A stretch of 58,587 bases of DNA from Bacillota bacterium (GTDB lineage: Bacteria; Bacillota; Limnochordia; DTU087). The notes under the pieces are model-generated. The model saw only the letters and a list, made by a program, of their open reading frames with translations. It made no database searches and was not told where the DNA came from. Both the position numbers and the translations under genes were made by a program. Location: assembly GCA_012799135.1 (NCBI GenBank), contig JAAZLW010000066.1:1-58587 (forward strand), read 5' to 3'. Of the stretch, positions 1 to 58,587 are shown in pieces (the stretch's first letter is position 1; every line of letters begins with the position of its first letter).

Positions 1-2
1 AG

Positions 3-974
3 CTGATGACCGCCATCTTTGACCTGGACAAGAACATCATGGCTCAACGCTATAGCCATCTAGATACAGATCTCCCAGATAATGTCGTTGAGATGATTGG
101 CTCATCTTTTGAGGAGCTTATTGAAGAGACAAGAATGAACCCTGATGCCATTCTTTGGTGTGGAGTAGCTTGCCCTGGCCTTGTTTCATCCCATAGGGGC
201 GTTGTGGAGAGGTCCTCTAATTTGGGCTGGATAAAAGTGCCACTGAGTGCATTGATCTCAAAGCGCTTAGGCGGCTTACCGGTACATGTAGAAAATATAT
301 CCAACGCGGCTGCTTTGGCGGAAAAGGAGTATGGCTTAGGCCGGGGTCATAAGCACTTAGTCTTTATTAACCTATCAGTCGGTATTGGAGCAGGCATTCT
401 GGCTGATGGCGAGATCTATGGTGGAGTCAAGGGCTTTGCCGGCGAAATCGGGCATATGACCTTACTTACCGAGAATGGCCCGCTTTGTGCCTGTGGCCGG
501 CGGGGCTGCTTTGAAGCAGTTTGTGGTGTGAGGGCTGTTGTCGAAAGGGCGAAAGCTACAATCCCGGCAGAGACCTTTGCCGAGTATGGTATTTCCAAAG
601 ATGAATTGACCTTAGCGGATCTAGCTTTTTCCCCTTTGGCTAATTGTACCGAGGCCCAAAGGTTAATTGGGGAAGTAGGGCGCTTTATCGGCATCTTGGT
701 AGCCAATGTGGTCAACCTTCTCAACCCTGAAACCATTATTCTAGGTGGAGAACTATCGAATCTCGGTGACCGCCTGCTGCAGGCAGTCAAGGCAGAGGTG
801 GAAGCCCGTACTCTGGAAGAAATCCAAAAGACAGTGAGTATTCAGATCTCTAACATAAAAGGGAGTGCTCCTTTGATGGGAGCTTATGCCCTGGCACTGG
901 AAAGGATATTCTCCTTGGAGGAATGGGACGGTCAGCGGGTACAAGCGAATTGGGAGTATCAGATTAGCGGTTGA
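3..974 (+). CDS. ROK family transcriptional regulator (XylR/NagC-like), 5'-partial
   Basis: ROK signatures GIGAGILADGEIYGGVKGFAGEIGH and CACGRRGCFE. The frame is open to the window edge, so the N-terminal HTH lies upstream. Confidence 0.88.
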   Translation: MMTAIFDLDKNIMAQRYSHLDTDLPDNVVEMIGSSFEELIEETRMNPDAILWCGVACPGLVSSHRGVVERSSNLGWIKVPLSALISKRLGGLPVHVENISNAAALAEKEYGLGRGHKHLVFINLSVGIGAGILADGEIYGGVKGFAGEIGHMTLLTENGPLCACGRRGCFEAVCGVRAVVERAKATIPAETFAEYGISKDELTLADLAFSPLANCTEAQRLIGEVGRFIGILVANVVNLLNPETIILGGELSNLGDRLLQAVKAEVEARTLEEIQKTVSIQISNIKGSAPLMGAYALALERIFSLEEWDGQRVQANWEYQISG

Positions 975-1022
975 GGATCAGGTCTTCATCATAAGGGGAG
1001 AGAAGGGGCTAATTCAATCCAG

Positions 1023-1063
1023 AGGTCAGGTATCTCTTCTGAGGGAGACCTGGCCTTTTCTTT
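1023..1063 (+). terminator. Probable intrinsic terminator after the ROK gene
   Basis: Stem aggtcaggt...acctggcct followed by tttcttt. Confidence 0.5.
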
Positions 1064-1151
1064 GGACAAAATCGCCAGGGATGTCTCCATGCCTTACGCT
1101 TTTCGAGAACTGACCTGAGCTATGTAGACGTAAGCGAAAAGTCGCGATAGA

Positions 1152-1176
1152 AGGGAACCGGGCGAATTGGGCGAAT
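1152..1176 (+). promoter_or_regulatory. sigma-H-like promoter for the ABC operon
   Basis: AGGG-N17-GAAT about 35 nt upstream of the SBP start. Confidence 0.4.
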
Positions 1177-1210
1177 CAGTTACTAAGACCAAATATGGGG
1201 AGGGGTTGTG

Positions 1211-2560
1211 ATGAAAAAACGCAAGTGGGTGTTGGCTCTATTAGTTGTCTGTGTTCTCGTTCTGCCGGTTGCACAAGCCTCAGCTGCTAAGAAGATCACG
1301 ATCACCTGGTGGCTAAATCCATGGCGCATTGAACCACCGGGGTTTCCGGAAGGACAAGCAGTAACGGCCGAGGACTACCCCCAATGGGTGAAGCAAGAGT
1401 TTGAGAAGCTGTACCCCAATGTAGAAGTCAAGTACGAGGTCGTGACCAATGCCGGGTATGAGCAGAAGATATCGGCTGCCATCTTGGCGGGTAATCCACC
1501 GGACGTCCTCCGCGACTATTCGTTCAAGAAAGCTTGGGCCATTCATGGTCTTTTGGAGCCGGTCGATGATTATGTTACCCCAGAAGATATTGCTGACTGG
1601 TATCCGGATGCCTGGAACAAGGCCCTAATCAACGGCAAGCATTACTTATTCCCGTGGAGCTATGGCACCAATGGCATGGGTTCCACTATGTTACTCAACC
1701 CCAAGATCTTTGCTGAGCGTGGTATAGAACTACCGGCATTGCCGTATCGCTCATGGACACTTGATGAGTTTTTGAGTGTAGCTAAGAAACTGTCTTGGGA
1801 CGATGACGGGGATGGCGTGAATGATCACTATGCCTTAGGCCTGGGAGCCCAAGACTCAGAGAACAATCCCGTATGGTTGTACATGCATGGAGCCCGCATG
1901 TTCAACGAAGATGAGACTGAGGTGATTATCGATTCTCCTGCAGGCATTCAGGGTTTGCAGTTCATGGTTGACATGATCTATGAGCACAAGATTGCACCCC
2001 CTGGTGCCGAAGGAATGGGTATCTATGACATCATTAACCTATTCCACAGCAAGAAGACAGCCATGGGCTATGGAGGCCCCTATGAGATCGGACGCATCTA
2101 CCGATATGTAAATGAAGGCAAATTGGATGAGCCTTTTGAGGTCAAGATAGCGCAGTTTCCTCACATACCTGAAATTGGTCCAGTGGCTTATCATGCCAGT
2201 GGTGGTTTCATGGTGTTTAAGCAGCGGGATTCGGAAAAGAAGAAGATGGTCATGGAGTTCTGCCGGTTCTTGACCAATCCTGAGAATACTCGCTTGCTCA
2301 AGTCCCTGCTGTATATTACGGCACGGGATTCTGTTAACCAAGATCTCTACGTAGATAGCGTTTTTGCTGATGAGGTCTCAATCTATGCCAATGCCATCCA
2401 AAACGGCCATCAGTACTACGGGAGTCTGGATGTGGACTTTACTCCTGCCCGTAAGTTTTGGCAGGCTGCCTTTGAGGCGGCGTTTACCAGGGACAAGACT
2501 CCGAAGGAGGCCCTGACCGAGTTCGCGCAAGAGGCCAACAAGGTATTGTTCAAGAAATAG
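1211..2560 (+). CDS. Carbohydrate ABC transporter substrate-binding protein (CUT1 type)
   Basis: Signal peptide (KKRK, hydrophobic core, ASA), AGNPPDV motif, DDDGDG Ca-loop. Precedes two permeases. GGAGG RBS at 1199. Confidence 0.9.
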   Translation: MKKRKWVLALLVVCVLVLPVAQASAAKKITITWWLNPWRIEPPGFPEGQAVTAEDYPQWVKQEFEKLYPNVEVKYEVVTNAGYEQKISAAILAGNPPDVLRDYSFKKAWAIHGLLEPVDDYVTPEDIADWYPDAWNKALINGKHYLFPWSYGTNGMGSTMLLNPKIFAERGIELPALPYRSWTLDEFLSVAKKLSWDDDGDGVNDHYALGLGAQDSENNPVWLYMHGARMFNEDETEVIIDSPAGIQGLQFMVDMIYEHKIAPPGAEGMGIYDIINLFHSKKTAMGYGGPYEIGRIYRYVNEGKLDEPFEVKIAQFPHIPEIGPVAYHASGGFMVFKQRDSEKKKMVMEFCRFLTNPENTRLLKSLLYITARDSVNQDLYVDSVFADEVSIYANAIQNGHQYYGSLDVDFTPARKFWQAAFEAAFTRDKTPKEALTEFAQEANKVLFKK

Positions 2561-2593
2561 TAGGGGCTTTCGAAAAACAGGTAGATGGTGCAA

Positions 2594-2624
2594 AGGGCGG
2601 GGCTGCTTTGCAGTGTCCCGCCCT
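2594..2624 (+). promoter_or_regulatory. Intercistronic stem-loop after the SBP gene (mRNA stabiliser or attenuator)
   Basis: GC-rich hairpin agggcggggc...gtcccgccct with no U-tract, a usual position in ABC operons. Confidence 0.5.
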
Positions 2625-2659
2625 GCTGCAATATGGATCAGGAGGTCATTGCCAAGACC

Positions 2660-3541
2660 ATGGCTAGTGTGTGGGCAAGAATCAAGAAAGACAGATGGGC
2701 TTATATTTTCCTTCTCCCGAGTTTTGCCTTCTTCGCAACCTTCTTTCTTTTTCCGGTCATCTGGTCGATCGTTCTTAGCTTCCTGGACTATCAGGTTTGG
2801 GGAGCTAGTTTTGCTGGACTAGACAACTATAGAGAGATCATGACAGACCGCATTTTCTGGATATCACTTCGCAACAATTTCCTTTATGCGCTAGGGGTTG
2901 TACCGCTTTGGTTGGGTAAAGCTTTACTCATTTCCGCCTTGATTTTTCCGTTTCGCAAATCGATTCAAACATTTTTCAAAGCGGCTTTCTACCTGCCACA
3001 TGTGACGTCATCAGTGATTATTTCCATGATCTGGCTTTGGATTTACAATCCTCCGTTTGGACTTTTGAACTACATAGTGTCCCTATTTGGCAGGGAAGGC
3101 ATTGCCTGGTTGGGAAACACGAAGACAGCTTTACCTGCCCTAGTAGCTCAGACGGTGATTATGGGGGGCGGCTCATCTATTGTTCTCATCTCTGCCGCCA
3201 TGAATGGCATCCCAACCCACCTTTACGAAGCAGCGGAGTTAGATGGGGCCTCGAAGCTGGTTACATATCTGTGGATTACATTGCCACTACTCAAGCCGAC
3301 GATTTTGTACCTCATGGTTATGGGCACCATCTCTTCCTTTCAGGTCTTTACCCAAGTCTATATGATGACCAAGGGAGGACCCCAGTTCGCTACTACTACT
3401 ATCGTATATCTCATCTTTGAAAAGGCTTTTCTCAATTTCCAGTTCGGGCCGGCTTCGGCTATGGCAGTTGTCTTGTTTGGCATTATTTTCTGTTTTGCCC
3501 TGATTCAGTTTAAGTGGCTAGGTGAAGAGATTGAGTATTAG
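2660..3541 (+). CDS. Carbohydrate ABC transporter permease (MalF/UgpA-like)
   Basis: Six TM segments and EAA loop LYEAAELDGAS. Start uncertain (2585, 2633 or 2660). Confidence 0.9.
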   Translation: MASVWARIKKDRWAYIFLLPSFAFFATFFLFPVIWSIVLSFLDYQVWGASFAGLDNYREIMTDRIFWISLRNNFLYALGVVPLWLGKALLISALIFPFRKSIQTFFKAAFYLPHVTSSVIISMIWLWIYNPPFGLLNYIVSLFGREGIAWLGNTKTALPALVAQTVIMGGGSSIVLISAAMNGIPTHLYEAAELDGASKLVTYLWITLPLLKPTILYLMVMGTISSFQVFTQVYMMTKGGPQFATTTIVYLIFEKAFLNFQFGPASAMAVVLFGIIFCFALIQFKWLGEEIEY

Positions 3542-3598
3542 GGAGGTGCAGGGCCACTTCTTCTCCACCGGATGTGGAGCCCGTGTGGTCTGGTTTCG

Positions 3599-4426
3599 AT
3601 GAAAAGAGGCATAGCATTGCGTAAGGCGGTCACTTTCGTGATCTTGCTAATCCTGGCATTAGCCGCCATCATACCCCTTTATTGGATGGTGGTAACGGCT
3701 ATTCAGAGGCCGACTTTGACCATGCAGTTTCCTCCGGAATGGATTCCAGCAGACCCTACCTTGGATAATTTCCGGCGCTTTTTCGAAAGACCATACGTTT
3801 GGGACTGGACGATCAATAGTATTATAGTGGCAGTGACAGTCACCACTTTGCAGATCTTTGCATCAGCTTTAGCAGGCTATACCTTTGCCAAGAAGCGATT
3901 TCTTGGGTCACAAGTACTGTTTTGGCTCTATGTCGGGTCAATGATGGTGCCCGATCAGGTGACATTGGTGCCCTTGTACTTACTTATGAGTAAGCTGGGT
4001 TTCTTGGATTCATTTAAAGGGCTGATTCTACCGGGATTGGCGGGGCCCTTCGGTGTTTTTCTCATGAAACAGTATATCAGCACTTTGCCCTCGGAACTGA
4101 TCGATGCTGCCAAGATCGATGGGTGCAGTGAGTGGGGCATTTTCCAGAAGGTGGTCTTGCCACTATCCAAACCCGGTCTGGCTGTCTTGGCCATCTTTAC
4201 TTTTGTTGGGCAATGGAATTCTTTCACCTGGCCATTGATTGTCACCAGTAGCTCTAACATGCGTACTCTGCCCGTAGGTCTGGCACTCTTGCAGGAAGAG
4301 GTGCCAATGCAGTTTGCTCTACTCATGGCAGGGGCTACCTATGCTGCTATCCCGATGTTGATCGTATTTCTCTCGTTCCAACGCTATTTCTTGGAAGGGG
4401 TAACTGTAGGCGCATTGAAAGGTTAG
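3599..4426 (+). CDS. Carbohydrate ABC transporter permease (MalG/UgpE-like)
   Basis: ELIDAAKIDGCS EAA loop, WNSFTWP, C-terminal FQRYFLEGVTVGALKG. Confidence 0.9.
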   Translation: MKRGIALRKAVTFVILLILALAAIIPLYWMVVTAIQRPTLTMQFPPEWIPADPTLDNFRRFFERPYVWDWTINSIIVAVTVTTLQIFASALAGYTFAKKRFLGSQVLFWLYVGSMMVPDQVTLVPLYLLMSKLGFLDSFKGLILPGLAGPFGVFLMKQYISTLPSELIDAAKIDGCSEWGIFQKVVLPLSKPGLAVLAIFTFVGQWNSFTWPLIVTSSSNMRTLPVGLALLQEEVPMQFALLMAGATYAAIPMLIVFLSFQRYFLEGVTVGALKG

Positions 4427-4469
4427 AAGGTATAGGATTGCTCTACCATGATTGGAAAGGTGGATTTTC

Positions 4470-5285
4470 TTGTTGATTACATTTGATCTGGACGGCGTCT
4501 TGCAGGTTAACCCCTTCCGTCGGGGCGTATTCCCGGAGGTCTGTGGCAAGATTGGAGAGACCTTGGTGGAAGAAAGCGGGCAAGAACCCAGGACCGCATC
4601 CAAGCGAGTGATGAAGATGATCCGGGAAGAATCAAGGCGACGTCTTCTGGCCGGCGCCTATGTCGATGCTTATGATTGGGATGATATCATTCTTACTGTA
4701 GCTAAGGCGGTGGAAAGCCCTGCTCGTTTTGATATCGAGCAGTCAGTGATCAAATACTGCACACCAGAATATATCTCTTCTTACCCATATGCAGCTAGTA
4801 CCCTAGCGGAACTGTCCTCTCGGGGCATACGACTAGCGGTTGTCACCAATGGCTTTTATAAGTATCAAAATCCTGTGATGACGGGTCTGGGGTTAAGACA
4901 TTTCTTCGATGATTTTATTACCCCAGAGATGATCGGTACCGTCAAGCCCTATGCTGCGATCTACCAAGCAGCGGTCAAAGGAGAGCCTAGCGTGTGTCTA
5001 CATGTGGGTGACACAATCATCCACGATGTTTGGGGTGCAGACCAGGCCGGCTTTGAGCCGGTATGGGTAGTGCGGGATTTGGCCGGTGATCTGGCTGATC
5101 TCAAGCCTTGGGAGAGGCCTACTCGACCAGAGGTAGAGGTTCTTATGAGAAAGGCTTTCGACTCAGATTCCTGCCCGGAGGCATATCCAGAGGCTAGGGT
5201 CGAAGATTGCCGAGCAGCTTATATAATCAAAGATCTTTCTGAGCTCCTAGCTGTGGTTGAATACGCTCAGCGTAAGGTGGCGTAG
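4470..5285 (+). CDS. HAD-superfamily hydrolase (phosphatase)
   Basis: Motif I FDLDGVL, motif II VVTNG, motif III K(P), motif IV HVGDTIIHD. TTG start after AAGGTGG. Confidence 0.85.
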   Translation: MLITFDLDGVLQVNPFRRGVFPEVCGKIGETLVEESGQEPRTASKRVMKMIREESRRRLLAGAYVDAYDWDDIILTVAKAVESPARFDIEQSVIKYCTPEYISSYPYAASTLAELSSRGIRLAVVTNGFYKYQNPVMTGLGLRHFFDDFITPEMIGTVKPYAAIYQAAVKGEPSVCLHVGDTIIHDVWGADQAGFEPVWVVRDLAGDLADLKPWERPTRPEVEVLMRKAFDSDSCPEAYPEARVEDCRAAYIIKDLSELLAVVEYAQRKVA

Positions 5286-5355
5286 TCCTGGAAGGTGCGA
5301 ACTAGTCGTTTCTCTTGGTGGGAGGCAGGATGACTGAGACTGGGGGCAGCAATAC

Positions 5356-6423
5356 ATGTTAGTGCGAACGTTAGGGTTGGTTAAGCGATTCGTCGACGAG
5401 AGAAATACATCTGGAGCGGTCATGTTAGTTGGCTACAGAGGGAGGATGTATGGGCCATATCCCGTAGGGTCTATGGGTTTCCTCTCTGATTCCAAGCCGG
5501 TTATGGAGGATACCATCTATGACCTCGCCTCTCTGACTAAAGTCGTAGCAACAACCACTGCTGCATTACTACTGCTAGAGGATGGGGTCATGTCTCTTAA
5601 ACACACAGTGGGCTCTTTTTATGCGAAAGCTCCCCCCGATAAGGCGGAGATCACCCTCGAGCAGCTTTTAACCCATACTGCTGGGATACCCCAGATCGAG
5701 CTGTATCGGGAGCTAAGTGATCCCGATACAGCTATCGAACACATCCTCCATACCGAGCTCGCCTTTAAGCCCGGTACCCAGGTTCTGTATTCATGTCTTC
5801 ATTTTATCTTGCTGGGCAAGATCTTGGAACTGTGCGCTTCCGAGACTCTCGATGTTTTCGTTACTCGCCACATTTTCGAGCCCTTAGGCATGTATGATAC
5901 TTGTTTCAATCCGCCGAAGGGGATCCATGATCGGATTGCTTATACCGAGTGGTGTGATATGGAGAAGGCCTTTATTCGGGGTAAGGTACATGATGAGAAC
6001 AGTCGGTTTTTAGGTGGAGTCAGTGGTAATGCAGGACTCTTTTCCACCGCTGCCGATCTGGGGGTTTTTGCCACCATGCTCTTGCAGCAAGGAGCCCATA
6101 GTAAGCGACAAGTACTACATCCCCGTACCGTTAGGTTGCTGAATACAAATCGTACCCCGGGGCTAAATGAGAGTAGGAGCATTGGCTGGATGATGAAAGG
6201 CAATGGTTTTTGCTCAGGCGGTGATCTGATTTCCAATCGGGCCTTTGGGCATACCGGATTTACCGGGACATCGCTTTGGATTGATCCAGAGCTGCGGGCG
6301 TTCTTTGTATTGCTGACTAACAGAGTTCACCCCACCAGGAATAACGATGAGATCATCAGATTTAGGCCTGTCTTTCATAACGCGGCTATTGCGGAGTTGG
6401 GGGAGCCTATCCTGGGTAAATGA
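5356..6423 (+). CDS. Serine hydrolase, beta-lactamase class C/AmiE-like family
   Basis: SxxK (LASLTK), LLTHTAG, YSC, GVSGNAGLFST and GHTGFTG. No signal peptide. Confidence 0.88.
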   Translation: MLVRTLGLVKRFVDERNTSGAVMLVGYRGRMYGPYPVGSMGFLSDSKPVMEDTIYDLASLTKVVATTTAALLLLEDGVMSLKHTVGSFYAKAPPDKAEITLEQLLTHTAGIPQIELYRELSDPDTAIEHILHTELAFKPGTQVLYSCLHFILLGKILELCASETLDVFVTRHIFEPLGMYDTCFNPPKGIHDRIAYTEWCDMEKAFIRGKVHDENSRFLGGVSGNAGLFSTAADLGVFATMLLQQGAHSKRQVLHPRTVRLLNTNRTPGLNESRSIGWMMKGNGFCSGGDLISNRAFGHTGFTGTSLWIDPELRAFFVLLTNRVHPTRNNDEIIRFRPVFHNAAIAELGEPILGK

Positions 6424-6638
6424 CTTCGGTATCTCTGATTAGCTAACGGCCCATAGGGAGAAGGGCATCGATTCTTTTGGGTTAAGCGGCTTCCAGAACA
6501 AGCGCCAGATTACTTAAGCTGGGGTGATGACAGTGAAGCTGTTGCCTATGTTTTTGGCGCAGGATTCCTATGGAGGAATCAGCCAGGCGCACTGGAATGG
6601 TTAGAGGTTAGTTGCTAATACGTCCGAGACCCTGCGGC

Positions 6639-6666
6639 AAAAGGGGCTACCTTCTAGGTAGCCCCC
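6639..6666 (-). terminator. Intrinsic terminator for the minus-strand ABC operon
   Basis: Perfect stem ggggctacct-tct-aggtagcccc, with a U-tract on the minus strand (aaaa at 6639-6642). Confidence 0.75.
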
Positions 6667-6696
6667 ACAGCAGCAATTCAGCATATTCGCTTCTTT

Positions 6697-7677
6697 TTAT
6701 TTTACATAAAACGCGTCTACATTATCCTTGGTCACTATGTTGGTGCCGGTATCGACTACACCGGGTAAGGGATTAATCCCCTTGGTCTGCCAGCCTTCCA
6801 CTGGCTTAATCAGGTCATGCCTGACACTGTATAGCATCAGCATGGACCAGTAGCCCATGTTCCAGGTTCCTTGGGCGATGGAGGCATCGATGATGCCTTC
6901 TTTGATGAGATCTAGTGTGCCCTGATCTGTGTCGAAGCTGACGATCCTGACTATACCGGCTTTGCCGGCCTCCCTTACTGAAGTGGCAGCACCGACTCCG
7001 CCCAGGGCATCTGTACAGAAGATGCCGCTTAAAGTGGGATGGGCCTGCAGGAAGCCAGCTACTAAGGTGGCGGCAATGGTTTGGTCGTTGTTGTCATTTC
7101 CGACGGCAACCACCTTGACATCGGGATGTTCCCTGGCTAGTGTCTCTGTGAACCCGGCTTTTCTCTCTTCGTGGTTCAGCTGACCGGTCACGGTGGAGAT
7201 GGCTACTTCACCTTTGCCTCCGATCAGTCTAGCCAGATAGCGGGCGGCCATGGCGCCTGCATTGTAGTTACCTGTTCCTAGATAGCAATAGCGCTGACTC
7301 AAAGGTGAGTCTGCATCAAAGGTAACGACGGGGATCCCGGCTTCGATGGCCTTATCGATGGGAGCTCTTAACCCATCGGGGTTGGCACAGGTTACGGCGA
7401 TGCCCGCCGGACTCTTGGCAATAACCTGCTCCAGTACTGTAACCTGTTGATTTACGTCAGCTTGGGGCGCACCTGTATAGATCGCCTTTACCCCCAACAG
7501 CTTTGCAGCATCTTCCATTCCGGCAAAACAGCCTTTCCAATACTCTATACCGGAGACAAAGGTAACCATATAATACTCTTCTTTTGGATCACCAACAAAG
7601 GGGTTACCCGCTCCTAAGGCCGAGCTAGAAAAGGCTAGCACTAACAGCACAGCTACTACCAGAAAGCGTTTCGTCAC
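6697..7677 (-). CDS. Monosaccharide ABC transporter substrate-binding protein (RbsB-like, CUT2)
   Basis: Signal peptide, GIPVVTFDAD, GTGNYNAG, IVSFD. GTG start 8 nt after GGAGG. Confidence 0.9.
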   Translation of the reverse strand: MTKRFLVVAVLLVLAFSSSALGAGNPFVGDPKEEYYMVTFVSGIEYWKGCFAGMEDAAKLLGVKAIYTGAPQADVNQQVTVLEQVIAKSPAGIAVTCANPDGLRAPIDKAIEAGIPVVTFDADSPLSQRYCYLGTGNYNAGAMAARYLARLIGGKGEVAISTVTGQLNHEERKAGFTETLAREHPDVKVVAVGNDNNDQTIAATLVAGFLQAHPTLSGIFCTDALGGVGAATSVREAGKAGIVRIVSFDTDQGTLDLIKEGIIDASIAQGTWNMGYWSMLMLYSVRHDLIKPVEGWQTKGINPLPGVVDTGTNIVTKDNVDAFYVK

Positions 7678-7825
7678 AGCCAAATCCTCCTTTTGGGTAG
7701 ATCTCCATACCAAGACCGCATTCTGCCAACAGCTGTTCTCGAGTTTTCACCTCCTCAAGCCTGTGATAGATGGCTGTTTTTTGTATCGGTACTACTCTGC
7801 GTGTGCATCGTACTAGACGAACAGA

Positions 7826-8842
7826 CTATTTAGTGAGATAGGCAGATTGATGGGTAAGAAAATCCAACAAGACTGCACTAATCAGGATGATGCCGGTAAT
7901 CAGATCCTGCCAATAGACTGAAACATTGAGCAGGACCAGTGCATTATTTACCAGAGCCAGAAGAATTACTCCTAGTACGGAACCTAAGACAGTCCCTTCA
8001 CCGCCACGCAGGCTGGCACCACCGATGACAGAGGCTGCTATAGCCCGCATCTCTGCGGACATACCGGCATTGGGGGCAGCCACGGTAAACCTGGATAGGG
8101 TGAGTATTCCGGTTATAGCCGCTAGTGTACCTGTTAGGAAAAACACCCCGGTCTTGACTTTGGATACATTGATTCCGGAAAGGGCAGCGGCTTTTTCGTT
8201 GCTTCCCACATAGAAGACTTGACGCATAGCTGCAGACCGGCGCATGGCAAAATCCATAATCACAACGATGACAAGGTAGATTAATACCATCACCGGGAAC
8301 CCTAGGATTCTGCCTCCACCTAGGAACTTAAAGCTCTTAGATATTCCTGCTAGGGATAAGGGTGACCCTTTAGTCAGTACATAGGAGCTGCCTCGGGCAA
8401 TACTCATCATTCCCAGGGTTGTGATAAAGGGATTGAGGCCCACATGGCCGATAAAGTAACCATTGATTAGTCCACATAGCATTCCCACACCTAAAGCAAT
8501 CACGGCTGCCAGCCAGATGTTCATTCCACCCAGGTAGAGGGAGCCGGCGACAACTCCGCTCAGGGCCATGACTGAGCCTACGGAGAGATCAAAGCCGCCA
8601 AGGACCAGAGCTACAGTCATGCCTACAGCGATTATGCCATCAGCAGCCAGGCCAATGGCGGTGGTAGTAATATTAGCCCTGGTTAGGAAATGAGGGGTGA
8701 GAAAACTCAAGATTAGCGAAAAACCAATGATAATAATAAAGAGCGTGAATTCCCGAAAACCAAGTGCCTTAGCCAATAGGCTGCTTGGCCGGGTTAGTTC
8801 TGTCCTCGTCTCTATGGATTGTCCCCCTGAAGCTTGACTCAC
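7826..8842 (-). CDS. Monosaccharide ABC transporter permease (RbsC-like)
   Basis: GGFDLSVGS, PFITTLG, GSNEKAAALSGI, IAASVIGGASLRGG. Confidence 0.92.
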   Translation of the reverse strand: MSQASGGQSIETRTELTRPSSLLAKALGFREFTLFIIIIGFSLILSFLTPHFLTRANITTTAIGLAADGIIAVGMTVALVLGGFDLSVGSVMALSGVVAGSLYLGGMNIWLAAVIALGVGMLCGLINGYFIGHVGLNPFITTLGMMSIARGSSYVLTKGSPLSLAGISKSFKFLGGGRILGFPVMVLIYLVIVVIMDFAMRRSAAMRQVFYVGSNEKAAALSGINVSKVKTGVFFLTGTLAAITGILTLSRFTVAAPNAGMSAEMRAIAASVIGGASLRGGEGTVLGSVLGVILLALVNNALVLLNVSVYWQDLITGIILISAVLLDFLTHQSAYLTK

Positions 8843-8860
8843 TTCTACATCTCCTTTCAT

Positions 8861-10369
8861 TCAAGCAGTTTCTCTTCTCTGTGTTGCCGCTAATCGCATG
8901 ATATTATCCTCGGTAATGTCACTCCCGATAAGCTCACCGGTTAGTAGCCCTTCATTCATGACTACTACTCGGTCACACATGCCGATGATCTCCGGCAATT
9001 CGGAGGAGATCAGCACAACACCTACTCCGCGGTTAGCAAGCTGTCGCATGAGATAGTGAATTTCAGTCTTGGCTCCCACATCAATGCCCCGGGTGGGTTC
9101 ATCCATGAAGAGCACCATAGGGTCGATGGCCAGCCATTTAGCCACCATGACCTTCTGCTGGTTGCCTCCACTTAGATTTACGACTTTCTGCATAAGACTA
9201 GATGCTTTGATCCGGAGCATATTCACAGATTGCTTGGCGAGATCTCTTTCTTTCTGTCGGTGGATGAGCTTGTTTTCGGTAATGCTTTCCAGTGACGTGA
9301 CCGAGACATTTGGTTGGATGGCCATATTGAGGAAGAGCCCTTCCTCCTTACGATCTTCAGTAAGGTAGGCGATTCTGGCTTGAATGGCATCATGAAAGCT
9401 TTCGAACTGTACCGCCTTCCGGTCGAGATGGATGTGTCCCATATCGTAACCATCGATACCACACACCGCTCGGGCAACTTCTGATCGACCGGCGCCCACT
9501 AGACCGGCGAAGCCCAAGATCTCGCCTTTTCTGACCGCAAACGTGACATTCCGGAAAGTATTACCTCTGGTCAAACCCTCAACCCGTATAATCTCTTCTT
9601 GCCCTTGACCGATCTTCTCTGGATAGAAGGTGCTAATGCTGCGTCCCACCATGTTACGAATTACCTCATCCTCAGTTGTGTCTTGTACCGCTAAGGTCTT
9701 CACATAGCGACCGTCCCTCAGAATGGTGATCCGGTCACAGACTGTAAAGACCTCCTTAAGGCGATGGCTGATATAAAGGACGCTGATCCCCCTTTGCTTC
9801 AGGTCTTTGATAATCCTAAAGAGGTTTTCGGTCTCCAGTTCTGTTAGGGAGGAGGTTGGCTCATCGAGAATCAGGAGGCGGCAATCTAAGGATAGGGCCT
9901 TGATGATCTCTACAACCTGCTGATTGGCGATACTCAAATCTTGCACCTTGGTTATGGGATCTAGTTGTGTGGCAAATCTCCCCAGTAGTTTACCGGTCTC
10001 CTCCCGAGCTTGCTTAAAGCTAGCCAAGACTGACATGCTGCGGGGCATTCGCCCCAAAAATACGTTTTCAGCTACAGATAAGTGAGGGCAAAGAGCGGTT
10101 TCTTGGTGGACAAAGCCAATCCCCTGTTCCTGAGCCTTTCGGGGACTAGTGGGAGCATATCTCATGCCATCAAAATACATTTCTCCACCATCGGGTTGGT
10201 GCACGCCGGAAACGATATTCACTAAGGTTGATTTCCCAGCTCCGTTTTCGCCAACTAAAGCATGGACCTCTCCGGGGGTCACATTTAGGCTGACCTTGTC
10301 GAGGGCTTTTACTCCGGGAAATATCTTCGTAATGTCCACCATGGATAGCAGCACCTCTCCAAGCACCAT
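8861..10369 (-). CDS. Monosaccharide ABC transporter ATP-binding protein (RbsA/MglA-like, two NBDs)
   Basis: Walker A GENGAGKST, LILDEPT, LSGGNQQK, DEPTRGIDVGAK. Confidence 0.95.
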   Translation of the reverse strand: MVLGEVLLSMVDITKIFPGVKALDKVSLNVTPGEVHALVGENGAGKSTLVNIVSGVHQPDGGEMYFDGMRYAPTSPRKAQEQGIGFVHQETALCPHLSVAENVFLGRMPRSMSVLASFKQAREETGKLLGRFATQLDPITKVQDLSIANQQVVEIIKALSLDCRLLILDEPTSSLTELETENLFRIIKDLKQRGISVLYISHRLKEVFTVCDRITILRDGRYVKTLAVQDTTEDEVIRNMVGRSISTFYPEKIGQGQEEIIRVEGLTRGNTFRNVTFAVRKGEILGFAGLVGAGRSEVARAVCGIDGYDMGHIHLDRKAVQFESFHDAIQARIAYLTEDRKEEGLFLNMAIQPNVSVTSLESITENKLIHRQKERDLAKQSVNMLRIKASSLMQKVVNLSGGNQQKVMVAKWLAIDPMVLFMDEPTRGIDVGAKTEIHYLMRQLANRGVGVVLISSELPEIIGMCDRVVVMNEGLLTGELIGSDITEDNIMRLAATQRRETA

Positions 10370-10405
10370 GACCCCTCCTAACGCATAGTACGTACTATTC
10401 ATATA

Positions 10406-10430
10406 ATTCAGGCGAAAAGCGAGAACTCCT
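10406..10430 (-). promoter_or_regulatory. sigma-H-like promoter for the CUT2 ABC operon
   Basis: Minus strand gcAGGAgtt...GAAT with 17 nt between AGGA and GAAT. Confidence 0.55.
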
Positions 10431-10564
10431 GCTTGAGTGAAAAAAGAGTGACGATTATCAGGGTTAACTCAATGGTGTCCTTGGGGATATATAGCGCATC
10501 GAATGGCGGGAAGACTAACCTAGAAGGGGTTCCTATGGGGCGGAGGGAGATTTGCCTGAAAAAG

Positions 10565-10590
10565 AGGAATCAGAGTATGGTGCAAAGAAC
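10565..10590 (+). promoter_or_regulatory. sigma-H-like promoter for the cofE-like gene
   Basis: AGGA-N18-GAAC. Confidence 0.45.
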
Positions 10591-10633
10591 ATAGAACTTC
10601 GGGTTAGGCTCATGGGAAACTGGAGGTATGGTT

Positions 10634-11812
10634 ATGAAGACATTGCCTGCGTATATAGGTTCTGCTGCCTTTGGCTTGAAAATGGGTGTCTTTCTGCCGG
10701 GATGTGATCTGATTGGAGAAGTGTCTCGGCGGGCTGAGGAGCTTTATAGAGATGGGCTCCTAGACGATGGCGATGTCATCTGCATTACTGAATCGGTAGT
10801 TGCCCGGGTGCAAAACAACATTGTCACCACTGATCAGGTAGCAGAGGAAGTTAAAGACAAACTAAATCTCCAACCAACATCTACCTTAGGTGTGGTCTTT
10901 CCGATTGCGAGTCGCAATCGCTTCAGTGTAGTACTAGAGGGTTTGGCCAAGGCCGTTCCTGAAGGTCGGGTGGTAGTGCAGTTTTCCCATCCCGAAGATG
11001 AGGTGGGTAATCAGGTGATAGATCCTGCCTATGTAGAAACTCATGGTGGGGCTGGTGCTGTGCTGCGGCATAGAGATATACCTGGGGATTTGCTCTTGCA
11101 TCCGGTGACCAAGCTCGATTACGGTTCCTATTATGCTGATGCAATCCGCAGACAGGGGGCAACACCGGTGATTTTCTATGCCAACGATCCACAGGCGATC
11201 TTGGCGGAACAGCCGGATGGGATTATGGCTGCAGATATTCGCACCCGAGAACAGACCAAGGCCCGACTGCAACAGGTTTTCGCCAACTGCATTACATTGC
11301 AGGACATCTGCAACGATGGCGATATTGCTAGTTCGTGGGGGCTCTTGGGCAGCAATATGTCCAGTGAAGGTAAGCTGAAACTTGCTCCCAAGGATGGTGA
11401 CGCGATAACCCAAGACATTCAGGCTGAGATTCTACGAAGAACCGGTCGCAATGTCGAAGTTATGATTTATGGTGATGGTGCCTATAAAGACCCGGAAACA
11501 GGCATCTATGAACTTGCTGACCCGGTAACGACCTTTGGATGCACACCTAGACTAAACAACTGTGTGCGAGGTGGAGTTAAGTACAAGATGCTGGCTGATC
11601 AACTCCATGCCGAGGGCAAGTCAGTTGAAGAGATTGAGGCAGCTATCAAGGATGCTAGAAACAACGATCTTGGAGCAGATCACATGGAGACCGAAGGCAC
11701 AACCCCCCGGAGAATGACCGATATTCTGGCTAGTCTGGCCGACTTAGTCAGTGGTTCATCTGATGCCGGTACACCGGTGGTCGTGGTCAAGAGTATTTAC
11801 CGCAGCAAATAG
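10634..11812 (+). CDS. Coenzyme F420-0:L-glutamate ligase (CofE)-like gamma-glutamyl ligase, Firmicutes type
   Basis: DGDVICITESVVAR, GDGAYKD and C-terminal LASLADLVSGSSDAGTPVVVVK resemble the CofE family. ATG 7 nt after GGAGG. Confidence 0.75.
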   Translation: MKTLPAYIGSAAFGLKMGVFLPGCDLIGEVSRRAEELYRDGLLDDGDVICITESVVARVQNNIVTTDQVAEEVKDKLNLQPTSTLGVVFPIASRNRFSVVLEGLAKAVPEGRVVVQFSHPEDEVGNQVIDPAYVETHGGAGAVLRHRDIPGDLLLHPVTKLDYGSYYADAIRRQGATPVIFYANDPQAILAEQPDGIMAADIRTREQTKARLQQVFANCITLQDICNDGDIASSWGLLGSNMSSEGKLKLAPKDGDAITQDIQAEILRRTGRNVEVMIYGDGAYKDPETGIYELADPVTTFGCTPRLNNCVRGGVKYKMLADQLHAEGKSVEEIEAAIKDARNNDLGADHMETEGTTPRRMTDILASLADLVSGSSDAGTPVVVVKSIYRSK

Positions 11813-11844
11813 CGAGTAAAAGCCGAAGTTTTGAAAGGATCTGG

Positions 11845-11871
11845 AAGCGGAGATCTCGGTCTCCGCTTTTT
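11845..11871 (+). terminator. Intrinsic terminator
   Basis: aagcggaga-tctcgg-tctccgctt followed by a T-tract. Confidence 0.8.
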
Positions 11872-11887
11872 GGCGTGTTTTGGGAGC

Positions 11888-11913
11888 AGGAACATGGTTT
11901 GACCGCGCAGAAT
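11888..11913 (+). promoter_or_regulatory. sigma-H-like promoter for the iclR operon
   Basis: gcAGGA-N18-GAAT. Confidence 0.55.
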
Positions 11914-11932
11914 ATACTCATATATAGGCAAG

Positions 11933-11953
11933 GCATTTCATTTATTGAAATGC
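11933..11953. promoter_or_regulatory. Palindromic operator, probably the IclR/KdgR-family autoregulatory site
   Basis: Perfect 8-5-8 inverted repeat GCATTTCA-tttat-TGAAATGC between the promoter and the iclR start. Confidence 0.65.
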
Positions 11954-12003
11954 GGTGCAGGTTGGCGGAAGTCTTTACCAGCGGAAAAGGAGTTTTGAGT
12001 CTT

Positions 12004-12795
12004 ATGAGTGGTGGAAAACCAGTGGTTAGCCAAACCGCAATGCGATGTCTTCAGGTGCTGCAGGTGGTTAGTGACCACGGGAGAAGCAATAGTCGCAAAG
12101 GCCTGGCCTTGAGAGATGTGGTGGAGAAGACCGGTTTTAACTCATCTACGGCCTATCGATATCTGCAGACTTTAGAGCAATACGGCTTGCTGCAAAGAGA
12201 TGTCGATGGCCTATATAGACTAGGTCTTAAGGTGGTTGAGCTTTATCATGCCTTTTCTGATGGCAATGATCTTCGTTCAGTGGCCTATCATTCGATGCTT
12301 GCCCTTTCTAAGGAAACCGAAGAGACAGTCTATCTGGGGATCCTCGATGGGCTGGAGGTCTTTTACCTGGAAAGGGTAGACAGTCCTTTGCCCATTAGAC
12401 CCCATACCCAGATCGGAGGTAGAAACAAGCTCTATTGTACAGCATTGGGTAAGGCTATTTTGAGCCAGAAAGAGGACTTGCTGGCCCACATCCTGGGTAT
12501 GGGTCTGGACCCAATGACGGCCAATACGATCACTAATCCAAAGAACTTAATCAGTGATCTACAGCAGTGTCGGGAGCGGGGATTTGCCCTTGATGATATG
12601 GAAAACGAGTCAGAGGTAAGGTGTGTGGCTGCCCCGATCTTTGACCAGAGTGGCGAGGTGATAGCTGCTCTAAGCATTTCGGGACCGGTTTCCCGCATGT
12701 CCCTGGAACGATTGATTCAAGAGCTAGGCCCGAAGGTAAAGGAAGCAGCGGATCAGGTCTCCAGCATGCTGGGATACATAAAGAGACGAGTATGA
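12004..12795 (+). CDS. IclR family transcriptional regulator (KdgR-like)
   Basis: N-terminal wHTH (STAYRYLQTL...YRLG), CTALGKA, GFALDDME, CVAAPI, LSISGP. Confidence 0.92.
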   Translation: MSGGKPVVSQTAMRCLQVLQVVSDHGRSNSRKGLALRDVVEKTGFNSSTAYRYLQTLEQYGLLQRDVDGLYRLGLKVVELYHAFSDGNDLRSVAYHSMLALSKETEETVYLGILDGLEVFYLERVDSPLPIRPHTQIGGRNKLYCTALGKAILSQKEDLLAHILGMGLDPMTANTITNPKNLISDLQQCRERGFALDDMENESEVRCVAAPIFDQSGEVIAALSISGPVSRMSLERLIQELGPKVKEAADQVSSMLGYIKRRV

Positions 12796-12825
12796 TAAAC
12801 CTAAATCTGAAGGGAGTCCTGTAAG

Positions 12826-13809
12826 ATGGAATATGATCTTATTGCTTTTGGGGAAACGCTGGTGCGTTTATCACCACCGGGTCCGGAGGTCATTGAGCAA
12901 GCTATGTCGCTAAGAATGTACCCTGCCGGCAGTGAGCTCAATGTGTCAGTTGCAGCTTGTCGGCTGGGGCTGAAGGTCTCATATGTTTCTAGATTGGCCA
13001 ACAACCCTCTGGGCTGGTGGATCACCAACAGATGCCGAGAACATGGTGTTGATGTCTCCTACGTAAAATATGCCGATGACAGACAGGGATTATATTTCTT
13101 TGAAAATGGTGTGCCGCCGCGACCAGGGGTGGCCTATTATGATCGGGCGGATTCTGCCTTCGCCAATGTCAGCCTAGGGGATTTTGATTGGGCGAGCATC
13201 GTATCGAAGACCAAAATCTTCTTGGTCAGTGGGATCAACCCCGCTTTGAGCCCTAGTGCTCACCAGGTAACTTTGGCGGCTGTAAAGCAGGCCGACGCAG
13301 CGGGAAAGCTGGTGGCCTTTGACCTTAACTACCGCAGCAAGCTTTGGGATATCCCCACAGCGAAGAGGGTGCTAAGTGAATATCTACCCTATGTGAGTAT
13401 CCTCTTTACCTCTGGTGGAGATGCCCGCGATGTGTTGGGCTTTACGGATCCTCCGGGCGAAGATTTGGCAGTAAAGATGAGGGAGAAGCTAGATATTCCC
13501 ACGGTGTGCCTGATATATGGACCTGGTGATGGTTCTGATGCTCTCTGGCGAGCTATTTGCGCCAGTCAAGGAGAGATCCATACAGCCGAGCAGGGGGGTG
13601 CCCTCATGACCGTAGATCGCTTAGGGGCGGGAGATGCCTTTGCTGGAGGATTTCTCACTGGTTTTCTAGAAGCCGGTCCTGAGCTAGGTGTCAAACTGGG
13701 CAACGCAGTGATGACTCTGAAGAATACCTACCTAGGTGATATCGCCTGGATGACCAGGGATGTGGTGGATGCCTACTTGGCCGGTGAAGGTGGTATGATC
13801 AAGAGATAG
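12826..13809 (+). CDS. PfkB family sugar kinase (2-keto-3-deoxygluconate kinase-like)
   Basis: FGETLVRL, AGSELNV, YDRADSA, FDLNYRSKLW, DRLGAGDAFAGG. Confidence 0.88.
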   Translation: MEYDLIAFGETLVRLSPPGPEVIEQAMSLRMYPAGSELNVSVAACRLGLKVSYVSRLANNPLGWWITNRCREHGVDVSYVKYADDRQGLYFFENGVPPRPGVAYYDRADSAFANVSLGDFDWASIVSKTKIFLVSGINPALSPSAHQVTLAAVKQADAAGKLVAFDLNYRSKLWDIPTAKRVLSEYLPYVSILFTSGGDARDVLGFTDPPGEDLAVKMREKLDIPTVCLIYGPGDGSDALWRAICASQGEIHTAEQGGALMTVDRLGAGDAFAGGFLTGFLEAGPELGVKLGNAVMTLKNTYLGDIAWMTRDVVDAYLAGEGGMIKR

Positions 13810-13857
13810 AGACTCGAGTAGCTTGGGCAGGGATAAGCAAACACGGAAGGTGGAGCC

Positions 13858-15576
13858 ATGTATATTGCCGGTATAGACGTTGGCGGTACCAACACTGATG
13901 CCGCCTTGATCAAGGATGATGTGGTAGTGGCCACCGGTAAGGTGCCTACCGACCACGCGAATCTGGTGGAAAGCACGGCCGCAGCCCTAGAGGCTATTCT
14001 CAGTTCCTACGAAGGTTCTGCACCACTGGAGCTGCACCTTAGTACCACGCTATCCACCAATACCATTGTAGAAGGAAAAGGAGATCCCACCACTGTACTG
14101 GCTGTACCGGGTCCGGGAATGCGTATCAAGGAGCTGGATCTAGGGTTCCCTGTCCATGTGCTCTCTGGGTCGGTAGATCATCGAGGGCGCGAAGTGGCGG
14201 AGACCGATCATGACGAGGTACAAAGCGCTTTAGCTGCTGCTCAAGGTGAGGATATGGCGGCTCTGGCAGTAGTCGGGAAGTTTTCACACCGCAATCCTGC
14301 CCATGAGCTCCAGATCGAGGCCATAGCCCAGAAGGTAACCCCAGGGTTTCGACATATAACCTTAGGTCATCGGCTTTCGGGGCGTCCTAACTTCCCTAGG
14401 CGTCTGGCTACGAGTTATCTGAATGCCGGTGTTGCCGGACAGCAGGCGCTATTTGTGGAAATGGTGAAGAGGTTGATGGTTCGGGGGAGAAACATCGGCA
14501 AAGTATTTCTGCTAAAAGCTGATGGTGGGACCATGACCCTTGATGATTCCCTAGCTCGGCCGGTGGAGACCATCTTGAGTGGCCCAGCGGCAAGCCTGAT
14601 GGGGGCTCAAGCACTGACTGATTATCCTGAGGGTAATGGGGTAATTGTGGATATTGGGGGAACTACCACCGATATCTCCGTACAGGTAGCCGGTGAACCG
14701 GTTTTTCAACGACAAGGGGCAGAGATCGCAGGTCATAAGACTCTGGTGCCGGCATTGTTCGCCCGTTCCATCGGATTGGGTGGCGACTCGGAGATAAAGG
14801 TAATCTCCCAGCAGGAGGCGGGACAAGACGGCCCCAAGTTACAGATCGGGCCCAGACGAGCTGGTACTCCCGCGGCTTTAGGTGGAAGTAAAGTAACCCC
14901 TACCGACGCGGCGGTGGTATTGGAATTGGCCCGGATCGGTGATGCCGACAGGGCAAAAAGAGCAGTAAGAAGCCTTGGAGAAGCTCTGGGATTGGAGACT
15001 AAAAAGGCCGCTCAAGCGGTCATAGAGAGGTTTACGGATCAGCTGGTAGATGAAATCGAGGCTACTTATGCCTATCTAGAGTCTCGACCGGTTTACACCA
15101 TTTCTGAGTTATTGGCCCCACCGGATATTCGGCCTACGGTACTGATCGGCTTAGGGGGGCCGGCGGAGGTGTTTATACCCTTGGCAGCCAAGGCCATGGA
15201 TGTAGATTGGGAGGTATTGCCATGCCACCAAGAGGCCAATGCCATTGGAGCTGCGGCGAGCCGCCCCACGGCCGCGATTACTTTTCATGCTGATACTGCT
15301 TTAGGTACAGTCACAGTACCGGAGATGGATTATATGGGTAAGATCAAGAGAGCTTTGCTTTTTGATCTCAGGGAGGCACGGGCGGAAGCCACTCAGTGGG
15401 CAGCAAAAAAAGGTGAACAGCTTGGTATTACCAGCCTGGATGATATCGGTATCATCGAGGAAGAGAGCTTCAGCATGGTGCGGGGTTTTCGTACAGTCGG
15501 CCGTATTTTTACCATCAGGGCTCAGGTGCGACCACAGGTGCGGCGGATAGCCGGTGCGGGAAGGGGGAGGAATTAG
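13858..15576 (+). CDS. Hydantoinase/oxoprolinase A-type (HyuA-like) ATP-binding protein
   Basis: GIDVGGTNTD, ETILSGPAAS, VDIGGTTTD, SIGLGGDS, TPTDA, ANAIGAA. Confidence 0.88.
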   Translation: MYIAGIDVGGTNTDAALIKDDVVVATGKVPTDHANLVESTAAALEAILSSYEGSAPLELHLSTTLSTNTIVEGKGDPTTVLAVPGPGMRIKELDLGFPVHVLSGSVDHRGREVAETDHDEVQSALAAAQGEDMAALAVVGKFSHRNPAHELQIEAIAQKVTPGFRHITLGHRLSGRPNFPRRLATSYLNAGVAGQQALFVEMVKRLMVRGRNIGKVFLLKADGGTMTLDDSLARPVETILSGPAASLMGAQALTDYPEGNGVIVDIGGTTTDISVQVAGEPVFQRQGAEIAGHKTLVPALFARSIGLGGDSEIKVISQQEAGQDGPKLQIGPRRAGTPAALGGSKVTPTDAAVVLELARIGDADRAKRAVRSLGEALGLETKKAAQAVIERFTDQLVDEIEATYAYLESRPVYTISELLAPPDIRPTVLIGLGGPAEVFIPLAAKAMDVDWEVLPCHQEANAIGAAASRPTAAITFHADTALGTVTVPEMDYMGKIKRALLFDLREARAEATQWAAKKGEQLGITSLDDIGIIEEESFSMVRGFRTVGRIFTIRAQVRPQVRRIAGAGRGRN

Positions 15577-16920
15577 ATGCGAGGCAGTAAGCATAAAGTA
15601 GGGCTGATCTTCTTCCCAGCCTTTGACTGGGCCATATCACCTGACCATCCCGAAAGGGAGGAACGCTTGCTTTATACCCGTGATCAGATAATGGAAGAGG
15701 GGTTACTTGACGTACCGGGGATCGAAGAATTTCGCCCGACAGTTGCCAGCGATCTGGAAATCAACCGTTCTCATATCTGTGTTCCCTCGACTGCCAATAT
15801 CATTACCGAGTCCCACAGAATTGCCGCTGGGGGGAGTATAACAGCGGCTGACCTGGTGTTTACCAAGAGAGTCCATCGGTCTTTTGCCTTGCTGAGGCCC
15901 CCGGGGCACCATGCTAACCGAGTAGTACATGGATCTCGGGGATTTTGCACCATTAACAATGAAGCCATCATGGTGGAGCATATTCGTCATACCTATGGTC
16001 CGGATCTGCGCATAGCCATCGTGGATACCGATGCTCACCATGCCGATGGTTCGCAAGATATTTTCTACAATGACCCGGGAGTCTTGCATATTTCTCTACA
16101 TCAAGACGGCCGTACCCTATACCCTGGCACTGGTTTCACTAATGAACGGGGAGGTCCTGCAGCCTATGGACAGACCGTTAATGTGCCGTTACCACCAGGC
16201 ACCGGGGATGAGGGGCTCTTGTATGCAGTAGAGAATCTGGTATTACCGATCTTGGATGAGTTTCAGCCGGATGTAATTATCAATGCTGCCGGTCAGGACA
16301 ACCATTATACTGACCCCTTGACCAATATGAATGTAACGGCTCAGGGGTATGCCAAGTTGACGGAGCTTTTGGCCCCAGACATCGTTGTTTTGGAGGGCGG
16401 GTATTCGATCGAAGGAGCATTGCCTTATGTCAATGCAGGGCTGCTTCTGGCCTTGGCGGGACTAGACTATAGTGCTGCTCGGGAGCCGGACTGGTCAGCA
16501 GATAAGGTAAGACAATCACCACGAGTTACAGAGGCGATCAAGGCCATTGTCGGAGAACTACAAGAGATGTGGTCTACCCGCAAGGATGTTGATTTAGCAG
16601 ATATCTTTGGCAGTGGCCCGATTTTCAAGAGACATCGCCGCATCTACTATGATACCGATAATATTATGGAGGAACAGGTGGAGCGGATCAGATTATGTCC
16701 TAGCTGCAGTGGTTGGCGCTCGATTTACTCCGGTGCTGCCCGAGGGCTAGGTGGCGGCTTGGGGCGCACTACGATGATCGCTGCAATTCTGATTCCTTGG
16801 CATGCCTGTAGCCAGTGTCGGAGGGAAGCGGCAGATGAGCTGCAAGCAGCCATAGACAGTGGCAGGTTCCGCTATGTATATTTACAAGATGTGAAAAGGG
16901 ACATCTATAGGCGTGCTTGA
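15577..16920 (+). CDS. Histone deacetylase (HDAC/AcuC/APAH) family Zn-dependent deacylase with Cys-rich C-terminus
   Basis: HPE, RPPGHHA, GFC, DTDAHHADG, SLHQ, YPGTG, GQDNH, LEGGY. C-terminal CPSC...CSQC. Confidence 0.9.
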   Translation: MRGSKHKVGLIFFPAFDWAISPDHPEREERLLYTRDQIMEEGLLDVPGIEEFRPTVASDLEINRSHICVPSTANIITESHRIAAGGSITAADLVFTKRVHRSFALLRPPGHHANRVVHGSRGFCTINNEAIMVEHIRHTYGPDLRIAIVDTDAHHADGSQDIFYNDPGVLHISLHQDGRTLYPGTGFTNERGGPAAYGQTVNVPLPPGTGDEGLLYAVENLVLPILDEFQPDVIINAAGQDNHYTDPLTNMNVTAQGYAKLTELLAPDIVVLEGGYSIEGALPYVNAGLLLALAGLDYSAAREPDWSADKVRQSPRVTEAIKAIVGELQEMWSTRKDVDLADIFGSGPIFKRHRRIYYDTDNIMEEQVERIRLCPSCSGWRSIYSGAARGLGGGLGRTTMIAAILIPWHACSQCRREAADELQAAIDSGRFRYVYLQDVKRDIYRRA

Positions 16921-17047
16921 AGGATCAGAACTCTAGTATGGGGAAGATACCGAATGTGCTAAGTCCGGCACCATGATCCGGCAGTGTAACCAATTTGGGT
17001 AGCCTTAGGGTATGATTAGGATGCCCATAGCTAGGGAGGGATGCTGT

Positions 17048-18241
17048 ATGGCCTACGATTTTGATCTGGTAATGGAACGACGGGGCACAAGCTGTGTGAA
17101 ATGGGATGGTTTGATAGATAGGTATGGAGCAAAGGATCTACTGCCCTTCTGGGTGGCTGATATGGATTTTGCAGTAGCAGAGCCAATCCAAAAAGCGATC
17201 ATTGAACGCGTACAGCATCCCATCTATGGTTACACTCAAGTCGCCCCTTCGGTATTTGAGGCGATAATCAGTTGGCTGGAGAGGCGACATGGCTGGCATG
17301 TGCAGCCGGAATGGATCGACTTTACCACCGGGGTAGTTAATGCCCTAAATCTCATTATCTATACTTATACATTGCCGGGTGATAAGATCCTGGTACAGCC
17401 ACCGGTGTATGCGCCCTTTTTTAATGCGGTGCTCAATAATGGTCGCCAGGTGGTGTATAATCCCCTAGTTCGGACCGACAACAGTTACATCATGGATCTA
17501 GATGATCTGGAAAGCAAGATCGATGCCCGCACTAGGATGCTCATTTTGTGTAATCCCCATAACCCGGTGGGTAGGGTTTGGAGCAGACCAGAATTGCAGC
17601 GGCTAGCAGAGATTTGCCTAAGACACGATCTGCTCATGGTTTCCGATGAAATCCACTCTGATTTCATCTATGCAGGACACAAACACGTACCTCTGGCATC
17701 TCTCTCCTCCGAAATTGCCGAGAACACCATTACCTGTATGGCTCCCAGCAAAACCTTTAACTTAGCCGGTTTAGCTACTTCTTTTGTGGTGATCTCAAAC
17801 AGGCGATTACGAAAGCTTTTCTGCAACACACTGCAGAATGTGGGAGTAAATAATGCCCTCTTAGGGGTTACTGCCCTGGAAGCCGCTTATCGCTATGGGG
17901 AAGACTGGCTGGAAGAGCTTTTGGTTTACCTAAAAGGGAATCGGGATTTCATGCAGGAATTTCTGGAACGGCAAGTTCCCGGGATTGAGATGAGAGAACC
18001 AGAGGGCACGCATCTTGCTTGGCTCGATTGCCGGGGATTGGCAGTGGAAGAGAATAGCCTACAGGATTTCTTTATCAAGAACGCCAGAATCGTAGTCAAT
18101 GACGGCCAGTGGTTTGGCCCTAATGGCAAAGGGTTTATCAGATTCAACATTGGTTGCCCACGCCCCCTCCTACGTGAAGGTCTTTGCCGAATGGAGAGGG
18201 CGGTGAAGGAATCGTCAGAGGTCTCGACTGGGCGAGTCTAG
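17048..18241 (+). CDS. patB: MalY/PatB family PLP-dependent C-S lyase (cystathionine beta-lyase)
   Basis: KWD, WVADMDF, LCNPHNPVGRVW, SDEIH, PLP lysine in APSKTFNLAG. Confidence 0.9.
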   Translation: MAYDFDLVMERRGTSCVKWDGLIDRYGAKDLLPFWVADMDFAVAEPIQKAIIERVQHPIYGYTQVAPSVFEAIISWLERRHGWHVQPEWIDFTTGVVNALNLIIYTYTLPGDKILVQPPVYAPFFNAVLNNGRQVVYNPLVRTDNSYIMDLDDLESKIDARTRMLILCNPHNPVGRVWSRPELQRLAEICLRHDLLMVSDEIHSDFIYAGHKHVPLASLSSEIAENTITCMAPSKTFNLAGLATSFVVISNRRLRKLFCNTLQNVGVNNALLGVTALEAAYRYGEDWLEELLVYLKGNRDFMQEFLERQVPGIEMREPEGTHLAWLDCRGLAVEENSLQDFFIKNARIVVNDGQWFGPNGKGFIRFNIGCPRPLLREGLCRMERAVKESSEVSTGRV

Positions 18242-18298
18242 GATCTGAGGTGTGATCCATACATGGGCACGTATATAAGGCGGTACCTGGTTTTTGCC

Positions 18299-18326
18299 TT
18301 GACTTCGTGATGCTTTATGCTATGAT
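18299..18326 (+). promoter_or_regulatory. sigma-A promoter for the riboswitch-sulP-mrp operon
   Basis: TTGACT-N16-TATGAT with an extended -10 TG. A TATAAT follows at 18327-18332. Confidence 0.6.
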
Positions 18327-18363
18327 TATAATTGTGGCTTGCCTAAGCCCGAAAATGCACGTT

Positions 18364-18473
18364 ATCTCCGAATTCCGCATACGGAAACGGGGGACCCCTT
18401 AATTGGGGTGAATCCTGAATATCAGGTAGGGCAACTTGGGTGCCCGAACCCGTCAGCTAACCCCGTAGGAGTG
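18364..18473 (+). ncRNA. c-di-AMP riboswitch (ydaO/yuaA class)
   Basis: P1 ctcc/ggag, GAAT, hairpin ttccg/cggaa, ACGGGGGACC, GGGGTGAATC, cctga/tcagg, TAGGG...CCCGAACCCGTCAGCTAACCCCGTAGG: the ydaO consensus elements in the correct order. Confidence 0.92.
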
Positions 18474-18554
18474 GTCCAAGCGTTAGGTTTTAGCCCCGGT
18501 AGACTTTGCTAGGCTCTTTCTGATACTGGCAGCGTCTCAGCCGGACTACTTGGT

Positions 18555-18582
18555 ACCACTACTATAGACGGGGTGGTTTTTT
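18555..18582 (+). terminator. Putative riboswitch expression-platform hairpin (terminator and/or RBS sequester)
   Basis: accact/ggtggt stem covering the purine-rich RBS, then a T-run immediately before the sulP ATG. Confidence 0.45.
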
Positions 18583-20124
18583 ATGAAATCCTGGTGGGAG
18601 CGTGTGCGAGGAGAGGTAATCGGAGGAGCCACTGCGGCAGTTGTAGCTCTTCCCTTAGCTATGGCCTTTGGGATCGCTAGCGGGGCGGGAGCTGTATCTG
18701 GTTTGTATGCCTCGATTTTTGGTGGTTTGACTGCGGCGATATTTGGTGGCTGTGGTGTGCAGATCACCGGACCCACCGGCGCAATGACAGCGGTTCTAGT
18801 GATGGTTGTCAGCAAGCATGGGGTAAGCGGCATGCTATTAGCCGGAGCTTTGGCCGGCTTAATGCAGGTGATTCTCGGCCTTTTGCGGTTAGGCAAGTTT
18901 GTCAAGTTTCTTCCTCAGCCGGTAATTGCCGGTTTTACGAATGGTGTCTCCATCCTGTTTTTCATGACCGCAATAGATGATGCTTTACAGACCCCCTCGA
19001 TTACCGTGGTTACCACGCTGGTAATTCTCTTGGCATTGCGTTTCTTCAAACAGGTTCCGGAGTCACTCTTCGGGCTCGTTGCCGGCCTCGTCATGAATGA
19101 GTTGTTCATACACACCCCCCACGTGGTGGGGGATCTTCCTTTCACTATACCCCAGCCTACATTGGCACTGATGCCCTTTGGGGATATCGGTCATCTGATC
19201 AGGCCTGCGATTACGATCTGTCTTTTGGGAAGCATTTCGGCCTTGCTGTCAGCGGAGGTCACCGATGGGATGCTTGGCACCAAACATGATAGCAATCGAG
19301 AACTGATCGGGCAAGGTCTGGGAAATCTGGTTTCCTCTCTTCTAGGAGGTGTCCCCGTCTCCGGAGCCGTTGCTCGCTCAGGGGTAAATGTCCACAGTGG
19401 GGGTCGCACCCGCCTTTCCAGTATTCTCCACGCTGTCTTCCTGTTGATCATGGTCATAGCCTTGGGACCGGTGGCTAAGCGCATACCGCTGGCTTCTTTG
19501 GCTGCCATCCTGATGGTGGCTTCAGTGCGCACAGCCGACTGGAAAAGCTTAAAGCTGATGCCCCGGGCCCGGTGGAGCTATGGGGTAATCATGACTATCA
19601 CTACCATATTGACTGTGGTCCGGGACTTGACCATTGCGGTAGCAGTTGGGGTGGTCTTGGCCGCCGCTGTGGTAATGGTGGAATTAGCATCCATGCCCCG
19701 GGGCAGCGAGGTCGCTTCAAAGAAAGCCTCTTCAACTCCTGCTCACCCAGTTCATCCCGATGTTCAGGTAATGGCTTTTGATGGCCCATTGTTTTTTGTG
19801 GGGACAGAAAATCTAAGAAGCCAAATCAGGGATGCTTCCAGTAAACCGATCTTGGTCTTGGATCTCTCTAACGTGCCTACCATGGATGAAACCGGTGCCT
19901 TAGCACTTAAAGATCTAGCCGACCGACTGCAAAGGGAAGGCAAGAGCCTTTATATAGGCGGCCTCAAAGACAAGTCCTTACGGATGTTGGCTAGAATGGG
20001 TTTGGTAGGCGAGTTGAGCCGATCTCGGGTATGCAAGGGCCTGGGAGGTGCTTTACGCAGAGCTTCCGAGGAAGCAACCCTAATGGCTCAGGCTGAGTCC
20101 AAGCTATGTCCTCAGCAGGCATAG
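18583..20124 (+). CDS. SulP/SLC26 family anion transporter with C-terminal STAS domain
   Basis: VALPLAMAFGIASG, GLYASIFGG, ITGPT, SNRELIGQGLGN, ARSGVN. STAS motifs DGPLFF and VPTMDETG. Confidence 0.93.
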   Translation: MKSWWERVRGEVIGGATAAVVALPLAMAFGIASGAGAVSGLYASIFGGLTAAIFGGCGVQITGPTGAMTAVLVMVVSKHGVSGMLLAGALAGLMQVILGLLRLGKFVKFLPQPVIAGFTNGVSILFFMTAIDDALQTPSITVVTTLVILLALRFFKQVPESLFGLVAGLVMNELFIHTPHVVGDLPFTIPQPTLALMPFGDIGHLIRPAITICLLGSISALLSAEVTDGMLGTKHDSNRELIGQGLGNLVSSLLGGVPVSGAVARSGVNVHSGGRTRLSSILHAVFLLIMVIALGPVAKRIPLASLAAILMVASVRTADWKSLKLMPRARWSYGVIMTITTILTVVRDLTIAVAVGVVLAAAVVMVELASMPRGSEVASKKASSTPAHPVHPDVQVMAFDGPLFFVGTENLRSQIRDASSKPILVLDLSNVPTMDETGALALKDLADRLQREGKSLYIGGLKDKSLRMLARMGLVGELSRSRVCKGLGGALRRASEEATLMAQAESKLCPQQA

Positions 20125-20196
20125 CTCCGTGGGTAGCCTAGATGGCAATTATCAAGACCCCTATGGGGGCAGAGCATTGCAGCTAGTGATGGGGGG

Positions 20197-20781
20197 TTGA
20201 CTTTGAACAAGCGATCTTTGGTTTTATGTGCCATATTATTGGTATTTTGGCTGGTGGTCTCTGCAGAAGCAGACTTACAGCATATTTTGGTTGGGGCGCT
20301 TCTTGCCTTGGGAACCGTGTGGTTCTGGCAGGACCTTGGCCCAAGACTGCCCCGTTTGCTTTCGGCTACAGAACTGCTACTTTTGGGTCACTGTCTCGTA
20401 ACGTTGATTCGGTTTATCATTCAGTCGAATATTGCCGTGGCCAAGACTATCTTGCTATCGAGTCCACCGGTGGGACCGGTATTTGTGGTGATGCGCCCTC
20501 CCATTGAAAGTAACTGGGGGAGGGTGCTATTGGCCAATTGCATCACCATCACCCCAGGCACGGTGACCGTTGATATTGATCCTGAGACGGGCCAGTTCAT
20601 CGTGCATGCACTGACAGAAGAGGCCGCACACGGACTGTTTGATTGGCAGATCATTCAAGAAATCAGCAACTTAGAATCATGGGGACAAAGGAGGGCAAAA
20701 CATGCTGTGGCTGCTAGTAGGTCTCATGGTACTAATTCTGTTCGTACTCTTGCGGGCGATTATCGGCCCGACGGTGATTGA
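20197..20781 (+). CDS. mnhE: Mrp/Mnh Na+/H+ antiporter subunit E
   Basis: SNIAVA, LLANCITITPGT, FIVHAL. Confidence 0.88.
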   Translation: MTLNKRSLVLCAILLVFWLVVSAEADLQHILVGALLALGTVWFWQDLGPRLPRLLSATELLLLGHCLVTLIRFIIQSNIAVAKTILLSSPPVGPVFVVMRPPIESNWGRVLLANCITITPGTVTVDIDPETGQFIVHALTEEAAHGLFDWQIIQEISNLESWGQRRAKHAVAASRSHGTNSVRTLAGDYRPDGD

Positions 20782-21013
20782 TCGCTTGCTTTCCATCAAT
20801 GCGATTAGCAGCAAGGTCAGCATGATTATCTTGTTGATGGCATTCATGAGAGGCGATTATGGATTCATCGATGTAGCCTTTGTCTTTGTGTTATGTGGAT
20901 TTGTGGGAGGGCTTTGGATACTGCGGGTGCTAACCCCTGGTGATTGGCAGCTGAGGTTACCGGGGTTGGGCGGATTTGAAGGTGAGGGAGAGGAAGCGGT
21001 TTCTCATGATTAA
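20702..21013 (+). CDS. mnhF: Mrp/Mnh antiporter subunit F
   Basis: RAIIGPTVIDR, FIDVA, three TM segments. GGAGG RBS. Confidence 0.85.
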   Translation: MLWLLVGLMVLILFVLLRAIIGPTVIDRLLSINAISSKVSMIILLMAFMRGDYGFIDVAFVFVLCGFVGGLWILRVLTPGDWQLRLPGLGGFEGEGEEAVSHD

Positions 21014-21317
21014 GTTGTTAGCTAATGTCTGCTTTATCGGGTCTTTTTGCGCGTTTGCCCTGGGTACTTTGGGGCTGTTTCGCTTGCCGGATCCATATAC
21101 CCGCCTGCATGGGGTCGGTATGGGAGATACCCTAGGAGTGGGGTTGGGAGGCCTAGGACTCTTTCTGCTCAGCCCCAGTTGGGCTCTGCGGATCAAATTA
21201 CTGGTTATCCTGGCTCTATTTTGGACGATCAACCCCGCTATGACCCACCTAGTAGCTAAAGCGGGCCTAATACATGGGGTAGACCCGGTAGAGGGTACTA
21301 AACTGATCAAGGGGTGA
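21006..21317 (+). CDS. mnhG: Mrp/Mnh antiporter subunit G
   Basis: GLFRLPDPYTRLHG...DTLG, NPAMTHLVAKA. Confidence 0.88.
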   Translation: MIKLLANVCFIGSFCAFALGTLGLFRLPDPYTRLHGVGMGDTLGVGLGGLGLFLLSPSWALRIKLLVILALFWTINPAMTHLVAKAGLIHGVDPVEGTKLIKG

Positions 21318-21321
21318 GCAG

Positions 21322-21573
21322 ATGGAGTTTACGGCTGTCGATTATGGAACTATGGTTATGCTCTTGATCCTAGTGGCGGCTTCTCTGGCCATGTATTTTA
21401 TCAAGGATCTGATACATGCAGTGATTGTGTATGGAGCCTATACTCTGATCATGGCTTTAGTCTGGCTACAGATGAACACCCCTGATATTGCTATTACTGA
21501 GGCTGCGGCGGGGATTGGGATGACAGTTTTGATGATGGTGGTTATTTCTCGCACCAGCCGAAGGGAGGAGTAA
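21322..21573 (+). CDS. Mrp subunit B-related protein (DUF4040/MbhD-like)
   Basis: TPDIAITEAAAG motif, three TM segments. Confidence 0.82.
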   Translation: MEFTAVDYGTMVMLLILVAASLAMYFIKDLIHAVIVYGAYTLIMALVWLQMNTPDIAITEAAAGIGMTVLMMVVISRTSRREE

Positions 21574-21872
21574 TGGTGAGGCTGCGGACTTTCGTAATTT
21601 TGCTCATTGCCTTATTAGCCGGTTATGTAGTCTTAATTGCCGTGGCCGAGTTGCCTCCCTACGGGATGCCTGGCAATCCCGCCCATAACGAGGTAACCCA
21701 ACGCTACATTGAAAACGCTCTGGAAGATACGGGAGTTCTCAATATGGTTACAGCCATTGTTTTGGATTATCGGGCCTATGATACTATGTTCGAAACCATC
21801 GTGTTGTTTACGGCAGTCCTAGCGGTGATTATCACCCTGAAGACAACAGAGGAAAAGGGTGGTGGGCAGTGA
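21573..21872 (+). CDS. Mrp subunit B-related protein (MbhE-like)
   Basis: NMVTAIVLDYRAYDTMFE motif. Confidence 0.85.
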   Translation: MVRLRTFVILLIALLAGYVVLIAVAELPPYGMPGNPAHNEVTQRYIENALEDTGVLNMVTAIVLDYRAYDTMFETIVLFTAVLAVIITLKTTEEKGGGQ

Positions 21873-22294
21873 GGGATTTTGTCCTAAAACGGGTTGCGGC
21901 ATTGCTCTTGCCTTTTGTCCAAATGTATGGACTATATGTGATTTTCCATGGCCATGTCTCCCCAGGGGGCTCCTTTGCCGGTGGTATCGTAGTGGGTCTA
22001 GCCTTCATCGCCTTTGCCACCATCTATGGTGTGCCAAGAGGTCGGGCAAAGCTACCGGAGAAGGTTACCACTCTGGCTGAGAGCTATGGGACCCTTTGGT
22101 ATGGACTCATGGGCATGGTAGGTATCATCAAGGGCGCTCCCTTTTTAGCCAATAAGTTGGCGGGAATTGATCTGGGAGTACCGGGAGCACTATCTTCTGG
22201 GGGGCTGGTTTCCCTTATCGGTCTCGGTGTTGGCATAAGGGTGGCCTCAACAATGGTTACTCTGTTTTTTACCATGATGGAGGAAGAGTCGTGA
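21869..22294 (+). CDS. mnhB: Mrp/Mnh antiporter subunit B
   Basis: HGHVSPGGSFAGG motif, GVGIRV. Confidence 0.88.
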   Translation: MRDFVLKRVAALLLPFVQMYGLYVIFHGHVSPGGSFAGGIVVGLAFIAFATIYGVPRGRAKLPEKVTTLAESYGTLWYGLMGMVGIIKGAPFLANKLAGIDLGVPGALSSGGLVSLIGLGVGIRVASTMVTLFFTMMEEES

Positions 22295-22674
22295 GCATAT
22301 TGCTAGAGAAATTAATGGTCAACTACCCATACTTCGCCGCGGTGATCTTGTTTATTATCGGTGCTCTCACGGTGCTGACCCGTTCTAACCTATTTAAGAA
22401 ACTGATCGGTATCAACATCATGGAAAGCGCCATTTTCCTCATGTTTATCGCAGCAGGCAACATCCGGGGTGGGGCTGTACCCATACTGGATCAGGCGAAC
22501 CCGAAGACAGCTTATATTAACCCAGTGCCTTCAGCTTTGATGTTGACGGGCATAGTGGTCAGTGTCAGTGTGACTGCTTTTGCTTTAGCATTGATTATCA
22601 GGTTATATCAATCTTACGGTACCACCGATTCCCGCCGGATAGCAGAGATGAAAAGTGAGGTGACAGATGGATGA
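22291..22674 (+). CDS. mnhC: Mrp/Mnh antiporter subunit C
   Basis: NLFKKLIG, NPVPSALMLTGIVVS. Confidence 0.9.
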   Translation: MSILLEKLMVNYPYFAAVILFIIGALTVLTRSNLFKKLIGINIMESAIFLMFIAAGNIRGGAVPILDQANPKTAYINPVPSALMLTGIVVSVSVTAFALALIIRLYQSYGTTDSRRIAEMKSEVTDG

Positions 22675-24170
22675 TGGCGACCATTACGGCTAATTTACCG
22701 GTCTTTGTTGTCATCGCACCTCTGTTTGTCGCCTTCATCTTGCCTACCTTCGCCCATCGCCTACGGCTGGTGGAAGGACTGGTAATGGCCGTCGAGGCTT
22801 TGGGGCTCTTGGGGGCGGGATATTTGGCTTCCCTTATCCTTTTGCAGAAAGGCATTCCCGTTGTCTATAGCATGGGAGGTTGGTCAGCCCCGTGGGGTAT
22901 AGAATTGATGGTGGGCAATTTGAGTGCCTTCTTTCTCCTAGTGGTGGCCGGTGTCACTTTGCCGGTGGCCCTTTTCTCCATCGACAGCATGAGTCACGAA
23001 GTCGGTGGTCCCCAGCGAATCAGCCGGTTTTATGTACTTTACCTGCTGCTCAGTGGGGCCCTGGCCGGTATGGCTGTCACCAATGACCTTTTCAATGTCT
23101 TTGTCCTGGTAGAAGTAGCTACCCTAAGCTGCTGTGGTCTGGTAAGTGCCCGCAATCATCCCCGGGCAGCGGAAGCGGCCTTCAATTATTTGATCCTGGC
23201 AACACTGGGATCTGCCCTCATCTTGGGTGGTATTGGTTTTTTATATATTGTTACGGGACATTTGAATATGGGGTTTGCCTCTCAAGAACTAAGCTGTGTC
23301 TGGCAGGACTACTCGCACGTGGTATGGATAGCTGCCAGTTTCCTACTAGTGGGTTTTGGTGTAAAATCTGCTCTTTTCCCATTGCATGTTTGGCTACCGG
23401 ATGCTCACTCCACAGCTCCCTCCCCAGCCAGTGCTATCCTGTCTGGGTTGGCTATCAAAGGGTACTTAATATGCCTAATCAAGGTGCTGTACGTCGTTTT
23501 TGGCAATACTCTGATGCAGGAATACGCCATGCATCGAATATTGGTATTGCTGGGAATGATCGCGATTATTGCCGGGTCGCTTTTGGCTTTGGCACAAGAT
23601 GAACTCAAACGCAGATTGGCCTTTTCCACTGTTGCCCAGGTGGGATATGTATTCCTGGGGTTAGGACTGGTCAACACGAAGGGCCTTACCGGTACACTGT
23701 TTCACATGGCCAGCCATGCTGTAATCAAGTCCAGCCTATTCTTGGCGGCGGGAGCCATGATCAGTGCCACGGGCAAAAGTAGGATTAGTGAAATGGCTGG
23801 TATTGGTAGGAAAATGCCGGTCACTATGGCGGTCTTTACCATCAGTAGTCTGGGCTTGGTGGGTATACCGTTGTTTTCCGGGTTCATTGGCAAATGGTAT
23901 CTCTTGCTCGGCAGTTTAGGAGCGGGGAACTCGCTGGCGGCGGTGGTGCTGATCGCAGGAAGTGTACTATGCGCAGCTTACCTTTTCCCGATTATCCGCA
24001 TCGCCTATTTTGAACCGGTATCTGTGGAGGAGGATTGGCAGGACCCCGGCATGCCACAAAAGATTGCCCTGATCTTGCTGGCAGCTGGGGTGGTGATCTT
24101 GGGGATAGTACCAGGACCTTTCCTGGAGCTGGCCGGTAGGGCGGCGGCGGATTTACTGGTAATCCAATAG
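22671..24170 (+). CDS. mnhD: Mrp antiporter subunit D (NuoN-like proton-conducting subunit), copy 1
   Basis: GGWSAPWGIEL, DLFNVFVLVE, GVKSALFPLHVWLPDAH, SGLAIK, GFIGKW. Confidence 0.9.
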   Translation: MMATITANLPVFVVIAPLFVAFILPTFAHRLRLVEGLVMAVEALGLLGAGYLASLILLQKGIPVVYSMGGWSAPWGIELMVGNLSAFFLLVVAGVTLPVALFSIDSMSHEVGGPQRISRFYVLYLLLSGALAGMAVTNDLFNVFVLVEVATLSCCGLVSARNHPRAAEAAFNYLILATLGSALILGGIGFLYIVTGHLNMGFASQELSCVWQDYSHVVWIAASFLLVGFGVKSALFPLHVWLPDAHSTAPSPASAILSGLAIKGYLICLIKVLYVVFGNTLMQEYAMHRILVLLGMIAIIAGSLLALAQDELKRRLAFSTVAQVGYVFLGLGLVNTKGLTGTLFHMASHAVIKSSLFLAAGAMISATGKSRISEMAGIGRKMPVTMAVFTISSLGLVGIPLFSGFIGKWYLLLGSLGAGNSLAAVVLIAGSVLCAAYLFPIIRIAYFEPVSVEEDWQDPGMPQKIALILLAAGVVILGIVPGPFLELAGRAAADLLVIQ

Positions 24171-24192
24171 AGACGGGAGGAGGGTTTAGCAG

Positions 24193-25638
24193 ATGATTGA
24201 TTTAATTCTGGCTTTACTGAGTGGAGCGATCGGCGGGCTATGTGTAGCATTGATGCCCCGGGCAGGCAGCCGTTTGCGCAACACCATTACACTGCTTTTC
24301 ACTGTGGCCGGCACGATCTTCAGCTGGCGGGTGGCCGGCAGGGTATTGGGTGGCCAGAGTATTCGGATAGCTGGTGAGTTCGGGGGGCTGACCTGGAGCT
24401 TACACCCAGACCCGTTGGGGGCAGTCTTTGGTTTGATTGTTTCCACTCTGTGGATCTTTGCTGCTGTCTATTCCTATGGGTATATGGCAGGAGAGCAAAA
24501 ACAGCGGACTTATTACACCTATTTTCTTCTGGCTTTTAGTGTGGCTTTAGGGGTAGCCTTTTCCGGTAATCTCTTGGCTCTCTATCTGTTCTATGAAATA
24601 CTCACCTTTGTCACCTATCCTTTGGTCATCCATGAGCGTAATACAGAAGCCATGCAGGCCGGTGCCAAGTATATTATCTACAGTCTCTCAGGTGCAGGGG
24701 CGATTCTTATCGCTATAGTAATCACCTATGGCTGGACAGGTAATTTGGATTTCGCTGGTGGGCCACTGTTAGCCAATGGTGGCCTGAGGCCGGGCTTAGG
24801 TTGGCTCTTGGCCTTGTATGTTGCCGGATTTGGTGTAAAGGCGGCCATAATGCCGCTCCATCGCTGGTTGCCGGCGGCGATGGTAGCACCTACTCCCATC
24901 AGTGCGTTACTCCATGCAGTCGCAGTAGTCTACTCTGGGGTTTATGGGATATTGCGGGTAGTGTATTCAGTCTTCGGGCATGAACTGATGCGGGAGCTGG
25001 ATCTCAGTCATGTCCTCCCCTGGGTAGCGGCTTTTACCATCTTGGTAGGGGTGATCATTGCCACACAACAGGATGTTCTCAAGCGGCGCTTGGCCTATCA
25101 TACGATTAGCCAGCTTTCTTATATTCTCTTGGGAGCCTTCACATTGCATCCGTGGGGATTGGCTGGGGCTGTGTTCCATATGATCAGTTACTCCACCCTG
25201 AAGGTTACGCTTTTCTTTGGTGCAGGGATTATTGCTAAAGCGACCGGTAAGGTCAACGTCAGTGAAATGGGTGGGGTGGGGTGGCGGTTGCCCTGGACCT
25301 TGGCTGCCTTTGGTGTCGCTAGTTTGGGAATGATCGGAATGCTGCCTCTTAATACCTTTTGGAGTAAGTATTATTTGATGAAGGGCAGTGTAGCCGGGGG
25401 AAGGTGGCCACTGGCCGTGGTGCTGATCGTTAGTGGTGTTATCAATGCTTTTTGCTTCATTCCCACTGTGGTGACTGCCTTCACTGGAGGGAAAGGTCAG
25501 CTCACTGCGGAAAAGGGGGGCCAGGTCAGTCTCATGTTGGCTCCTACTGTAATGCTGGCTGGGATTGCGGTCTTGATCGGTCTTTGGCCGGGATTGGTTT
25601 GGCCAGGAGTTGAAGCTGTAGTCAATTGGTTTTTCTAG
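24193..25638 (+). CDS. Mrp subunit D/A-like proton-conducting membrane subunit, copy 2
   Basis: LFYEIL, GVKAAIMPLHRWLPAAMVAPTPISALLHA (MrpA/NuoL-type His), FWSKY. Confidence 0.88.
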   Translation: MIDLILALLSGAIGGLCVALMPRAGSRLRNTITLLFTVAGTIFSWRVAGRVLGGQSIRIAGEFGGLTWSLHPDPLGAVFGLIVSTLWIFAAVYSYGYMAGEQKQRTYYTYFLLAFSVALGVAFSGNLLALYLFYEILTFVTYPLVIHERNTEAMQAGAKYIIYSLSGAGAILIAIVITYGWTGNLDFAGGPLLANGGLRPGLGWLLALYVAGFGVKAAIMPLHRWLPAAMVAPTPISALLHAVAVVYSGVYGILRVVYSVFGHELMRELDLSHVLPWVAAFTILVGVIIATQQDVLKRRLAYHTISQLSYILLGAFTLHPWGLAGAVFHMISYSTLKVTLFFGAGIIAKATGKVNVSEMGGVGWRLPWTLAAFGVASLGMIGMLPLNTFWSKYYLMKGSVAGGRWPLAVVLIVSGVINAFCFIPTVVTAFTGGKGQLTAEKGGQVSLMLAPTVMLAGIAVLIGLWPGLVWPGVEAVVNWFF

Positions 25639-25655
25639 TGTAAGGAGGTTAGTCT

Positions 25656-27590
25656 ATGCTGCTCATAGTCCTTCCCGCTATTCCTTTAGTGGGAGTAATA
25701 GCCCTTCTTGGTATGCGGGGCAAGGATATCAATATGCCTTTGATCATTAGTTCAATTATTCTGCTCTTGGGGAGCTGGGGGCTAAAGGACGTGTTTTGGG
25801 GCGGGCCGTTGACCTACAGACTCTCGCTTTCCGGGCCATATGCTCCTACTTTTCGGGCTGATGCTTTGTCTGCTATTTTTGTGCTTCTGGCTGCGTTTCT
25901 ATGGTGGGTAGTCTCCATATATGCACCGGAGTATATGCAACACGAAGGCAGAGTACGCAGTTTCTATGTTTGTACGCTCTTGACCCTATCTGCGGTCTTG
26001 GGGGTCTTTCTCGCCGGCGATCTTTTCACTATGTTGCTTTTCTTCGAGCTGATGACTATAGCTTCTTTCTTCTGGGTGATCCACCGGATGAATAAAGAAG
26101 CGATTCGAGCCGGATACTTTTATCTGTTCTTTAGCATTGTCGGCGGTCTTTTCTTGGCTCTGGGGATTGTGCTGATGGGAGCAGCCACCGGTGATCTGCT
26201 TACCATCGGTACCGGCCCCGTAGATCCGTTGCAGCCACGCATGTTGGCGTGGGCTTTGGGCCTATTTGTCGCTGGGTTTGGGATCAAGGCCGGCATGGTG
26301 CCTTTGCATCTTTGGCTGCCTCATGCCCACTCTGTGGCTCCGACTCCAGCTAGTGCCCTCTTGTCTGGGCTCTTAATCAAGGTAGGAGCTTACGGACTGA
26401 TCCGCACGGGGGAGCTGGTCGGTTGGGGTATAGAGTGGGGAGGCATGGCAACTTGGTTAGGGCCTGCTTTGACTGTTCTGGGTACCTGTACCATGCTCGT
26501 GGGGGTGAGTGCCGCACTTCTGCAAAGTGATGCCAAACGGCTGCTAGCCTATCATAGTGTAAGTCAGATGGGTTATATTATCTTGGGGCTGGGTGTAGGT
26601 CTGCTCTTGGGGAAAGCGGGAGGACTGGGCCTGATGGGAGCGATCTATCATATTGTCAACCATGCCCTCTTTAAGGCAGCCCTTTTCTTGGGTGTTGGTG
26701 TAATCTATGTTCACACCCAAGAGGCCAACCTGTATAACCTTGGGGGTTTGTGGCGGCGCTTTCCGGTTACGGCCATACTGATGTTCCTGGCGGTTTTGGG
26801 TATTACTGGCGCACCAGGCCTGAATGGGTATGCCAGCAAGACTTTGCTTCATCATGCAGTCAGTGCCGTCGCTGAAGGCGGTCCACCTTGGATGGTCTGG
26901 GTGGAGCGACTGTTTTTGGTAGTTGGAGTTGGTACTGCTGCTTCCTTTACTAAGCTCTATTATCTTATATTCCTGGGACAACCCACAGAGATTGAGATTG
27001 CAGAAGGGCAGTCTCATCGCCTCCAGCTAGCCATGGCATTACTGGCCGTGGTGATGGTGGGAATTGGGCTCAAGCCAGGTCTTTTCCCTCAGGCCTTGGC
27101 GATACCGGCAGCTGAGGCATTGGGGATGGGGATGGCTCATGATGCGATGGTGGGCTTTTCCTTCTGGGATGCCGGTGATGTAGTAGGCATGCTAATCACT
27201 TTGGGGCTCGGTATGGCGGTGTGCTGGGCTGGCCTAAGAACCGGAGCATTCCATTGGCAGCCTCCGCTTTGGCTTACCTTAGAGGGCCTAGTGAGGATAC
27301 TTGGTCATGGTCTTTTAGCGGTCATTAGGGTTGGAGAAAGGTCTTACCGCTGGGTAGCTGCCCGTTTCTCAGAGCTAGGCAGGACCCTAGGGTCCCGCCT
27401 AGCCTCAGCCTGTCACAGGCTGGATCATGCCCGGGGTGGGACTATTGGTGGTATTACCTTGTCCGGAATCAGTGCTGATGCCTTCTTGTTGATGTTTACC
27501 TTAGCAGCCCTGATCGTCTGGTATGTTGCCTCACCTAGTCTGCGGTGGCCCTTATCTTTACCCACAGGGATAGGAGTACCGCTCCGGTAG
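25656..27590 (+). CDS. Mrp subunit D/HyfB/NuoL-like proton-conducting subunit with C-terminal extension, copy 3
   Basis: FFELM, GIKAGMVPLHLWLPHAH, SGLLIK, GYASK, then a long basic amphipathic segment and a final TM. Confidence 0.88.
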   Translation: MLLIVLPAIPLVGVIALLGMRGKDINMPLIISSIILLLGSWGLKDVFWGGPLTYRLSLSGPYAPTFRADALSAIFVLLAAFLWWVVSIYAPEYMQHEGRVRSFYVCTLLTLSAVLGVFLAGDLFTMLLFFELMTIASFFWVIHRMNKEAIRAGYFYLFFSIVGGLFLALGIVLMGAATGDLLTIGTGPVDPLQPRMLAWALGLFVAGFGIKAGMVPLHLWLPHAHSVAPTPASALLSGLLIKVGAYGLIRTGELVGWGIEWGGMATWLGPALTVLGTCTMLVGVSAALLQSDAKRLLAYHSVSQMGYIILGLGVGLLLGKAGGLGLMGAIYHIVNHALFKAALFLGVGVIYVHTQEANLYNLGGLWRRFPVTAILMFLAVLGITGAPGLNGYASKTLLHHAVSAVAEGGPPWMVWVERLFLVVGVGTAASFTKLYYLIFLGQPTEIEIAEGQSHRLQLAMALLAVVMVGIGLKPGLFPQALAIPAAEALGMGMAHDAMVGFSFWDAGDVVGMLITLGLGMAVCWAGLRTGAFHWQPPLWLTLEGLVRILGHGLLAVIRVGERSYRWVAARFSELGRTLGSRLASACHRLDHARGGTIGGITLSGISADAFLLMFTLAALIVWYVASPSLRWPLSLPTGIGVPLR

Positions 27591-29756
27591 GCAGTGGCAG
27601 ATCCCTTGAGAACTAGGCCGGAAGCGGAGCGCTCTGGTCGAGTTAAGGACAGCCAAGAGTGCCACGCCGACATCGGCGAAAACCGCCTGCCAAAGGGTGG
27701 CTACTCCGGCAATTCCGAGAGCAATGAACAGGGCTTTGACGGCAAAGGCCAAAATGATATTTTGGATGATGATCTGCCGGGTGTGGCGGGCGATCCGGAT
27801 GGATTCAGCTACCTTACCCGGCCGATCCTCCATGATTACTACATCAGCGGCCTCAATGGCAGCATCAGAGCCGAGGCCTCCCATGGCAATTCCTACATCG
27901 GCCCGAGTGAGTACCGGAGCATCGTTAATTCCGTCTCCGACAAAGGCTAGCTTGCCTTGGCGCCCATCTTCATGAGCCAGGAGATTCTCTAGCTGAGTCA
28001 CTTTCTCATCGGGAAGCAACTCAGCATGGATCTCATCGATCCCTACCTCAAGGCCCACCTGCTCAGCAGTGCCCTTAGCATCTCCCGTTAGCATAACCGT
28101 CTTTCCTACCCCCAGATGGTATAGATCATGGATCGCTGTGGTAGCATCAGGTTTGATCTGATCAGCAATAGTAATGGTCCCGGCGAATTCTCCGTCTTTG
28201 GCCACATATACAGTGGTAACCCCATTGCCAGAGTCTGGAAAGAAGCTGACACCGCTACTGGCCAGTAACTTGGCGTTTCCCACCAGGATTTCAGCTCCAT
28301 TGATTCTCGCCCGGACGCCTTTCCCTGCGATCTCTTCATATTCCCCCTCACCGATGGTAGGTGACTCTGCCAAAGAGTTGGCCTTAAGGATAGAAAGGGC
28401 AATAGGGTGAGTGGAGTGAGCCTCGGCCTTTGCCGCTAAGTCTAGTACGGTCTCCGAAGTAAAGCCATTAGCCGGTGTAACCTGTTGGACTTGGAAAACG
28501 CCCTCGGTAAGGGTGCCAGTTTTGTCAAAAACCACTGTATCTATATCAACCAATGCATCCAAGTAGTTGGCGCCTTTGATCAGGATGCCCCGGCGGGAAG
28601 CACCACCAATCCCGCCAAAGTATCCTAGTGGTATGGAGATAACTAAAGCACAGGGGCAAGAGATCACTAAGAGCACTAGTGCTCTATGGACCCATTCCCC
28701 TAGACTGGCACCGGGAATGAGTATTGGTGGCAGTATTGCTACCAAGACCGCGCCGATTACGACTACCGGTGTATAGTACCGGGCGAGTTTAGTAATAAGG
28801 TGCTCTGTCGGTGCCTTACGGCTAGCGGCATTTTCCACTAGTTCTAAGATACGGGCCAGGGAAGTCTCCCCATATGCTTTTGTGACTCTAACTTGCAGCA
28901 ATCCAGAGTGATTGACCATGCCTGCCAGTACAGCTTCACCTGGGCATACTCGCTGTGGTACAGACTCTCCGGTGAGAGCCGAAGTATCGACAAAGGAATT
29001 GCCCTCGATGATCTCGCCATCGAGTGGTATCCGTTCTCCCGGTCTTACTATGATCATGCTGCCCACAGGTACTTGAGCAGGATCAACGGTTTCTATCCCA
29101 TCTCCAGTCTTTAGATTAGCAAAATCCGGCCGGATCTCCAGAAGTGATTGAATGGAGCTGCGGGAGCGAGATACAGCCATGTCTTGTAGCAGTTCGCCTA
29201 TATAGTAGAAGAGCATTACACCCACAGCTTCCGGCAAGTTGCCAATGGCAAACGCGCCTACAGTGGCAATGGTCATTAGGAAATTCTCATCGAAGATCTG
29301 GCCCTGGGTAGCATTGCGGATAGCTGCAGTAATAACCCTTCCACCCACCAGGAAGTAGGCGGTAAGGAAAACGATATATTGACCCCAGCCTCTACCCATC
29401 GTCTCTAGCTGGGACTTATATATGAGTCCAGTACCGAATAATATACCGGCAATGATCAGCGGCCAAAGTCTGACACTTTGCCGATGGCTCTCTCGGACCT
29501 CAGCCTCGGTGGTTGAGCGCTGTCCTTGCCCCTTGGGGTGAATCATCACACCTGGCTCTAATGCATCGATAATAGCTTGAGCCTGGGATACCTTGGCTGC
29601 ATCCATCATCAATGTGCTAGTGGCAAAGCTGATGGTGGCCTTAGCATCTAGGTCCTTCTGCAGTCGGGCTTCTATCTTGCTGGCACAATTGGCGCAATCC
29701 AGGCCACTTAAGGTGTAAGTCTCTGTTGCAGCTTCTATTAGCTCCGATGCGGGCAT
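27558..29756 (-). CDS. cadA: Heavy-metal (Cd/Zn/Pb) translocating P1B-type ATPase
   Basis: HMA GLDCANC, TGES, SCPCALV, DKTGTLT, HP, GDGINDAP, FADVG. Confidence 0.93.
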   Translation of the reverse strand: MPASELIEAATETYTLSGLDCANCASKIEARLQKDLDAKATISFATSTLMMDAAKVSQAQAIIDALEPGVMIHPKGQGQRSTTEAEVRESHRQSVRLWPLIIAGILFGTGLIYKSQLETMGRGWGQYIVFLTAYFLVGGRVITAAIRNATQGQIFDENFLMTIATVGAFAIGNLPEAVGVMLFYYIGELLQDMAVSRSRSSIQSLLEIRPDFANLKTGDGIETVDPAQVPVGSMIIVRPGERIPLDGEIIEGNSFVDTSALTGESVPQRVCPGEAVLAGMVNHSGLLQVRVTKAYGETSLARILELVENAASRKAPTEHLITKLARYYTPVVVIGAVLVAILPPILIPGASLGEWVHRALVLLVISCPCALVISIPLGYFGGIGGASRRGILIKGANYLDALVDIDTVVFDKTGTLTEGVFQVQQVTPANGFTSETVLDLAAKAEAHSTHPIALSILKANSLAESPTIGEGEYEEIAGKGVRARINGAEILVGNAKLLASSGVSFFPDSGNGVTTVYVAKDGEFAGTITIADQIKPDATTAIHDLYHLGVGKTVMLTGDAKGTAEQVGLEVGIDEIHAELLPDEKVTQLENLLAHEDGRQGKLAFVGDGINDAPVLTRADVGIAMGGLGSDAAIEAADVVIMEDRPGKVAESIRIARHTRQIIIQNIILAFAVKALFIALGIAGVATLWQAVFADVGVALLAVLNSTRALRFRPSSQGICHCLPERYSYPCG

Positions 29757-29766
29757 GATCTTTCCC

Positions 29767-30132
29767 CTACCTTTCTTCAGCAAAGTGTTCTTGAGCCTGA
29801 TGAATGAGGTTTACTATATGATCGTCATCCAATGAGTAAAAAACTTGCTTGCCTTCTCGGTGGTATCTAACCAGACGCATGGCCTTCAGCAGCCGCAGAT
29901 GGTGAGATATTGCCGGTAATGACATCTCCAAGATCTCAGCCAAATCGCAGACACACAGTTCCTCTTCAGAAAGAAGGTAGATGATTTTGGTCCTGGTTTC
30001 ATCACCGAGGACCTTGAAAAGCTCGGATAGACCGGCTACCTCCAGCACTTTCTCCCGTAATCTGTCCATCTCCCGGCAGTTGGGGCTATATTGATCACAT
30101 ATATCCTGGCAGGAACGGTCACTCTCAGTCAT
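29767..30132 (-). CDS. cadC: ArsR/SmtB family metal-responsive repressor (CadC-like)
   Basis: LFKVLGDETR, ELCVCDLA, ISHHLRLL, YSLDDDH, N-terminal Cys residues. Confidence 0.9.
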   Translation of the reverse strand: MTESDRSCQDICDQYSPNCREMDRLREKVLEVAGLSELFKVLGDETRTKIIYLLSEEELCVCDLAEILEMSLPAISHHLRLLKAMRLVRYHREGKQVFYSLDDDHIVNLIHQAQEHFAEER

Positions 30133-30153
30133 ATGCCTCACCTCTACGTTTAG

Positions 30154-30177
30154 ACGATTAAACAAGTGTTTAATCGT
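30154..30177. promoter_or_regulatory. ArsR/SmtB-type operator
   Basis: Perfect 11-2-11 inverted repeat ACGATTAAACA-ag-TGTTTAATCGT directly downstream of the -10 box. Confidence 0.82.
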
Positions 30178-30206
30178 ATTATATGACCGGGTTTCATCCC
30201 TGTCAA
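30178..30206 (-). promoter_or_regulatory. sigma-A promoter of cadCA
   Basis: Exact consensus TTGACA-N17-TATAAT on the minus strand. Confidence 0.85.
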
Positions 30207-30347
30207 TGGGGTTTTGATCATGTTCATTGATTATTTACTTCGTTGTGGTAATCTAGAGTAGGTTGCTTAGCGAGATCCGCTTCTGATCAGGTTTCATGAA
30301 TCTCAACTAGGCAGATGCTTGACTAAATTAGACTAGGAGGGCCGATA

Positions 30348-31190
30348 GTGCTGGTAGACTATCATTTGCACACAGTATTCTCCGGCCATGCTGTGGGGAC
30401 CATAGACGATTATCTGGCCAAGGTCGAAGAGCTGGGAATCGAGGAAGTGTGTTTTACAGAGCATACTTCCAGGCAGTATCTTCCCGACGAATTCCGTCGC
30501 CAGATCCCGGATTCCTGGATGCAGGATGAGGAGTTGGCTGTATATCTCAAGCTGGTGGCTGCTGCGGCCACGAGAACTTCGGTGAGAGTAAAGCTGGGAT
30601 TAGAAACAGACTATTTTGCGGGGCACGAAGAGGCTCTGGCGAGATTCCTTGATTCACTGCCCCTTGATTTTGTACTGGGAACTGTACATTTCCTACCGAT
30701 GTACGAAATGCGTTATATCAGCCTGGTTGACGAAGAGCCTGCTGCTTTTCTCGTGGCTTACTTTGACTATATTAAGAGAGCGATAGAAAGTGGATTGTTC
30801 GATTCCATCGCCCATATACATCTGGGTTGGCAGATAGTGCCATGGCCTTCAGGAAGAGCAGGGAAGACAGTGGAAAAGGGTTTGGCCCAGGTAGTTGCCG
30901 CCGCCGCTACCCATGACGTCTGTTTAGAGATTAACACCCGGGCTTTCAATTTCGAGGGACATGGAACACTGGATATATATAGGAGATTCATGGCGATGAT
31001 CGCAGACTACGGTGTGCCGATTACTCTGGGTTCTGATGCTCATGACCCGAAGGATGTAGGCCGCAACTATCCTCAGGTTCTACGGACTCTACGTCACTAT
31101 GGTATTGATGAGGTGGCTACCTTTGAGAAGAGGCAAAGGCTTATGGTGCCGGTGGGTGATCAGTTGCTGAGCACTGCACAAGGCAAATAA
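30348..31190 (+). CDS. PHP-family histidinol-phosphatase (HisJ/HisK-like)
   Basis: DYHLHT, FTEH, GLETDY, GTVH, IAH, LEINT, GSDAH. Confidence 0.85.
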   Translation: MLVDYHLHTVFSGHAVGTIDDYLAKVEELGIEEVCFTEHTSRQYLPDEFRRQIPDSWMQDEELAVYLKLVAAAATRTSVRVKLGLETDYFAGHEEALARFLDSLPLDFVLGTVHFLPMYEMRYISLVDEEPAAFLVAYFDYIKRAIESGLFDSIAHIHLGWQIVPWPSGRAGKTVEKGLAQVVAAAATHDVCLEINTRAFNFEGHGTLDIYRRFMAMIADYGVPITLGSDAHDPKDVGRNYPQVLRTLRHYGIDEVATFEKRQRLMVPVGDQLLSTAQGK

Positions 31191-31222
31191 AACGGAAGAG
31201 TAGTGCCTTTTGTCCTACTCCG

Positions 31223-32608
31223 TCAATTGCTCTCAACAGTTCTTTGCACCACGACCCGTTTCTTCCAGCGACCAGTTTTGTAATAGAGGAACTGGAAGAC
31301 AAAACCCATCACACTGCCTAGGGCAATCGCCAGCCAGACTCCACCTACACCTAGCTCCGGTATGGAGGAAAGGTATTTGGCTAACGGCACTCTGACTATC
31401 CAAAGGGAGCCCAGGGTCAGGAACATGGTGGCAACGGTATCCCCAGCACCTCGGACTACACCCCCGATAGTGAACATCAGGGCCATGGGGATGTATGATA
31501 GTGAGACATATCGCAGATACCGAGATCCTTCTGCTAGGACGGCTTCATCTTGAGTAAAAAGCACCATGAGTATGTCGGGGCGCAAGATAGCGATCACAGA
31601 GACAATGGCAGTGATGCTGGAAGCGAGGATAGCGCTCCACTTTACCGTCTCAGCTACCCGCTCGGGTTTACCGGCTCCGAGATTCTGCCCTACCAGGGCC
31701 GAGACCGCTAAACCCATACTCATAGATGGCATGAAGGCGAATTGGTCAAGGCGGGAGGCGGCGCCGAAACCAGCGATTACGGTAGCACCGAAACTATTAA
31801 CAATGGAGTTGACCACGACTGCGCTGAGCGAGACCAGTACCTGCTGAATACCGGCAGGCAGTCCGATACGAAAAGTCAAGGCCGTTAAGTCCCAGTCGAT
31901 GCTAAACATTCCCGGTTCATACCGTAAGAGCCCTGACTTTACGTACAGATATCTCAGGGAAAGCACTGCCGAGATACCTTGGGCGATAATAGTCGCCAGG
32001 GCTACACCGGCGATCCCCATTCTTGGAATGGGCCCCAAACCGAAGATAAAGAGAGGGTCCAGGATGATGTTCAAGATTGTGGCATAGGCCAGGAAGCGCA
32101 AAGGGGTGCGGGAGTCTCCTAGCCCTCGCAATACGGCACCGGCGACGTTATACAGAAACATACCAATCAGCCCTGCCATGTAGATCGCCAGATACTGTGC
32201 GGCCATGTCGATGATTTCAGAAGGTGTATTGATTAACCCTAGTAAAGGCCGGCGGAAAGCGATACCGATGGCAGAGATCACAAGTCCCAGTCCGGTCAGC
32301 AGAACCAGGGAGTTATTGACAGTCCTTACCAGACGCTCATGCTGGTGTGCTCCAAAGTATTGCGACACCAGGATCGTCGTCGCCATAGTAATCCCGTTGA
32401 CCATGGCTATTAGAGCGAAGATGATGGGAAAGCCTACCGATACGGCAGCTAGCGCATGGGGGCCCAGAAAACGTCCTACCCAGATGCTATCTACGGTATT
32501 GTATAAGGCCTGAAGGAGGTTTCCCAATAGCATGGGTACGGAGAATGAGATCAAATGGCGTAGAATGCTGCCCTCGGTAAAATCAGTAATCTGCTTGTTC
32601 TGCACCAC
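31223..32608 (-). CDS. MATE family efflux transporter
   Basis: LQALYNTVDSIWVG, RGLGDSRTPL, NIILDPLFI, GQNLGAG. Confidence 0.93.
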   Translation of the reverse strand: MVQNKQITDFTEGSILRHLISFSVPMLLGNLLQALYNTVDSIWVGRFLGPHALAAVSVGFPIIFALIAMVNGITMATTILVSQYFGAHQHERLVRTVNNSLVLLTGLGLVISAIGIAFRRPLLGLINTPSEIIDMAAQYLAIYMAGLIGMFLYNVAGAVLRGLGDSRTPLRFLAYATILNIILDPLFIFGLGPIPRMGIAGVALATIIAQGISAVLSLRYLYVKSGLLRYEPGMFSIDWDLTALTFRIGLPAGIQQVLVSLSAVVVNSIVNSFGATVIAGFGAASRLDQFAFMPSMSMGLAVSALVGQNLGAGKPERVAETVKWSAILASSITAIVSVIAILRPDILMVLFTQDEAVLAEGSRYLRYVSLSYIPMALMFTIGGVVRGAGDTVATMFLTLGSLWIVRVPLAKYLSSIPELGVGGVWLAIALGSVMGFVFQFLYYKTGRWKKRVVVQRTVESN

Positions 32609-32695
32609 AAAGCTCCTTTCACAACCCGGCGAATCGGTTTTAGCAACAATATCCTCTTTCGGCTGCTTACAAATACGAAGGCGGCTACACGCATT

Positions 32696-32724
32696 AGTTT
32701 ACCACGGAAGCTATGCCTCAGCAA
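32696..32724 (-). promoter_or_regulatory. sigma-A-like promoter for the MATE gene
   Basis: TTGCTG-N17-TAAACT with an extended TG. Confidence 0.5.
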
Positions 32725-32873
32725 GGCAAGCGGGGCAATGTATTCCGGGGTATGTACCTAAGGGATTGGTTTGCCGCAACTAACATAAAGGAAAAAGACC
32801 CTGGTATGTAGTAGGTCAATTCAAGTGACAAGCAACCCTTAACGGGATGTCAGGTAGAAGGGAGATTCGCGCC

Positions 32874-33755
32874 ATGGAAGTTGCTGCTCTTTCTCTTACA
32901 GGGTTGAAGATGGAGCAAGCCGGGGACTATGCCACCTATCTGAGTGCCCTTTTTCAGCAGTGCCCGGTTGAGCTAGCTGTCCTGCCAGCTCATACTGCCT
33001 TCTTACTCTGGGCTAGCTCGGGACAGCTAGAGGAGCTAGTGGAATATAGCGAAGGATTCAAGCTTTTCATGCATGATGTCCATAAGTGGAATGAACGCTT
33101 TCTGGAGCTCCACAGTGAACTGGCTAGGAAGAATGACCTGTATCTCGTGGCAGGGACCACAATCGAAGAGGTAGACGGTTATTTCTATCAGACAGCTTAC
33201 TGTTTCAACCCAAGTGGAGAAATCTGTGGCCAGCAGCGCCAGACACATCTTAGCCGTGAGGAGCGCACCCTTGGCCTAAGTAGAGGAGATGAGCTGCATC
33301 TGATCGACCTGGGGGGCTGGAAACTGGGTTTTATGGTCGGCACTGATGCCCGCCATCCCGAGGTCGGCCGCATTCTCGCGCTCCAGGGAGCTACGATAGT
33401 TGCCCACACAGGAGCCTTACTCCATGGTCCAGAGAGCCGAACACAGCCGGCGGGAGTCTGGGCACAGGTACAGCAAAACCAGTTTTGGGCCGTAGAGGCA
33501 CAGCTGAAGTGTACTATCGGTGGTCGCTCATTTGGTGGGCAGGCTGCGGTCATCGGCCCTTGCGAAGTGACCCTTGACTCGACCGGCTATCTGGCCCGGA
33601 CCGAGGGAGAAGAGCTTATTGCCGTGGCCAAGCTGGTGGAAGCTGACCGTCAAAGAATCAAAGCCGAGTATCCCTTGTTGCGGCTGCTTCAGCCAAAGGC
33701 CTATGAGGGGCTAATACCTGAGCTCTATGAGGCGGAGTCAAGAGAGAACCACTGA
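32874..33755 (+). CDS. Carbon-nitrogen hydrolase (nitrilase) fold protein with degenerate catalytic triad
   Basis: Fold motifs LVAGT, AYCFNPSG, QxQTHL and GATIV present. Triad positions read LPAH, QRQTH, VGTD instead of PE, K, C. Confidence 0.78.
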   Translation: MEVAALSLTGLKMEQAGDYATYLSALFQQCPVELAVLPAHTAFLLWASSGQLEELVEYSEGFKLFMHDVHKWNERFLELHSELARKNDLYLVAGTTIEEVDGYFYQTAYCFNPSGEICGQQRQTHLSREERTLGLSRGDELHLIDLGGWKLGFMVGTDARHPEVGRILALQGATIVAHTGALLHGPESRTQPAGVWAQVQQNQFWAVEAQLKCTIGGRSFGGQAAVIGPCEVTLDSTGYLARTEGEELIAVAKLVEADRQRIKAEYPLLRLLQPKAYEGLIPELYEAESRENH

Positions 33756-33835
33756 GTTCAGCTGTGGGAAAGTGAAGCGTGTCGAAAAAACCAGCAGGAA
33801 GCAGTGTATCTTGTCTCTAGTAAGGAGATGGGGTT

Positions 33836-34900
33836 ATGGCCCTTGATGGATGGAAAGAAAGACTATTGCGTCGGTATCTCTATTGGCGCTGTCGCCCGGC
33901 CAAGGTGAAGCGGCGGCTCTCTGCTCTGGTCAAGGAAAGAACGGCCCCTCCAGTTGTCGAAGCAGGGTGTCTTAATGTTGCAGCTCTTCAGGTCCAGGTT
34001 CAGCTATTTAGGGATCCTTTGGATTATGTCGATACAATGCACCGTCTGGTCAAGGAAGCTGCCGCCAAAGGGGCACATTTGGTAGCATTTCCTGAATATA
34101 ACAATCTTGCGCTTTTGGTCATGCTGCCAGGAATAGAACAGATGGGAGAAGGGGCGTCCGGGGGAGCTATGGAAGCGGAGGCCAACACCAATGGCCCCGC
34201 CATTACCGTTACCGATGTAGTCTCCTATATAGGTCCGGTAATGGCACCCTTTCTCGATACCCTTTATTCGAGTCTCGCCGCGGCCTATGGTCTGTATCTG
34301 ATGGCCGGCAGTTTTCTTCTGCCCGACAAGGATAGAGTAGTCAACCGGGCTTTCCTATATGGTCCCCATGGGCAGCTGCTTGGGACCCAGGATAAAGTCC
34401 ACCTCATGCCTATGGAGGCTGAGTGGGGCACTTCAGCCGGTACAAGGCTCAACCTTTTCGATACAGAGTTGGGCAAGATCGCAGCTCCGGTATGTATGGA
34501 TGCAACCTATTTCGAAACCTTTAGGATTCTGGAGCTAAAGGGAGCAGAGATTATCATCATCCCTATCGCCAATCCCGAACCATATAATCATTGGTTGGCC
34601 CTACGAGGTATCTGGTCCCGGGTGCAGGAATGCCCGACATACGGAGTCAAGAGTGCTCTAGTCGGGCGCTTACTGGGGTTTGAGTTTACCGGGCGGGCGG
34701 GGATCTTTGGCCCGGCAGAGCTGACCCTGGGAGGCAGTGGTATCCTGGACATAGTCACCTCCCCGAAGGACGAAGGGATGGCTTTTGCACAGATCGACCT
34801 CACCGCCCTTAAGGAGCTACGCCGGGATCATCCCTGGCGGGACAGTAACCCTCAGCTCTATCGGCGCTATTTTCCCCGGGTATATCAGTCTATAGAATAG
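33836..34900 (+). CDS. Carbon-nitrogen hydrolase (nitrilase superfamily), intact Glu-Lys-Cys triad
   Basis: VAFPEY, QDKVHL, PVCMDATYFE. Confidence 0.88.
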   Translation: MALDGWKERLLRRYLYWRCRPAKVKRRLSALVKERTAPPVVEAGCLNVAALQVQVQLFRDPLDYVDTMHRLVKEAAAKGAHLVAFPEYNNLALLVMLPGIEQMGEGASGGAMEAEANTNGPAITVTDVVSYIGPVMAPFLDTLYSSLAAAYGLYLMAGSFLLPDKDRVVNRAFLYGPHGQLLGTQDKVHLMPMEAEWGTSAGTRLNLFDTELGKIAAPVCMDATYFETFRILELKGAEIIIIPIANPEPYNHWLALRGIWSRVQECPTYGVKSALVGRLLGFEFTGRAGIFGPAELTLGGSGILDIVTSPKDEGMAFAQIDLTALKELRRDHPWRDSNPQLYRRYFPRVYQSIE

Positions 34901-34927
34901 CAGCCCTAGGGTGTTCGAGATGCTGCT

Positions 34928-36253
34928 TTATGGGCCGATGCTATCCTCTTGGTAAGCGATAACCTCTTTCTCGGGGTAATGGGAGAAAATCAACGCACCG
35001 ATGATGATAAACAGCGTTGCGACTGGTCCGGTCAGGCGAATCCCTAGGGCTTGCTCCGGCGTTCTCCCGAAAAATTGCAGAAGCCCGGTGGTAATCAATG
35101 TGGATAATCCCAAGGCCAGCTTTAGGATAAAGCCCTGTGCACCGAAATACATGGCTTCACGGCGCTGTCCGGAGAGTTTCTCTTCCAGGTCTGAAACCGC
35201 GGCGACGATGGCATCGGGGACGACAAAGATAGCCGATACGGGGATTCCCATTAGTGCCATCAATACATAACCGAAGATGCGGGGTGTTAGTCCCCAAACA
35301 GATTGGCCGAGAAAGTAGATCCCCGGCAAGAGCAGGGCGAAAAGGATCATGGAAAAGAGCATTACCGTTTTTAGACCCAGCTTTTTCGAGTAGATATTCA
35401 CCAGTGGAAAACAGAGTAGAGCCACCGCCATGACCAACCCGAAATAGATGGCCACATCACCCTCGGTTCCACCCAAAAGCACTGTGACATAGGGAGCGAT
35501 GTTGAGAGTAACGATATTGAAACCCAGCCAAAAGGCGACATTACCAGCCAGGTAAATCAAGAATGGGCGGTTCTTGAAGGTTGTATTTAGAGCATCCCTC
35601 AAACCCAAGGTTGCAGGTTCAGATTGGGCATAGTCCCTTTCCCGGATAAATAAGGCCGGAATGTAAAGCATAACCAGACCTATGCCACCCATCACCCAGA
35701 GCATGCCATAAATACCGAGAGAATCAATCAGGATACCCCCACCGACAAAAGCAACCGCTACACCCAGGATACTGAAAACCGCTTTCCAGGTAGACAAATC
35801 GACCCGGTCTTTGTTGGAGCGAGCCAGTTCAGGCAACAGAGCCAGGTAAGGGCAAACATAGGCGGTAAATAAGGCAAAGTAGAGTCCCAGCATCAAAGTT
35901 AGGTAGATGAAGTTGAGCGAGGAAGTAGCAGCTACCGGCGGGTAGAAAAGAGCGATGAAGACTGCTACATAGAAGATGCCACTGTAAAGCATGAAGGGGA
36001 TCCGGCGACCCAAACGCCCCCTGTGGTTATCCGACCAACGGGCGATGAGGGGGTCGGCTACTGCGTCAACAACACGGCCTAAGAACATGACCATCCCGAA
36101 GGCTAGAGGGACAACTAGTGCTGTTTCTCCCTTGATGGGGTTGATCAGGTAGTAATGCAGCAAGAAGCTAACCATGATTCTGTCGATGAGGCTAAAGCCC
36201 CCTGCACCGATACCGTATGCGAGCTTACCCCAAAGGGGTAGTCTTTTGGCCAT
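34928..36253 (-). CDS. MFS transporter, GPH/MelB-like family
   Basis: GRVVDAVADPLIARWSD, GRRIPF, PYLALLPE, GQRREAMYFG. Confidence 0.88.
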   Translation of the reverse strand: MAKRLPLWGKLAYGIGAGGFSLIDRIMVSFLLHYYLINPIKGETALVVPLAFGMVMFLGRVVDAVADPLIARWSDNHRGRLGRRIPFMLYSGIFYVAVFIALFYPPVAATSSLNFIYLTLMLGLYFALFTAYVCPYLALLPELARSNKDRVDLSTWKAVFSILGVAVAFVGGGILIDSLGIYGMLWVMGGIGLVMLYIPALFIRERDYAQSEPATLGLRDALNTTFKNRPFLIYLAGNVAFWLGFNIVTLNIAPYVTVLLGGTEGDVAIYFGLVMAVALLCFPLVNIYSKKLGLKTVMLFSMILFALLLPGIYFLGQSVWGLTPRIFGYVLMALMGIPVSAIFVVPDAIVAAVSDLEEKLSGQRREAMYFGAQGFILKLALGLSTLITTGLLQFFGRTPEQALGIRLTGPVATLFIIIGALIFSHYPEKEVIAYQEDSIGP

Positions 36254-36403
36254 CTTCACATCCCCTTTTCCACGAGTTTTGAGACTTCATATGTTTTCGC
36301 TATTGTCGTTGGTTTCCCCTTGATCGCGCTCTAAAGTGATCTGGGGGTCGCTCGTCTATTACGCTGATCGATTGCAGGTGAGTTTGGTTAGCTAAAGCAA
36401 GGC

Positions 36404-39400
36404 TCACCTGATCCAGATTATCCTTGCACCCTCAATCCCCTGAGGCACTAGGTTATATTCATCTTGCCAGTTATTGGGGTCAGAGAAGGTCTCCGGTCCG
36501 GCAATGAAGTCAACCCTGAGGTGATGCAAGGGATCCAGCAGATTGCGCAGACTGTTGGTGACGACAATTCGAAGCTGGTTTTCACCAGGCTGCACCAAAG
36601 GTGTTATATCTATCTCATAGGGGGGAAGTGCTATCCGGTCACAATATTGGCCATTGACGTAGATGCGGGCAATGGGAGCTTTTAGGTCAATCAGTTGGAG
36701 AATGGCCTGACCCCGGGCTAATCTACTCCAGTTGAAGGTAGCCTCATACTCCATCTGACCTGCATAAAAGGGATAGCCCTGCTCAGTCCAATCGCCGAGC
36801 CCCAGGGAGGCAGGCTGGAAATCGGCTAGATTCGGCTTGCCTATTGCCTTTGGGGTAACCCGAAAGCCTCCTACAATAAAGCTGTTTTCCAGCTCCCATA
36901 GCTCGTCAAAAGTGGTGGATAAGACTACGGTATTCTCGCCTTCTTGCAGGGCGGTAGTGATATCAAGGGCTGTGAAGGCCTGATCCAGCCAGGTGCCGGC
37001 AGGGTGAATATCGGTATTGCCATTTACATTGATGGCATATTGGTTACCAGATTCCACTACCAGTCTCACGGGGTATCGGTTTTTCTCCACGTTGGCAGCG
37101 AGAAAGGTCAGCTCAATATCGATTTGATCATCAGCGGTAATCGGTTGGCGATCTTGCACCTGCCGCCAGGGCTGTACATCTCGGTTGTTTCTGGAGGTAG
37201 GCAGCCCATAGTAGCTGCGGATTCTGGTAAAGGCCTCCCAGATGGGGACTGGTTCGCTCCATTGGTGATCATCGATTCGGTAACGACACCAGTCCAGGAT
37301 TAGGGGGTTATCGGCAAGCGGCCGAACTGTCCACTTACCTGGTATCAGTGTTTTGACCTCTCTGGCACTATCAGTGGTGCATTCATAGGGCAAACCCGAT
37401 GCCCATTCCGCAGCCATTATCCCCACCAGAAGCAGGTGGGATTCGGCCTCTACAAAGCGCAGGTTTAGTCTTAACCCGTCTGTGGTTTGCTTATAGCTTA
37501 AGGGTTGGATTTCACCGGAGATTAGGTCCAGCCGTGCTAAGGGCCCCGGATGGTGAATGGTGATCTCTGCTTCAGAGCAAGAGGCTTCACCGACATTAGC
37601 CAGAAAGACTACAAGATTATCATTGAGTCGGCGGGTATGGCTGTAGATGCGGGGACAGTGCTCCTGCACATTCCCATTTTGTGGGGCCGGATAGGTAAGT
37701 CTCACGGACACGGTGCGTTGGGCAGTCCTAAGTAGTTCTTGCTCCAAGGAAGCAAAGTCAGCCACAGCTGTCATTGATGGAAGTAGTAAGTCTAGGCGCT
37801 CTTTGGCGGCTGCACCCACTGCCTCGGGAGGTGTTCCTAGGTAAATAACGTGACCACCGGCTGTGATGAACTCATCTAGCAGGCTAATGGTGGAAGGAGC
37901 CAACACTGTCTCACTAGGTAGAACCAACACACCATAACGGCCATGACCAATCTCTAATTTATTGTCTCTAACCCGAGCCATGGTTTCCATGAGTACTTCA
38001 TCGGCCAAATCATAGTCCCAGTTACTTTCAGTCAAGTCCTTGCAGAGATCTTCAAAGCTGCGAGCGATATCCTGCCTGCCAAAGCCCTTTACCCAGAAAA
38101 CTGTAACAGGATGCAAAATCGCGATATCTGCAGCAAAGTCTCCCTGGGACAGAGCATAGCTCAGCCGGCCAAAATAGTCTGCCAGGTAATCATATTCGGC
38201 AGCCCAGGGCTGATGGTTTCCCCAACTGGGTGGGTAATCCCGTTTTCTTAGCCCCTTAAGTGAGTAGTGATAAAGGTGCTGGTTGAGCAGATTTACGCCC
38301 AGGGCATATTGCCAGTCCCCCACGATCTTTTGATCAGCAAAGGAGATATCTGACATCGCCCCACCATAGGTCTCAGATAACACCCTTTTTTGCCCCGTCT
38401 GATGAGCAACACTGGAGGCTAGCTTGATCATCTGGACATTGCCCATCTGGCTCTGGATGCCATCCCCGGCCAGCTTGCCGATAAAGGTCCGGCCACCCAA
38501 GAGGTCCACTCCCGGTACATGGAGATAAGCTAGGGGAGCCATAAAAGATCCGGCTTTATGAAAGTAGGGGAATTCATGTTCCCAGTAATGCCCAGTCCAC
38601 AGCAGCCCGTTTTGATCACACCAATCGGAAACAAGCTGACACCAGTTTTCCAAGAACAGCCCAGTAGCAGTATGCCAAAAGTCGTAGCGTACCTGCTGGG
38701 CATTATCTGTATCCAAGACCAGACTGGGGAGATTAGCGATCAAGTCATAGCCACAGCGTTGTCGAAATTCGATCGGAAAGCGCGGGGTCCAGGGCAGGGT
38801 TGAGGTTGAAGAACTCGTTCTTTCGCAATACATTTGTGGTTCATCGGTAAATACACCGGGAATCTGGCGACCGAAGTGGCTGGCAAAACGTTCTTTGTAC
38901 GGTTCTAGACCATGCCTGATGAAGGATCGTACTGCATCACCATCGAGAGTATCCAAATATGTGAAACCATTGAACCAGGTGGATGGGATGGCATTCTGCC
39001 AATAGAAGGTAAGACATTCTTCGCCATCTTCTGGTAGCTCACTTGCCTTCAAGGGTCGCACCTTTACTGGCTCGTCTTGGCCCGCTGTATAGGCAAAGCG
39101 ATGAAGCAGGGTTCCCGATATGGGGCCAGGAACCTTTTCCACAGTGAATCTCAGGTGTTTGGCGGCAAAGGCAACGAAATTGCGTTCCAGTGCTAAACCT
39201 CCGGCAGGACCACTGGGGTATCGGTCTTCATCATAGATCCAAGCCTTCATATCCAGCTTTTCCGCCTCATTGACGGCGGCAGCCACGGCTTCCATCCATT
39301 CATCGGAGAGAAAAGGTGTCGTTAGCCCCTGCCGGGAGTGCATAAAAAACCCTCCCAGACCAATGGAATGCATGTGCCGCACCTGCTCTCTGATGCGTTT

Positions 39401-39481
39401 TGGTTCCAGGCAGTCATTCCATGACCAGAAGGGCATAGGACGGTAGGTGCTGCATGGGTTCTGAAAGAGTTGCTTATTCAA
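36404..39481 (-). CDS. Large cytoplasmic glycoside hydrolase (GH106/alpha-L-rhamnosidase-like with GH2-type beta-sandwich)
   Basis: RPMPFWSWN, GGFFMHSR, YDEDRYPSG, FTDEP, SSVAHQ, SETYG. C-terminal jelly-roll GYPFYAG...VNG...GEN. Confidence 0.8.
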   Translation of the reverse strand: MNKQLFQNPCSTYRPMPFWSWNDCLEPKRIREQVRHMHSIGLGGFFMHSRQGLTTPFLSDEWMEAVAAAVNEAEKLDMKAWIYDEDRYPSGPAGGLALERNFVAFAAKHLRFTVEKVPGPISGTLLHRFAYTAGQDEPVKVRPLKASELPEDGEECLTFYWQNAIPSTWFNGFTYLDTLDGDAVRSFIRHGLEPYKERFASHFGRQIPGVFTDEPQMYCERTSSSTSTLPWTPRFPIEFRQRCGYDLIANLPSLVLDTDNAQQVRYDFWHTATGLFLENWCQLVSDWCDQNGLLWTGHYWEHEFPYFHKAGSFMAPLAYLHVPGVDLLGGRTFIGKLAGDGIQSQMGNVQMIKLASSVAHQTGQKRVLSETYGGAMSDISFADQKIVGDWQYALGVNLLNQHLYHYSLKGLRKRDYPPSWGNHQPWAAEYDYLADYFGRLSYALSQGDFAADIAILHPVTVFWVKGFGRQDIARSFEDLCKDLTESNWDYDLADEVLMETMARVRDNKLEIGHGRYGVLVLPSETVLAPSTISLLDEFITAGGHVIYLGTPPEAVGAAAKERLDLLLPSMTAVADFASLEQELLRTAQRTVSVRLTYPAPQNGNVQEHCPRIYSHTRRLNDNLVVFLANVGEASCSEAEITIHHPGPLARLDLISGEIQPLSYKQTTDGLRLNLRFVEAESHLLLVGIMAAEWASGLPYECTTDSAREVKTLIPGKWTVRPLADNPLILDWCRYRIDDHQWSEPVPIWEAFTRIRSYYGLPTSRNNRDVQPWRQVQDRQPITADDQIDIELTFLAANVEKNRYPVRLVVESGNQYAINVNGNTDIHPAGTWLDQAFTALDITTALQEGENTVVLSTTFDELWELENSFIVGGFRVTPKAIGKPNLADFQPASLGLGDWTEQGYPFYAGQMEYEATFNWSRLARGQAILQLIDLKAPIARIYVNGQYCDRIALPPYEIDITPLVQPGENQLRIVVTNSLRNLLDPLHHLRVDFIAGPETFSDPNNWQDEYNLVPQGIEGARIIWIR

Positions 39482-39495
39482 TGCGTTGGACCTCC

Positions 39496-39939
39496 TTATT
39501 CACGATCTTTCAGAAATTGTCCTATTGCTTTCAATAGCAGTTCTCCATCATCAATACTTGCGGCTAGTTTTTCTATCGGACACATCCCATCCTGGCTTCG
39601 ATTGAGGATATAAGGGCAGGTCTTATTATACTCCAGGTCGATACCTGCCTCATTGAGAGCTTCCATAGCCTTGCTGGAAATCAGCTCCGCATAAACACTT
39701 TTGACCTGTGCTAGGCTGCAAAGCATAGCGGCAGCCTTGCCAATTACCCGATCAGCTAGGACGGCTCCCTTAAGGATTTCGCCTAGTTGAGTTACCGCAC
39801 TATATATTGGTTTTATACCTTGATCTCTACTGGTAAATAAGAGCTTTCCCTGCTTAACGATTACCAGGGAGTACTGCCCCTCTAGAAGTCTGTCTCTGGC
39901 TAGATCAATGTCCCTTATTTGCTCCATCCCAATCTGCAT
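39496..39939 (-). CDS. DUF1893 (TM1506-like) protein
   Basis: GIKP, ADRVIGKAAA, YAELIS, ILNR...MCPIE. Start uncertain. Confidence 0.8.
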   Translation of the reverse strand: MQIGMEQIRDIDLARDRLLEGQYSLVIVKQGKLLFTSRDQGIKPIYSAVTQLGEILKGAVLADRVIGKAAAMLCSLAQVKSVYAELISSKAMEALNEAGIDLEYNKTCPYILNRSQDGMCPIEKLAASIDDGELLLKAIGQFLKDRE

Positions 39940-40276
39940 CCTCTCCGTAGCCCGGGTATAACCCATTGCCCTTCTCGCTCGTCATCTTTAACCTGGTGAA
40001 TCCTTCGGTAGAAAATTAGCATCCGATTAGACGCTTCTCCTAAAGTGTGTTTAACCCTGCCTAAATGCCAGACAATCACTCTCGTTTTAGGTCCTTGCCT
40101 TTTTGCGTTGCCGGTATCCTAGACTACAGGAATCAGCTGGATAGAAGCGAAATCATCCACTAGGTCTTAGGCTTTGGGCGAGGTTGGGGGGAAGCCGGCC
40201 CGATCGGCCGGTTGCTCCCATCGGAGCTTCCCGGCATGTTCGCTGGTCGGTACTCTGCAGGAAGGGAGTAGATATA

Positions 40277-40729
40277 TTGTCAAAGAGAACGAGGGCTAAT
40301 GACTATGCAAAGATGGACCGGATGCGGGAGTTGCCACCCAGTAGTGGCTGTTTTGCTTGTGGCCTGGATAACCCTTCTGGCCTAGGCATCCGTTTCTATA
40401 CTGATGGCAAGGCTGCGTATGGAGAGTATGTGCCCACTACCAATTACCAAGGGTATGCTGGAGTACTGCACGGAGGCATACTTACGACCCTTCTGGATGA
40501 AGCTATGGTCAAGGCCCTGGCAGTGGAGGGCATCATTGCGGTGACCGGCAAGATCGAGGTACGCTTCCGCAGACCTGCTCCTACAGGCGAAAGGCTGCTG
40601 GTCAGAGGTTGGGTCAAGTCCCAGCGGGCGGGCGGCTTCCTGGCTGAAGGGGAAATCATTGACTCAGATGGTATGCTTTTGGCAGAAGCTGAGGGTCTCT
40701 TGTTCTCCGAGGAGAGTAGATCGGTATAG
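40277..40729 (+). CDS. PaaI family thioesterase (hotdog fold)
   Basis: CFACGLDNPSGL, QGYAGVLHGGILTTLLDE, VRFRRP. Confidence 0.88.
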   Translation: MSKRTRANDYAKMDRMRELPPSSGCFACGLDNPSGLGIRFYTDGKAAYGEYVPTTNYQGYAGVLHGGILTTLLDEAMVKALAVEGIIAVTGKIEVRFRRPAPTGERLLVRGWVKSQRAGGFLAEGEIIDSDGMLLAEAEGLLFSEESRSV

Positions 40730-40893
40730 GCAGTGGGAGAGCGTTCACTCATCAGCCTTTGCTAACCAAATATCAAGACATAGCTATGGCAGCAACACAG
40801 GATCAAGGGATCTGGCTCCACTAATCACCTGTCAATGGTTACATAGGTGACTCAGCTTGGGGTCATAATCAAAGGTGAAAGGAGTGTGAGCCG

Positions 40894-41274
40894 ATGCCCA
40901 ATCCAAAAGTGATCTGTGAAGTAGATACATGTACCCATTGGTTACCGGGGGATGTCTGTGGTGCGGCCAATATCGATATTCTCAATGAAGAGGAAATGAT
41001 GGCAGAATCCGCAGAGCATACAGAGTGCAAGACCTTTGCTGAACGCAAGGGGTTGGCCAATCTCGTTGGTTCGGCCGATAACGTCAACTGGTGGGGCGCC
41101 ATTGAGGCCGCGCTCATCCCAGATCGAGAGATGTCACCGACGGTCACCTGTGTAGTTGAATCCTGCAAGTACTACGCCGAAGGTGACAGATGTGATGCCG
41201 ATGAAATCTTCGTCAGTGGTGATGACGCCAAAGAGTGTCAGGACACGAATTGCGACACTTTTAATAAGGAATAA
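40894..41274 (+). CDS. DUF1540 domain protein (two Cys-rich repeats)
   Basis: Repeated VxCxVxxCxx...C...TxCxTF units. AAAGGAG RBS. Confidence 0.8.
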   Translation: MPNPKVICEVDTCTHWLPGDVCGAANIDILNEEEMMAESAEHTECKTFAERKGLANLVGSADNVNWWGAIEAALIPDREMSPTVTCVVESCKYYAEGDRCDADEIFVSGDDAKECQDTNCDTFNKE

Positions 41275-41331
41275 GTGGTGGGTCTTGCCTCTCGCCTAGA
41301 TCACAGACAGTCAACCTTGTCCGATTGCTGG

Positions 41332-41361
41332 GGAAGGCTGGCCAATTACACCCAGCCTTCC
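41332..41361. terminator. Hairpin between convergent genes (probable terminator)
   Basis: 10-bp stem ggaaggctgg/ccagccttcc. Confidence 0.55.
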
Positions 41362-41373
41362 AAGTAGTTGAGT

Positions 41374-41853
41374 CTAGCTCTCTGAAGATCGCCTCATTAG
41401 GTAGAGGCCTCCTAGAATCAGCACTGCGGCGATCAGGTAAGTGAAGTTGCCAAAGAAGTTGGGGTTATTGACAAACCCGGTAATCATCAGGATACTGGCC
41501 GGGAAAAGGGGCCAGTTGCGAGTGGGCCAATCGAAGCCGTTAACTCGAGTGTGAATGAAGTAAACACCAAAGAAAGCGGCTGCCATGAGAAACAGGATTC
41601 CGCCTTCTGGGACTCCTGCCCCGGGCAGATCTTCAGAATGGGTGGCAATGCCAATTGCCAAGAGGACCAGACCAGGGATCAGCCATGCTACGTTGCCATA
41701 GTGGCGGCGCCCACCCATGTAAACGTATAGTCCGAGAAAGGCGAGACTGAGTATGTAGAGAACACCAACGCCTTCTAAGAATCCGAGTTGACCTGCTAAG
41801 GCCAGAACTCCGAAGGCAATAAGCAGAAGACCGGTTTTTCTATTTCGATCCAA
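41374..41853 (-). CDS. Hypothetical multi-pass membrane protein (LiaF-TM/LiaI-like repeats)
   Basis: GLLLIAFG, WLIPG, WPLFPA, LILGGLYL. About six hydrophobic segments. Confidence 0.7.
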   Translation of the reverse strand: MDRNRKTGLLLIAFGVLALAGQLGFLEGVGVLYILSLAFLGLYVYMGGRRHYGNVAWLIPGLVLLAIGIATHSEDLPGAGVPEGGILFLMAAAFFGVYFIHTRVNGFDWPTRNWPLFPASILMITGFVNNPNFFGNFTYLIAAVLILGGLYLMRRSSES

Positions 41854-41882
41854 GTTCCATCACCCCCTTGCTATGGTCATAA

Positions 41883-42599
41883 CTAACTTGGTTCCTGCTT
41901 TCCAATGGGTATTCTCGGTTCGATCTGGGTGGCGATTACCACCTTGATTATGGAATCGGCCGGGTAGAACCCCCTCAGCGATGCATTGGGATAGACTAGA
42001 GTCCTCGGCCCGATGAGAGTACCGGGATTACAGACACTATTGCACCCCAAAGCCACCCCATCCCCTAATATAGCACCGAGTTTCACTCGGCCGGTGGGGT
42101 AATACTCATTCCGATACTTGACAGTGATCTCGTCTTTGGTGTGTTTCACATTTGACAGCTTAACACCGGCCCCGAGATTGCAGTGTTGACCAAGGATGGA
42201 GTCACCCACATAGTTGAAATGTGGAGCGGCACTACCGTCTAGAAGGATACTGGCCTTGACTTCGGAAGCGTGCCCGACGACACAATGGTTACCGACGATG
42301 GAGCCTTCCCGTAGGTAGGCTCCGTGGCGGATGATGCTCCCCTCTCCAACATAGGCAGGGCCCTTGATGTAAGCTCCTGACTCCACCACAGATCCCGGAG
42401 CTAGGAACACGTCTTCTCCGACAAAGGCTCCTGGCTGGATCATGCCCTGCCTCCGATTATCTGAGGAACAGGGAGTATCCAGCAGCCTTTCCAGCCAGGG
42501 GTTAATTTGCTGCAGCACCTCCCAGACATATACGACCCCTTCGAATAACATTGCTAGAGACGTAGTTTCCCATTCAAAGAAATCACTGGCAGAAAGCAT
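41883..42599 (-). CDS. Left-handed beta-helix acyltransferase resembling the GlmU C-terminal domain only
   Basis: Hexapeptide repeats, HFNYVGDSILG, NLGAG, KLGAILGD. No nucleotidyltransferase domain. Confidence 0.82.
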   Translation of the reverse strand: MLSASDFFEWETTSLAMLFEGVVYVWEVLQQINPWLERLLDTPCSSDNRRQGMIQPGAFVGEDVFLAPGSVVESGAYIKGPAYVGEGSIIRHGAYLREGSIVGNHCVVGHASEVKASILLDGSAAPHFNYVGDSILGQHCNLGAGVKLSNVKHTKDEITVKYRNEYYPTGRVKLGAILGDGVALGCNSVCNPGTLIGPRTLVYPNASLRGFYPADSIIKVVIATQIEPRIPIGKQEPS

Positions 42600-42732
42600 T
42601 GGTGTTGCCTCCAGTGCTAACCGGAATTATCCTATACCAACTAGTTTTGCCTATCCTCCCAGCAACATACGCTATTGGCCCCCAGAATATGCCACTGCCT
42701 TTCGTGTTGCTTAGATTCTCGTCGGGTACGAT

Positions 42733-42757
42733 TTTCGCCGAAGTACGACCAATTCCT
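42733..42757 (-). promoter_or_regulatory. sigma-H-like promoter
   Basis: Minus strand AGGA-N17-GAAA. Confidence 0.4.
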
Positions 42758-42869
42758 GTTAGATCTGTTATCCGAATATCCTTCGGCGGAGTCCTGCGCG
42801 CTTATCTTTGTCAGTAGTCCACCGTGTCGGCGAATTGGTCAAACTTGCCAAGTCCATCGACCACAAGGC

Positions 42870-42895
42870 AGGAACCCCTCTCATCAAGCGGGAAT
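42870..42895 (+). promoter_or_regulatory. sigma-H-like promoter for thuA
   Basis: gcAGGA-N18-GAAT. Confidence 0.55.
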
Positions 42896-42984
42896 ACCTG
42901 AAGTGTGAATTGACTGTCTAGAGTGAGTCATCCTAGGCTTGGGGAAGCGTTAACGCAAGTTTACGCGGAAGGGAAGTGGTTAGT

Positions 42985-43710
42985 ATGGGTATCCGAGTAA
43001 CTGTATGGAATGAGAACCGTCACGAAAAAACCGACGAGAGGGTACGGAAGCTGTATCCGGAGGGCATACACGGAGCCTTGGCCGGCATACTGCGCGCTCA
43101 GGGTATGGAAGTCAAAACAGCGACTCTTGATCAACCAGAGCATGGCCTGACTGACGCAGTGCTGGACAATACCGATGTTTTGATCTGGTGGGGCCATTTG
43201 GCACATCACGAAGTCAGTGATTCGGTAGTTGAAGAAGTAGCCAAACGCGTTCTCGATGGCATGGGCTTGATTGTCTTGCATTCCGCCCATTTCTCCAAGA
43301 TATTCCGCAGACTCATGGGTACCAGTTGTGATCTCAAGTGGCGGGAGATTGGTGAGAAGGAACGGCTTTGGGTGGTTGAGCCCGGGCATCCGATTGTGGA
43401 AGGTATAGGTGAGTATATTGAGCTTCCGCAAACTGAGATGTATGGAGAACGCTTCGACATACCGGTACCGGACACATTAGTGTTTATCAGTTGGTTTGCT
43501 GGTGGGGAAGTCTTCCGTAGCGGTTGCTGCTATAACCGGGGAAAAGGTAAGGTCTTTTACTTCCGGCCGGGTCACGAAACATTGCCCATATTCTACAACA
43601 AGGATATCCAGCGAGTTATTATCAATGCTGTCCGTTGGGCCGCACCGGTGCAGGGGCCTGTACCGAAGTTTGGACATCATCCTAAGCCTCTGGAGCAGAT
43701 CGAGGAATAG
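42985..43710 (+). CDS. thuA: ThuA trehalose/glycoside utilisation protein
   Basis: [42 protein letters not shown]. Confidence 0.92.
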
Positions 43711-43755
43711 GTCCCTGGGCTATCCAGCATAGGTGACAGAAGAGACAAGGCATAC

Positions 43756-43783
43756 AGAGCTGTCCTGATGGATGGCTCTTTTT
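43756..43783 (+). terminator. Intrinsic terminator after thuA
   Basis: agagctgtcc-tgat-ggatggctct followed by tttt. Confidence 0.75.
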
Positions 43784-43866
43784 CATGCACCGGCAAAGGC
43801 AAAAGGGATCGAGACTGGACGTCATCCCCTCTTTTATGTTACGGTTGCGGTAGGTAGAAGAAGGGA

Positions 43867-44343
43867 ATGAGCAATGTGAGTTTACCTGAGGTCACGATCT
43901 ATACTGATGGAGCTTGTTCGGGTAATCCTGGGCCCGGTGGCTGGGCGGCTCTGCTCAGGTATGGTTCCCATGAGAAGGAGCTAGCCGGCTATGAAGCCCA
44001 CACTACTAACCAGCGCATGGAGTTGATGGCCGCCATTAAAGGGCTAGAGGCCCTCAAAAAGCCTTGTTCAGTGCAGCTACATAGTGATAGTGCCTACCTA
44101 ATCAATGCTTTCCACCGGAAATGGCTGGTCAAATGGCAGCGCAATGGCTGGCTGAATGTCAAGAAACAGCCGGTGGAGAATCAGGATCTATGGAAACGCC
44201 TGGTGACTCTGACGGAGAAACATCAAGTAAGATGGGTCAAGGTGGAAGGTCATTCTGATGATGAGCTCAACAACCGCTGTGACTATCTGGCCAAACAAGC
44301 TATTAAGGAGAATGCCCCCACCGGCAATGATGAGCTGAGTTAG
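43867..44343 (+). CDS. rnhA: Ribonuclease HI
   Basis: IYTDGACSGNPGPGG, TTNQRMEL, SDSAY, NQDLW, VEGH, NNRCD. Confidence 0.96.
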   Translation: MSNVSLPEVTIYTDGACSGNPGPGGWAALLRYGSHEKELAGYEAHTTNQRMELMAAIKGLEALKKPCSVQLHSDSAYLINAFHRKWLVKWQRNGWLNVKKQPVENQDLWKRLVTLTEKHQVRWVKVEGHSDDELNNRCDYLAKQAIKENAPTGNDELS

Positions 44344-44346
44344 GGA

Positions 44347-44371
44347 AGGAAACAAATATCTATCAAAGAAT
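44347..44371 (+). promoter_or_regulatory. sigma-H-like promoter for the Gfo/Idh/MocA pair
   Basis: gaAGGAaac...GAAT with 17 nt between AGGA and GAAT. Confidence 0.55.
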
Positions 44372-44456
44372 AAGAAGAATAGTGAAGACTGAGGGACGAT
44401 TTGGTCATGTGGGAGTATTTGGGAGCCCCAGATAACTTATGTGGAGGTGAGGGAGA

Positions 44457-45467
44457 GTGAGGGTTGGAATAGTCGGATTAGGCACTATGGGTACCACCCA
44501 CGCAGGCGGGTACCAGAATATTGCCGATTGTGAGTTGGTAGCTGTAGCCGATATTCAACCAGAGCGGTGTAGAGCAATGGTAGAGCGCTATGGGGTGCGG
44601 AGCTATGCCACTCTTGCCGATATGTTGGTTGCGGAGGCATTGGACGTAATCGATGTGTGTCTGCCAACTCATCTGCACCTTGAACATGTGGAGATGGCTG
44701 CCGCTGCGGGTAAGCATGTCTTCTTTGAGAAACCTCTAGCCCGTAACCGAACAGAGGGTGAAGCCATGGTCAAAGCTTGTCGCAAGGCCGGCGTGACCTT
44801 GGGTGTTGGCCATGTGGTGAGGTTCTTTCCGGAGTATCGACGGGCGAAGGAGATCATCGCCAGCGGACAGTTGGGCAATGTCGGTACTGTATATACCTAT
44901 CGAGGTGGGGGAGGATTTCCCACGGCCTGGCAGGATTGGTATGCCAACTACGAGTGGAGTGGTGGCCTTACCCTGGATATGATCATCCACGATTTTGACT
45001 TTCTGCGTTGGACTCTCGGAGAGGTGGACCGGGTCTATGCTAAAAGCACCTTTGGCCGTGATTACAACCGTCTGGAGCATGTATTGGTTAGTCTGCGGTT
45101 TAGGAATGGAGTCATTGGCAACATAGAGGGTACATGGCTCAATGTCGGTGGTTTTGGCACGAAATTCGAGTTTGCCTGTGAGAAAGGGCTTTTGACCCAT
45201 GACTCTAAGATTGCTTCTGCGTTTCGAAGCTACCCACAGATAACCAGTCCTCAAGTAGGTGGGCCGGGGGTAGCTGTACCGGAGAGTCCATTAGATAAAG
45301 ATCCCTACACTGTGGAGCTAGAACACTTCATTCAGTGTCTGCATCAAGGTCAGAAACCGCTGACTAGCGGCGAAGAGGCTCTATATGCAATCGACATAGC
45401 GGTAGCTGCTCTCGAGTCCATCAAGACCGGGAAACCGGTCAAAGTATACGGGGGGGTGAAACAATGA
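44457..45467 (+). CDS. Gfo/Idh/MocA family oxidoreductase
   Basis: Rossmann GLGTMG, EKP, RFFP, DMIIHDFD. Confidence 0.92.
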   Translation: MRVGIVGLGTMGTTHAGGYQNIADCELVAVADIQPERCRAMVERYGVRSYATLADMLVAEALDVIDVCLPTHLHLEHVEMAAAAGKHVFFEKPLARNRTEGEAMVKACRKAGVTLGVGHVVRFFPEYRRAKEIIASGQLGNVGTVYTYRGGGGFPTAWQDWYANYEWSGGLTLDMIIHDFDFLRWTLGEVDRVYAKSTFGRDYNRLEHVLVSLRFRNGVIGNIEGTWLNVGGFGTKFEFACEKGLLTHDSKIASAFRSYPQITSPQVGGPGVAVPESPLDKDPYTVELEHFIQCLHQGQKPLTSGEEALYAIDIAVAALESIKTGKPVKVYGGVKQ

Positions 45468-46441
45468 AGCTGGGAATAATGAGTTTTGCCCATCTGCATG
45501 CCTATAGTTATGGAGATGTAATCGGGAAGCTGCCCGGTGTGGAGCTCGTGGGAGTAGCTGATCTGAATCAGGATCGGGGGAGACAGGCGGCTGATCAGCT
45601 CAATACCCGGTACTATCCATCCTATGAAGAACTGCTCGATGCTGACATAGATGGTGTGATTATTACGGCGGCCAACCGCGATCACCGAGAACTAACGGAG
45701 ATGGCTGCTGCTGCGGGGAAGCATATTCTGTGCGAAAAACCAATCGCCACTTCTTTGGAAGATGCTAAGGTCATGGAGAAAGTCACCCGGGAGGCCGGAG
45801 TCAAATTCCAGATGGCTTTTCCCTGTCGCTACATTCCCGCTGTGCAAAGACTCAAGAGCCAGTATGACAGGGGCGAGTTGGGACGGATATTGGCTATCCG
45901 TGGCACTAACCATGGATGCATGCCCGGTGGGTTCTTCATTGACCCTGATGCTGCCGGTGGTGGGGCTGTTATTGACCATACAGTGCATTTGGTGGACCTA
46001 GTGCGCTGGATTTTCCAGACTGAATTTCGGGAAGTGTATTGTGAGATGGATCGCCGCTTCCATGATATCCCCACTGAAGATTGTGGTCTTTTAACTCTGG
46101 AAATGACCAATGGTGCCTTCATGACCTTAGATCCCAGCTGGTCTAGGCCGGATTGCTTCTATACTTGGGGTGATCTTTACATGCAGGTGGTAGCAACAGA
46201 CATGGTCACAGAAGTTGATATGATGCGCCAAAGCATAGAGCGGATTAGTTTTGATGATCCTAACTACCAGTGGGAGTTTTGGGGAGCGAATAGTGACTAT
46301 TACTTGGTCAAGGAGTTTGTCGATAGTTTTCGCGAGGATCGGGAGCCGAGTATCACTGCACTAGACGGTATTCGGGCTCTGGAAGTGGCTTTAGGTGCCT
46401 ATGAGTCTGCACGGACCGGCCAGCCGGTTCAGATCGGATGA
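45464..46441 (+). CDS. Gfo/Idh/MocA family oxidoreductase
   Basis: GKHILCEKP, GGGAVIDHTVHLVD. ATGA overlap with the previous gene. Confidence 0.9.
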   Translation: MKLGIMSFAHLHAYSYGDVIGKLPGVELVGVADLNQDRGRQAADQLNTRYYPSYEELLDADIDGVIITAANRDHRELTEMAAAAGKHILCEKPIATSLEDAKVMEKVTREAGVKFQMAFPCRYIPAVQRLKSQYDRGELGRILAIRGTNHGCMPGGFFIDPDAAGGGAVIDHTVHLVDLVRWIFQTEFREVYCEMDRRFHDIPTEDCGLLTLEMTNGAFMTLDPSWSRPDCFYTWGDLYMQVVATDMVTEVDMMRQSIERISFDDPNYQWEFWGANSDYYLVKEFVDSFREDREPSITALDGIRALEVALGAYESARTGQPVQIG

Positions 46442-46522
46442 TCCACTGATCCACTGACTGGAGCATCGGGCCAAGCCAGGAGAATTACAGGGAGGCTGGG
46501 CGTTGGTGCAACGCCATTTGGT

Positions 46523-47278
46523 ATGGATGGAGATACTTTTCGGATTCTAAGACAGCAAAGAGGACTGACCTTACAGGATGTGGCCACGCGCAGTGGGCTT
46601 TCACGTTCGTATTTGAGCGAAATTGAAAATGGGAAGAAACAACCTTCGGTTAAGGCTTTGGAGGCGATAGCAGCAGCCTTAAATGTCTCTTTAAAGGTGC
46701 TTCTACCAGAGGCGAAGGAGACAGAAATAGGATTAGGAGAGCGACTCAGACTAGCCCGGGAAAGAGAGGGAATGTCACTAACAGAGGTAGCTGAAGCGGT
46801 CGGCATCTCCTCGGGTTATCTGGGTGAAATAGAGCGGGGCCAGGCACTGCCGGCGGTGGATACGTTGCGCCAGCTGGCAGAGGTAGTGGCCTTGCCTTTA
46901 TCCCAAGCCTTTAAGTGTGGTACCATTGGCGATAGGGTGGGAATGCTGCGCGAGCGTTTGGGCTTGTCCCGAGCGGAGCTGGCTCAGATGGCCGGTGTGA
47001 CACCGAGTTTTATCGCTCAATTGGAGAATAACAAGACTCAGGCCTCATTGCTGACACTGAGGCGCATATCCCAGTGTCTGGGTGTTTCTACCTGTTATCT
47101 GATCTTGGAAGACGATAGTGCAGAAGAGATGATTCGCCTGCTCAATCCAGAGCTCCGGGAGTTGCTGCAGGAGCCCAGGATACAGCTGGTACTGAGGATG
47201 GTCTGTGATATGACAGAGAAGGAATTCGCATTTTTGTTGCAGTTTATACGCCTGCTCAAGCAAAGCGGTTTGCAGTAG
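46523..47278 (+). CDS. XRE-family regulator with three tandem HTH domains
   Basis: Three repeats of G-x-R...L-x-x-V/LA...S-Y/F-L/I-x-x-I/LE-x-G/N. Confidence 0.88.
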   Translation: MDGDTFRILRQQRGLTLQDVATRSGLSRSYLSEIENGKKQPSVKALEAIAAALNVSLKVLLPEAKETEIGLGERLRLAREREGMSLTEVAEAVGISSGYLGEIERGQALPAVDTLRQLAEVVALPLSQAFKCGTIGDRVGMLRERLGLSRAELAQMAGVTPSFIAQLENNKTQASLLTLRRISQCLGVSTCYLILEDDSAEEMIRLLNPELRELLQEPRIQLVLRMVCDMTEKEFAFLLQFIRLLKQSGLQ

Positions 47279-47318
47279 ACACCGAATGTCACTGGATGAG
47301 GGGAAAAGGAGTAGCATA

Positions 47319-48824
47319 ATGGCAAAGGATCTGGATGTAGTCGTTATTGGTGCCGGTGTAGCCGGCTTGACAGCTGCCGCTTATTTGGCCCAGGCCGGGA
47401 TGAGTGTCTGTGTGCTGGAACAGCAGCATAGGCCGGGAGGCTTAGTAGGGGCTTTCCCTCGGAGGGAGTACCTGTTTGAACAGTCGCTGCGTTGGGTGGT
47501 AGGTTGCCACCCAGGTGGGACGCTCAATACCTGCAGGGAGGAGCTAGGTCTCACCTTGAGTTTCAAGCAGCTCGATCCTTGTAGCCGTCAGATAGGCCCC
47601 GGCTTTGATATCTTGCTTTCCTCCAATGTGGGCCAGTGGACAGATGAGCTGTGCCGATTGTTTCCTAACGAGGCCCCGGGCATTCAGCGGTTGGTGGCTG
47701 ATGCGCTGAAACTTTTCCGGCGAATCCCGGAGGTTCCCAAAAAGCCCCAAGAGATGCTGACCAAGTGGGAACAGCTGAAGATCGGGCTGAGTGCTCTTTG
47801 GAACATGAAGCTATATAGAAAATACGCGGGCCTCAACATCCAAGATTTGCTGCTGCAGGAGTTTAAAGAACCCCAGCTACGGACCTTTTTCTACTCCCTA
47901 TGCCCCGTCGGTGGAGCCTCGGCGATCTTACTTCTGACTACTATTGGCTGGATCAAAGAACGGCATCTACATTATCCCGTTGGGGGTGGACAGGCCATCA
48001 TCGATAGTCTGCGCCAGGTTATCGAAGAGAACGGGGGCCAAATCCGTTGTGGTGTTGCAGTGGAGAGCATATTAGTAGAAGATGAGCGGGCCATTGGTGT
48101 GGTATTGGCGGACCGAGAGAGTATTCGCAGTGATTTTGTCGTGGCTGCCTGTGATGCGATGCAGCTCTATGGTAAGCTGGTCCCCAAGGGTGCCGTGCCC
48201 GAATATGTGCTGGAAGATCTGAACCATTTAGAGCCCTGGCCGTCCTGCTTTCTGATCTGCCTGGGGGTAGATGATGGCATCACCGATCTGGCCTCCTGGC
48301 ATCATCATATAACTTATTGCCCGACACTGATGGATGCAATGGAAAGTGAGGATCCGACCCATTGGATGCTCGATATAGCAGATAACAGCTATGCCGATAC
48401 CCTCCATGCACCTGACGGCTATCGCAGTATTGCGCTCGGGGCTCAAGTGTCATTTGAGTACGGACAGCGGTGGCAGACAATCGGAGAAATGCGGGGTCCT
48501 GAGTATACAGCTCTGAAGGAAGAGATCGCCGCCAATCTACTTGCCTCAGCGGAAAGATTGCTGCCCGGGCTCCAGGCGCGGGTTAGGGTGGCCGATGCGG
48601 CTACACCCATCACCTATCGACGCTATACTGGGAATTGGAAGGGTGCCCGTAGGGGTTGGTTACCGACGGTGGAGACCATGGGCCATATCAAGAGAGAGAC
48701 AACTTCGCTCCCGGGTCTTTTTCAGTGTGGCCACTGGCATGTCCATTCCGGTAGCATAAGTGGGGCAATGCAATCAGGGAAAAATGCGGCTCTGCTGTTG
48801 ATCCGAGAGGCTAGTATTCTGTAG
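47319..48824 (+). CDS. Phytoene desaturase (CrtI)-family FAD/NAD(P)-dependent oxidoreductase
   Basis: VVIGAGVAGLTAA, EQQHRPGG, YPVGG, ATPITYRRYTGN, GLFQCG. Confidence 0.85.
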   Translation: MAKDLDVVVIGAGVAGLTAAAYLAQAGMSVCVLEQQHRPGGLVGAFPRREYLFEQSLRWVVGCHPGGTLNTCREELGLTLSFKQLDPCSRQIGPGFDILLSSNVGQWTDELCRLFPNEAPGIQRLVADALKLFRRIPEVPKKPQEMLTKWEQLKIGLSALWNMKLYRKYAGLNIQDLLLQEFKEPQLRTFFYSLCPVGGASAILLLTTIGWIKERHLHYPVGGGQAIIDSLRQVIEENGGQIRCGVAVESILVEDERAIGVVLADRESIRSDFVVAACDAMQLYGKLVPKGAVPEYVLEDLNHLEPWPSCFLICLGVDDGITDLASWHHHITYCPTLMDAMESEDPTHWMLDIADNSYADTLHAPDGYRSIALGAQVSFEYGQRWQTIGEMRGPEYTALKEEIAANLLASAERLLPGLQARVRVADAATPITYRRYTGNWKGARRGWLPTVETMGHIKRETTSLPGLFQCGHWHVHSGSISGAMQSGKNAALLLIREASIL

Positions 48825-49124
48825 TCTGAGTCTTGCGTTCTCCACTTCCGCCACAGCTCGTTTCTTGACCACTTCCTCCATTAGCTTATCTTGGAAGGAA
48901 AGGCCCCGTAGCCTCTCCCAGACATTCGGAGGGGTGACTTGAGCCGATACCCGGGGTGAGGCTTTGTAGCGGGCGCATCTGGGTCCATCGATAGCTTCTA
49001 CTTGCGCGGTGTCCTGATAGAGGGTTACTCTGATCCCCCAGACCTGGCCTGGGGTGATTTCAGTATATACAGCCATTTTATCGGTGGGGCGGGTCCAAGT
49101 GCCTCGATTGAGCAGTTTGTACAT
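48774..49124 (-). CDS. Hypothetical protein
   Basis: 116-aa ORF with a purine-rich RBS and an upstream AGGA-N17-GAAA motif (49176-49200). Confidence 0.6.
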   Translation of the reverse strand: MYKLLNRGTWTRPTDKMAVYTEITPGQVWGIRVTLYQDTAQVEAIDGPRCARYKASPRVSAQVTPPNVWERLRGLSFQDKLMEEVVKKRAVAEVENARLRLQNTSLSDQQQSRIFP

Positions 49125-49221
49125 GGTCTCTCATCCCATCATTCCGGTTCTGTGTCAACTGCAGTGTTCATACACTTTCTTGAAGAAGAATGGGATTCCT
49201 GCTTGAGGATCTATACCATGT

Positions 49222-49389
49222 TCATTGATTCGGGAAATCGGTTGCATCGTTTTCCCCGTTTGCCCGGAGTTTACCCAAGAGACCGGCTTCTTGTTCCAGA
49301 CATGTCGGGCAGCGTACTACACCGGAGACTAGGTCAAAGTGAGGATTGTTGGTTTCTTGGCCACATTTCATACAGACGTAGTTCGCCAT
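49222..49389 (-). CDS. 55-aa zinc-ribbon microprotein (CxxC-x17-CxxC), absent from the ORF track
   Basis: Strong RBS GGAGGTGA before the ATG. Translates to MANYVCMKCGQETNNPHFDLVSGVVRCPTCLEQEAGLLGKLRANGENDATDFPNQ*. Confidence 0.75.
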   Translation of the reverse strand: MANYVCMKCGQETNNPHFDLVSGVVRCPTCLEQEAGLLGKLRANGENDATDFPNQ

Positions 49390-49525
49390 ACTCTCACCTC
49401 CAACCGTTTCCTGGAAACCCGAAGTCTGGTCGTGCAGTTATGAGAGGTGGGGCGAAACCCTACCGGATACTCAGGTCTCGCCCTCCCTTATTATTACGCT
49501 ATGAGGTATCCAAGTTTGATGTACC

Positions 49526-49819
49526 CTAGTGGACTCGGATGGTCCAATCTAGTCCATTGTTGTTATCCCAGTTCATAGCACTGTCATGGAAACAGAAATT
49601 CACTTCATGTCGGGCAGAAGCCCTGACCATGGAATGGAAGGAACCTATCTGATTCCGCATCATTGGTACAGTGGCAGGGTTCCTCCAGCCGTCAACCCCG
49701 AAATGAAGGTACACCTGATCTGCACCGCTCTTGCGAAGGAGGCCATCGTAGTTTATGGTGATATCCTGATCTTGATAGGGATTACTAGGCTCAACCGAGA
49801 CTCCGTGGATTAGTTGCAT
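49526..49819 (-). CDS. Small starch/glycogen-binding protein (CBM25/CBM53-like)
   Basis: ITINYDGLL..SGADQVYLHFG...W...NFCFHDSAMNWDNNNG. Confidence 0.85.
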   Translation of the reverse strand: MQLIHGVSVEPSNPYQDQDITINYDGLLRKSGADQVYLHFGVDGWRNPATVPMMRNQIGSFHSMVRASARHEVNFCFHDSAMNWDNNNGLDWTIRVH

Positions 49820-50159
49820 GGGCTCAACTCCTTTCTCAAAGTTTCACAAATCTATGTTGCCCGTTATCTATGGGAGTCATGCATCTGGTTGAGCGCTCGG
49901 ATCTGGAAGGTCCATGGCTTTGTTTCCAGCCTAGGAGCTAATTGCTGAGCTTTGAAAAAGCAGGATTGTGAGTCCTTATGTAGTATTGGAGAGGGGTATA
50001 AGGTGGAACCCTAGATCCATAGAAGCTAGAGAATTCGCAGGAGATGTGTCCGCCTGGAGATGAGCCACCGGCCTGTGAAAAGAGCCCCGGCATTGATGTG
50101 AGCTAAGCGCCGGGGTCCCTTAGACGGATCTTGGCTGGCGGCATGGGAGGAGGTCTGTT

Positions 50160-51479
50160 TTGCTCACTATGACTAAGAGCGTGGAGCAGAAGTACAAAGA
50201 CAAATTGACGACATCAGAGGAAGCGGTATCCAGGATCGAGAGTGGCTCCACAGTGATCCAACCATTGGGTGCCGGCGAACCCCCGGCCATACTTGAGGCG
50301 ATTGCCAATGCAGTCAAAGCTGGGAATTTGCAGAACATAACGATGCATGCCATGTTGCCACTGGCTAATACGCTGCAGACAGTGTTGCGTCCTGATCTAC
50401 CAAAGGAGATTAACTGGGAATCATATTTTTTTAGTGGGGTAGATCGTAAAGCCTATAAAGAGGGAAGGGCAACATATACACCTAATCTTTTCTACCAGGC
50501 GCCCCGGATCTTTTCGGAGTTTCGGCAGATAGATACGGCAATCACAGCTGTTTCCCCCATGGATCGCCATGGCTGCTTCAGTTTGGGTGTTTCCGTCGAC
50601 TACAACCTGGAGGTCTGCCGCAAAGCCCGCCAGGTTATCGTGGAAGTCAACCCCAATATGCCCCGCACCCACGGTGCTGGCTTTCTGCATATTGATGAGA
50701 TCGATGCTATAGTGGAACATGAGGCACCGCTCCCCGAACTGCCACCACCAACCTTTGGCCCAGAGGACGAGAAAATCGGCCAGCTCATCGCGGAGATGAT
50801 ACCTGATGGAGCTACTCTGCAGTTGGGCATCGGTGGTATCCCTAGTGCGGTGATTAAGTACCTGATGAACCATCGAGATCTGGGCATTCATACCGAGATG
50901 CTTAGTGATGGTCTTATGGAGTTGATCCTTGCCGGGGTGGCGACGGGTCGTTGCAAGACATTACACCCCTACAAGGCGGTGATCGCTTTTGCCACCGGTA
51001 CCCGGCATTTGTACGATTTTCTCGATGATAATCCCTTGATCGAGGCCCATCCAGTGCAATATGTGAATAATCCTGCCCTAATCGCCAAAAATCACAAGCA
51101 AATAGCAATCAATGCCGCTTTGCAGGTCGATCTTACTGGCCAGTGCTGTGCCGAATCCTTCGGTGTCCAGCAGTATAGCGGTACCGGAGGCCAACTGGAT
51201 TTCACCCGGGGAGCCTTTGAATCACCAGGGGGCAAGGCCATCATTGCCTTTAACTCGACTGCCAAGGGAGGGGAGTTTTCCCGAATCGTACCAACCTTGA
51301 GTCCCGGAGCGGTAGTAACTACTCCTAGGACCGATGTGCATTATATAGTGACAGAATATGGGGTTGCTCAGCTAAAGGGTAAATCACTGCGGGAGAGGGC
51401 CCGTTTACTTATCGGGTTGGCCCATCCCAAGTTTCGGGATGTATTGACGTTTGAGGCAAAAAAGATAGGTTTACTGTAG
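50160..51479 (+). CDS. Acetyl-CoA hydrolase/transferase family protein (4-hydroxybutyrate CoA-transferase-like)
   Basis: LQLGIGGIP, catalytic GIHTEM, SGTGGQLDF, VTEYG. Confidence 0.9.
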   Translation: MLTMTKSVEQKYKDKLTTSEEAVSRIESGSTVIQPLGAGEPPAILEAIANAVKAGNLQNITMHAMLPLANTLQTVLRPDLPKEINWESYFFSGVDRKAYKEGRATYTPNLFYQAPRIFSEFRQIDTAITAVSPMDRHGCFSLGVSVDYNLEVCRKARQVIVEVNPNMPRTHGAGFLHIDEIDAIVEHEAPLPELPPPTFGPEDEKIGQLIAEMIPDGATLQLGIGGIPSAVIKYLMNHRDLGIHTEMLSDGLMELILAGVATGRCKTLHPYKAVIAFATGTRHLYDFLDDNPLIEAHPVQYVNNPALIAKNHKQIAINAALQVDLTGQCCAESFGVQQYSGTGGQLDFTRGAFESPGGKAIIAFNSTAKGGEFSRIVPTLSPGAVVTTPRTDVHYIVTEYGVAQLKGKSLRERARLLIGLAHPKFRDVLTFEAKKIGLL

Positions 51480-51482
51480 GCG

Positions 51483-51504
51483 GAAGCCGGGCATACCCGG
51501 CTTC
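51483..51504. terminator. Hairpin between convergent genes
   Basis: gaagccggg-cata-cccggcttc. Confidence 0.6.
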
Positions 51505-51567
51505 ACTCCATTCCTAACCTGGAAACCGTGCTAAGGCGGAAGGTACATCGCCATGGGCTAGGGATGT

Positions 51568-52269
51568 TTACGGAAGGCTGGTAATATACAGGGGTCTAAA
51601 CCCAATGGCATCACAGGCGACCAGGTGATAATCAACACCCCGGTGCAGACCGGTAAGAGCTTGCTGTTGCGCCGGTCCGTGGAGATGACCATAGACACAG
51701 TGCCGGATCCCCGCGGCTTCCATGATCTCAGTGAAGCCCGAAGGTGTTTGAATCTCATTGGTAGGGGGATAGTGGAGCATAGCGATATATGGTCTATGAC
51801 CGCTATCTGTGGCGGATTTGAGCGAAAGACGCAGTCTCGCTAACTCCCGGAGGTAGATCTTCTCATCTTCCTCGGTGAAGTCAGCAGCGTTGGGGCATTT
51901 CCAACCTCTGGCACCACAGACTGCTAAGCTGCCCGGCAGTGGGTAAAAGTCATTCTGCAGGGCCAAAACATTGTCCGGGAGCAGTTGTCGGAGCTGAGTA
52001 ATACTCTTCCACCACAAGTCGTGATTGCCCTTCACCAGTAAGATGGTGCCAGGCAGGGTGCCAAGGAAAGCCAAATCCTCACAGGCAGCAGCCAGTTTCA
52101 TTGCCCACGAGAGGTCGCCTGGAGAAAGCACCAAGTCCCCCTCACCCACTATTGCCTTCCAGGCAGTAGCAACCCGAGCTATGTGATCAGACCACTCAGG
52201 CCCGAAAATGTCCATTGGTTTGTCTTCTCCACCGGGCAGATGCAAGTCGCTAATACCGTATATGCGCAT
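51568..52269 (-). CDS. Calcineurin-like metallophosphoesterase
   Basis: SDLH, GDLSWA, GNHD, HYPP, YGHLH. Confidence 0.88.
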   Translation of the reverse strand: MRIYGISDLHLPGGEDKPMDIFGPEWSDHIARVATAWKAIVGEGDLVLSPGDLSWAMKLAAACEDLAFLGTLPGTILLVKGNHDLWWKSITQLRQLLPDNVLALQNDFYPLPGSLAVCGARGWKCPNAADFTEEDEKIYLRELARLRLSLKSATDSGHRPYIAMLHYPPTNEIQTPSGFTEIMEAAGIRHCVYGHLHGPAQQQALTGLHRGVDYHLVACDAIGFRPLYITSLP

Positions 52270-52342
52270 AGATAAGTACAGCCTCCCAGCCTGTCTCGTC
52301 AAAAGGCAAGCATATTGCCTTCAAGGTAAGATTCCTTCCGGT

Positions 52343-52367
52343 AGGAGTTTTTTCCTCTTCGACGAAG
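52343..52367 (+). promoter_or_regulatory. sigma-H-like promoter upstream of the flgN-like gene
   Basis: AGGA-N17-GAAG. Confidence 0.4.
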
Positions 52368-52428
52368 TTTATCAGGCCTGGCCTGTTACTTCCCGGCACT
52401 TAATCAAACCCTGAGGCGGTGAACAAGG

Positions 52429-52905
52429 ATGAACTATTTGATTGATCAGCTCAATGCGGGATATCTGAAAGTTGTGGGGCTGTATCAGCAGCTATCGATC
52501 CTGGCACAGTCCATGGCTACAAGTCTGGAAAGGGGTAAGTGGGAGGGGGTACATGAACAGTTACGGGAAAAACAGGTCATTATGGACACGATTGATGCCA
52601 AGGAAGCTGAGCTTAGTCAAGTGCGGGAAAGGCTCAAGCAGAAGCTGGGGTTAGAGGAATTCTCTCTCAGTGCGCTTCCGAATCAGCCATCTGTCAGCGA
52701 ACTAAATGCGACCATTGCACAGTTGCTGGATGTGATTGGGGAACTGCAGAAATGGGAAAAGAATAATGAGGGCATGTTGCAGAAACTAGTAGAGGATGTT
52801 CAGGGTCAGATTGAAGATTTTAGCCTGAGCAAGCGGGCCGCCAAAGCATACTCACCTAGGTCAGAAAGGCATGGTGAAGCCCGGTTTGTTGATGAGAAAA
52901 AGTAG
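52429..52905 (+). CDS. flgN: FlgN-family flagellar export chaperone-like protein
   Basis: All-helical 158 aa. NEGML, AKAY and C-terminal ARFVDEKK are typical of FlgN. Confidence 0.65.
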   Translation: MNYLIDQLNAGYLKVVGLYQQLSILAQSMATSLERGKWEGVHEQLREKQVIMDTIDAKEAELSQVRERLKQKLGLEEFSLSALPNQPSVSELNATIAQLLDVIGELQKWEKNNEGMLQKLVEDVQGQIEDFSLSKRAAKAYSPRSERHGEARFVDEKK

Positions 52906-52959
52906 AGCCAAAGCAAATTCAAGCAGGTCTACAAGAGTACAGGGGGACACAGCTAAACA

Positions 52960-55704
52960 ATGGACGAAGATCGAGAGCAATACTGGCACAAAATGAGCAG
53001 GGAAGAAGCTGCAACTGCTCTTGCTACAGATATGCACACAGGGTTAGCTCCTGAGGAGGCCGCCAAGCGATTAAAGCAGTATGGGCCAAATGAGTTGGAG
53101 GCCCAGCCTGGCAGAACCATATGGTCTATGCTCATGGATCAGTTCAAAGAAGGAATGGTCCTGATGTTGATTGGGGCTGCGATCATTTCTGGTTTGGTGG
53201 GAGAAATCGAAGATACAATCATTATCTTGCTGATTGTGATTCTCAACGCGATTCTGGGAGTGGCTCAGGAAAGTAAAGCAGAGAACTCCCTGGCAGCATT
53301 GAAGAAACTGTCAGCCCCGATGGCTACTGTGATCCGGGGAGGTAAGCCACAGCAAGTCCCTGCCCGAGAGCTGGTGCCCGGTGATCTGATTGTGTTGGAT
53401 GCCGGGACAAGTATTCCCGCGGATGCGCGTCTGGTGGAAGCAGTTAACCTCAGATGTGAAGAGGCAGCTTTGACCGGAGAGTCGGTGCCGGTGGAGAAGG
53501 CAGTGACTGCCCTGAAAGACGAAGATGCCGGTATCGCCGACTGGGTGAACATGGTTTTTAGTGGAACAACCTCAGTTTACGGTCGCGGGCGAGCTTTAGT
53601 GGTGGAGACCGGGATGCAGACGCAGATCGGCAAGATTGCTACCATGATTCAAGCAGCTCCACAGGAGCCAACCCCGCTACAGCTCAAACTGGAAGAGCTC
53701 GGCAAGAGTCTAGGGGCCGTTGCTTTGGTGCTGGTTGTATTGGTGTTCTTGGCAGGCATATTGCGGGGGGAGCCTGCCTTTGAAATGTTCATGACAGCGA
53801 TAAGTCTGGCTGTAGCAGCCATTCCCGAGGGCTTACCGGCCATTGTCACCATCGTACTGGCTTTGGGTGTACAGAGGATGATCAAGCGCCAAGCCATTAT
53901 CCGCAAATTGCCGGCGGTGGAGACTTTAGGGACAGCTACTGTGATCGCCTCTGATAAGACCGGAACTCTGACCCAAAATGAGATGACAGTAACTCATATC
54001 TATGTAGATGGCGAGTTGCTGGAAGTGACAGGACAAGGATATGAACCTGTGGGTGAGTTTCTTGGGCAAGATGGCCAGCCCAAGGAGGAGCCTTTGGATG
54101 ATCAACATCTCAATCTGCTCCTACATGGATTTTCGTTGGCCAATGATGCTCAGTTTGATGCCAATAGTGACGGATATGCGATTATCGGTGATCCTACCGA
54201 GGGAGCTTTGATTGTGGCCGCCGCCAAGGCCGGCATTGCCGTAGATGATGGTGGATTTTACCCTCGGATAGGAGAGCTCCCTTTCGATTCACGGCGAAAA
54301 CGGATGACAACATTTCATAGGGTGGAGAACAACGGGAAGTTGGCGGGTATCGAGGCTGTGGGCACAGGTTTGGTCTCTTTCTCCAAAGGTGCGCCTGATG
54401 TGCTCCTATCCCTTTGTGACCATATCTATACTCAAGGAGAGATTAGGTCACTAACTGACGCTGAGCGAGAGCAGTTGTTGGAGGTCAATGCCGCCTTAGG
54501 GCAGAAGGCCTTGCGAGTCCTGGCACTGGCTTTCCGCCGTTGGGAAACCATGCCGGAGACCATTTCCTCGGAAACAGTGGAGAGAGACCTGGTCTTTGTG
54601 GGTTTCGTCGGCATGATCGATCCTCCCCGACCTGAGGTAAAGGCAGCAGTGGAGGTGGCCAAGGAAGCTGGAATTAGGACAATAATGGTGACCGGAGATC
54701 ATAAGCTTACGGCTACAGCCATCGCTCGAAAGCTAGGTATTCTGGAAAGAGAAGATCAGCTGGTAGTATCGGGACCGGAACTGGAGAGGCTTTCTGATTC
54801 AGAGCTCCAGGAGATCATCGAAAGGGTAAGGGTCTTTGCCCGGGTGTCTCCCGAGCATAAGGTCAGAATTGTCGATGCCCTCAAGGGCAAGGGACATGTG
54901 GTGGCGATGACCGGTGATGGCGTCAATGACGCACCGGCCCTGAAGCGGGCAGATATTGGAGCTTCAATGGGAATCACCGGTACCGATGTAGCCAAAGAGG
55001 CTGCGGAGATGGTGTTGGCTGACGATAATTTCGCCACCATAGTAGCCGCGGTTGCAGAAGGGCGAACGATTTACTCCAATATCCGCAAGGCCATCTACTA
55101 CCTACTATCCTGCAATGTCGGTGAAATCTTTACAATCTTTATGTCCATCATGTTAGGATGGGGTAGACCCCTTACGGCGATTCAAATCCTGTGGATTAAC
55201 CTGGTCACTGATGGTTTGCCGGCCCTAGCTTTAGGAGTGGAACCGTCGGAACCAGGGGTTATGCACCAAAAACCGCGTAGCAGTCGGGAGAGTGTTTTTG
55301 CCGGTGGGATGTCCTACAGGATTATGTTACATGGATGTCTAATTGGTATCTTAGGATTGATAGCCTATTACCTGGGAATACAGAGAGGAGCACCGGTGGC
55401 CATGGCCCGGAGTATGGCCTTTGCTACCTTAGCCTTTTCCCAGCTATTTCAGGCCCTTAACGCCAGGTCAACCGAGTCGTTGTTTCGGGTAGGACTGTTT
55501 AGCAATAAGTATATGGTTCTGGCCTTACTCGGTTCGGCGAGCCTGCAATTGATGGTGATGTTGATACCGGCTTTACGGAGAGTTTTTGGGGTTGTACCAT
55601 TGGATGTGCTACACTGGGATCTGGTGATTGGACTTTCCATTGCCCCTGTTGTGGTGGGCGAAATTCAGAAACTTGTCTTAAGAACCGTAAGGCCGGCTCA
55701 ATGA
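52960..55704 (+). CDS. Calcium-translocating P2A-type ATPase (SERCA-like)
   Basis: YGPNEL, TGES, AIPEGL, SDKTGTLT, GDPTE, KGAPD, MTGDGVNDAP, NVGE, WINLVTD. Confidence 0.93.
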   Translation: MDEDREQYWHKMSREEAATALATDMHTGLAPEEAAKRLKQYGPNELEAQPGRTIWSMLMDQFKEGMVLMLIGAAIISGLVGEIEDTIIILLIVILNAILGVAQESKAENSLAALKKLSAPMATVIRGGKPQQVPARELVPGDLIVLDAGTSIPADARLVEAVNLRCEEAALTGESVPVEKAVTALKDEDAGIADWVNMVFSGTTSVYGRGRALVVETGMQTQIGKIATMIQAAPQEPTPLQLKLEELGKSLGAVALVLVVLVFLAGILRGEPAFEMFMTAISLAVAAIPEGLPAIVTIVLALGVQRMIKRQAIIRKLPAVETLGTATVIASDKTGTLTQNEMTVTHIYVDGELLEVTGQGYEPVGEFLGQDGQPKEEPLDDQHLNLLLHGFSLANDAQFDANSDGYAIIGDPTEGALIVAAAKAGIAVDDGGFYPRIGELPFDSRRKRMTTFHRVENNGKLAGIEAVGTGLVSFSKGAPDVLLSLCDHIYTQGEIRSLTDAEREQLLEVNAALGQKALRVLALAFRRWETMPETISSETVERDLVFVGFVGMIDPPRPEVKAAVEVAKEAGIRTIMVTGDHKLTATAIARKLGILEREDQLVVSGPELERLSDSELQEIIERVRVFARVSPEHKVRIVDALKGKGHVVAMTGDGVNDAPALKRADIGASMGITGTDVAKEAAEMVLADDNFATIVAAVAEGRTIYSNIRKAIYYLLSCNVGEIFTIFMSIMLGWGRPLTAIQILWINLVTDGLPALALGVEPSEPGVMHQKPRSSRESVFAGGMSYRIMLHGCLIGILGLIAYYLGIQRGAPVAMARSMAFATLAFSQLFQALNARSTESLFRVGLFSNKYMVLALLGSASLQLMVMLIPALRRVFGVVPLDVLHWDLVIGLSIAPVVVGEIQKLVLRTVRPAQ

Positions 55705-55728
55705 CTAAGCTTCTAGGGGGTCAAGCCC

Positions 55729-57576
55729 ATGGCTTTCGATGACCGGACAAGGGCAGAAGAGCACAATGTCGTTGAACAGGAGACCACAGGCCAGAAGGAC
55801 GCTCTAGAGACGAACGAGGAAGTGACCCCAGTTGTTGTCGATGGCCGAATCTCTGTTCAGGATGGTAAAGTGCAAGTCATACCGCCGATGGAGGGCGGGC
55901 GATGGCCGGTGATCGGACCCGGCGCTAATGTAGTTGTCAGAGTGAACGGCAGCGAGATTACAGAGAAATACACCCTCTCTGAGGGTGATGTGGTCGAGGT
56001 TCTACCGGCCGATGAGGAAGCGATCTGTGAAGTCAAAATCATCGTCAACTCTACGAAAATGCAAGCCTTAGCCTCCTTTCACCGTCAGGCGGGCAAGACC
56101 TTTCGCGTAAGAGATCTCCCGGAAGGTCCCTTCGCTCATATGACGGCAGAGCTTGTGGAGGTGACTACTCCACCCGACCCCACTGTAGAAGATGTAATGG
56201 ATAAGCTGGCTGAAGCAGGAGTGGTTTTCGGAATCGATCAAGAGGCGATTCAGCAATTGATCAAAGGGTTCGGTGCCACACCGGTACCGGTGGCTCAGGG
56301 TCAGCCACCGACTGAGCCTGTGGATGGGATGGTTCGGTATTTATTTACTGAGTTGGCGGAAAAGGATATAGATCCCAACGCAACCAGGATTGACCTATAT
56401 GACCGTCATTCAATTCCTTGGGTTCAACCCCGAGATGTTTTGGCAGAAAAGACGGATCCCCGGGCGGGCGAACCAGGGACCAATGTATATGGGGAGCCTA
56501 TTCGTCCCCGCAATTACCGGAACCCAGTGCTCTCAGTAGGAGAAGGGGTAGAGCTACGGGACGAAGGGCGTCAAGCTGTGGCTACCAGGGAAGGGAGGCC
56601 TATCTTGGATGGCAAGACCATTAAAGTTGTTCCGACCTTCCTGGTACCCAAAGACGCTGATGCCAGTACTGGACATATCCGCTTTTCCGGGGATGTTGTA
56701 GTCAATGGGGATGTCTTGGATCGGATCGAGGTTATCTCGGGAGGGGTAGTAGAAGTCTCTGGTCTTGTTTCACATGCCAAGGTCATGGGTCAGCAGGGAG
56801 TAGTGGTACGTAAGGGTGTGATTGGTGGCCAAATCCGTGCAGGGGGCATCTCGGCGGAATGCAAGATGATTCTATCGGTGGTTAAGGTTCTGATTCTCCG
56901 CTTGGAGGAGTTGCTAAAAGCGTTGCAACAGCTACAGCGAGATCCGAGAATGCAGGAACTTAAACTATCTGATGGCCAAGTAGTTAAGCAGCTTTTGGAG
57001 AGCCGCTTTAGTGAGATTCCCAAACGGGTTGTCGAACTGGAGGACTACGCCGCTGCTTCTCCTGGTTTGTTTCAAGAAGTCCCACAGTTGACGCCGATCC
57101 TGAGGAATAAGCTGATGGGTTTGGGACCTACTTCCATCGCCTCTCGATGGGAGCTCCAACCTTTGATCAGTTCCCTACAGGATTTCGCACTGTATCTGGA
57201 AGCGATGCAGGCCGCTGATGCCGATATTGAAGTAAAGAGCCTGCAGAATGCAGTATTGGAAGCCAGTGGGAAAGTGTCGATCAGCGGTACAGGCTGCTAT
57301 CACTCAACCATCTTGGCCGGCAAGGGGGTCAAGGCCCCTCGGGGATTACTGAGGGGGGGCAAAGTGGTAGTCAATGAAGGCAATGTGGAGTTCAAGGAAC
57401 TGGGCGGTCCCGGAGGTATTACCACTGAAGTGACCATAGTTGGTAGTGGGATTATTGCAGCTCAGACAGTCTATCCCAATGTAATCCTTTCCATTCAGGG
57501 TGAGAGCCGGGCCTTCAAGGATACGGGACGGCGGATAAGAGCCTTTGTCAATGAGGAAGGGAAGTTGGTTGTATAG
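55729..57576 (+). CDS. FapA/DUF342 family protein
   Basis: GVVFGID, VAQG..P..PVDG, GTNVYG, TGHIRFSGDVVVNGDV, beta-helix repeats, coiled insert. Confidence 0.82.
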   Translation: MAFDDRTRAEEHNVVEQETTGQKDALETNEEVTPVVVDGRISVQDGKVQVIPPMEGGRWPVIGPGANVVVRVNGSEITEKYTLSEGDVVEVLPADEEAICEVKIIVNSTKMQALASFHRQAGKTFRVRDLPEGPFAHMTAELVEVTTPPDPTVEDVMDKLAEAGVVFGIDQEAIQQLIKGFGATPVPVAQGQPPTEPVDGMVRYLFTELAEKDIDPNATRIDLYDRHSIPWVQPRDVLAEKTDPRAGEPGTNVYGEPIRPRNYRNPVLSVGEGVELRDEGRQAVATREGRPILDGKTIKVVPTFLVPKDADASTGHIRFSGDVVVNGDVLDRIEVISGGVVEVSGLVSHAKVMGQQGVVVRKGVIGGQIRAGGISAECKMILSVVKVLILRLEELLKALQQLQRDPRMQELKLSDGQVVKQLLESRFSEIPKRVVELEDYAAASPGLFQEVPQLTPILRNKLMGLGPTSIASRWELQPLISSLQDFALYLEAMQAADADIEVKSLQNAVLEASGKVSISGTGCYHSTILAGKGVKAPRGLLRGGKVVVNEGNVEFKELGGPGGITTEVTIVGSGIIAAQTVYPNVILSIQGESRAFKDTGRRIRAFVNEEGKLVV

Positions 57577-57580
57577 GGCG

Positions 57581-57609
57581 TTGTTTTATTTGCCTGGGCA
57601 AGATATAAT
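57581..57609 (+). promoter_or_regulatory. sigma-A promoter for the zinc-ribbon gene
   Basis: TTGTTT-N17-TATAAT. Confidence 0.7.
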
Positions 57610-57618
57610 AGACATTGA

Positions 57619-57798
57619 TAGTGTGGGCCCAAGCGGTCGGTGTGCCGCGCATCGCATTGCCACGGCAGTGAGACCAAGCCCTGAGGCCACGTCTTGATCC
57701 CCAGTAGTGTCCGGAAGACACTTCCCCGGCGGGGTGGAGGGAATGAGGCAAAGGTAGGCCCGCGCTGGGTAGTGATTACCGATCAAAGAAGGGGATCA
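57619..57798 (+). ncRNA. Candidate structured 5' leader RNA (unassigned cis-regulatory element)
   Basis: 11-bp closing stem 57619-29/57757-67 enclosing two branched domains. Anti-SD TGATCCCC is complementary to GGGGATCA at the RBS. Confidence 0.5.
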
Positions 57799-57803
57799 GA
57801 TTA

Positions 57804-58097
57804 ATGGGTGCCTTTGTTGACAAGGTTCTAGTCTGCCGTGATTGTGGTTCAGAGTTTACTTTTTCCGCTGGAGAACAAGCTTTTTACGAGGAAAAGGGGT
57901 TTGTAAATGAGCCGACCCGGTGTCCTGAGTGTCGCCGGAATCGGAAACAGCAGCGTAACGCCCCATCCCGTTCACGTCAGCGGGAGACATTTAAGGCTAT
58001 TTGTGCTGATTGTGGTGTAGAAACCGAAGTCCCATTTAAGCCTCAGCTAGACAGACCTGTGTACTGCCGAGATTGTTTTGCTAGGCATCGCAGTTAG
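57804..58097 (+). CDS. Double zinc-ribbon protein (zf-trcl plus CxxC-x17-CxxC domain)
   Basis: DKVLVCRDCG.EFTFSAGEQAFY..KGF.NEPTRCPECR and CADCG...VPFKP...RPVYCRDC. Confidence 0.92.
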   Translation: MGAFVDKVLVCRDCGSEFTFSAGEQAFYEEKGFVNEPTRCPECRRNRKQQRNAPSRSRQRETFKAICADCGVETEVPFKPQLDRPVYCRDCFARHRS

Positions 58098-58127
58098 GCT
58101 GAGCGTATAGCCTAAGAGCATAGAGAG

Positions 58128-58181
58128 AAAGACTCCTGTCAGCAGAGTACCGGGGAAATGCCGATAGGAGTCTTTACTTTT
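58128..58181 (+). terminator. Probable terminator after the zinc-ribbon gene
   Basis: 13-bp stem aaagactcctgtc/gataggagtcttt with a long loop, followed by actttt. Confidence 0.55.
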
Positions 58182-58351
58182 GGCCATCTGAAAAAGAGGC
58201 GTGCAGCCGGTGAGACTTGCCATAAAACTACAGCTGCCAGTACGTTTAGGCCTAGTGGCTACGGGGTACAACTAGCGAGGGATACCTTGGTAGGGAGCTT
58301 ATCCTGGCTGTGACGATTGCCGGACGGAGGAAATTGGACCGGTGAAGCCTC

Positions 58352-58381
58352 TTGACAGGCTGGAGCTGGGTGTGATACCAT
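58352..58381 (+). promoter_or_regulatory. sigma-A promoter for the cold-shock gene
   Basis: TTGACA-N18-TACCAT with an extended TGTG. Confidence 0.65.
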
Positions 58382-58397
58382 TAGTTCGAAAGTTGGA

Positions 58398-58486
58398 AAC
58401 TCTTAGGCGTTGTTGCTACCAAGCAACATCGGGCCCTTATCCAAAGCCCCCTTGTTCTTGGCCTTGTTTGCTTCACCTTAAGAGTT
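58398..58486 (+). promoter_or_regulatory. Structured csp 5' UTR (likely thermoregulated leader)
   Basis: Closing stem aactctta/taagagtt with internal hairpins tgttgct/agcaaca and gggc/gccc. Leader of about 125 nt. Confidence 0.5.
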
Positions 58487-58515
58487 GGAGAAATCTTTAG
58501 GAGGAATGCGTAGTA

Positions 58516-58587
58516 ATGCTAGGCAGAGTTAAGTGGTTTAACGCGGAGAAGGGCTACGGCTTCATAGAGAGGGAAGACGGTGGCGAC
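58516..58587 (+). CDS. Cold-shock protein (CspA family), 3'-partial
   Basis: AGGAGG RBS. MLGRVKWFNAEKGYGFIEREDGGD contains RNP1 KGYGFI. Confidence 0.93.
   Translation, partial: MLGRVKWFNAEKGYGFIEREDGGD

What the first reader, a model, noticed from the sequence alone, without database searches (positions are those of the whole stretch)
18299..27590. c-di-AMP riboswitch heading a SulP-STAS plus mrpEFG-BBB-C-DDD operon
Seen: a sigma-A promoter, a near-consensus ydaO/yuaA aptamer (18364-18473), an RBS-covering hairpin with a T-run, then sulP and ten tightly spaced or overlapping Mrp-type genes with no recognisable terminator. Established: c-di-AMP riboswitches are typically OFF switches and are best known upstream of K+ uptake (kimA, ktrAB, kdp), osmolyte transport and cell-wall hydrolase genes. 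Mrp complexes are Na+(K+)/H+ antiporters, and SulP proteins move bicarbonate, sulfate or dicarboxylates. Inference: this is a coupled cation/anion homeostasis module induced when c-di-AMP is low, for example Mrp cation flux energising or charge-balancing SulP anion uptake, or a K+-handling Mrp variant. I do not know of this combination being characterised.
Basis: partly seen in the sequence, partly recalled or inferred. Interest (0 to 1): 0.8.

Follow-up and report, generated by a model that had tools for sequence, protein, structure and literature searches.

The report
c-di-AMP riboswitch controlling SulP–Mrp operon
A well-known RNA sensor of the bacterial messenger c-di-AMP heads an eleven-gene operon for an anion transporter and a multi-subunit sodium/proton antiporter; dozens of related anaerobes share the arrangement, which ties this messenger to sodium handling.

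Summary
Rfam's c-di-AMP model hits 18356-18487 at 94.8 bits (cut-off 38). It is followed by sulP-STAS and ten close-packed Mrp-type genes.

The linkage is conserved. 15 of 16 close sulP loci carry the riboswitch, and all 16 keep the same gene order. A survey of 71 loci with this Mrp type found:
- 26 with riboswitch, sulP and Mrp
- 18 with riboswitch and Mrp but no sulP
- 14 with no riboswitch detected
- 13 cut off by a contig end

The main target is therefore Mrp, and sulP is an accessory.

Homologous leaders have a canonical terminator right after the aptamer, which indicates an OFF switch. In this window its U-tract has decayed.

New finding: every Mrp-linked SulP has Ser where H+- or Na+-coupled SLC26 symporters carry Glu or Asp (BicA D258). 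Stand-alone relatives keep Glu. One Ser-type sulP sits instead in front of an F-ATPase operon whose c subunit has the Na+ ligand set.

Best reading: a module induced at low c-di-AMP that extrudes sodium and moves an anion without cation coupling. The substrate and the direction of transport are unknown. This is a new variant of known kinds.

The parts
18299..18326 (+). Sigma-70/sigma-A type promoter, TTGACT-16 nt-TATGAT, with a TG extension of the -10 box
   Evidence: matches 10 of 12 positions, TG present. A TTGAC(T/A) box is seen in 15 of 16 homologous upstream stretches.
18356..18487 (+). c-di-AMP (ydaO/yuaA) riboswitch aptamer. It includes the pseudoknot between the P7 loop ACUUGG and CCAAG at 18476-18480.
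   Evidence: RF00379 at 94.8 bits, E 3.9e-21, full model. The pseudoknot pairs in 98.9% of cells across 15 leaders. L186 shows a compensatory variant, CUUGAG/CUCAAG.
18479..18521 (+). Decayed remnant of the family's intrinsic terminator. The stem is AGC(g)UUAG...CUAGGCU, followed by CUUUCU instead of a U-run.
   Evidence: Alignment A1. Homologs read CCU(A/G)CGCUUUUUU here, in 12 of 15 leaders. Window, L006 and L010 lack the U-run. Fold energy -12.6 kcal/mol.
18549..18562 (+). Conserved pre-SD element CUUGGUACCACUAC, complementary to the aptamer's 3' tail GUGGUCCAAG (18471-18480)
   Evidence: minimum-free-energy folds; 87.2% of cells paired, 2 pairs with compensatory change, 4 of 500 shuffles as high.
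18558..18582 (+). Weak hairpin ACUACU/GGUGGU covering part of the SD (GGGGUGG, 18570-18576), followed by a T-run.
   Evidence: It is not conserved: 11 of the 14 other aligned leaders lack the window's final G (GGGGUGA, GGAGUGA or GAGGUGA).
18583..20124 (+). sulP: an SLC26/SulP anion transporter with a STAS domain. Ser219 stands where cation-coupled family members have Glu or Asp.
   Evidence: Pfam Sulfate_transp 6.6e-62 and STAS 7.8e-14. Best solved relatives: SLC26Dg 5DA0 at 8.6e-58 and BicA 6KI1 at 2e-51. Residue table.
20197..20781 (+). mrpE/mnhE (MbhA-like)
   Evidence: PF01899, 1.8e-27
20702..21013 (+). mrpF (MbhB-like). The ATG at 20702 is preceded by GGAGGG.
   Evidence: PF04066, 3.1e-08; sequence
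20976..21317 (+). mrpG/mnhG (MbhC-like)
   Evidence: PF03334, 7.6e-19
21322..21573 (+). MbhD-like subunit, corresponding to part of the C-terminal region of MrpA
   Evidence: PF13244, 1.7e-14. NCBIfam matches to MrpA positions about 603-690.
21573..21872 (+). MbhE-like subunit, corresponding to part of the C-terminal region of MrpA
   Evidence: PF20501, 3.6e-09. NCBIfam matches to MrpA positions about 690-796.
21869..22294 (+). mrpB/mnhB (MbhF-like)
   Evidence: PF04039, 1.1e-22
22291..22674 (+). mrpC/mnhC (NuoK-like, MbhG-like)
   Evidence: PF00420, 8.8e-23
22671..24170 (+). Antiporter-like subunit D1 (MrpD/NuoN-like)
   Evidence: PF00361, 1.1e-56
24193..25638 (+). Antiporter-like subunit D2 (MrpD-like)
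   Evidence: PF00361, 4.6e-51
25656..27590 (+). Antiporter-like subunit D3, 644 aa. Its closest solved relative is MbhH.
   Evidence: PF00361, 2.3e-54. PDB matches: 6CFW_H 5.8e-62, 6U8Y_X 1.4e-43, MrpD 7QRU_D 9.8e-42.

Best explanation
A genuine c-di-AMP riboswitch, transcribed from its own promoter, controls one 11-gene transcript. The transcript encodes sulP plus a stand-alone, Mbh-type Mrp cation/proton antiporter.

The Mrp has MrpE, F and G, an MrpA split into MbhD-like, MbhE-like and a 644-aa MbhH-like pump subunit, MrpB, MrpC and two MrpD-like subunits. That makes three antiporter-like subunits in all.

As in its relatives, the switch is an OFF switch. Bound c-di-AMP locks the aptamer's 3' strand (CGUAGG) and the pseudoknot. 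The strand CCU(A/G)CGC is then free to pair with AAGCG and form a terminator. When c-di-AMP is low, which published work links to K+ limitation and osmotic upshift, CGUAGG pairs with CCUACG and the operon is read through.

The product is inferred to be a sodium-extrusion machine in an organism whose ATP synthase also looks Na+-coupled.

The SulP partner belongs to a derived clade that replaced the TM8 Glu of H+/Na+-coupled SLC26 symporters by Ser. I infer that it moves an anion without its own cation coupling, as a uniporter, channel or exchanger. It would work beside the Na+ pump, for example for net salt extrusion or pH and charge compensation, rather than as a Na+- or H+-driven importer.

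Shown here: the aptamer, the gene content, the conservation, the terminator in relatives and the Ser/Glu split. Inferred: the OFF logic in this particular copy, Na+ as the Mrp substrate, and the SulP substrate, direction and uncoupled mode.
For: Aptamer: RF00379 at 94.8 bits. There are five such aptamers in the genome and a DAC-domain cyclase gene at G000:C268.

Conservation in close relatives:
- 15 of 16 close sulP loci have the aptamer just upstream. The 16th is cut 107 nt upstream.
- All 16 keep the order sulP-E-F-G-MbhD-MbhE-B-C-D-D-D as far as their contigs reach.

Conservation across the class (95 genomes):
- 24 of 28 SulP matches with at least 44% identity have a listed riboswitch hit directly upstream.
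- Riboswitch-to-Mrp without sulP occurs in G053, G054 and G027.

MrpC-seeded survey of 71 loci:
- 26 have riboswitch, sulP and Mrp.
- 18 have riboswitch and Mrp.
- 14 have at least 2 kb upstream but no riboswitch found; 10 of these have MrpE identity of 26-44%.
- 13 are cut.

A second Mrp architecture (fused MrpA/B of 944 aa, then C and D) also follows a riboswitch in G012.

OFF platform:
- The terminator with a U-run is present in 12 of 15 sulP leaders. All 17 Mrp-only leaders have a T-run at that place; 14 of 17 read CGC followed by at least 5 T.
- Terminator pairs form in 91.1% of cells and antiterminator pairs in 93.3%, against 20-77% when the partner is slid.
- Published c-di-AMP riboswitches act by termination, and c-di-AMP falls under K+ limitation (PMC6488665, abstract and passages; PMC9337991, passages).

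SulP:
- BicA's Na+ ligands D258/T262/T302 (bioRxiv 2022.06.08.495363, passage) align to S219/S223/V263.
- Ser is found in 17 of 17 Mrp-linked SulPs and Glu in 8 of 8 stand-alone class relatives. Ser is found in all 27 Mrp-adjacent SulPs.
- Of 77 further SulP loci, 73 have Glu, 1 has Lys and 3 have Ser. Two of those three Ser loci show their neighbours (Mrp in L063, the F-ATPase operon in L035); the third, L036, is cut at the contig end.
[quoted passage not shown] It is present in SLC26Dg and BicA and absent from mammalian exchangers and channels (PMC8298490, passages).

Na+ context:
- The Ser-type sulP of L035 overlaps the start of a complete F-ATPase operon.
- That operon's c subunit, and the window genome's own c subunit (G000:C104), carry Gln, Glu, Thr and Tyr at the Na+-site positions. 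The ligand list comes from PMC2359735, passages.
- This is the only Mrp-like cluster in the genome.
Against: - In this window the terminator's 3' strand is mutated (GCUAGGCUCUUUCU). Two canonical pairs are broken and there is no U-run. This copy may terminate poorly or be regulated differently. L006 and L010 share the defect.
- Covariation for the terminator and antiterminator is not significant: 18-22 of 500 shuffles and 264 of 500 shuffles respectively reach the observed values.
- RNAalifold and the minimum-free-energy fold pair the aptamer strand ACCCCGU with the SD region ACGGGGU. Taken alone, that would suggest the opposite polarity at the level of translation.
- Ser and Thr hydroxyls can ligate Na+, so Glu-to-Ser might mean a change from H+ to Na+ coupling rather than loss of coupling.
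- The Glu-to-Ser change arose once. The Ser clade is a single branch with SH-aLRT 100, so the correlation with pump linkage is one evolutionary event.
- Nothing here shows which cation this Mrp moves or which anion SulP moves.
- sulP has been lost repeatedly, and there is an 82-aa remnant in L031. Mrp therefore does not need it.
- Riboswitches in the 71-locus survey were called with an nhmmer profile built from 15 aptamers, not with Infernal.
Confidence: 0.55

Rival explanations
1. Sodium cycle of the BicA type. The Ser-type SulP is a Na+-coupled anion importer (bicarbonate or a carboxylate). The co-encoded Mrp, or in L035 the Na+ F-ATPase, pumps the co-transported Na+ back out and maintains the sodium-motive force that drives uptake.
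For: - The Ser-type SulP is always next to a Na+-linked machine where its neighbours are visible: 27 of 27 Mrp-adjacent cases and L035 with an F-ATPase whose c subunit has the Na+ ligand set.
- Cyanobacteria co-express the SulP protein BicA with Na+/H+ antiporters. There is a bicA-nhaS3 operon in Microcystis (PMC4419860, passages). The mnh operon is in the NdhR regulon with sbtA and bicA and is proposed to make the Na+ gradient (PMC4390856 and PMC10096703, passages).
- Cyanobacterial SulPs are the nearest relatives outside the clade, at 37-41% identity.
Against: - BicA's Na+ ligands D258, T262 and T302 are S, S and V here.
- The NCBIfam BicA equivalog scores 263 bits against a cut-off of 880.
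- None of the 15 cyanobacterial-clade SulP loci fetched had an Mrp-like gene within the flanks by tblastn.
- The cyanobacterial Mnh role is itself called tentative in PMC4390856.
Confidence: 0.22
2. The riboswitch in this particular genome is a decaying relic. With the terminator's U-tract gone, the operon is read through whatever the c-di-AMP level, or is controlled only weakly at translation through the pre-SD element.
For: - Window, L006 and L010 are the 3 of 15 leaders without the U-run.
- Two canonical terminator and antiterminator pairs are broken in the window.
- The window-specific hairpin over the SD has only 6 pairs, 3 of them G-U.
Against: - The aptamer itself is intact at 94.8 bits, with all conserved positions.
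- A shifted 7-pair stem remains, with 5 U in the next 9 bases.
- The long-range helix between the aptamer tail and the pre-SD element is conserved, with 87.2% of cells paired and 2 compensatory pairs. It could give translational control.
Confidence: 0.15
3. The Mrp complex handles K+ rather than Na+ (a Pha-like K+/H+ antiporter). The operon would then belong to the classical K+ branch of the c-di-AMP regulon.
For: - The known riboswitch targets are K+ uptake systems such as kdp (PMC6488665).
- Some NCBIfam Mrp models that match subunits F and D are named K+/H+.
Against: - Those matches are far below their cut-offs.
- An OFF switch would induce a K+ exporter exactly when K+ is scarce, which makes little sense.
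- The genomic context points to Na+.
Confidence: 0.06
4. SulP docks physically on the Mrp membrane arm through its STAS domain and forms one anion-cation supercomplex.
For: Tight operon linkage (72-nt gap) in 26 surveyed loci.
Against: - The same SulP clade is linked to an F-ATPase instead in L035.
- 18 riboswitch-Mrp operons lack sulP.
- G054 and G055, of one genus, differ in having it.
- No binding test was run.
Confidence: 0.04

Closest known systems
c-di-AMP (ydaO/yuaA) riboswitches upstream of kimA, ktrAB and kdpFABC in Bacillus
   Same: Same aptamer family (RF00379). The same terminator-based OFF platform is seen in the relatives, as described for kdp in B. thuringiensis (PMC6488665).
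   Different: The controlled genes are an Mrp antiporter and a SulP anion transporter, not K+ importers. This copy's terminator has lost its U-run.
Mrp (CPA3) Na+/H+ antiporters of Bacillus pseudofirmus, Anoxybacillus and Dietzia (PDB 7QRU, 6Z16, 7D3U)
   Same: All seven subunit types are present. The cluster stands alone with no redox module next to it.
   Different: MrpA is split into three genes. The gene order is EFG-A'-B-C-D-D-A''. There are three antiporter-like subunits instead of two. The largest subunit is closer to MbhH (5.8e-62) than to MrpA (4e-35).
Membrane arm of Pyrococcus furiosus Mbh/Mbs (PDB 6CFW, 6U8Y)
   Same: The gene order mbhA-H matches E, F, G, MbhD, MbhE, B, C, H. Pfam MbhD and MbhE domains are found. 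The best structural-sequence match is MbhH.
   Different: No hydrogenase or sulfane-reductase module follows. The next gene is a convergent P-type ATPase. There are two extra antiporter-like subunits.
Cyanobacterial BicA with NhaS3/Mnh
   Same: A SulP-family transporter co-expressed with Na+/H+ antiporters (PMC4419860, PMC4390856, PMC10096703).
   Different: A different regulator (the protein NdhR/CcmR rather than a riboswitch). BicA has Asp258 as a Na+ ligand whereas this protein has Ser. The BicA equivalog cut-off is not met.
SLC26Dg (Deinococcus geothermalis fumarate/H+ symporter, PDB 5DA0)
   Same: The closest solved relative, at 8.6e-58 over residues 2-473, with the same TM and STAS build.
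   Different: SLC26Dg and the stand-alone relatives in this class have Glu in TM8. The Mrp-linked clade has Ser.
Paired Na+/H+ and Cl-/HCO3- exchange in mammalian epithelia (NHE3 with SLC26A3/A6). Recalled from memory, not from any call.
   Same: A cation/proton exchanger working beside an SLC26 member that lacks the coupling carboxylate. That lack in mammalian isoforms is stated in PMC8298490.
   Different: The proteins on the cation side are unrelated and the direction of salt movement differs. This is an analogy only.

Membership tests
Rfam RF00379 c-di-AMP riboswitch | Covariance-model score at or above the gathering score, over the full model | tested here: met
   94.8 bits against 38, model positions 1-134
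Rfam RF00379 c-di-AMP riboswitch | Pseudoknot between a hairpin loop and the 3' tail | tested here: met
   ACUUGG pairs with CCAAG in 98.9% of cells. L186 carries a compensatory CUUGAG/CUCAAG. That the family has this pseudoknot is partly recalled; the complementarity of the Rfam consensus loop and tail can be seen.
Rfam RF00379 c-di-AMP riboswitch | Binds c-di-AMP | not testable with these tools
   Needs in-line probing or calorimetry
Transcriptional OFF riboswitch | Intrinsic terminator (stem plus U-run) behind the aptamer, with an alternative antiterminator using aptamer sequence | tested here: inconclusive
   Met in 12 of 15 sulP leaders and in the 17 Mrp-only leaders. In the window the U-run is CUCUUUCU and two pairs are broken.
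Mrp / CPA3 multisubunit cation:proton antiporter | Subunits A to G all encoded together | tested here: met
   Pfam MNHE, MrpF_PhaF, PhaG_MnhG, MbhD, MbhE, MnhB, Oxidored_q2 and three Proton_antipo_M
Mrp / CPA3 multisubunit cation:proton antiporter | Na+(K+)/H+ antiport activity | not testable with these tools
   Needs vesicle assays or complementation
Mbh/Mbx/Mbs respiratory complexes | A NiFe-hydrogenase-like peripheral module encoded with the membrane arm | tested here: not met
   The operon ends at 27590 against a convergent P-type ATPase gene. G054 and G027 operons also end at D3. The rest of the genome was not searched for such a module.
SLC26/SulP | Sulfate_transp membrane domain plus a C-terminal STAS domain | tested here: met
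   PF00916 6.6e-62 and PF01740 7.8e-14
BicA bicarbonate transporter (NCBIfam NF050096) | Equivalog cut-off, and the Na+ ligands Asp258/Thr262/Thr302 | tested here: not met
   263 bits against a cut-off of 880. The ligand positions read Ser/Ser/Val.
DauA C4-dicarboxylate transporter (NCBIfam NF008660) | Equivalog cut-off | tested here: not met
   306 bits against a cut-off of 614
Cation-coupled SLC26 symporters (SULTR, SLC26Dg, BicA) | Acidic residue in TM8 at the position of AtSULTR4;1 Glu347 | tested here: not met
   Ser219 in the window and in 17 of 17 Mrp-linked orthologs. Glu in 8 of 8 stand-alone relatives. The rule comes from PMC8298490.

The most novel reading that the evidence does not exclude
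A clade of bacterial SLC26 transporters gave up its own H+ coupling (TM8 Glu to Ser) when it was recruited into operons of electrogenic Na+ machines: Mrp in most lineages and a Na+ F-ATPase in one.

Together they would form a c-di-AMP-gated salt-handling module. The pump moves Na+ while the uncoupled SulP carries the accompanying anion (Cl-, HCO3- or a carboxylate). This would be a bacterial counterpart of paired Na+/H+ and anion exchange in animal epithelia.

It would make Na+ and anion extrusion, not only K+ and osmolyte uptake, a direct output of low c-di-AMP.
Probability: 0.3. Interest if true: 0.75.

Novelty: new variant of a known kind. Interest (0 to 1): 0.58.

Why it matters
c-di-AMP is known as the master regulator of K+ and compatible-solute uptake. 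Its link to sodium is indirect in the literature I could see. The only explicit case was a tandem Na+/c-di-AMP riboswitch (PMC9337991).

Here an Mrp antiporter turns out to be a frequent direct riboswitch target. It is controlled in 44 of the 58 surveyed loci whose upstream region is visible, and a second Mrp architecture is controlled as well.

The operon also offers a natural experiment on coupling in the SLC26 family. Sister proteins differ at the one TM8 carboxylate thought to mediate cation coupling, and that difference tracks whether the gene sits next to a Na+ pump. Both points can be tested directly with standard assays in non-pathogenic hosts.

Tried and rejected
- Expression data. 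One run search gave three runs, all kept as contigs. Laying them showed only short low-depth pieces. A 232-nt contig spans 20000-20231 across the sulP/mnhE gap, but that run is probably DNA. A 236-nt identical piece at 18596-18831 sits in a digester RNA library. Neither shows transcription, an RNA end or co-transcription.
- Papers not held: Woodger 2007, Block 2010 and Nelson 2013. Their gene-association lists and supplements may already name mrp or sulP downstream of ydaO RNAs. My statement that this is not in print rests only on the searches.
- The claim that bicA lies in one operon with mnh genes in Synechococcus PCC 7002 is recalled. It was not confirmed by PMC3468840.
- The bioRxiv 536078 and PMC5165239 hits for 'bicA mnh' were word-start matches to 'bicarbonate' and had no bearing.
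- I considered the RNAalifold pairing of ACCCCGU with the SD as the main switch. I set it aside because the terminator and antiterminator explain the conserved platform, and because that pairing shows no two-sided compensatory change (4 G-U variants at one pair, and changes at another position that leave a wobble or a mismatch).
- Genes downstream of stand-alone sulP give no common partner: IclR, an acetyl-CoA-synthetase-like gene, or nothing.
- Complex prediction, structure prediction, and the large protein searches were not run. The partner swap in L035 and the repeated loss of sulP made a specific SulP-Mrp contact unlikely.
- I did not check the conserved Lys and Glu of the three antiporter-like subunits.

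Full report
**1. What is in the window**

The Rfam scan of the whole window gives one hit. It is the c-di-AMP riboswitch RF00379 at 18356-18487 on the + strand, at 94.8 bits against a gathering score of 38, covering the full model.

A promoter-like site lies 30 nt upstream. It reads TTGACT-16 nt-TATGAT with a TG extension, at 18299-18326. The scan's total is no higher than in shuffled sequence. However, a TTGAC(T/A) box stands at the same place in 15 of the 16 homologous upstream stretches printed.

Downstream genes by Pfam:
- a SulP/SLC26 transporter with a STAS domain (18583-20124)
- MnhE, MrpF and MnhG
- an MbhD-like and an MbhE-like protein
- MnhB and MnhC
- three antiporter-like Proton_antipo_M proteins, the last of 644 aa

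The genes overlap or lie at most 72 nt apart. The cluster ends at 27590 against a convergent P-type ATPase gene. The sulP-mnhE gap holds a strong SD and a small hairpin without a U-run. It holds no promoter-like or terminator-like site.

NCBIfam shows that the MbhD-like and MbhE-like proteins match the C-terminal part of MrpA. The 644-aa subunit is closest to MbhH of the Pyrococcus Mbh complex (6CFW_H, 5.8e-62), ahead of MrpD and MrpA.

The complex is therefore a stand-alone, Mbh-type Mrp with a split MrpA and three pump subunits. It is the only such cluster in the 3.1-Mb genome. The genome also encodes a diadenylate-cyclase domain and four more c-di-AMP aptamers.

**2. Is the linkage conserved?**

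A search with the SulP protein found 16 close loci (67-91% identity) in Bacillota genomes assembled from metagenomes. Their labels include Hydrogenispora, 'Clostridiaceae' and Halanaerobiales.
- 15 of the 16 have RF00379 just upstream of sulP. The 16th is cut 107 nt upstream.
- All 16 continue with the same ten genes in the same order as far as the contig reaches.

Across the 95 genomes of the window's class:
- 89 have the riboswitch.
- 24 of 28 SulP matches with at least 44% identity have a listed riboswitch hit directly upstream. The other four are one cut contig, one genome whose hits were partly unlisted, and two at 45-46% identity.
- Three genomes have the riboswitch directly before mnhE with no sulP. 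One of them, G027, carries a separate riboswitch-sulP unit on another contig.
- G017 keeps an 82-aa sulP remnant between the riboswitch and mnhE.

A wider survey seeded with an MrpC alignment gave 71 new loci. Several lie on the same contigs as earlier loci.
- 26 have riboswitch, sulP and Mrp.
- 18 have riboswitch and Mrp.
- 14 have at least 2 kb of upstream sequence and no riboswitch found. Ten of these are distant, with MrpE identity of 26-44%.
- 13 are cut.

In this survey the riboswitch was called with an nhmmer profile of 15 aptamers, not with Infernal.

In G012 a riboswitch with its terminator also precedes a different Mrp build: a fused MrpA/B of 944 aa, then C and D.

Other riboswitch copies in the class precede ABC importers with a family-5 binding protein, or an ABC ATPase, as does the copy on the window genome's contig C242.

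Mrp is thus a regular member of the c-di-AMP riboswitch regulon in this group. sulP is a frequent accessory that can be lost.

**3. The expression platform**

The aptamer's 3' tail CCAAG (18476-18480) is complementary to the invariant P7 loop ACUUGG. It is paired in 98.9% of cells, and L186 carries a compensatory CUUGAG/CUCAAG.

Behind the aptamer, 12 of 15 aligned sulP leaders have AAGCG...CCU(A/G)CGC followed by at least 5 U. All 17 Mrp-only leaders examined have a T-run at the same distance. In 14 of the 17 it directly follows CGC (L115, which has only a partial aptamer hit, was left out).

The strand CCU(A/G)CG can pair instead with the aptamer's CGUAGG. Terminator pairs form in 91.1% of cells and antiterminator pairs in 93.3%, against 20-77% with slid partners. 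There is too little variation for significant covariation.

This is the classical OFF design described for the kdp riboswitch of B. thuringiensis, where c-di-AMP falls under K+ limitation (PMC6488665, abstract and passages).

In the window itself the 3' strand reads GCUAGGCUCUUUCU. Two canonical pairs are broken, a shifted 7-pair stem remains, and the U-run is gone. L006 and L010 share the missing U-run.

It has three G-U pairs, and it needs a G that 11 of the other 14 aligned leaders lack (L017 keeps it).

A conserved element CUUGGUACCACUAC (18549-18562) can pair with the aptamer tail. It is paired in 87.2% of cells, with 2 compensatory pairs, and 4 of 500 shuffles reach that value. It may add translational control, but that is inference.

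So the family is an OFF switch. Whether this particular copy still responds is open.

**4. The SulP protein**

Its best solved relatives are the fumarate/H+ symporter SLC26Dg (8.6e-58) and BicA (2e-51). It misses the NCBIfam equivalog cut-offs for DauA (306 against 614) and BicA (263 against 880).

In BicA, Na+ is held by Asp258, Thr262 and Thr302 (bioRxiv 2022.06.08.495363, passage). In the HMMER alignment these positions are Ser219, Ser223 and Val263 here, and SLC26Dg has Glu at the first.

PMC8298490 (abstract and passages) makes four relevant points:
- SLC26Dg and BicA have Glu or Asp at the same position.
- Human isoforms lack it, except SLC26A11.
- The authors relate this to symport as opposed to exchange or channel function.

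Counts at this position:
- 17 of 17 Mrp-linked SulPs have Ser, and 8 of 8 stand-alone relatives in the class have Glu.
- All 27 Mrp-adjacent SulPs in the MrpC survey have Ser.
- Of 77 further SulP loci reached with an alignment, 73 have Glu, 1 has Lys and 3 have Ser.

Only 7 positions separate the two groups cleanly: 57, 126, 130, 219, 227, 266 and 337.

A tree was built from 96 of 102 rows. The 6 dropped rows had short or interrupted matches. It puts the 18 Ser-type rows on one branch (SH-aLRT 100), inside the class's Glu-type SulPs. The change therefore happened once.

**5. A telling exception**

Of the three Ser-type loci found, L063 has Mrp genes downstream and L036 is cut.

In L035 the riboswitch and its terminator precede sulP, whose stop overlaps the start of a complete F-type ATPase operon with subunits a, c, b, delta-alpha, gamma, beta and epsilon.

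Its c subunit reads ...MGQAIG...FIETAIIY. The c subunit of the window genome (G000:C104) reads ...GIGQG...AVAETTGIYS. Both carry Gln32, Glu65, Ser/Thr66 and Tyr70 of the Na+-binding c ring of Ilyobacter tartaricus, as listed in PMC2359735 (passages).

Wherever its neighbours can be seen, the Ser-type SulP therefore travels with machines that move Na+. The host's bioenergetics look Na+-based.

**6. Most likely function**

When c-di-AMP is low, the leader is read through. Published work ties low c-di-AMP to K+ shortage and osmotic upshift. The cell then makes a Na+-extruding Mrp together with an anion transporter that has lost its own cation coupling.

I rate the regulatory and structural part as very likely (about 0.9). 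I rate the whole physiological reading at about 0.55.

The main rival, at 0.22, is a BicA-like Na+/anion symporter whose Na+ is recycled by the pump. Cyanobacteria offer a precedent: the bicA-nhaS3 operon, and the mnh operon in the NdhR regulon. Against it stand the missing Asp and Thr ligands. Ser hydroxyls could still bind Na+.

Other readings rank lower. A decayed switch in this copy is at 0.15, a K+-specific Mrp at 0.06, and a physical SulP-Mrp complex at 0.04.

**7. Novelty**

Each component belongs to a known family. What I did not find in print is threefold:
- Mrp and SulP as c-di-AMP riboswitch targets
- the fused operon
- the Glu-to-Ser clade tied to Na+ pumps

I checked three searches at the level of listings and a few passages. 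The key early riboswitch papers and all supplements were unavailable and may list such gene associations.

I class the finding as a new variant of a known kind, of moderate to good interest.

Noticed in passing
L035:8381-16418: [quoted passage not shown] Its c subunit carries the Na+ ligand set.
   Followed up: partly
G000:C104:7680-9716 (window's own genome): The genome's F-ATPase c subunit reads GIGQG...AVAETTGIYS, the Gln/Glu/Thr/Tyr pattern of Na+-binding c rings. This suggests Na+-coupled ATP synthesis or hydrolysis in this organism.
   Followed up: partly
L186:1147-4389 (G012:C1), minus strand: A c-di-AMP riboswitch with a terminator precedes a different Mrp build: a fused MrpA/B protein of 944 aa, followed by MrpC-like and MrpD-like genes.
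   Followed up: partly
L001 (G000:C242:538-671), L183, L184, L185, L188, L189, L190: The highest-scoring c-di-AMP aptamers in this class (about 97-110 bits) precede ABC importers with a family-5 (Opp/Dpp-type) solute-binding protein. In L187 the aptamer precedes an ABC ATPase.
   Followed up: partly
L006 and L014 (one genome, G021): One related genome carries two paralogous riboswitch-sulP-mrp operons, with SulP 91% and 74% identical to the window's.
   Followed up: no
L031:12123-12368 (G017:C101): An 82-aa remnant of sulP lies between the riboswitch and mnhE. D2- and D3-like genes were not found after D1 in the fetched stretch.
   Followed up: no
window 27558-30165, minus strand: Convergent with the operon's end lie a heavy-metal P-type ATPase (E1-E2_ATPase, HMA domain) and an ArsR-family regulator. 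Its 3' end overlaps the D3 gene by 33 nt.
   Followed up: no
window 15577-18241, plus strand: Upstream neighbours are a histone-deacetylase-family protein and a class I/II aminotransferase. They seem unrelated to the operon.
   Followed up: no
L005:1501-1800 (G000:C303:3800-3926): The weakest of the genome's five aptamers (61 bits) is followed only by a 52-aa ORF with faint zinc-ribbon matches.
   Followed up: no
L029:4736-6808, minus strand (G085:C9): A stand-alone riboswitch-controlled Glu-type sulP is followed by an acetyl-CoA-synthetase-like gene. This is a possible hint at a carboxylate substrate, seen in one locus only.
   Followed up: no
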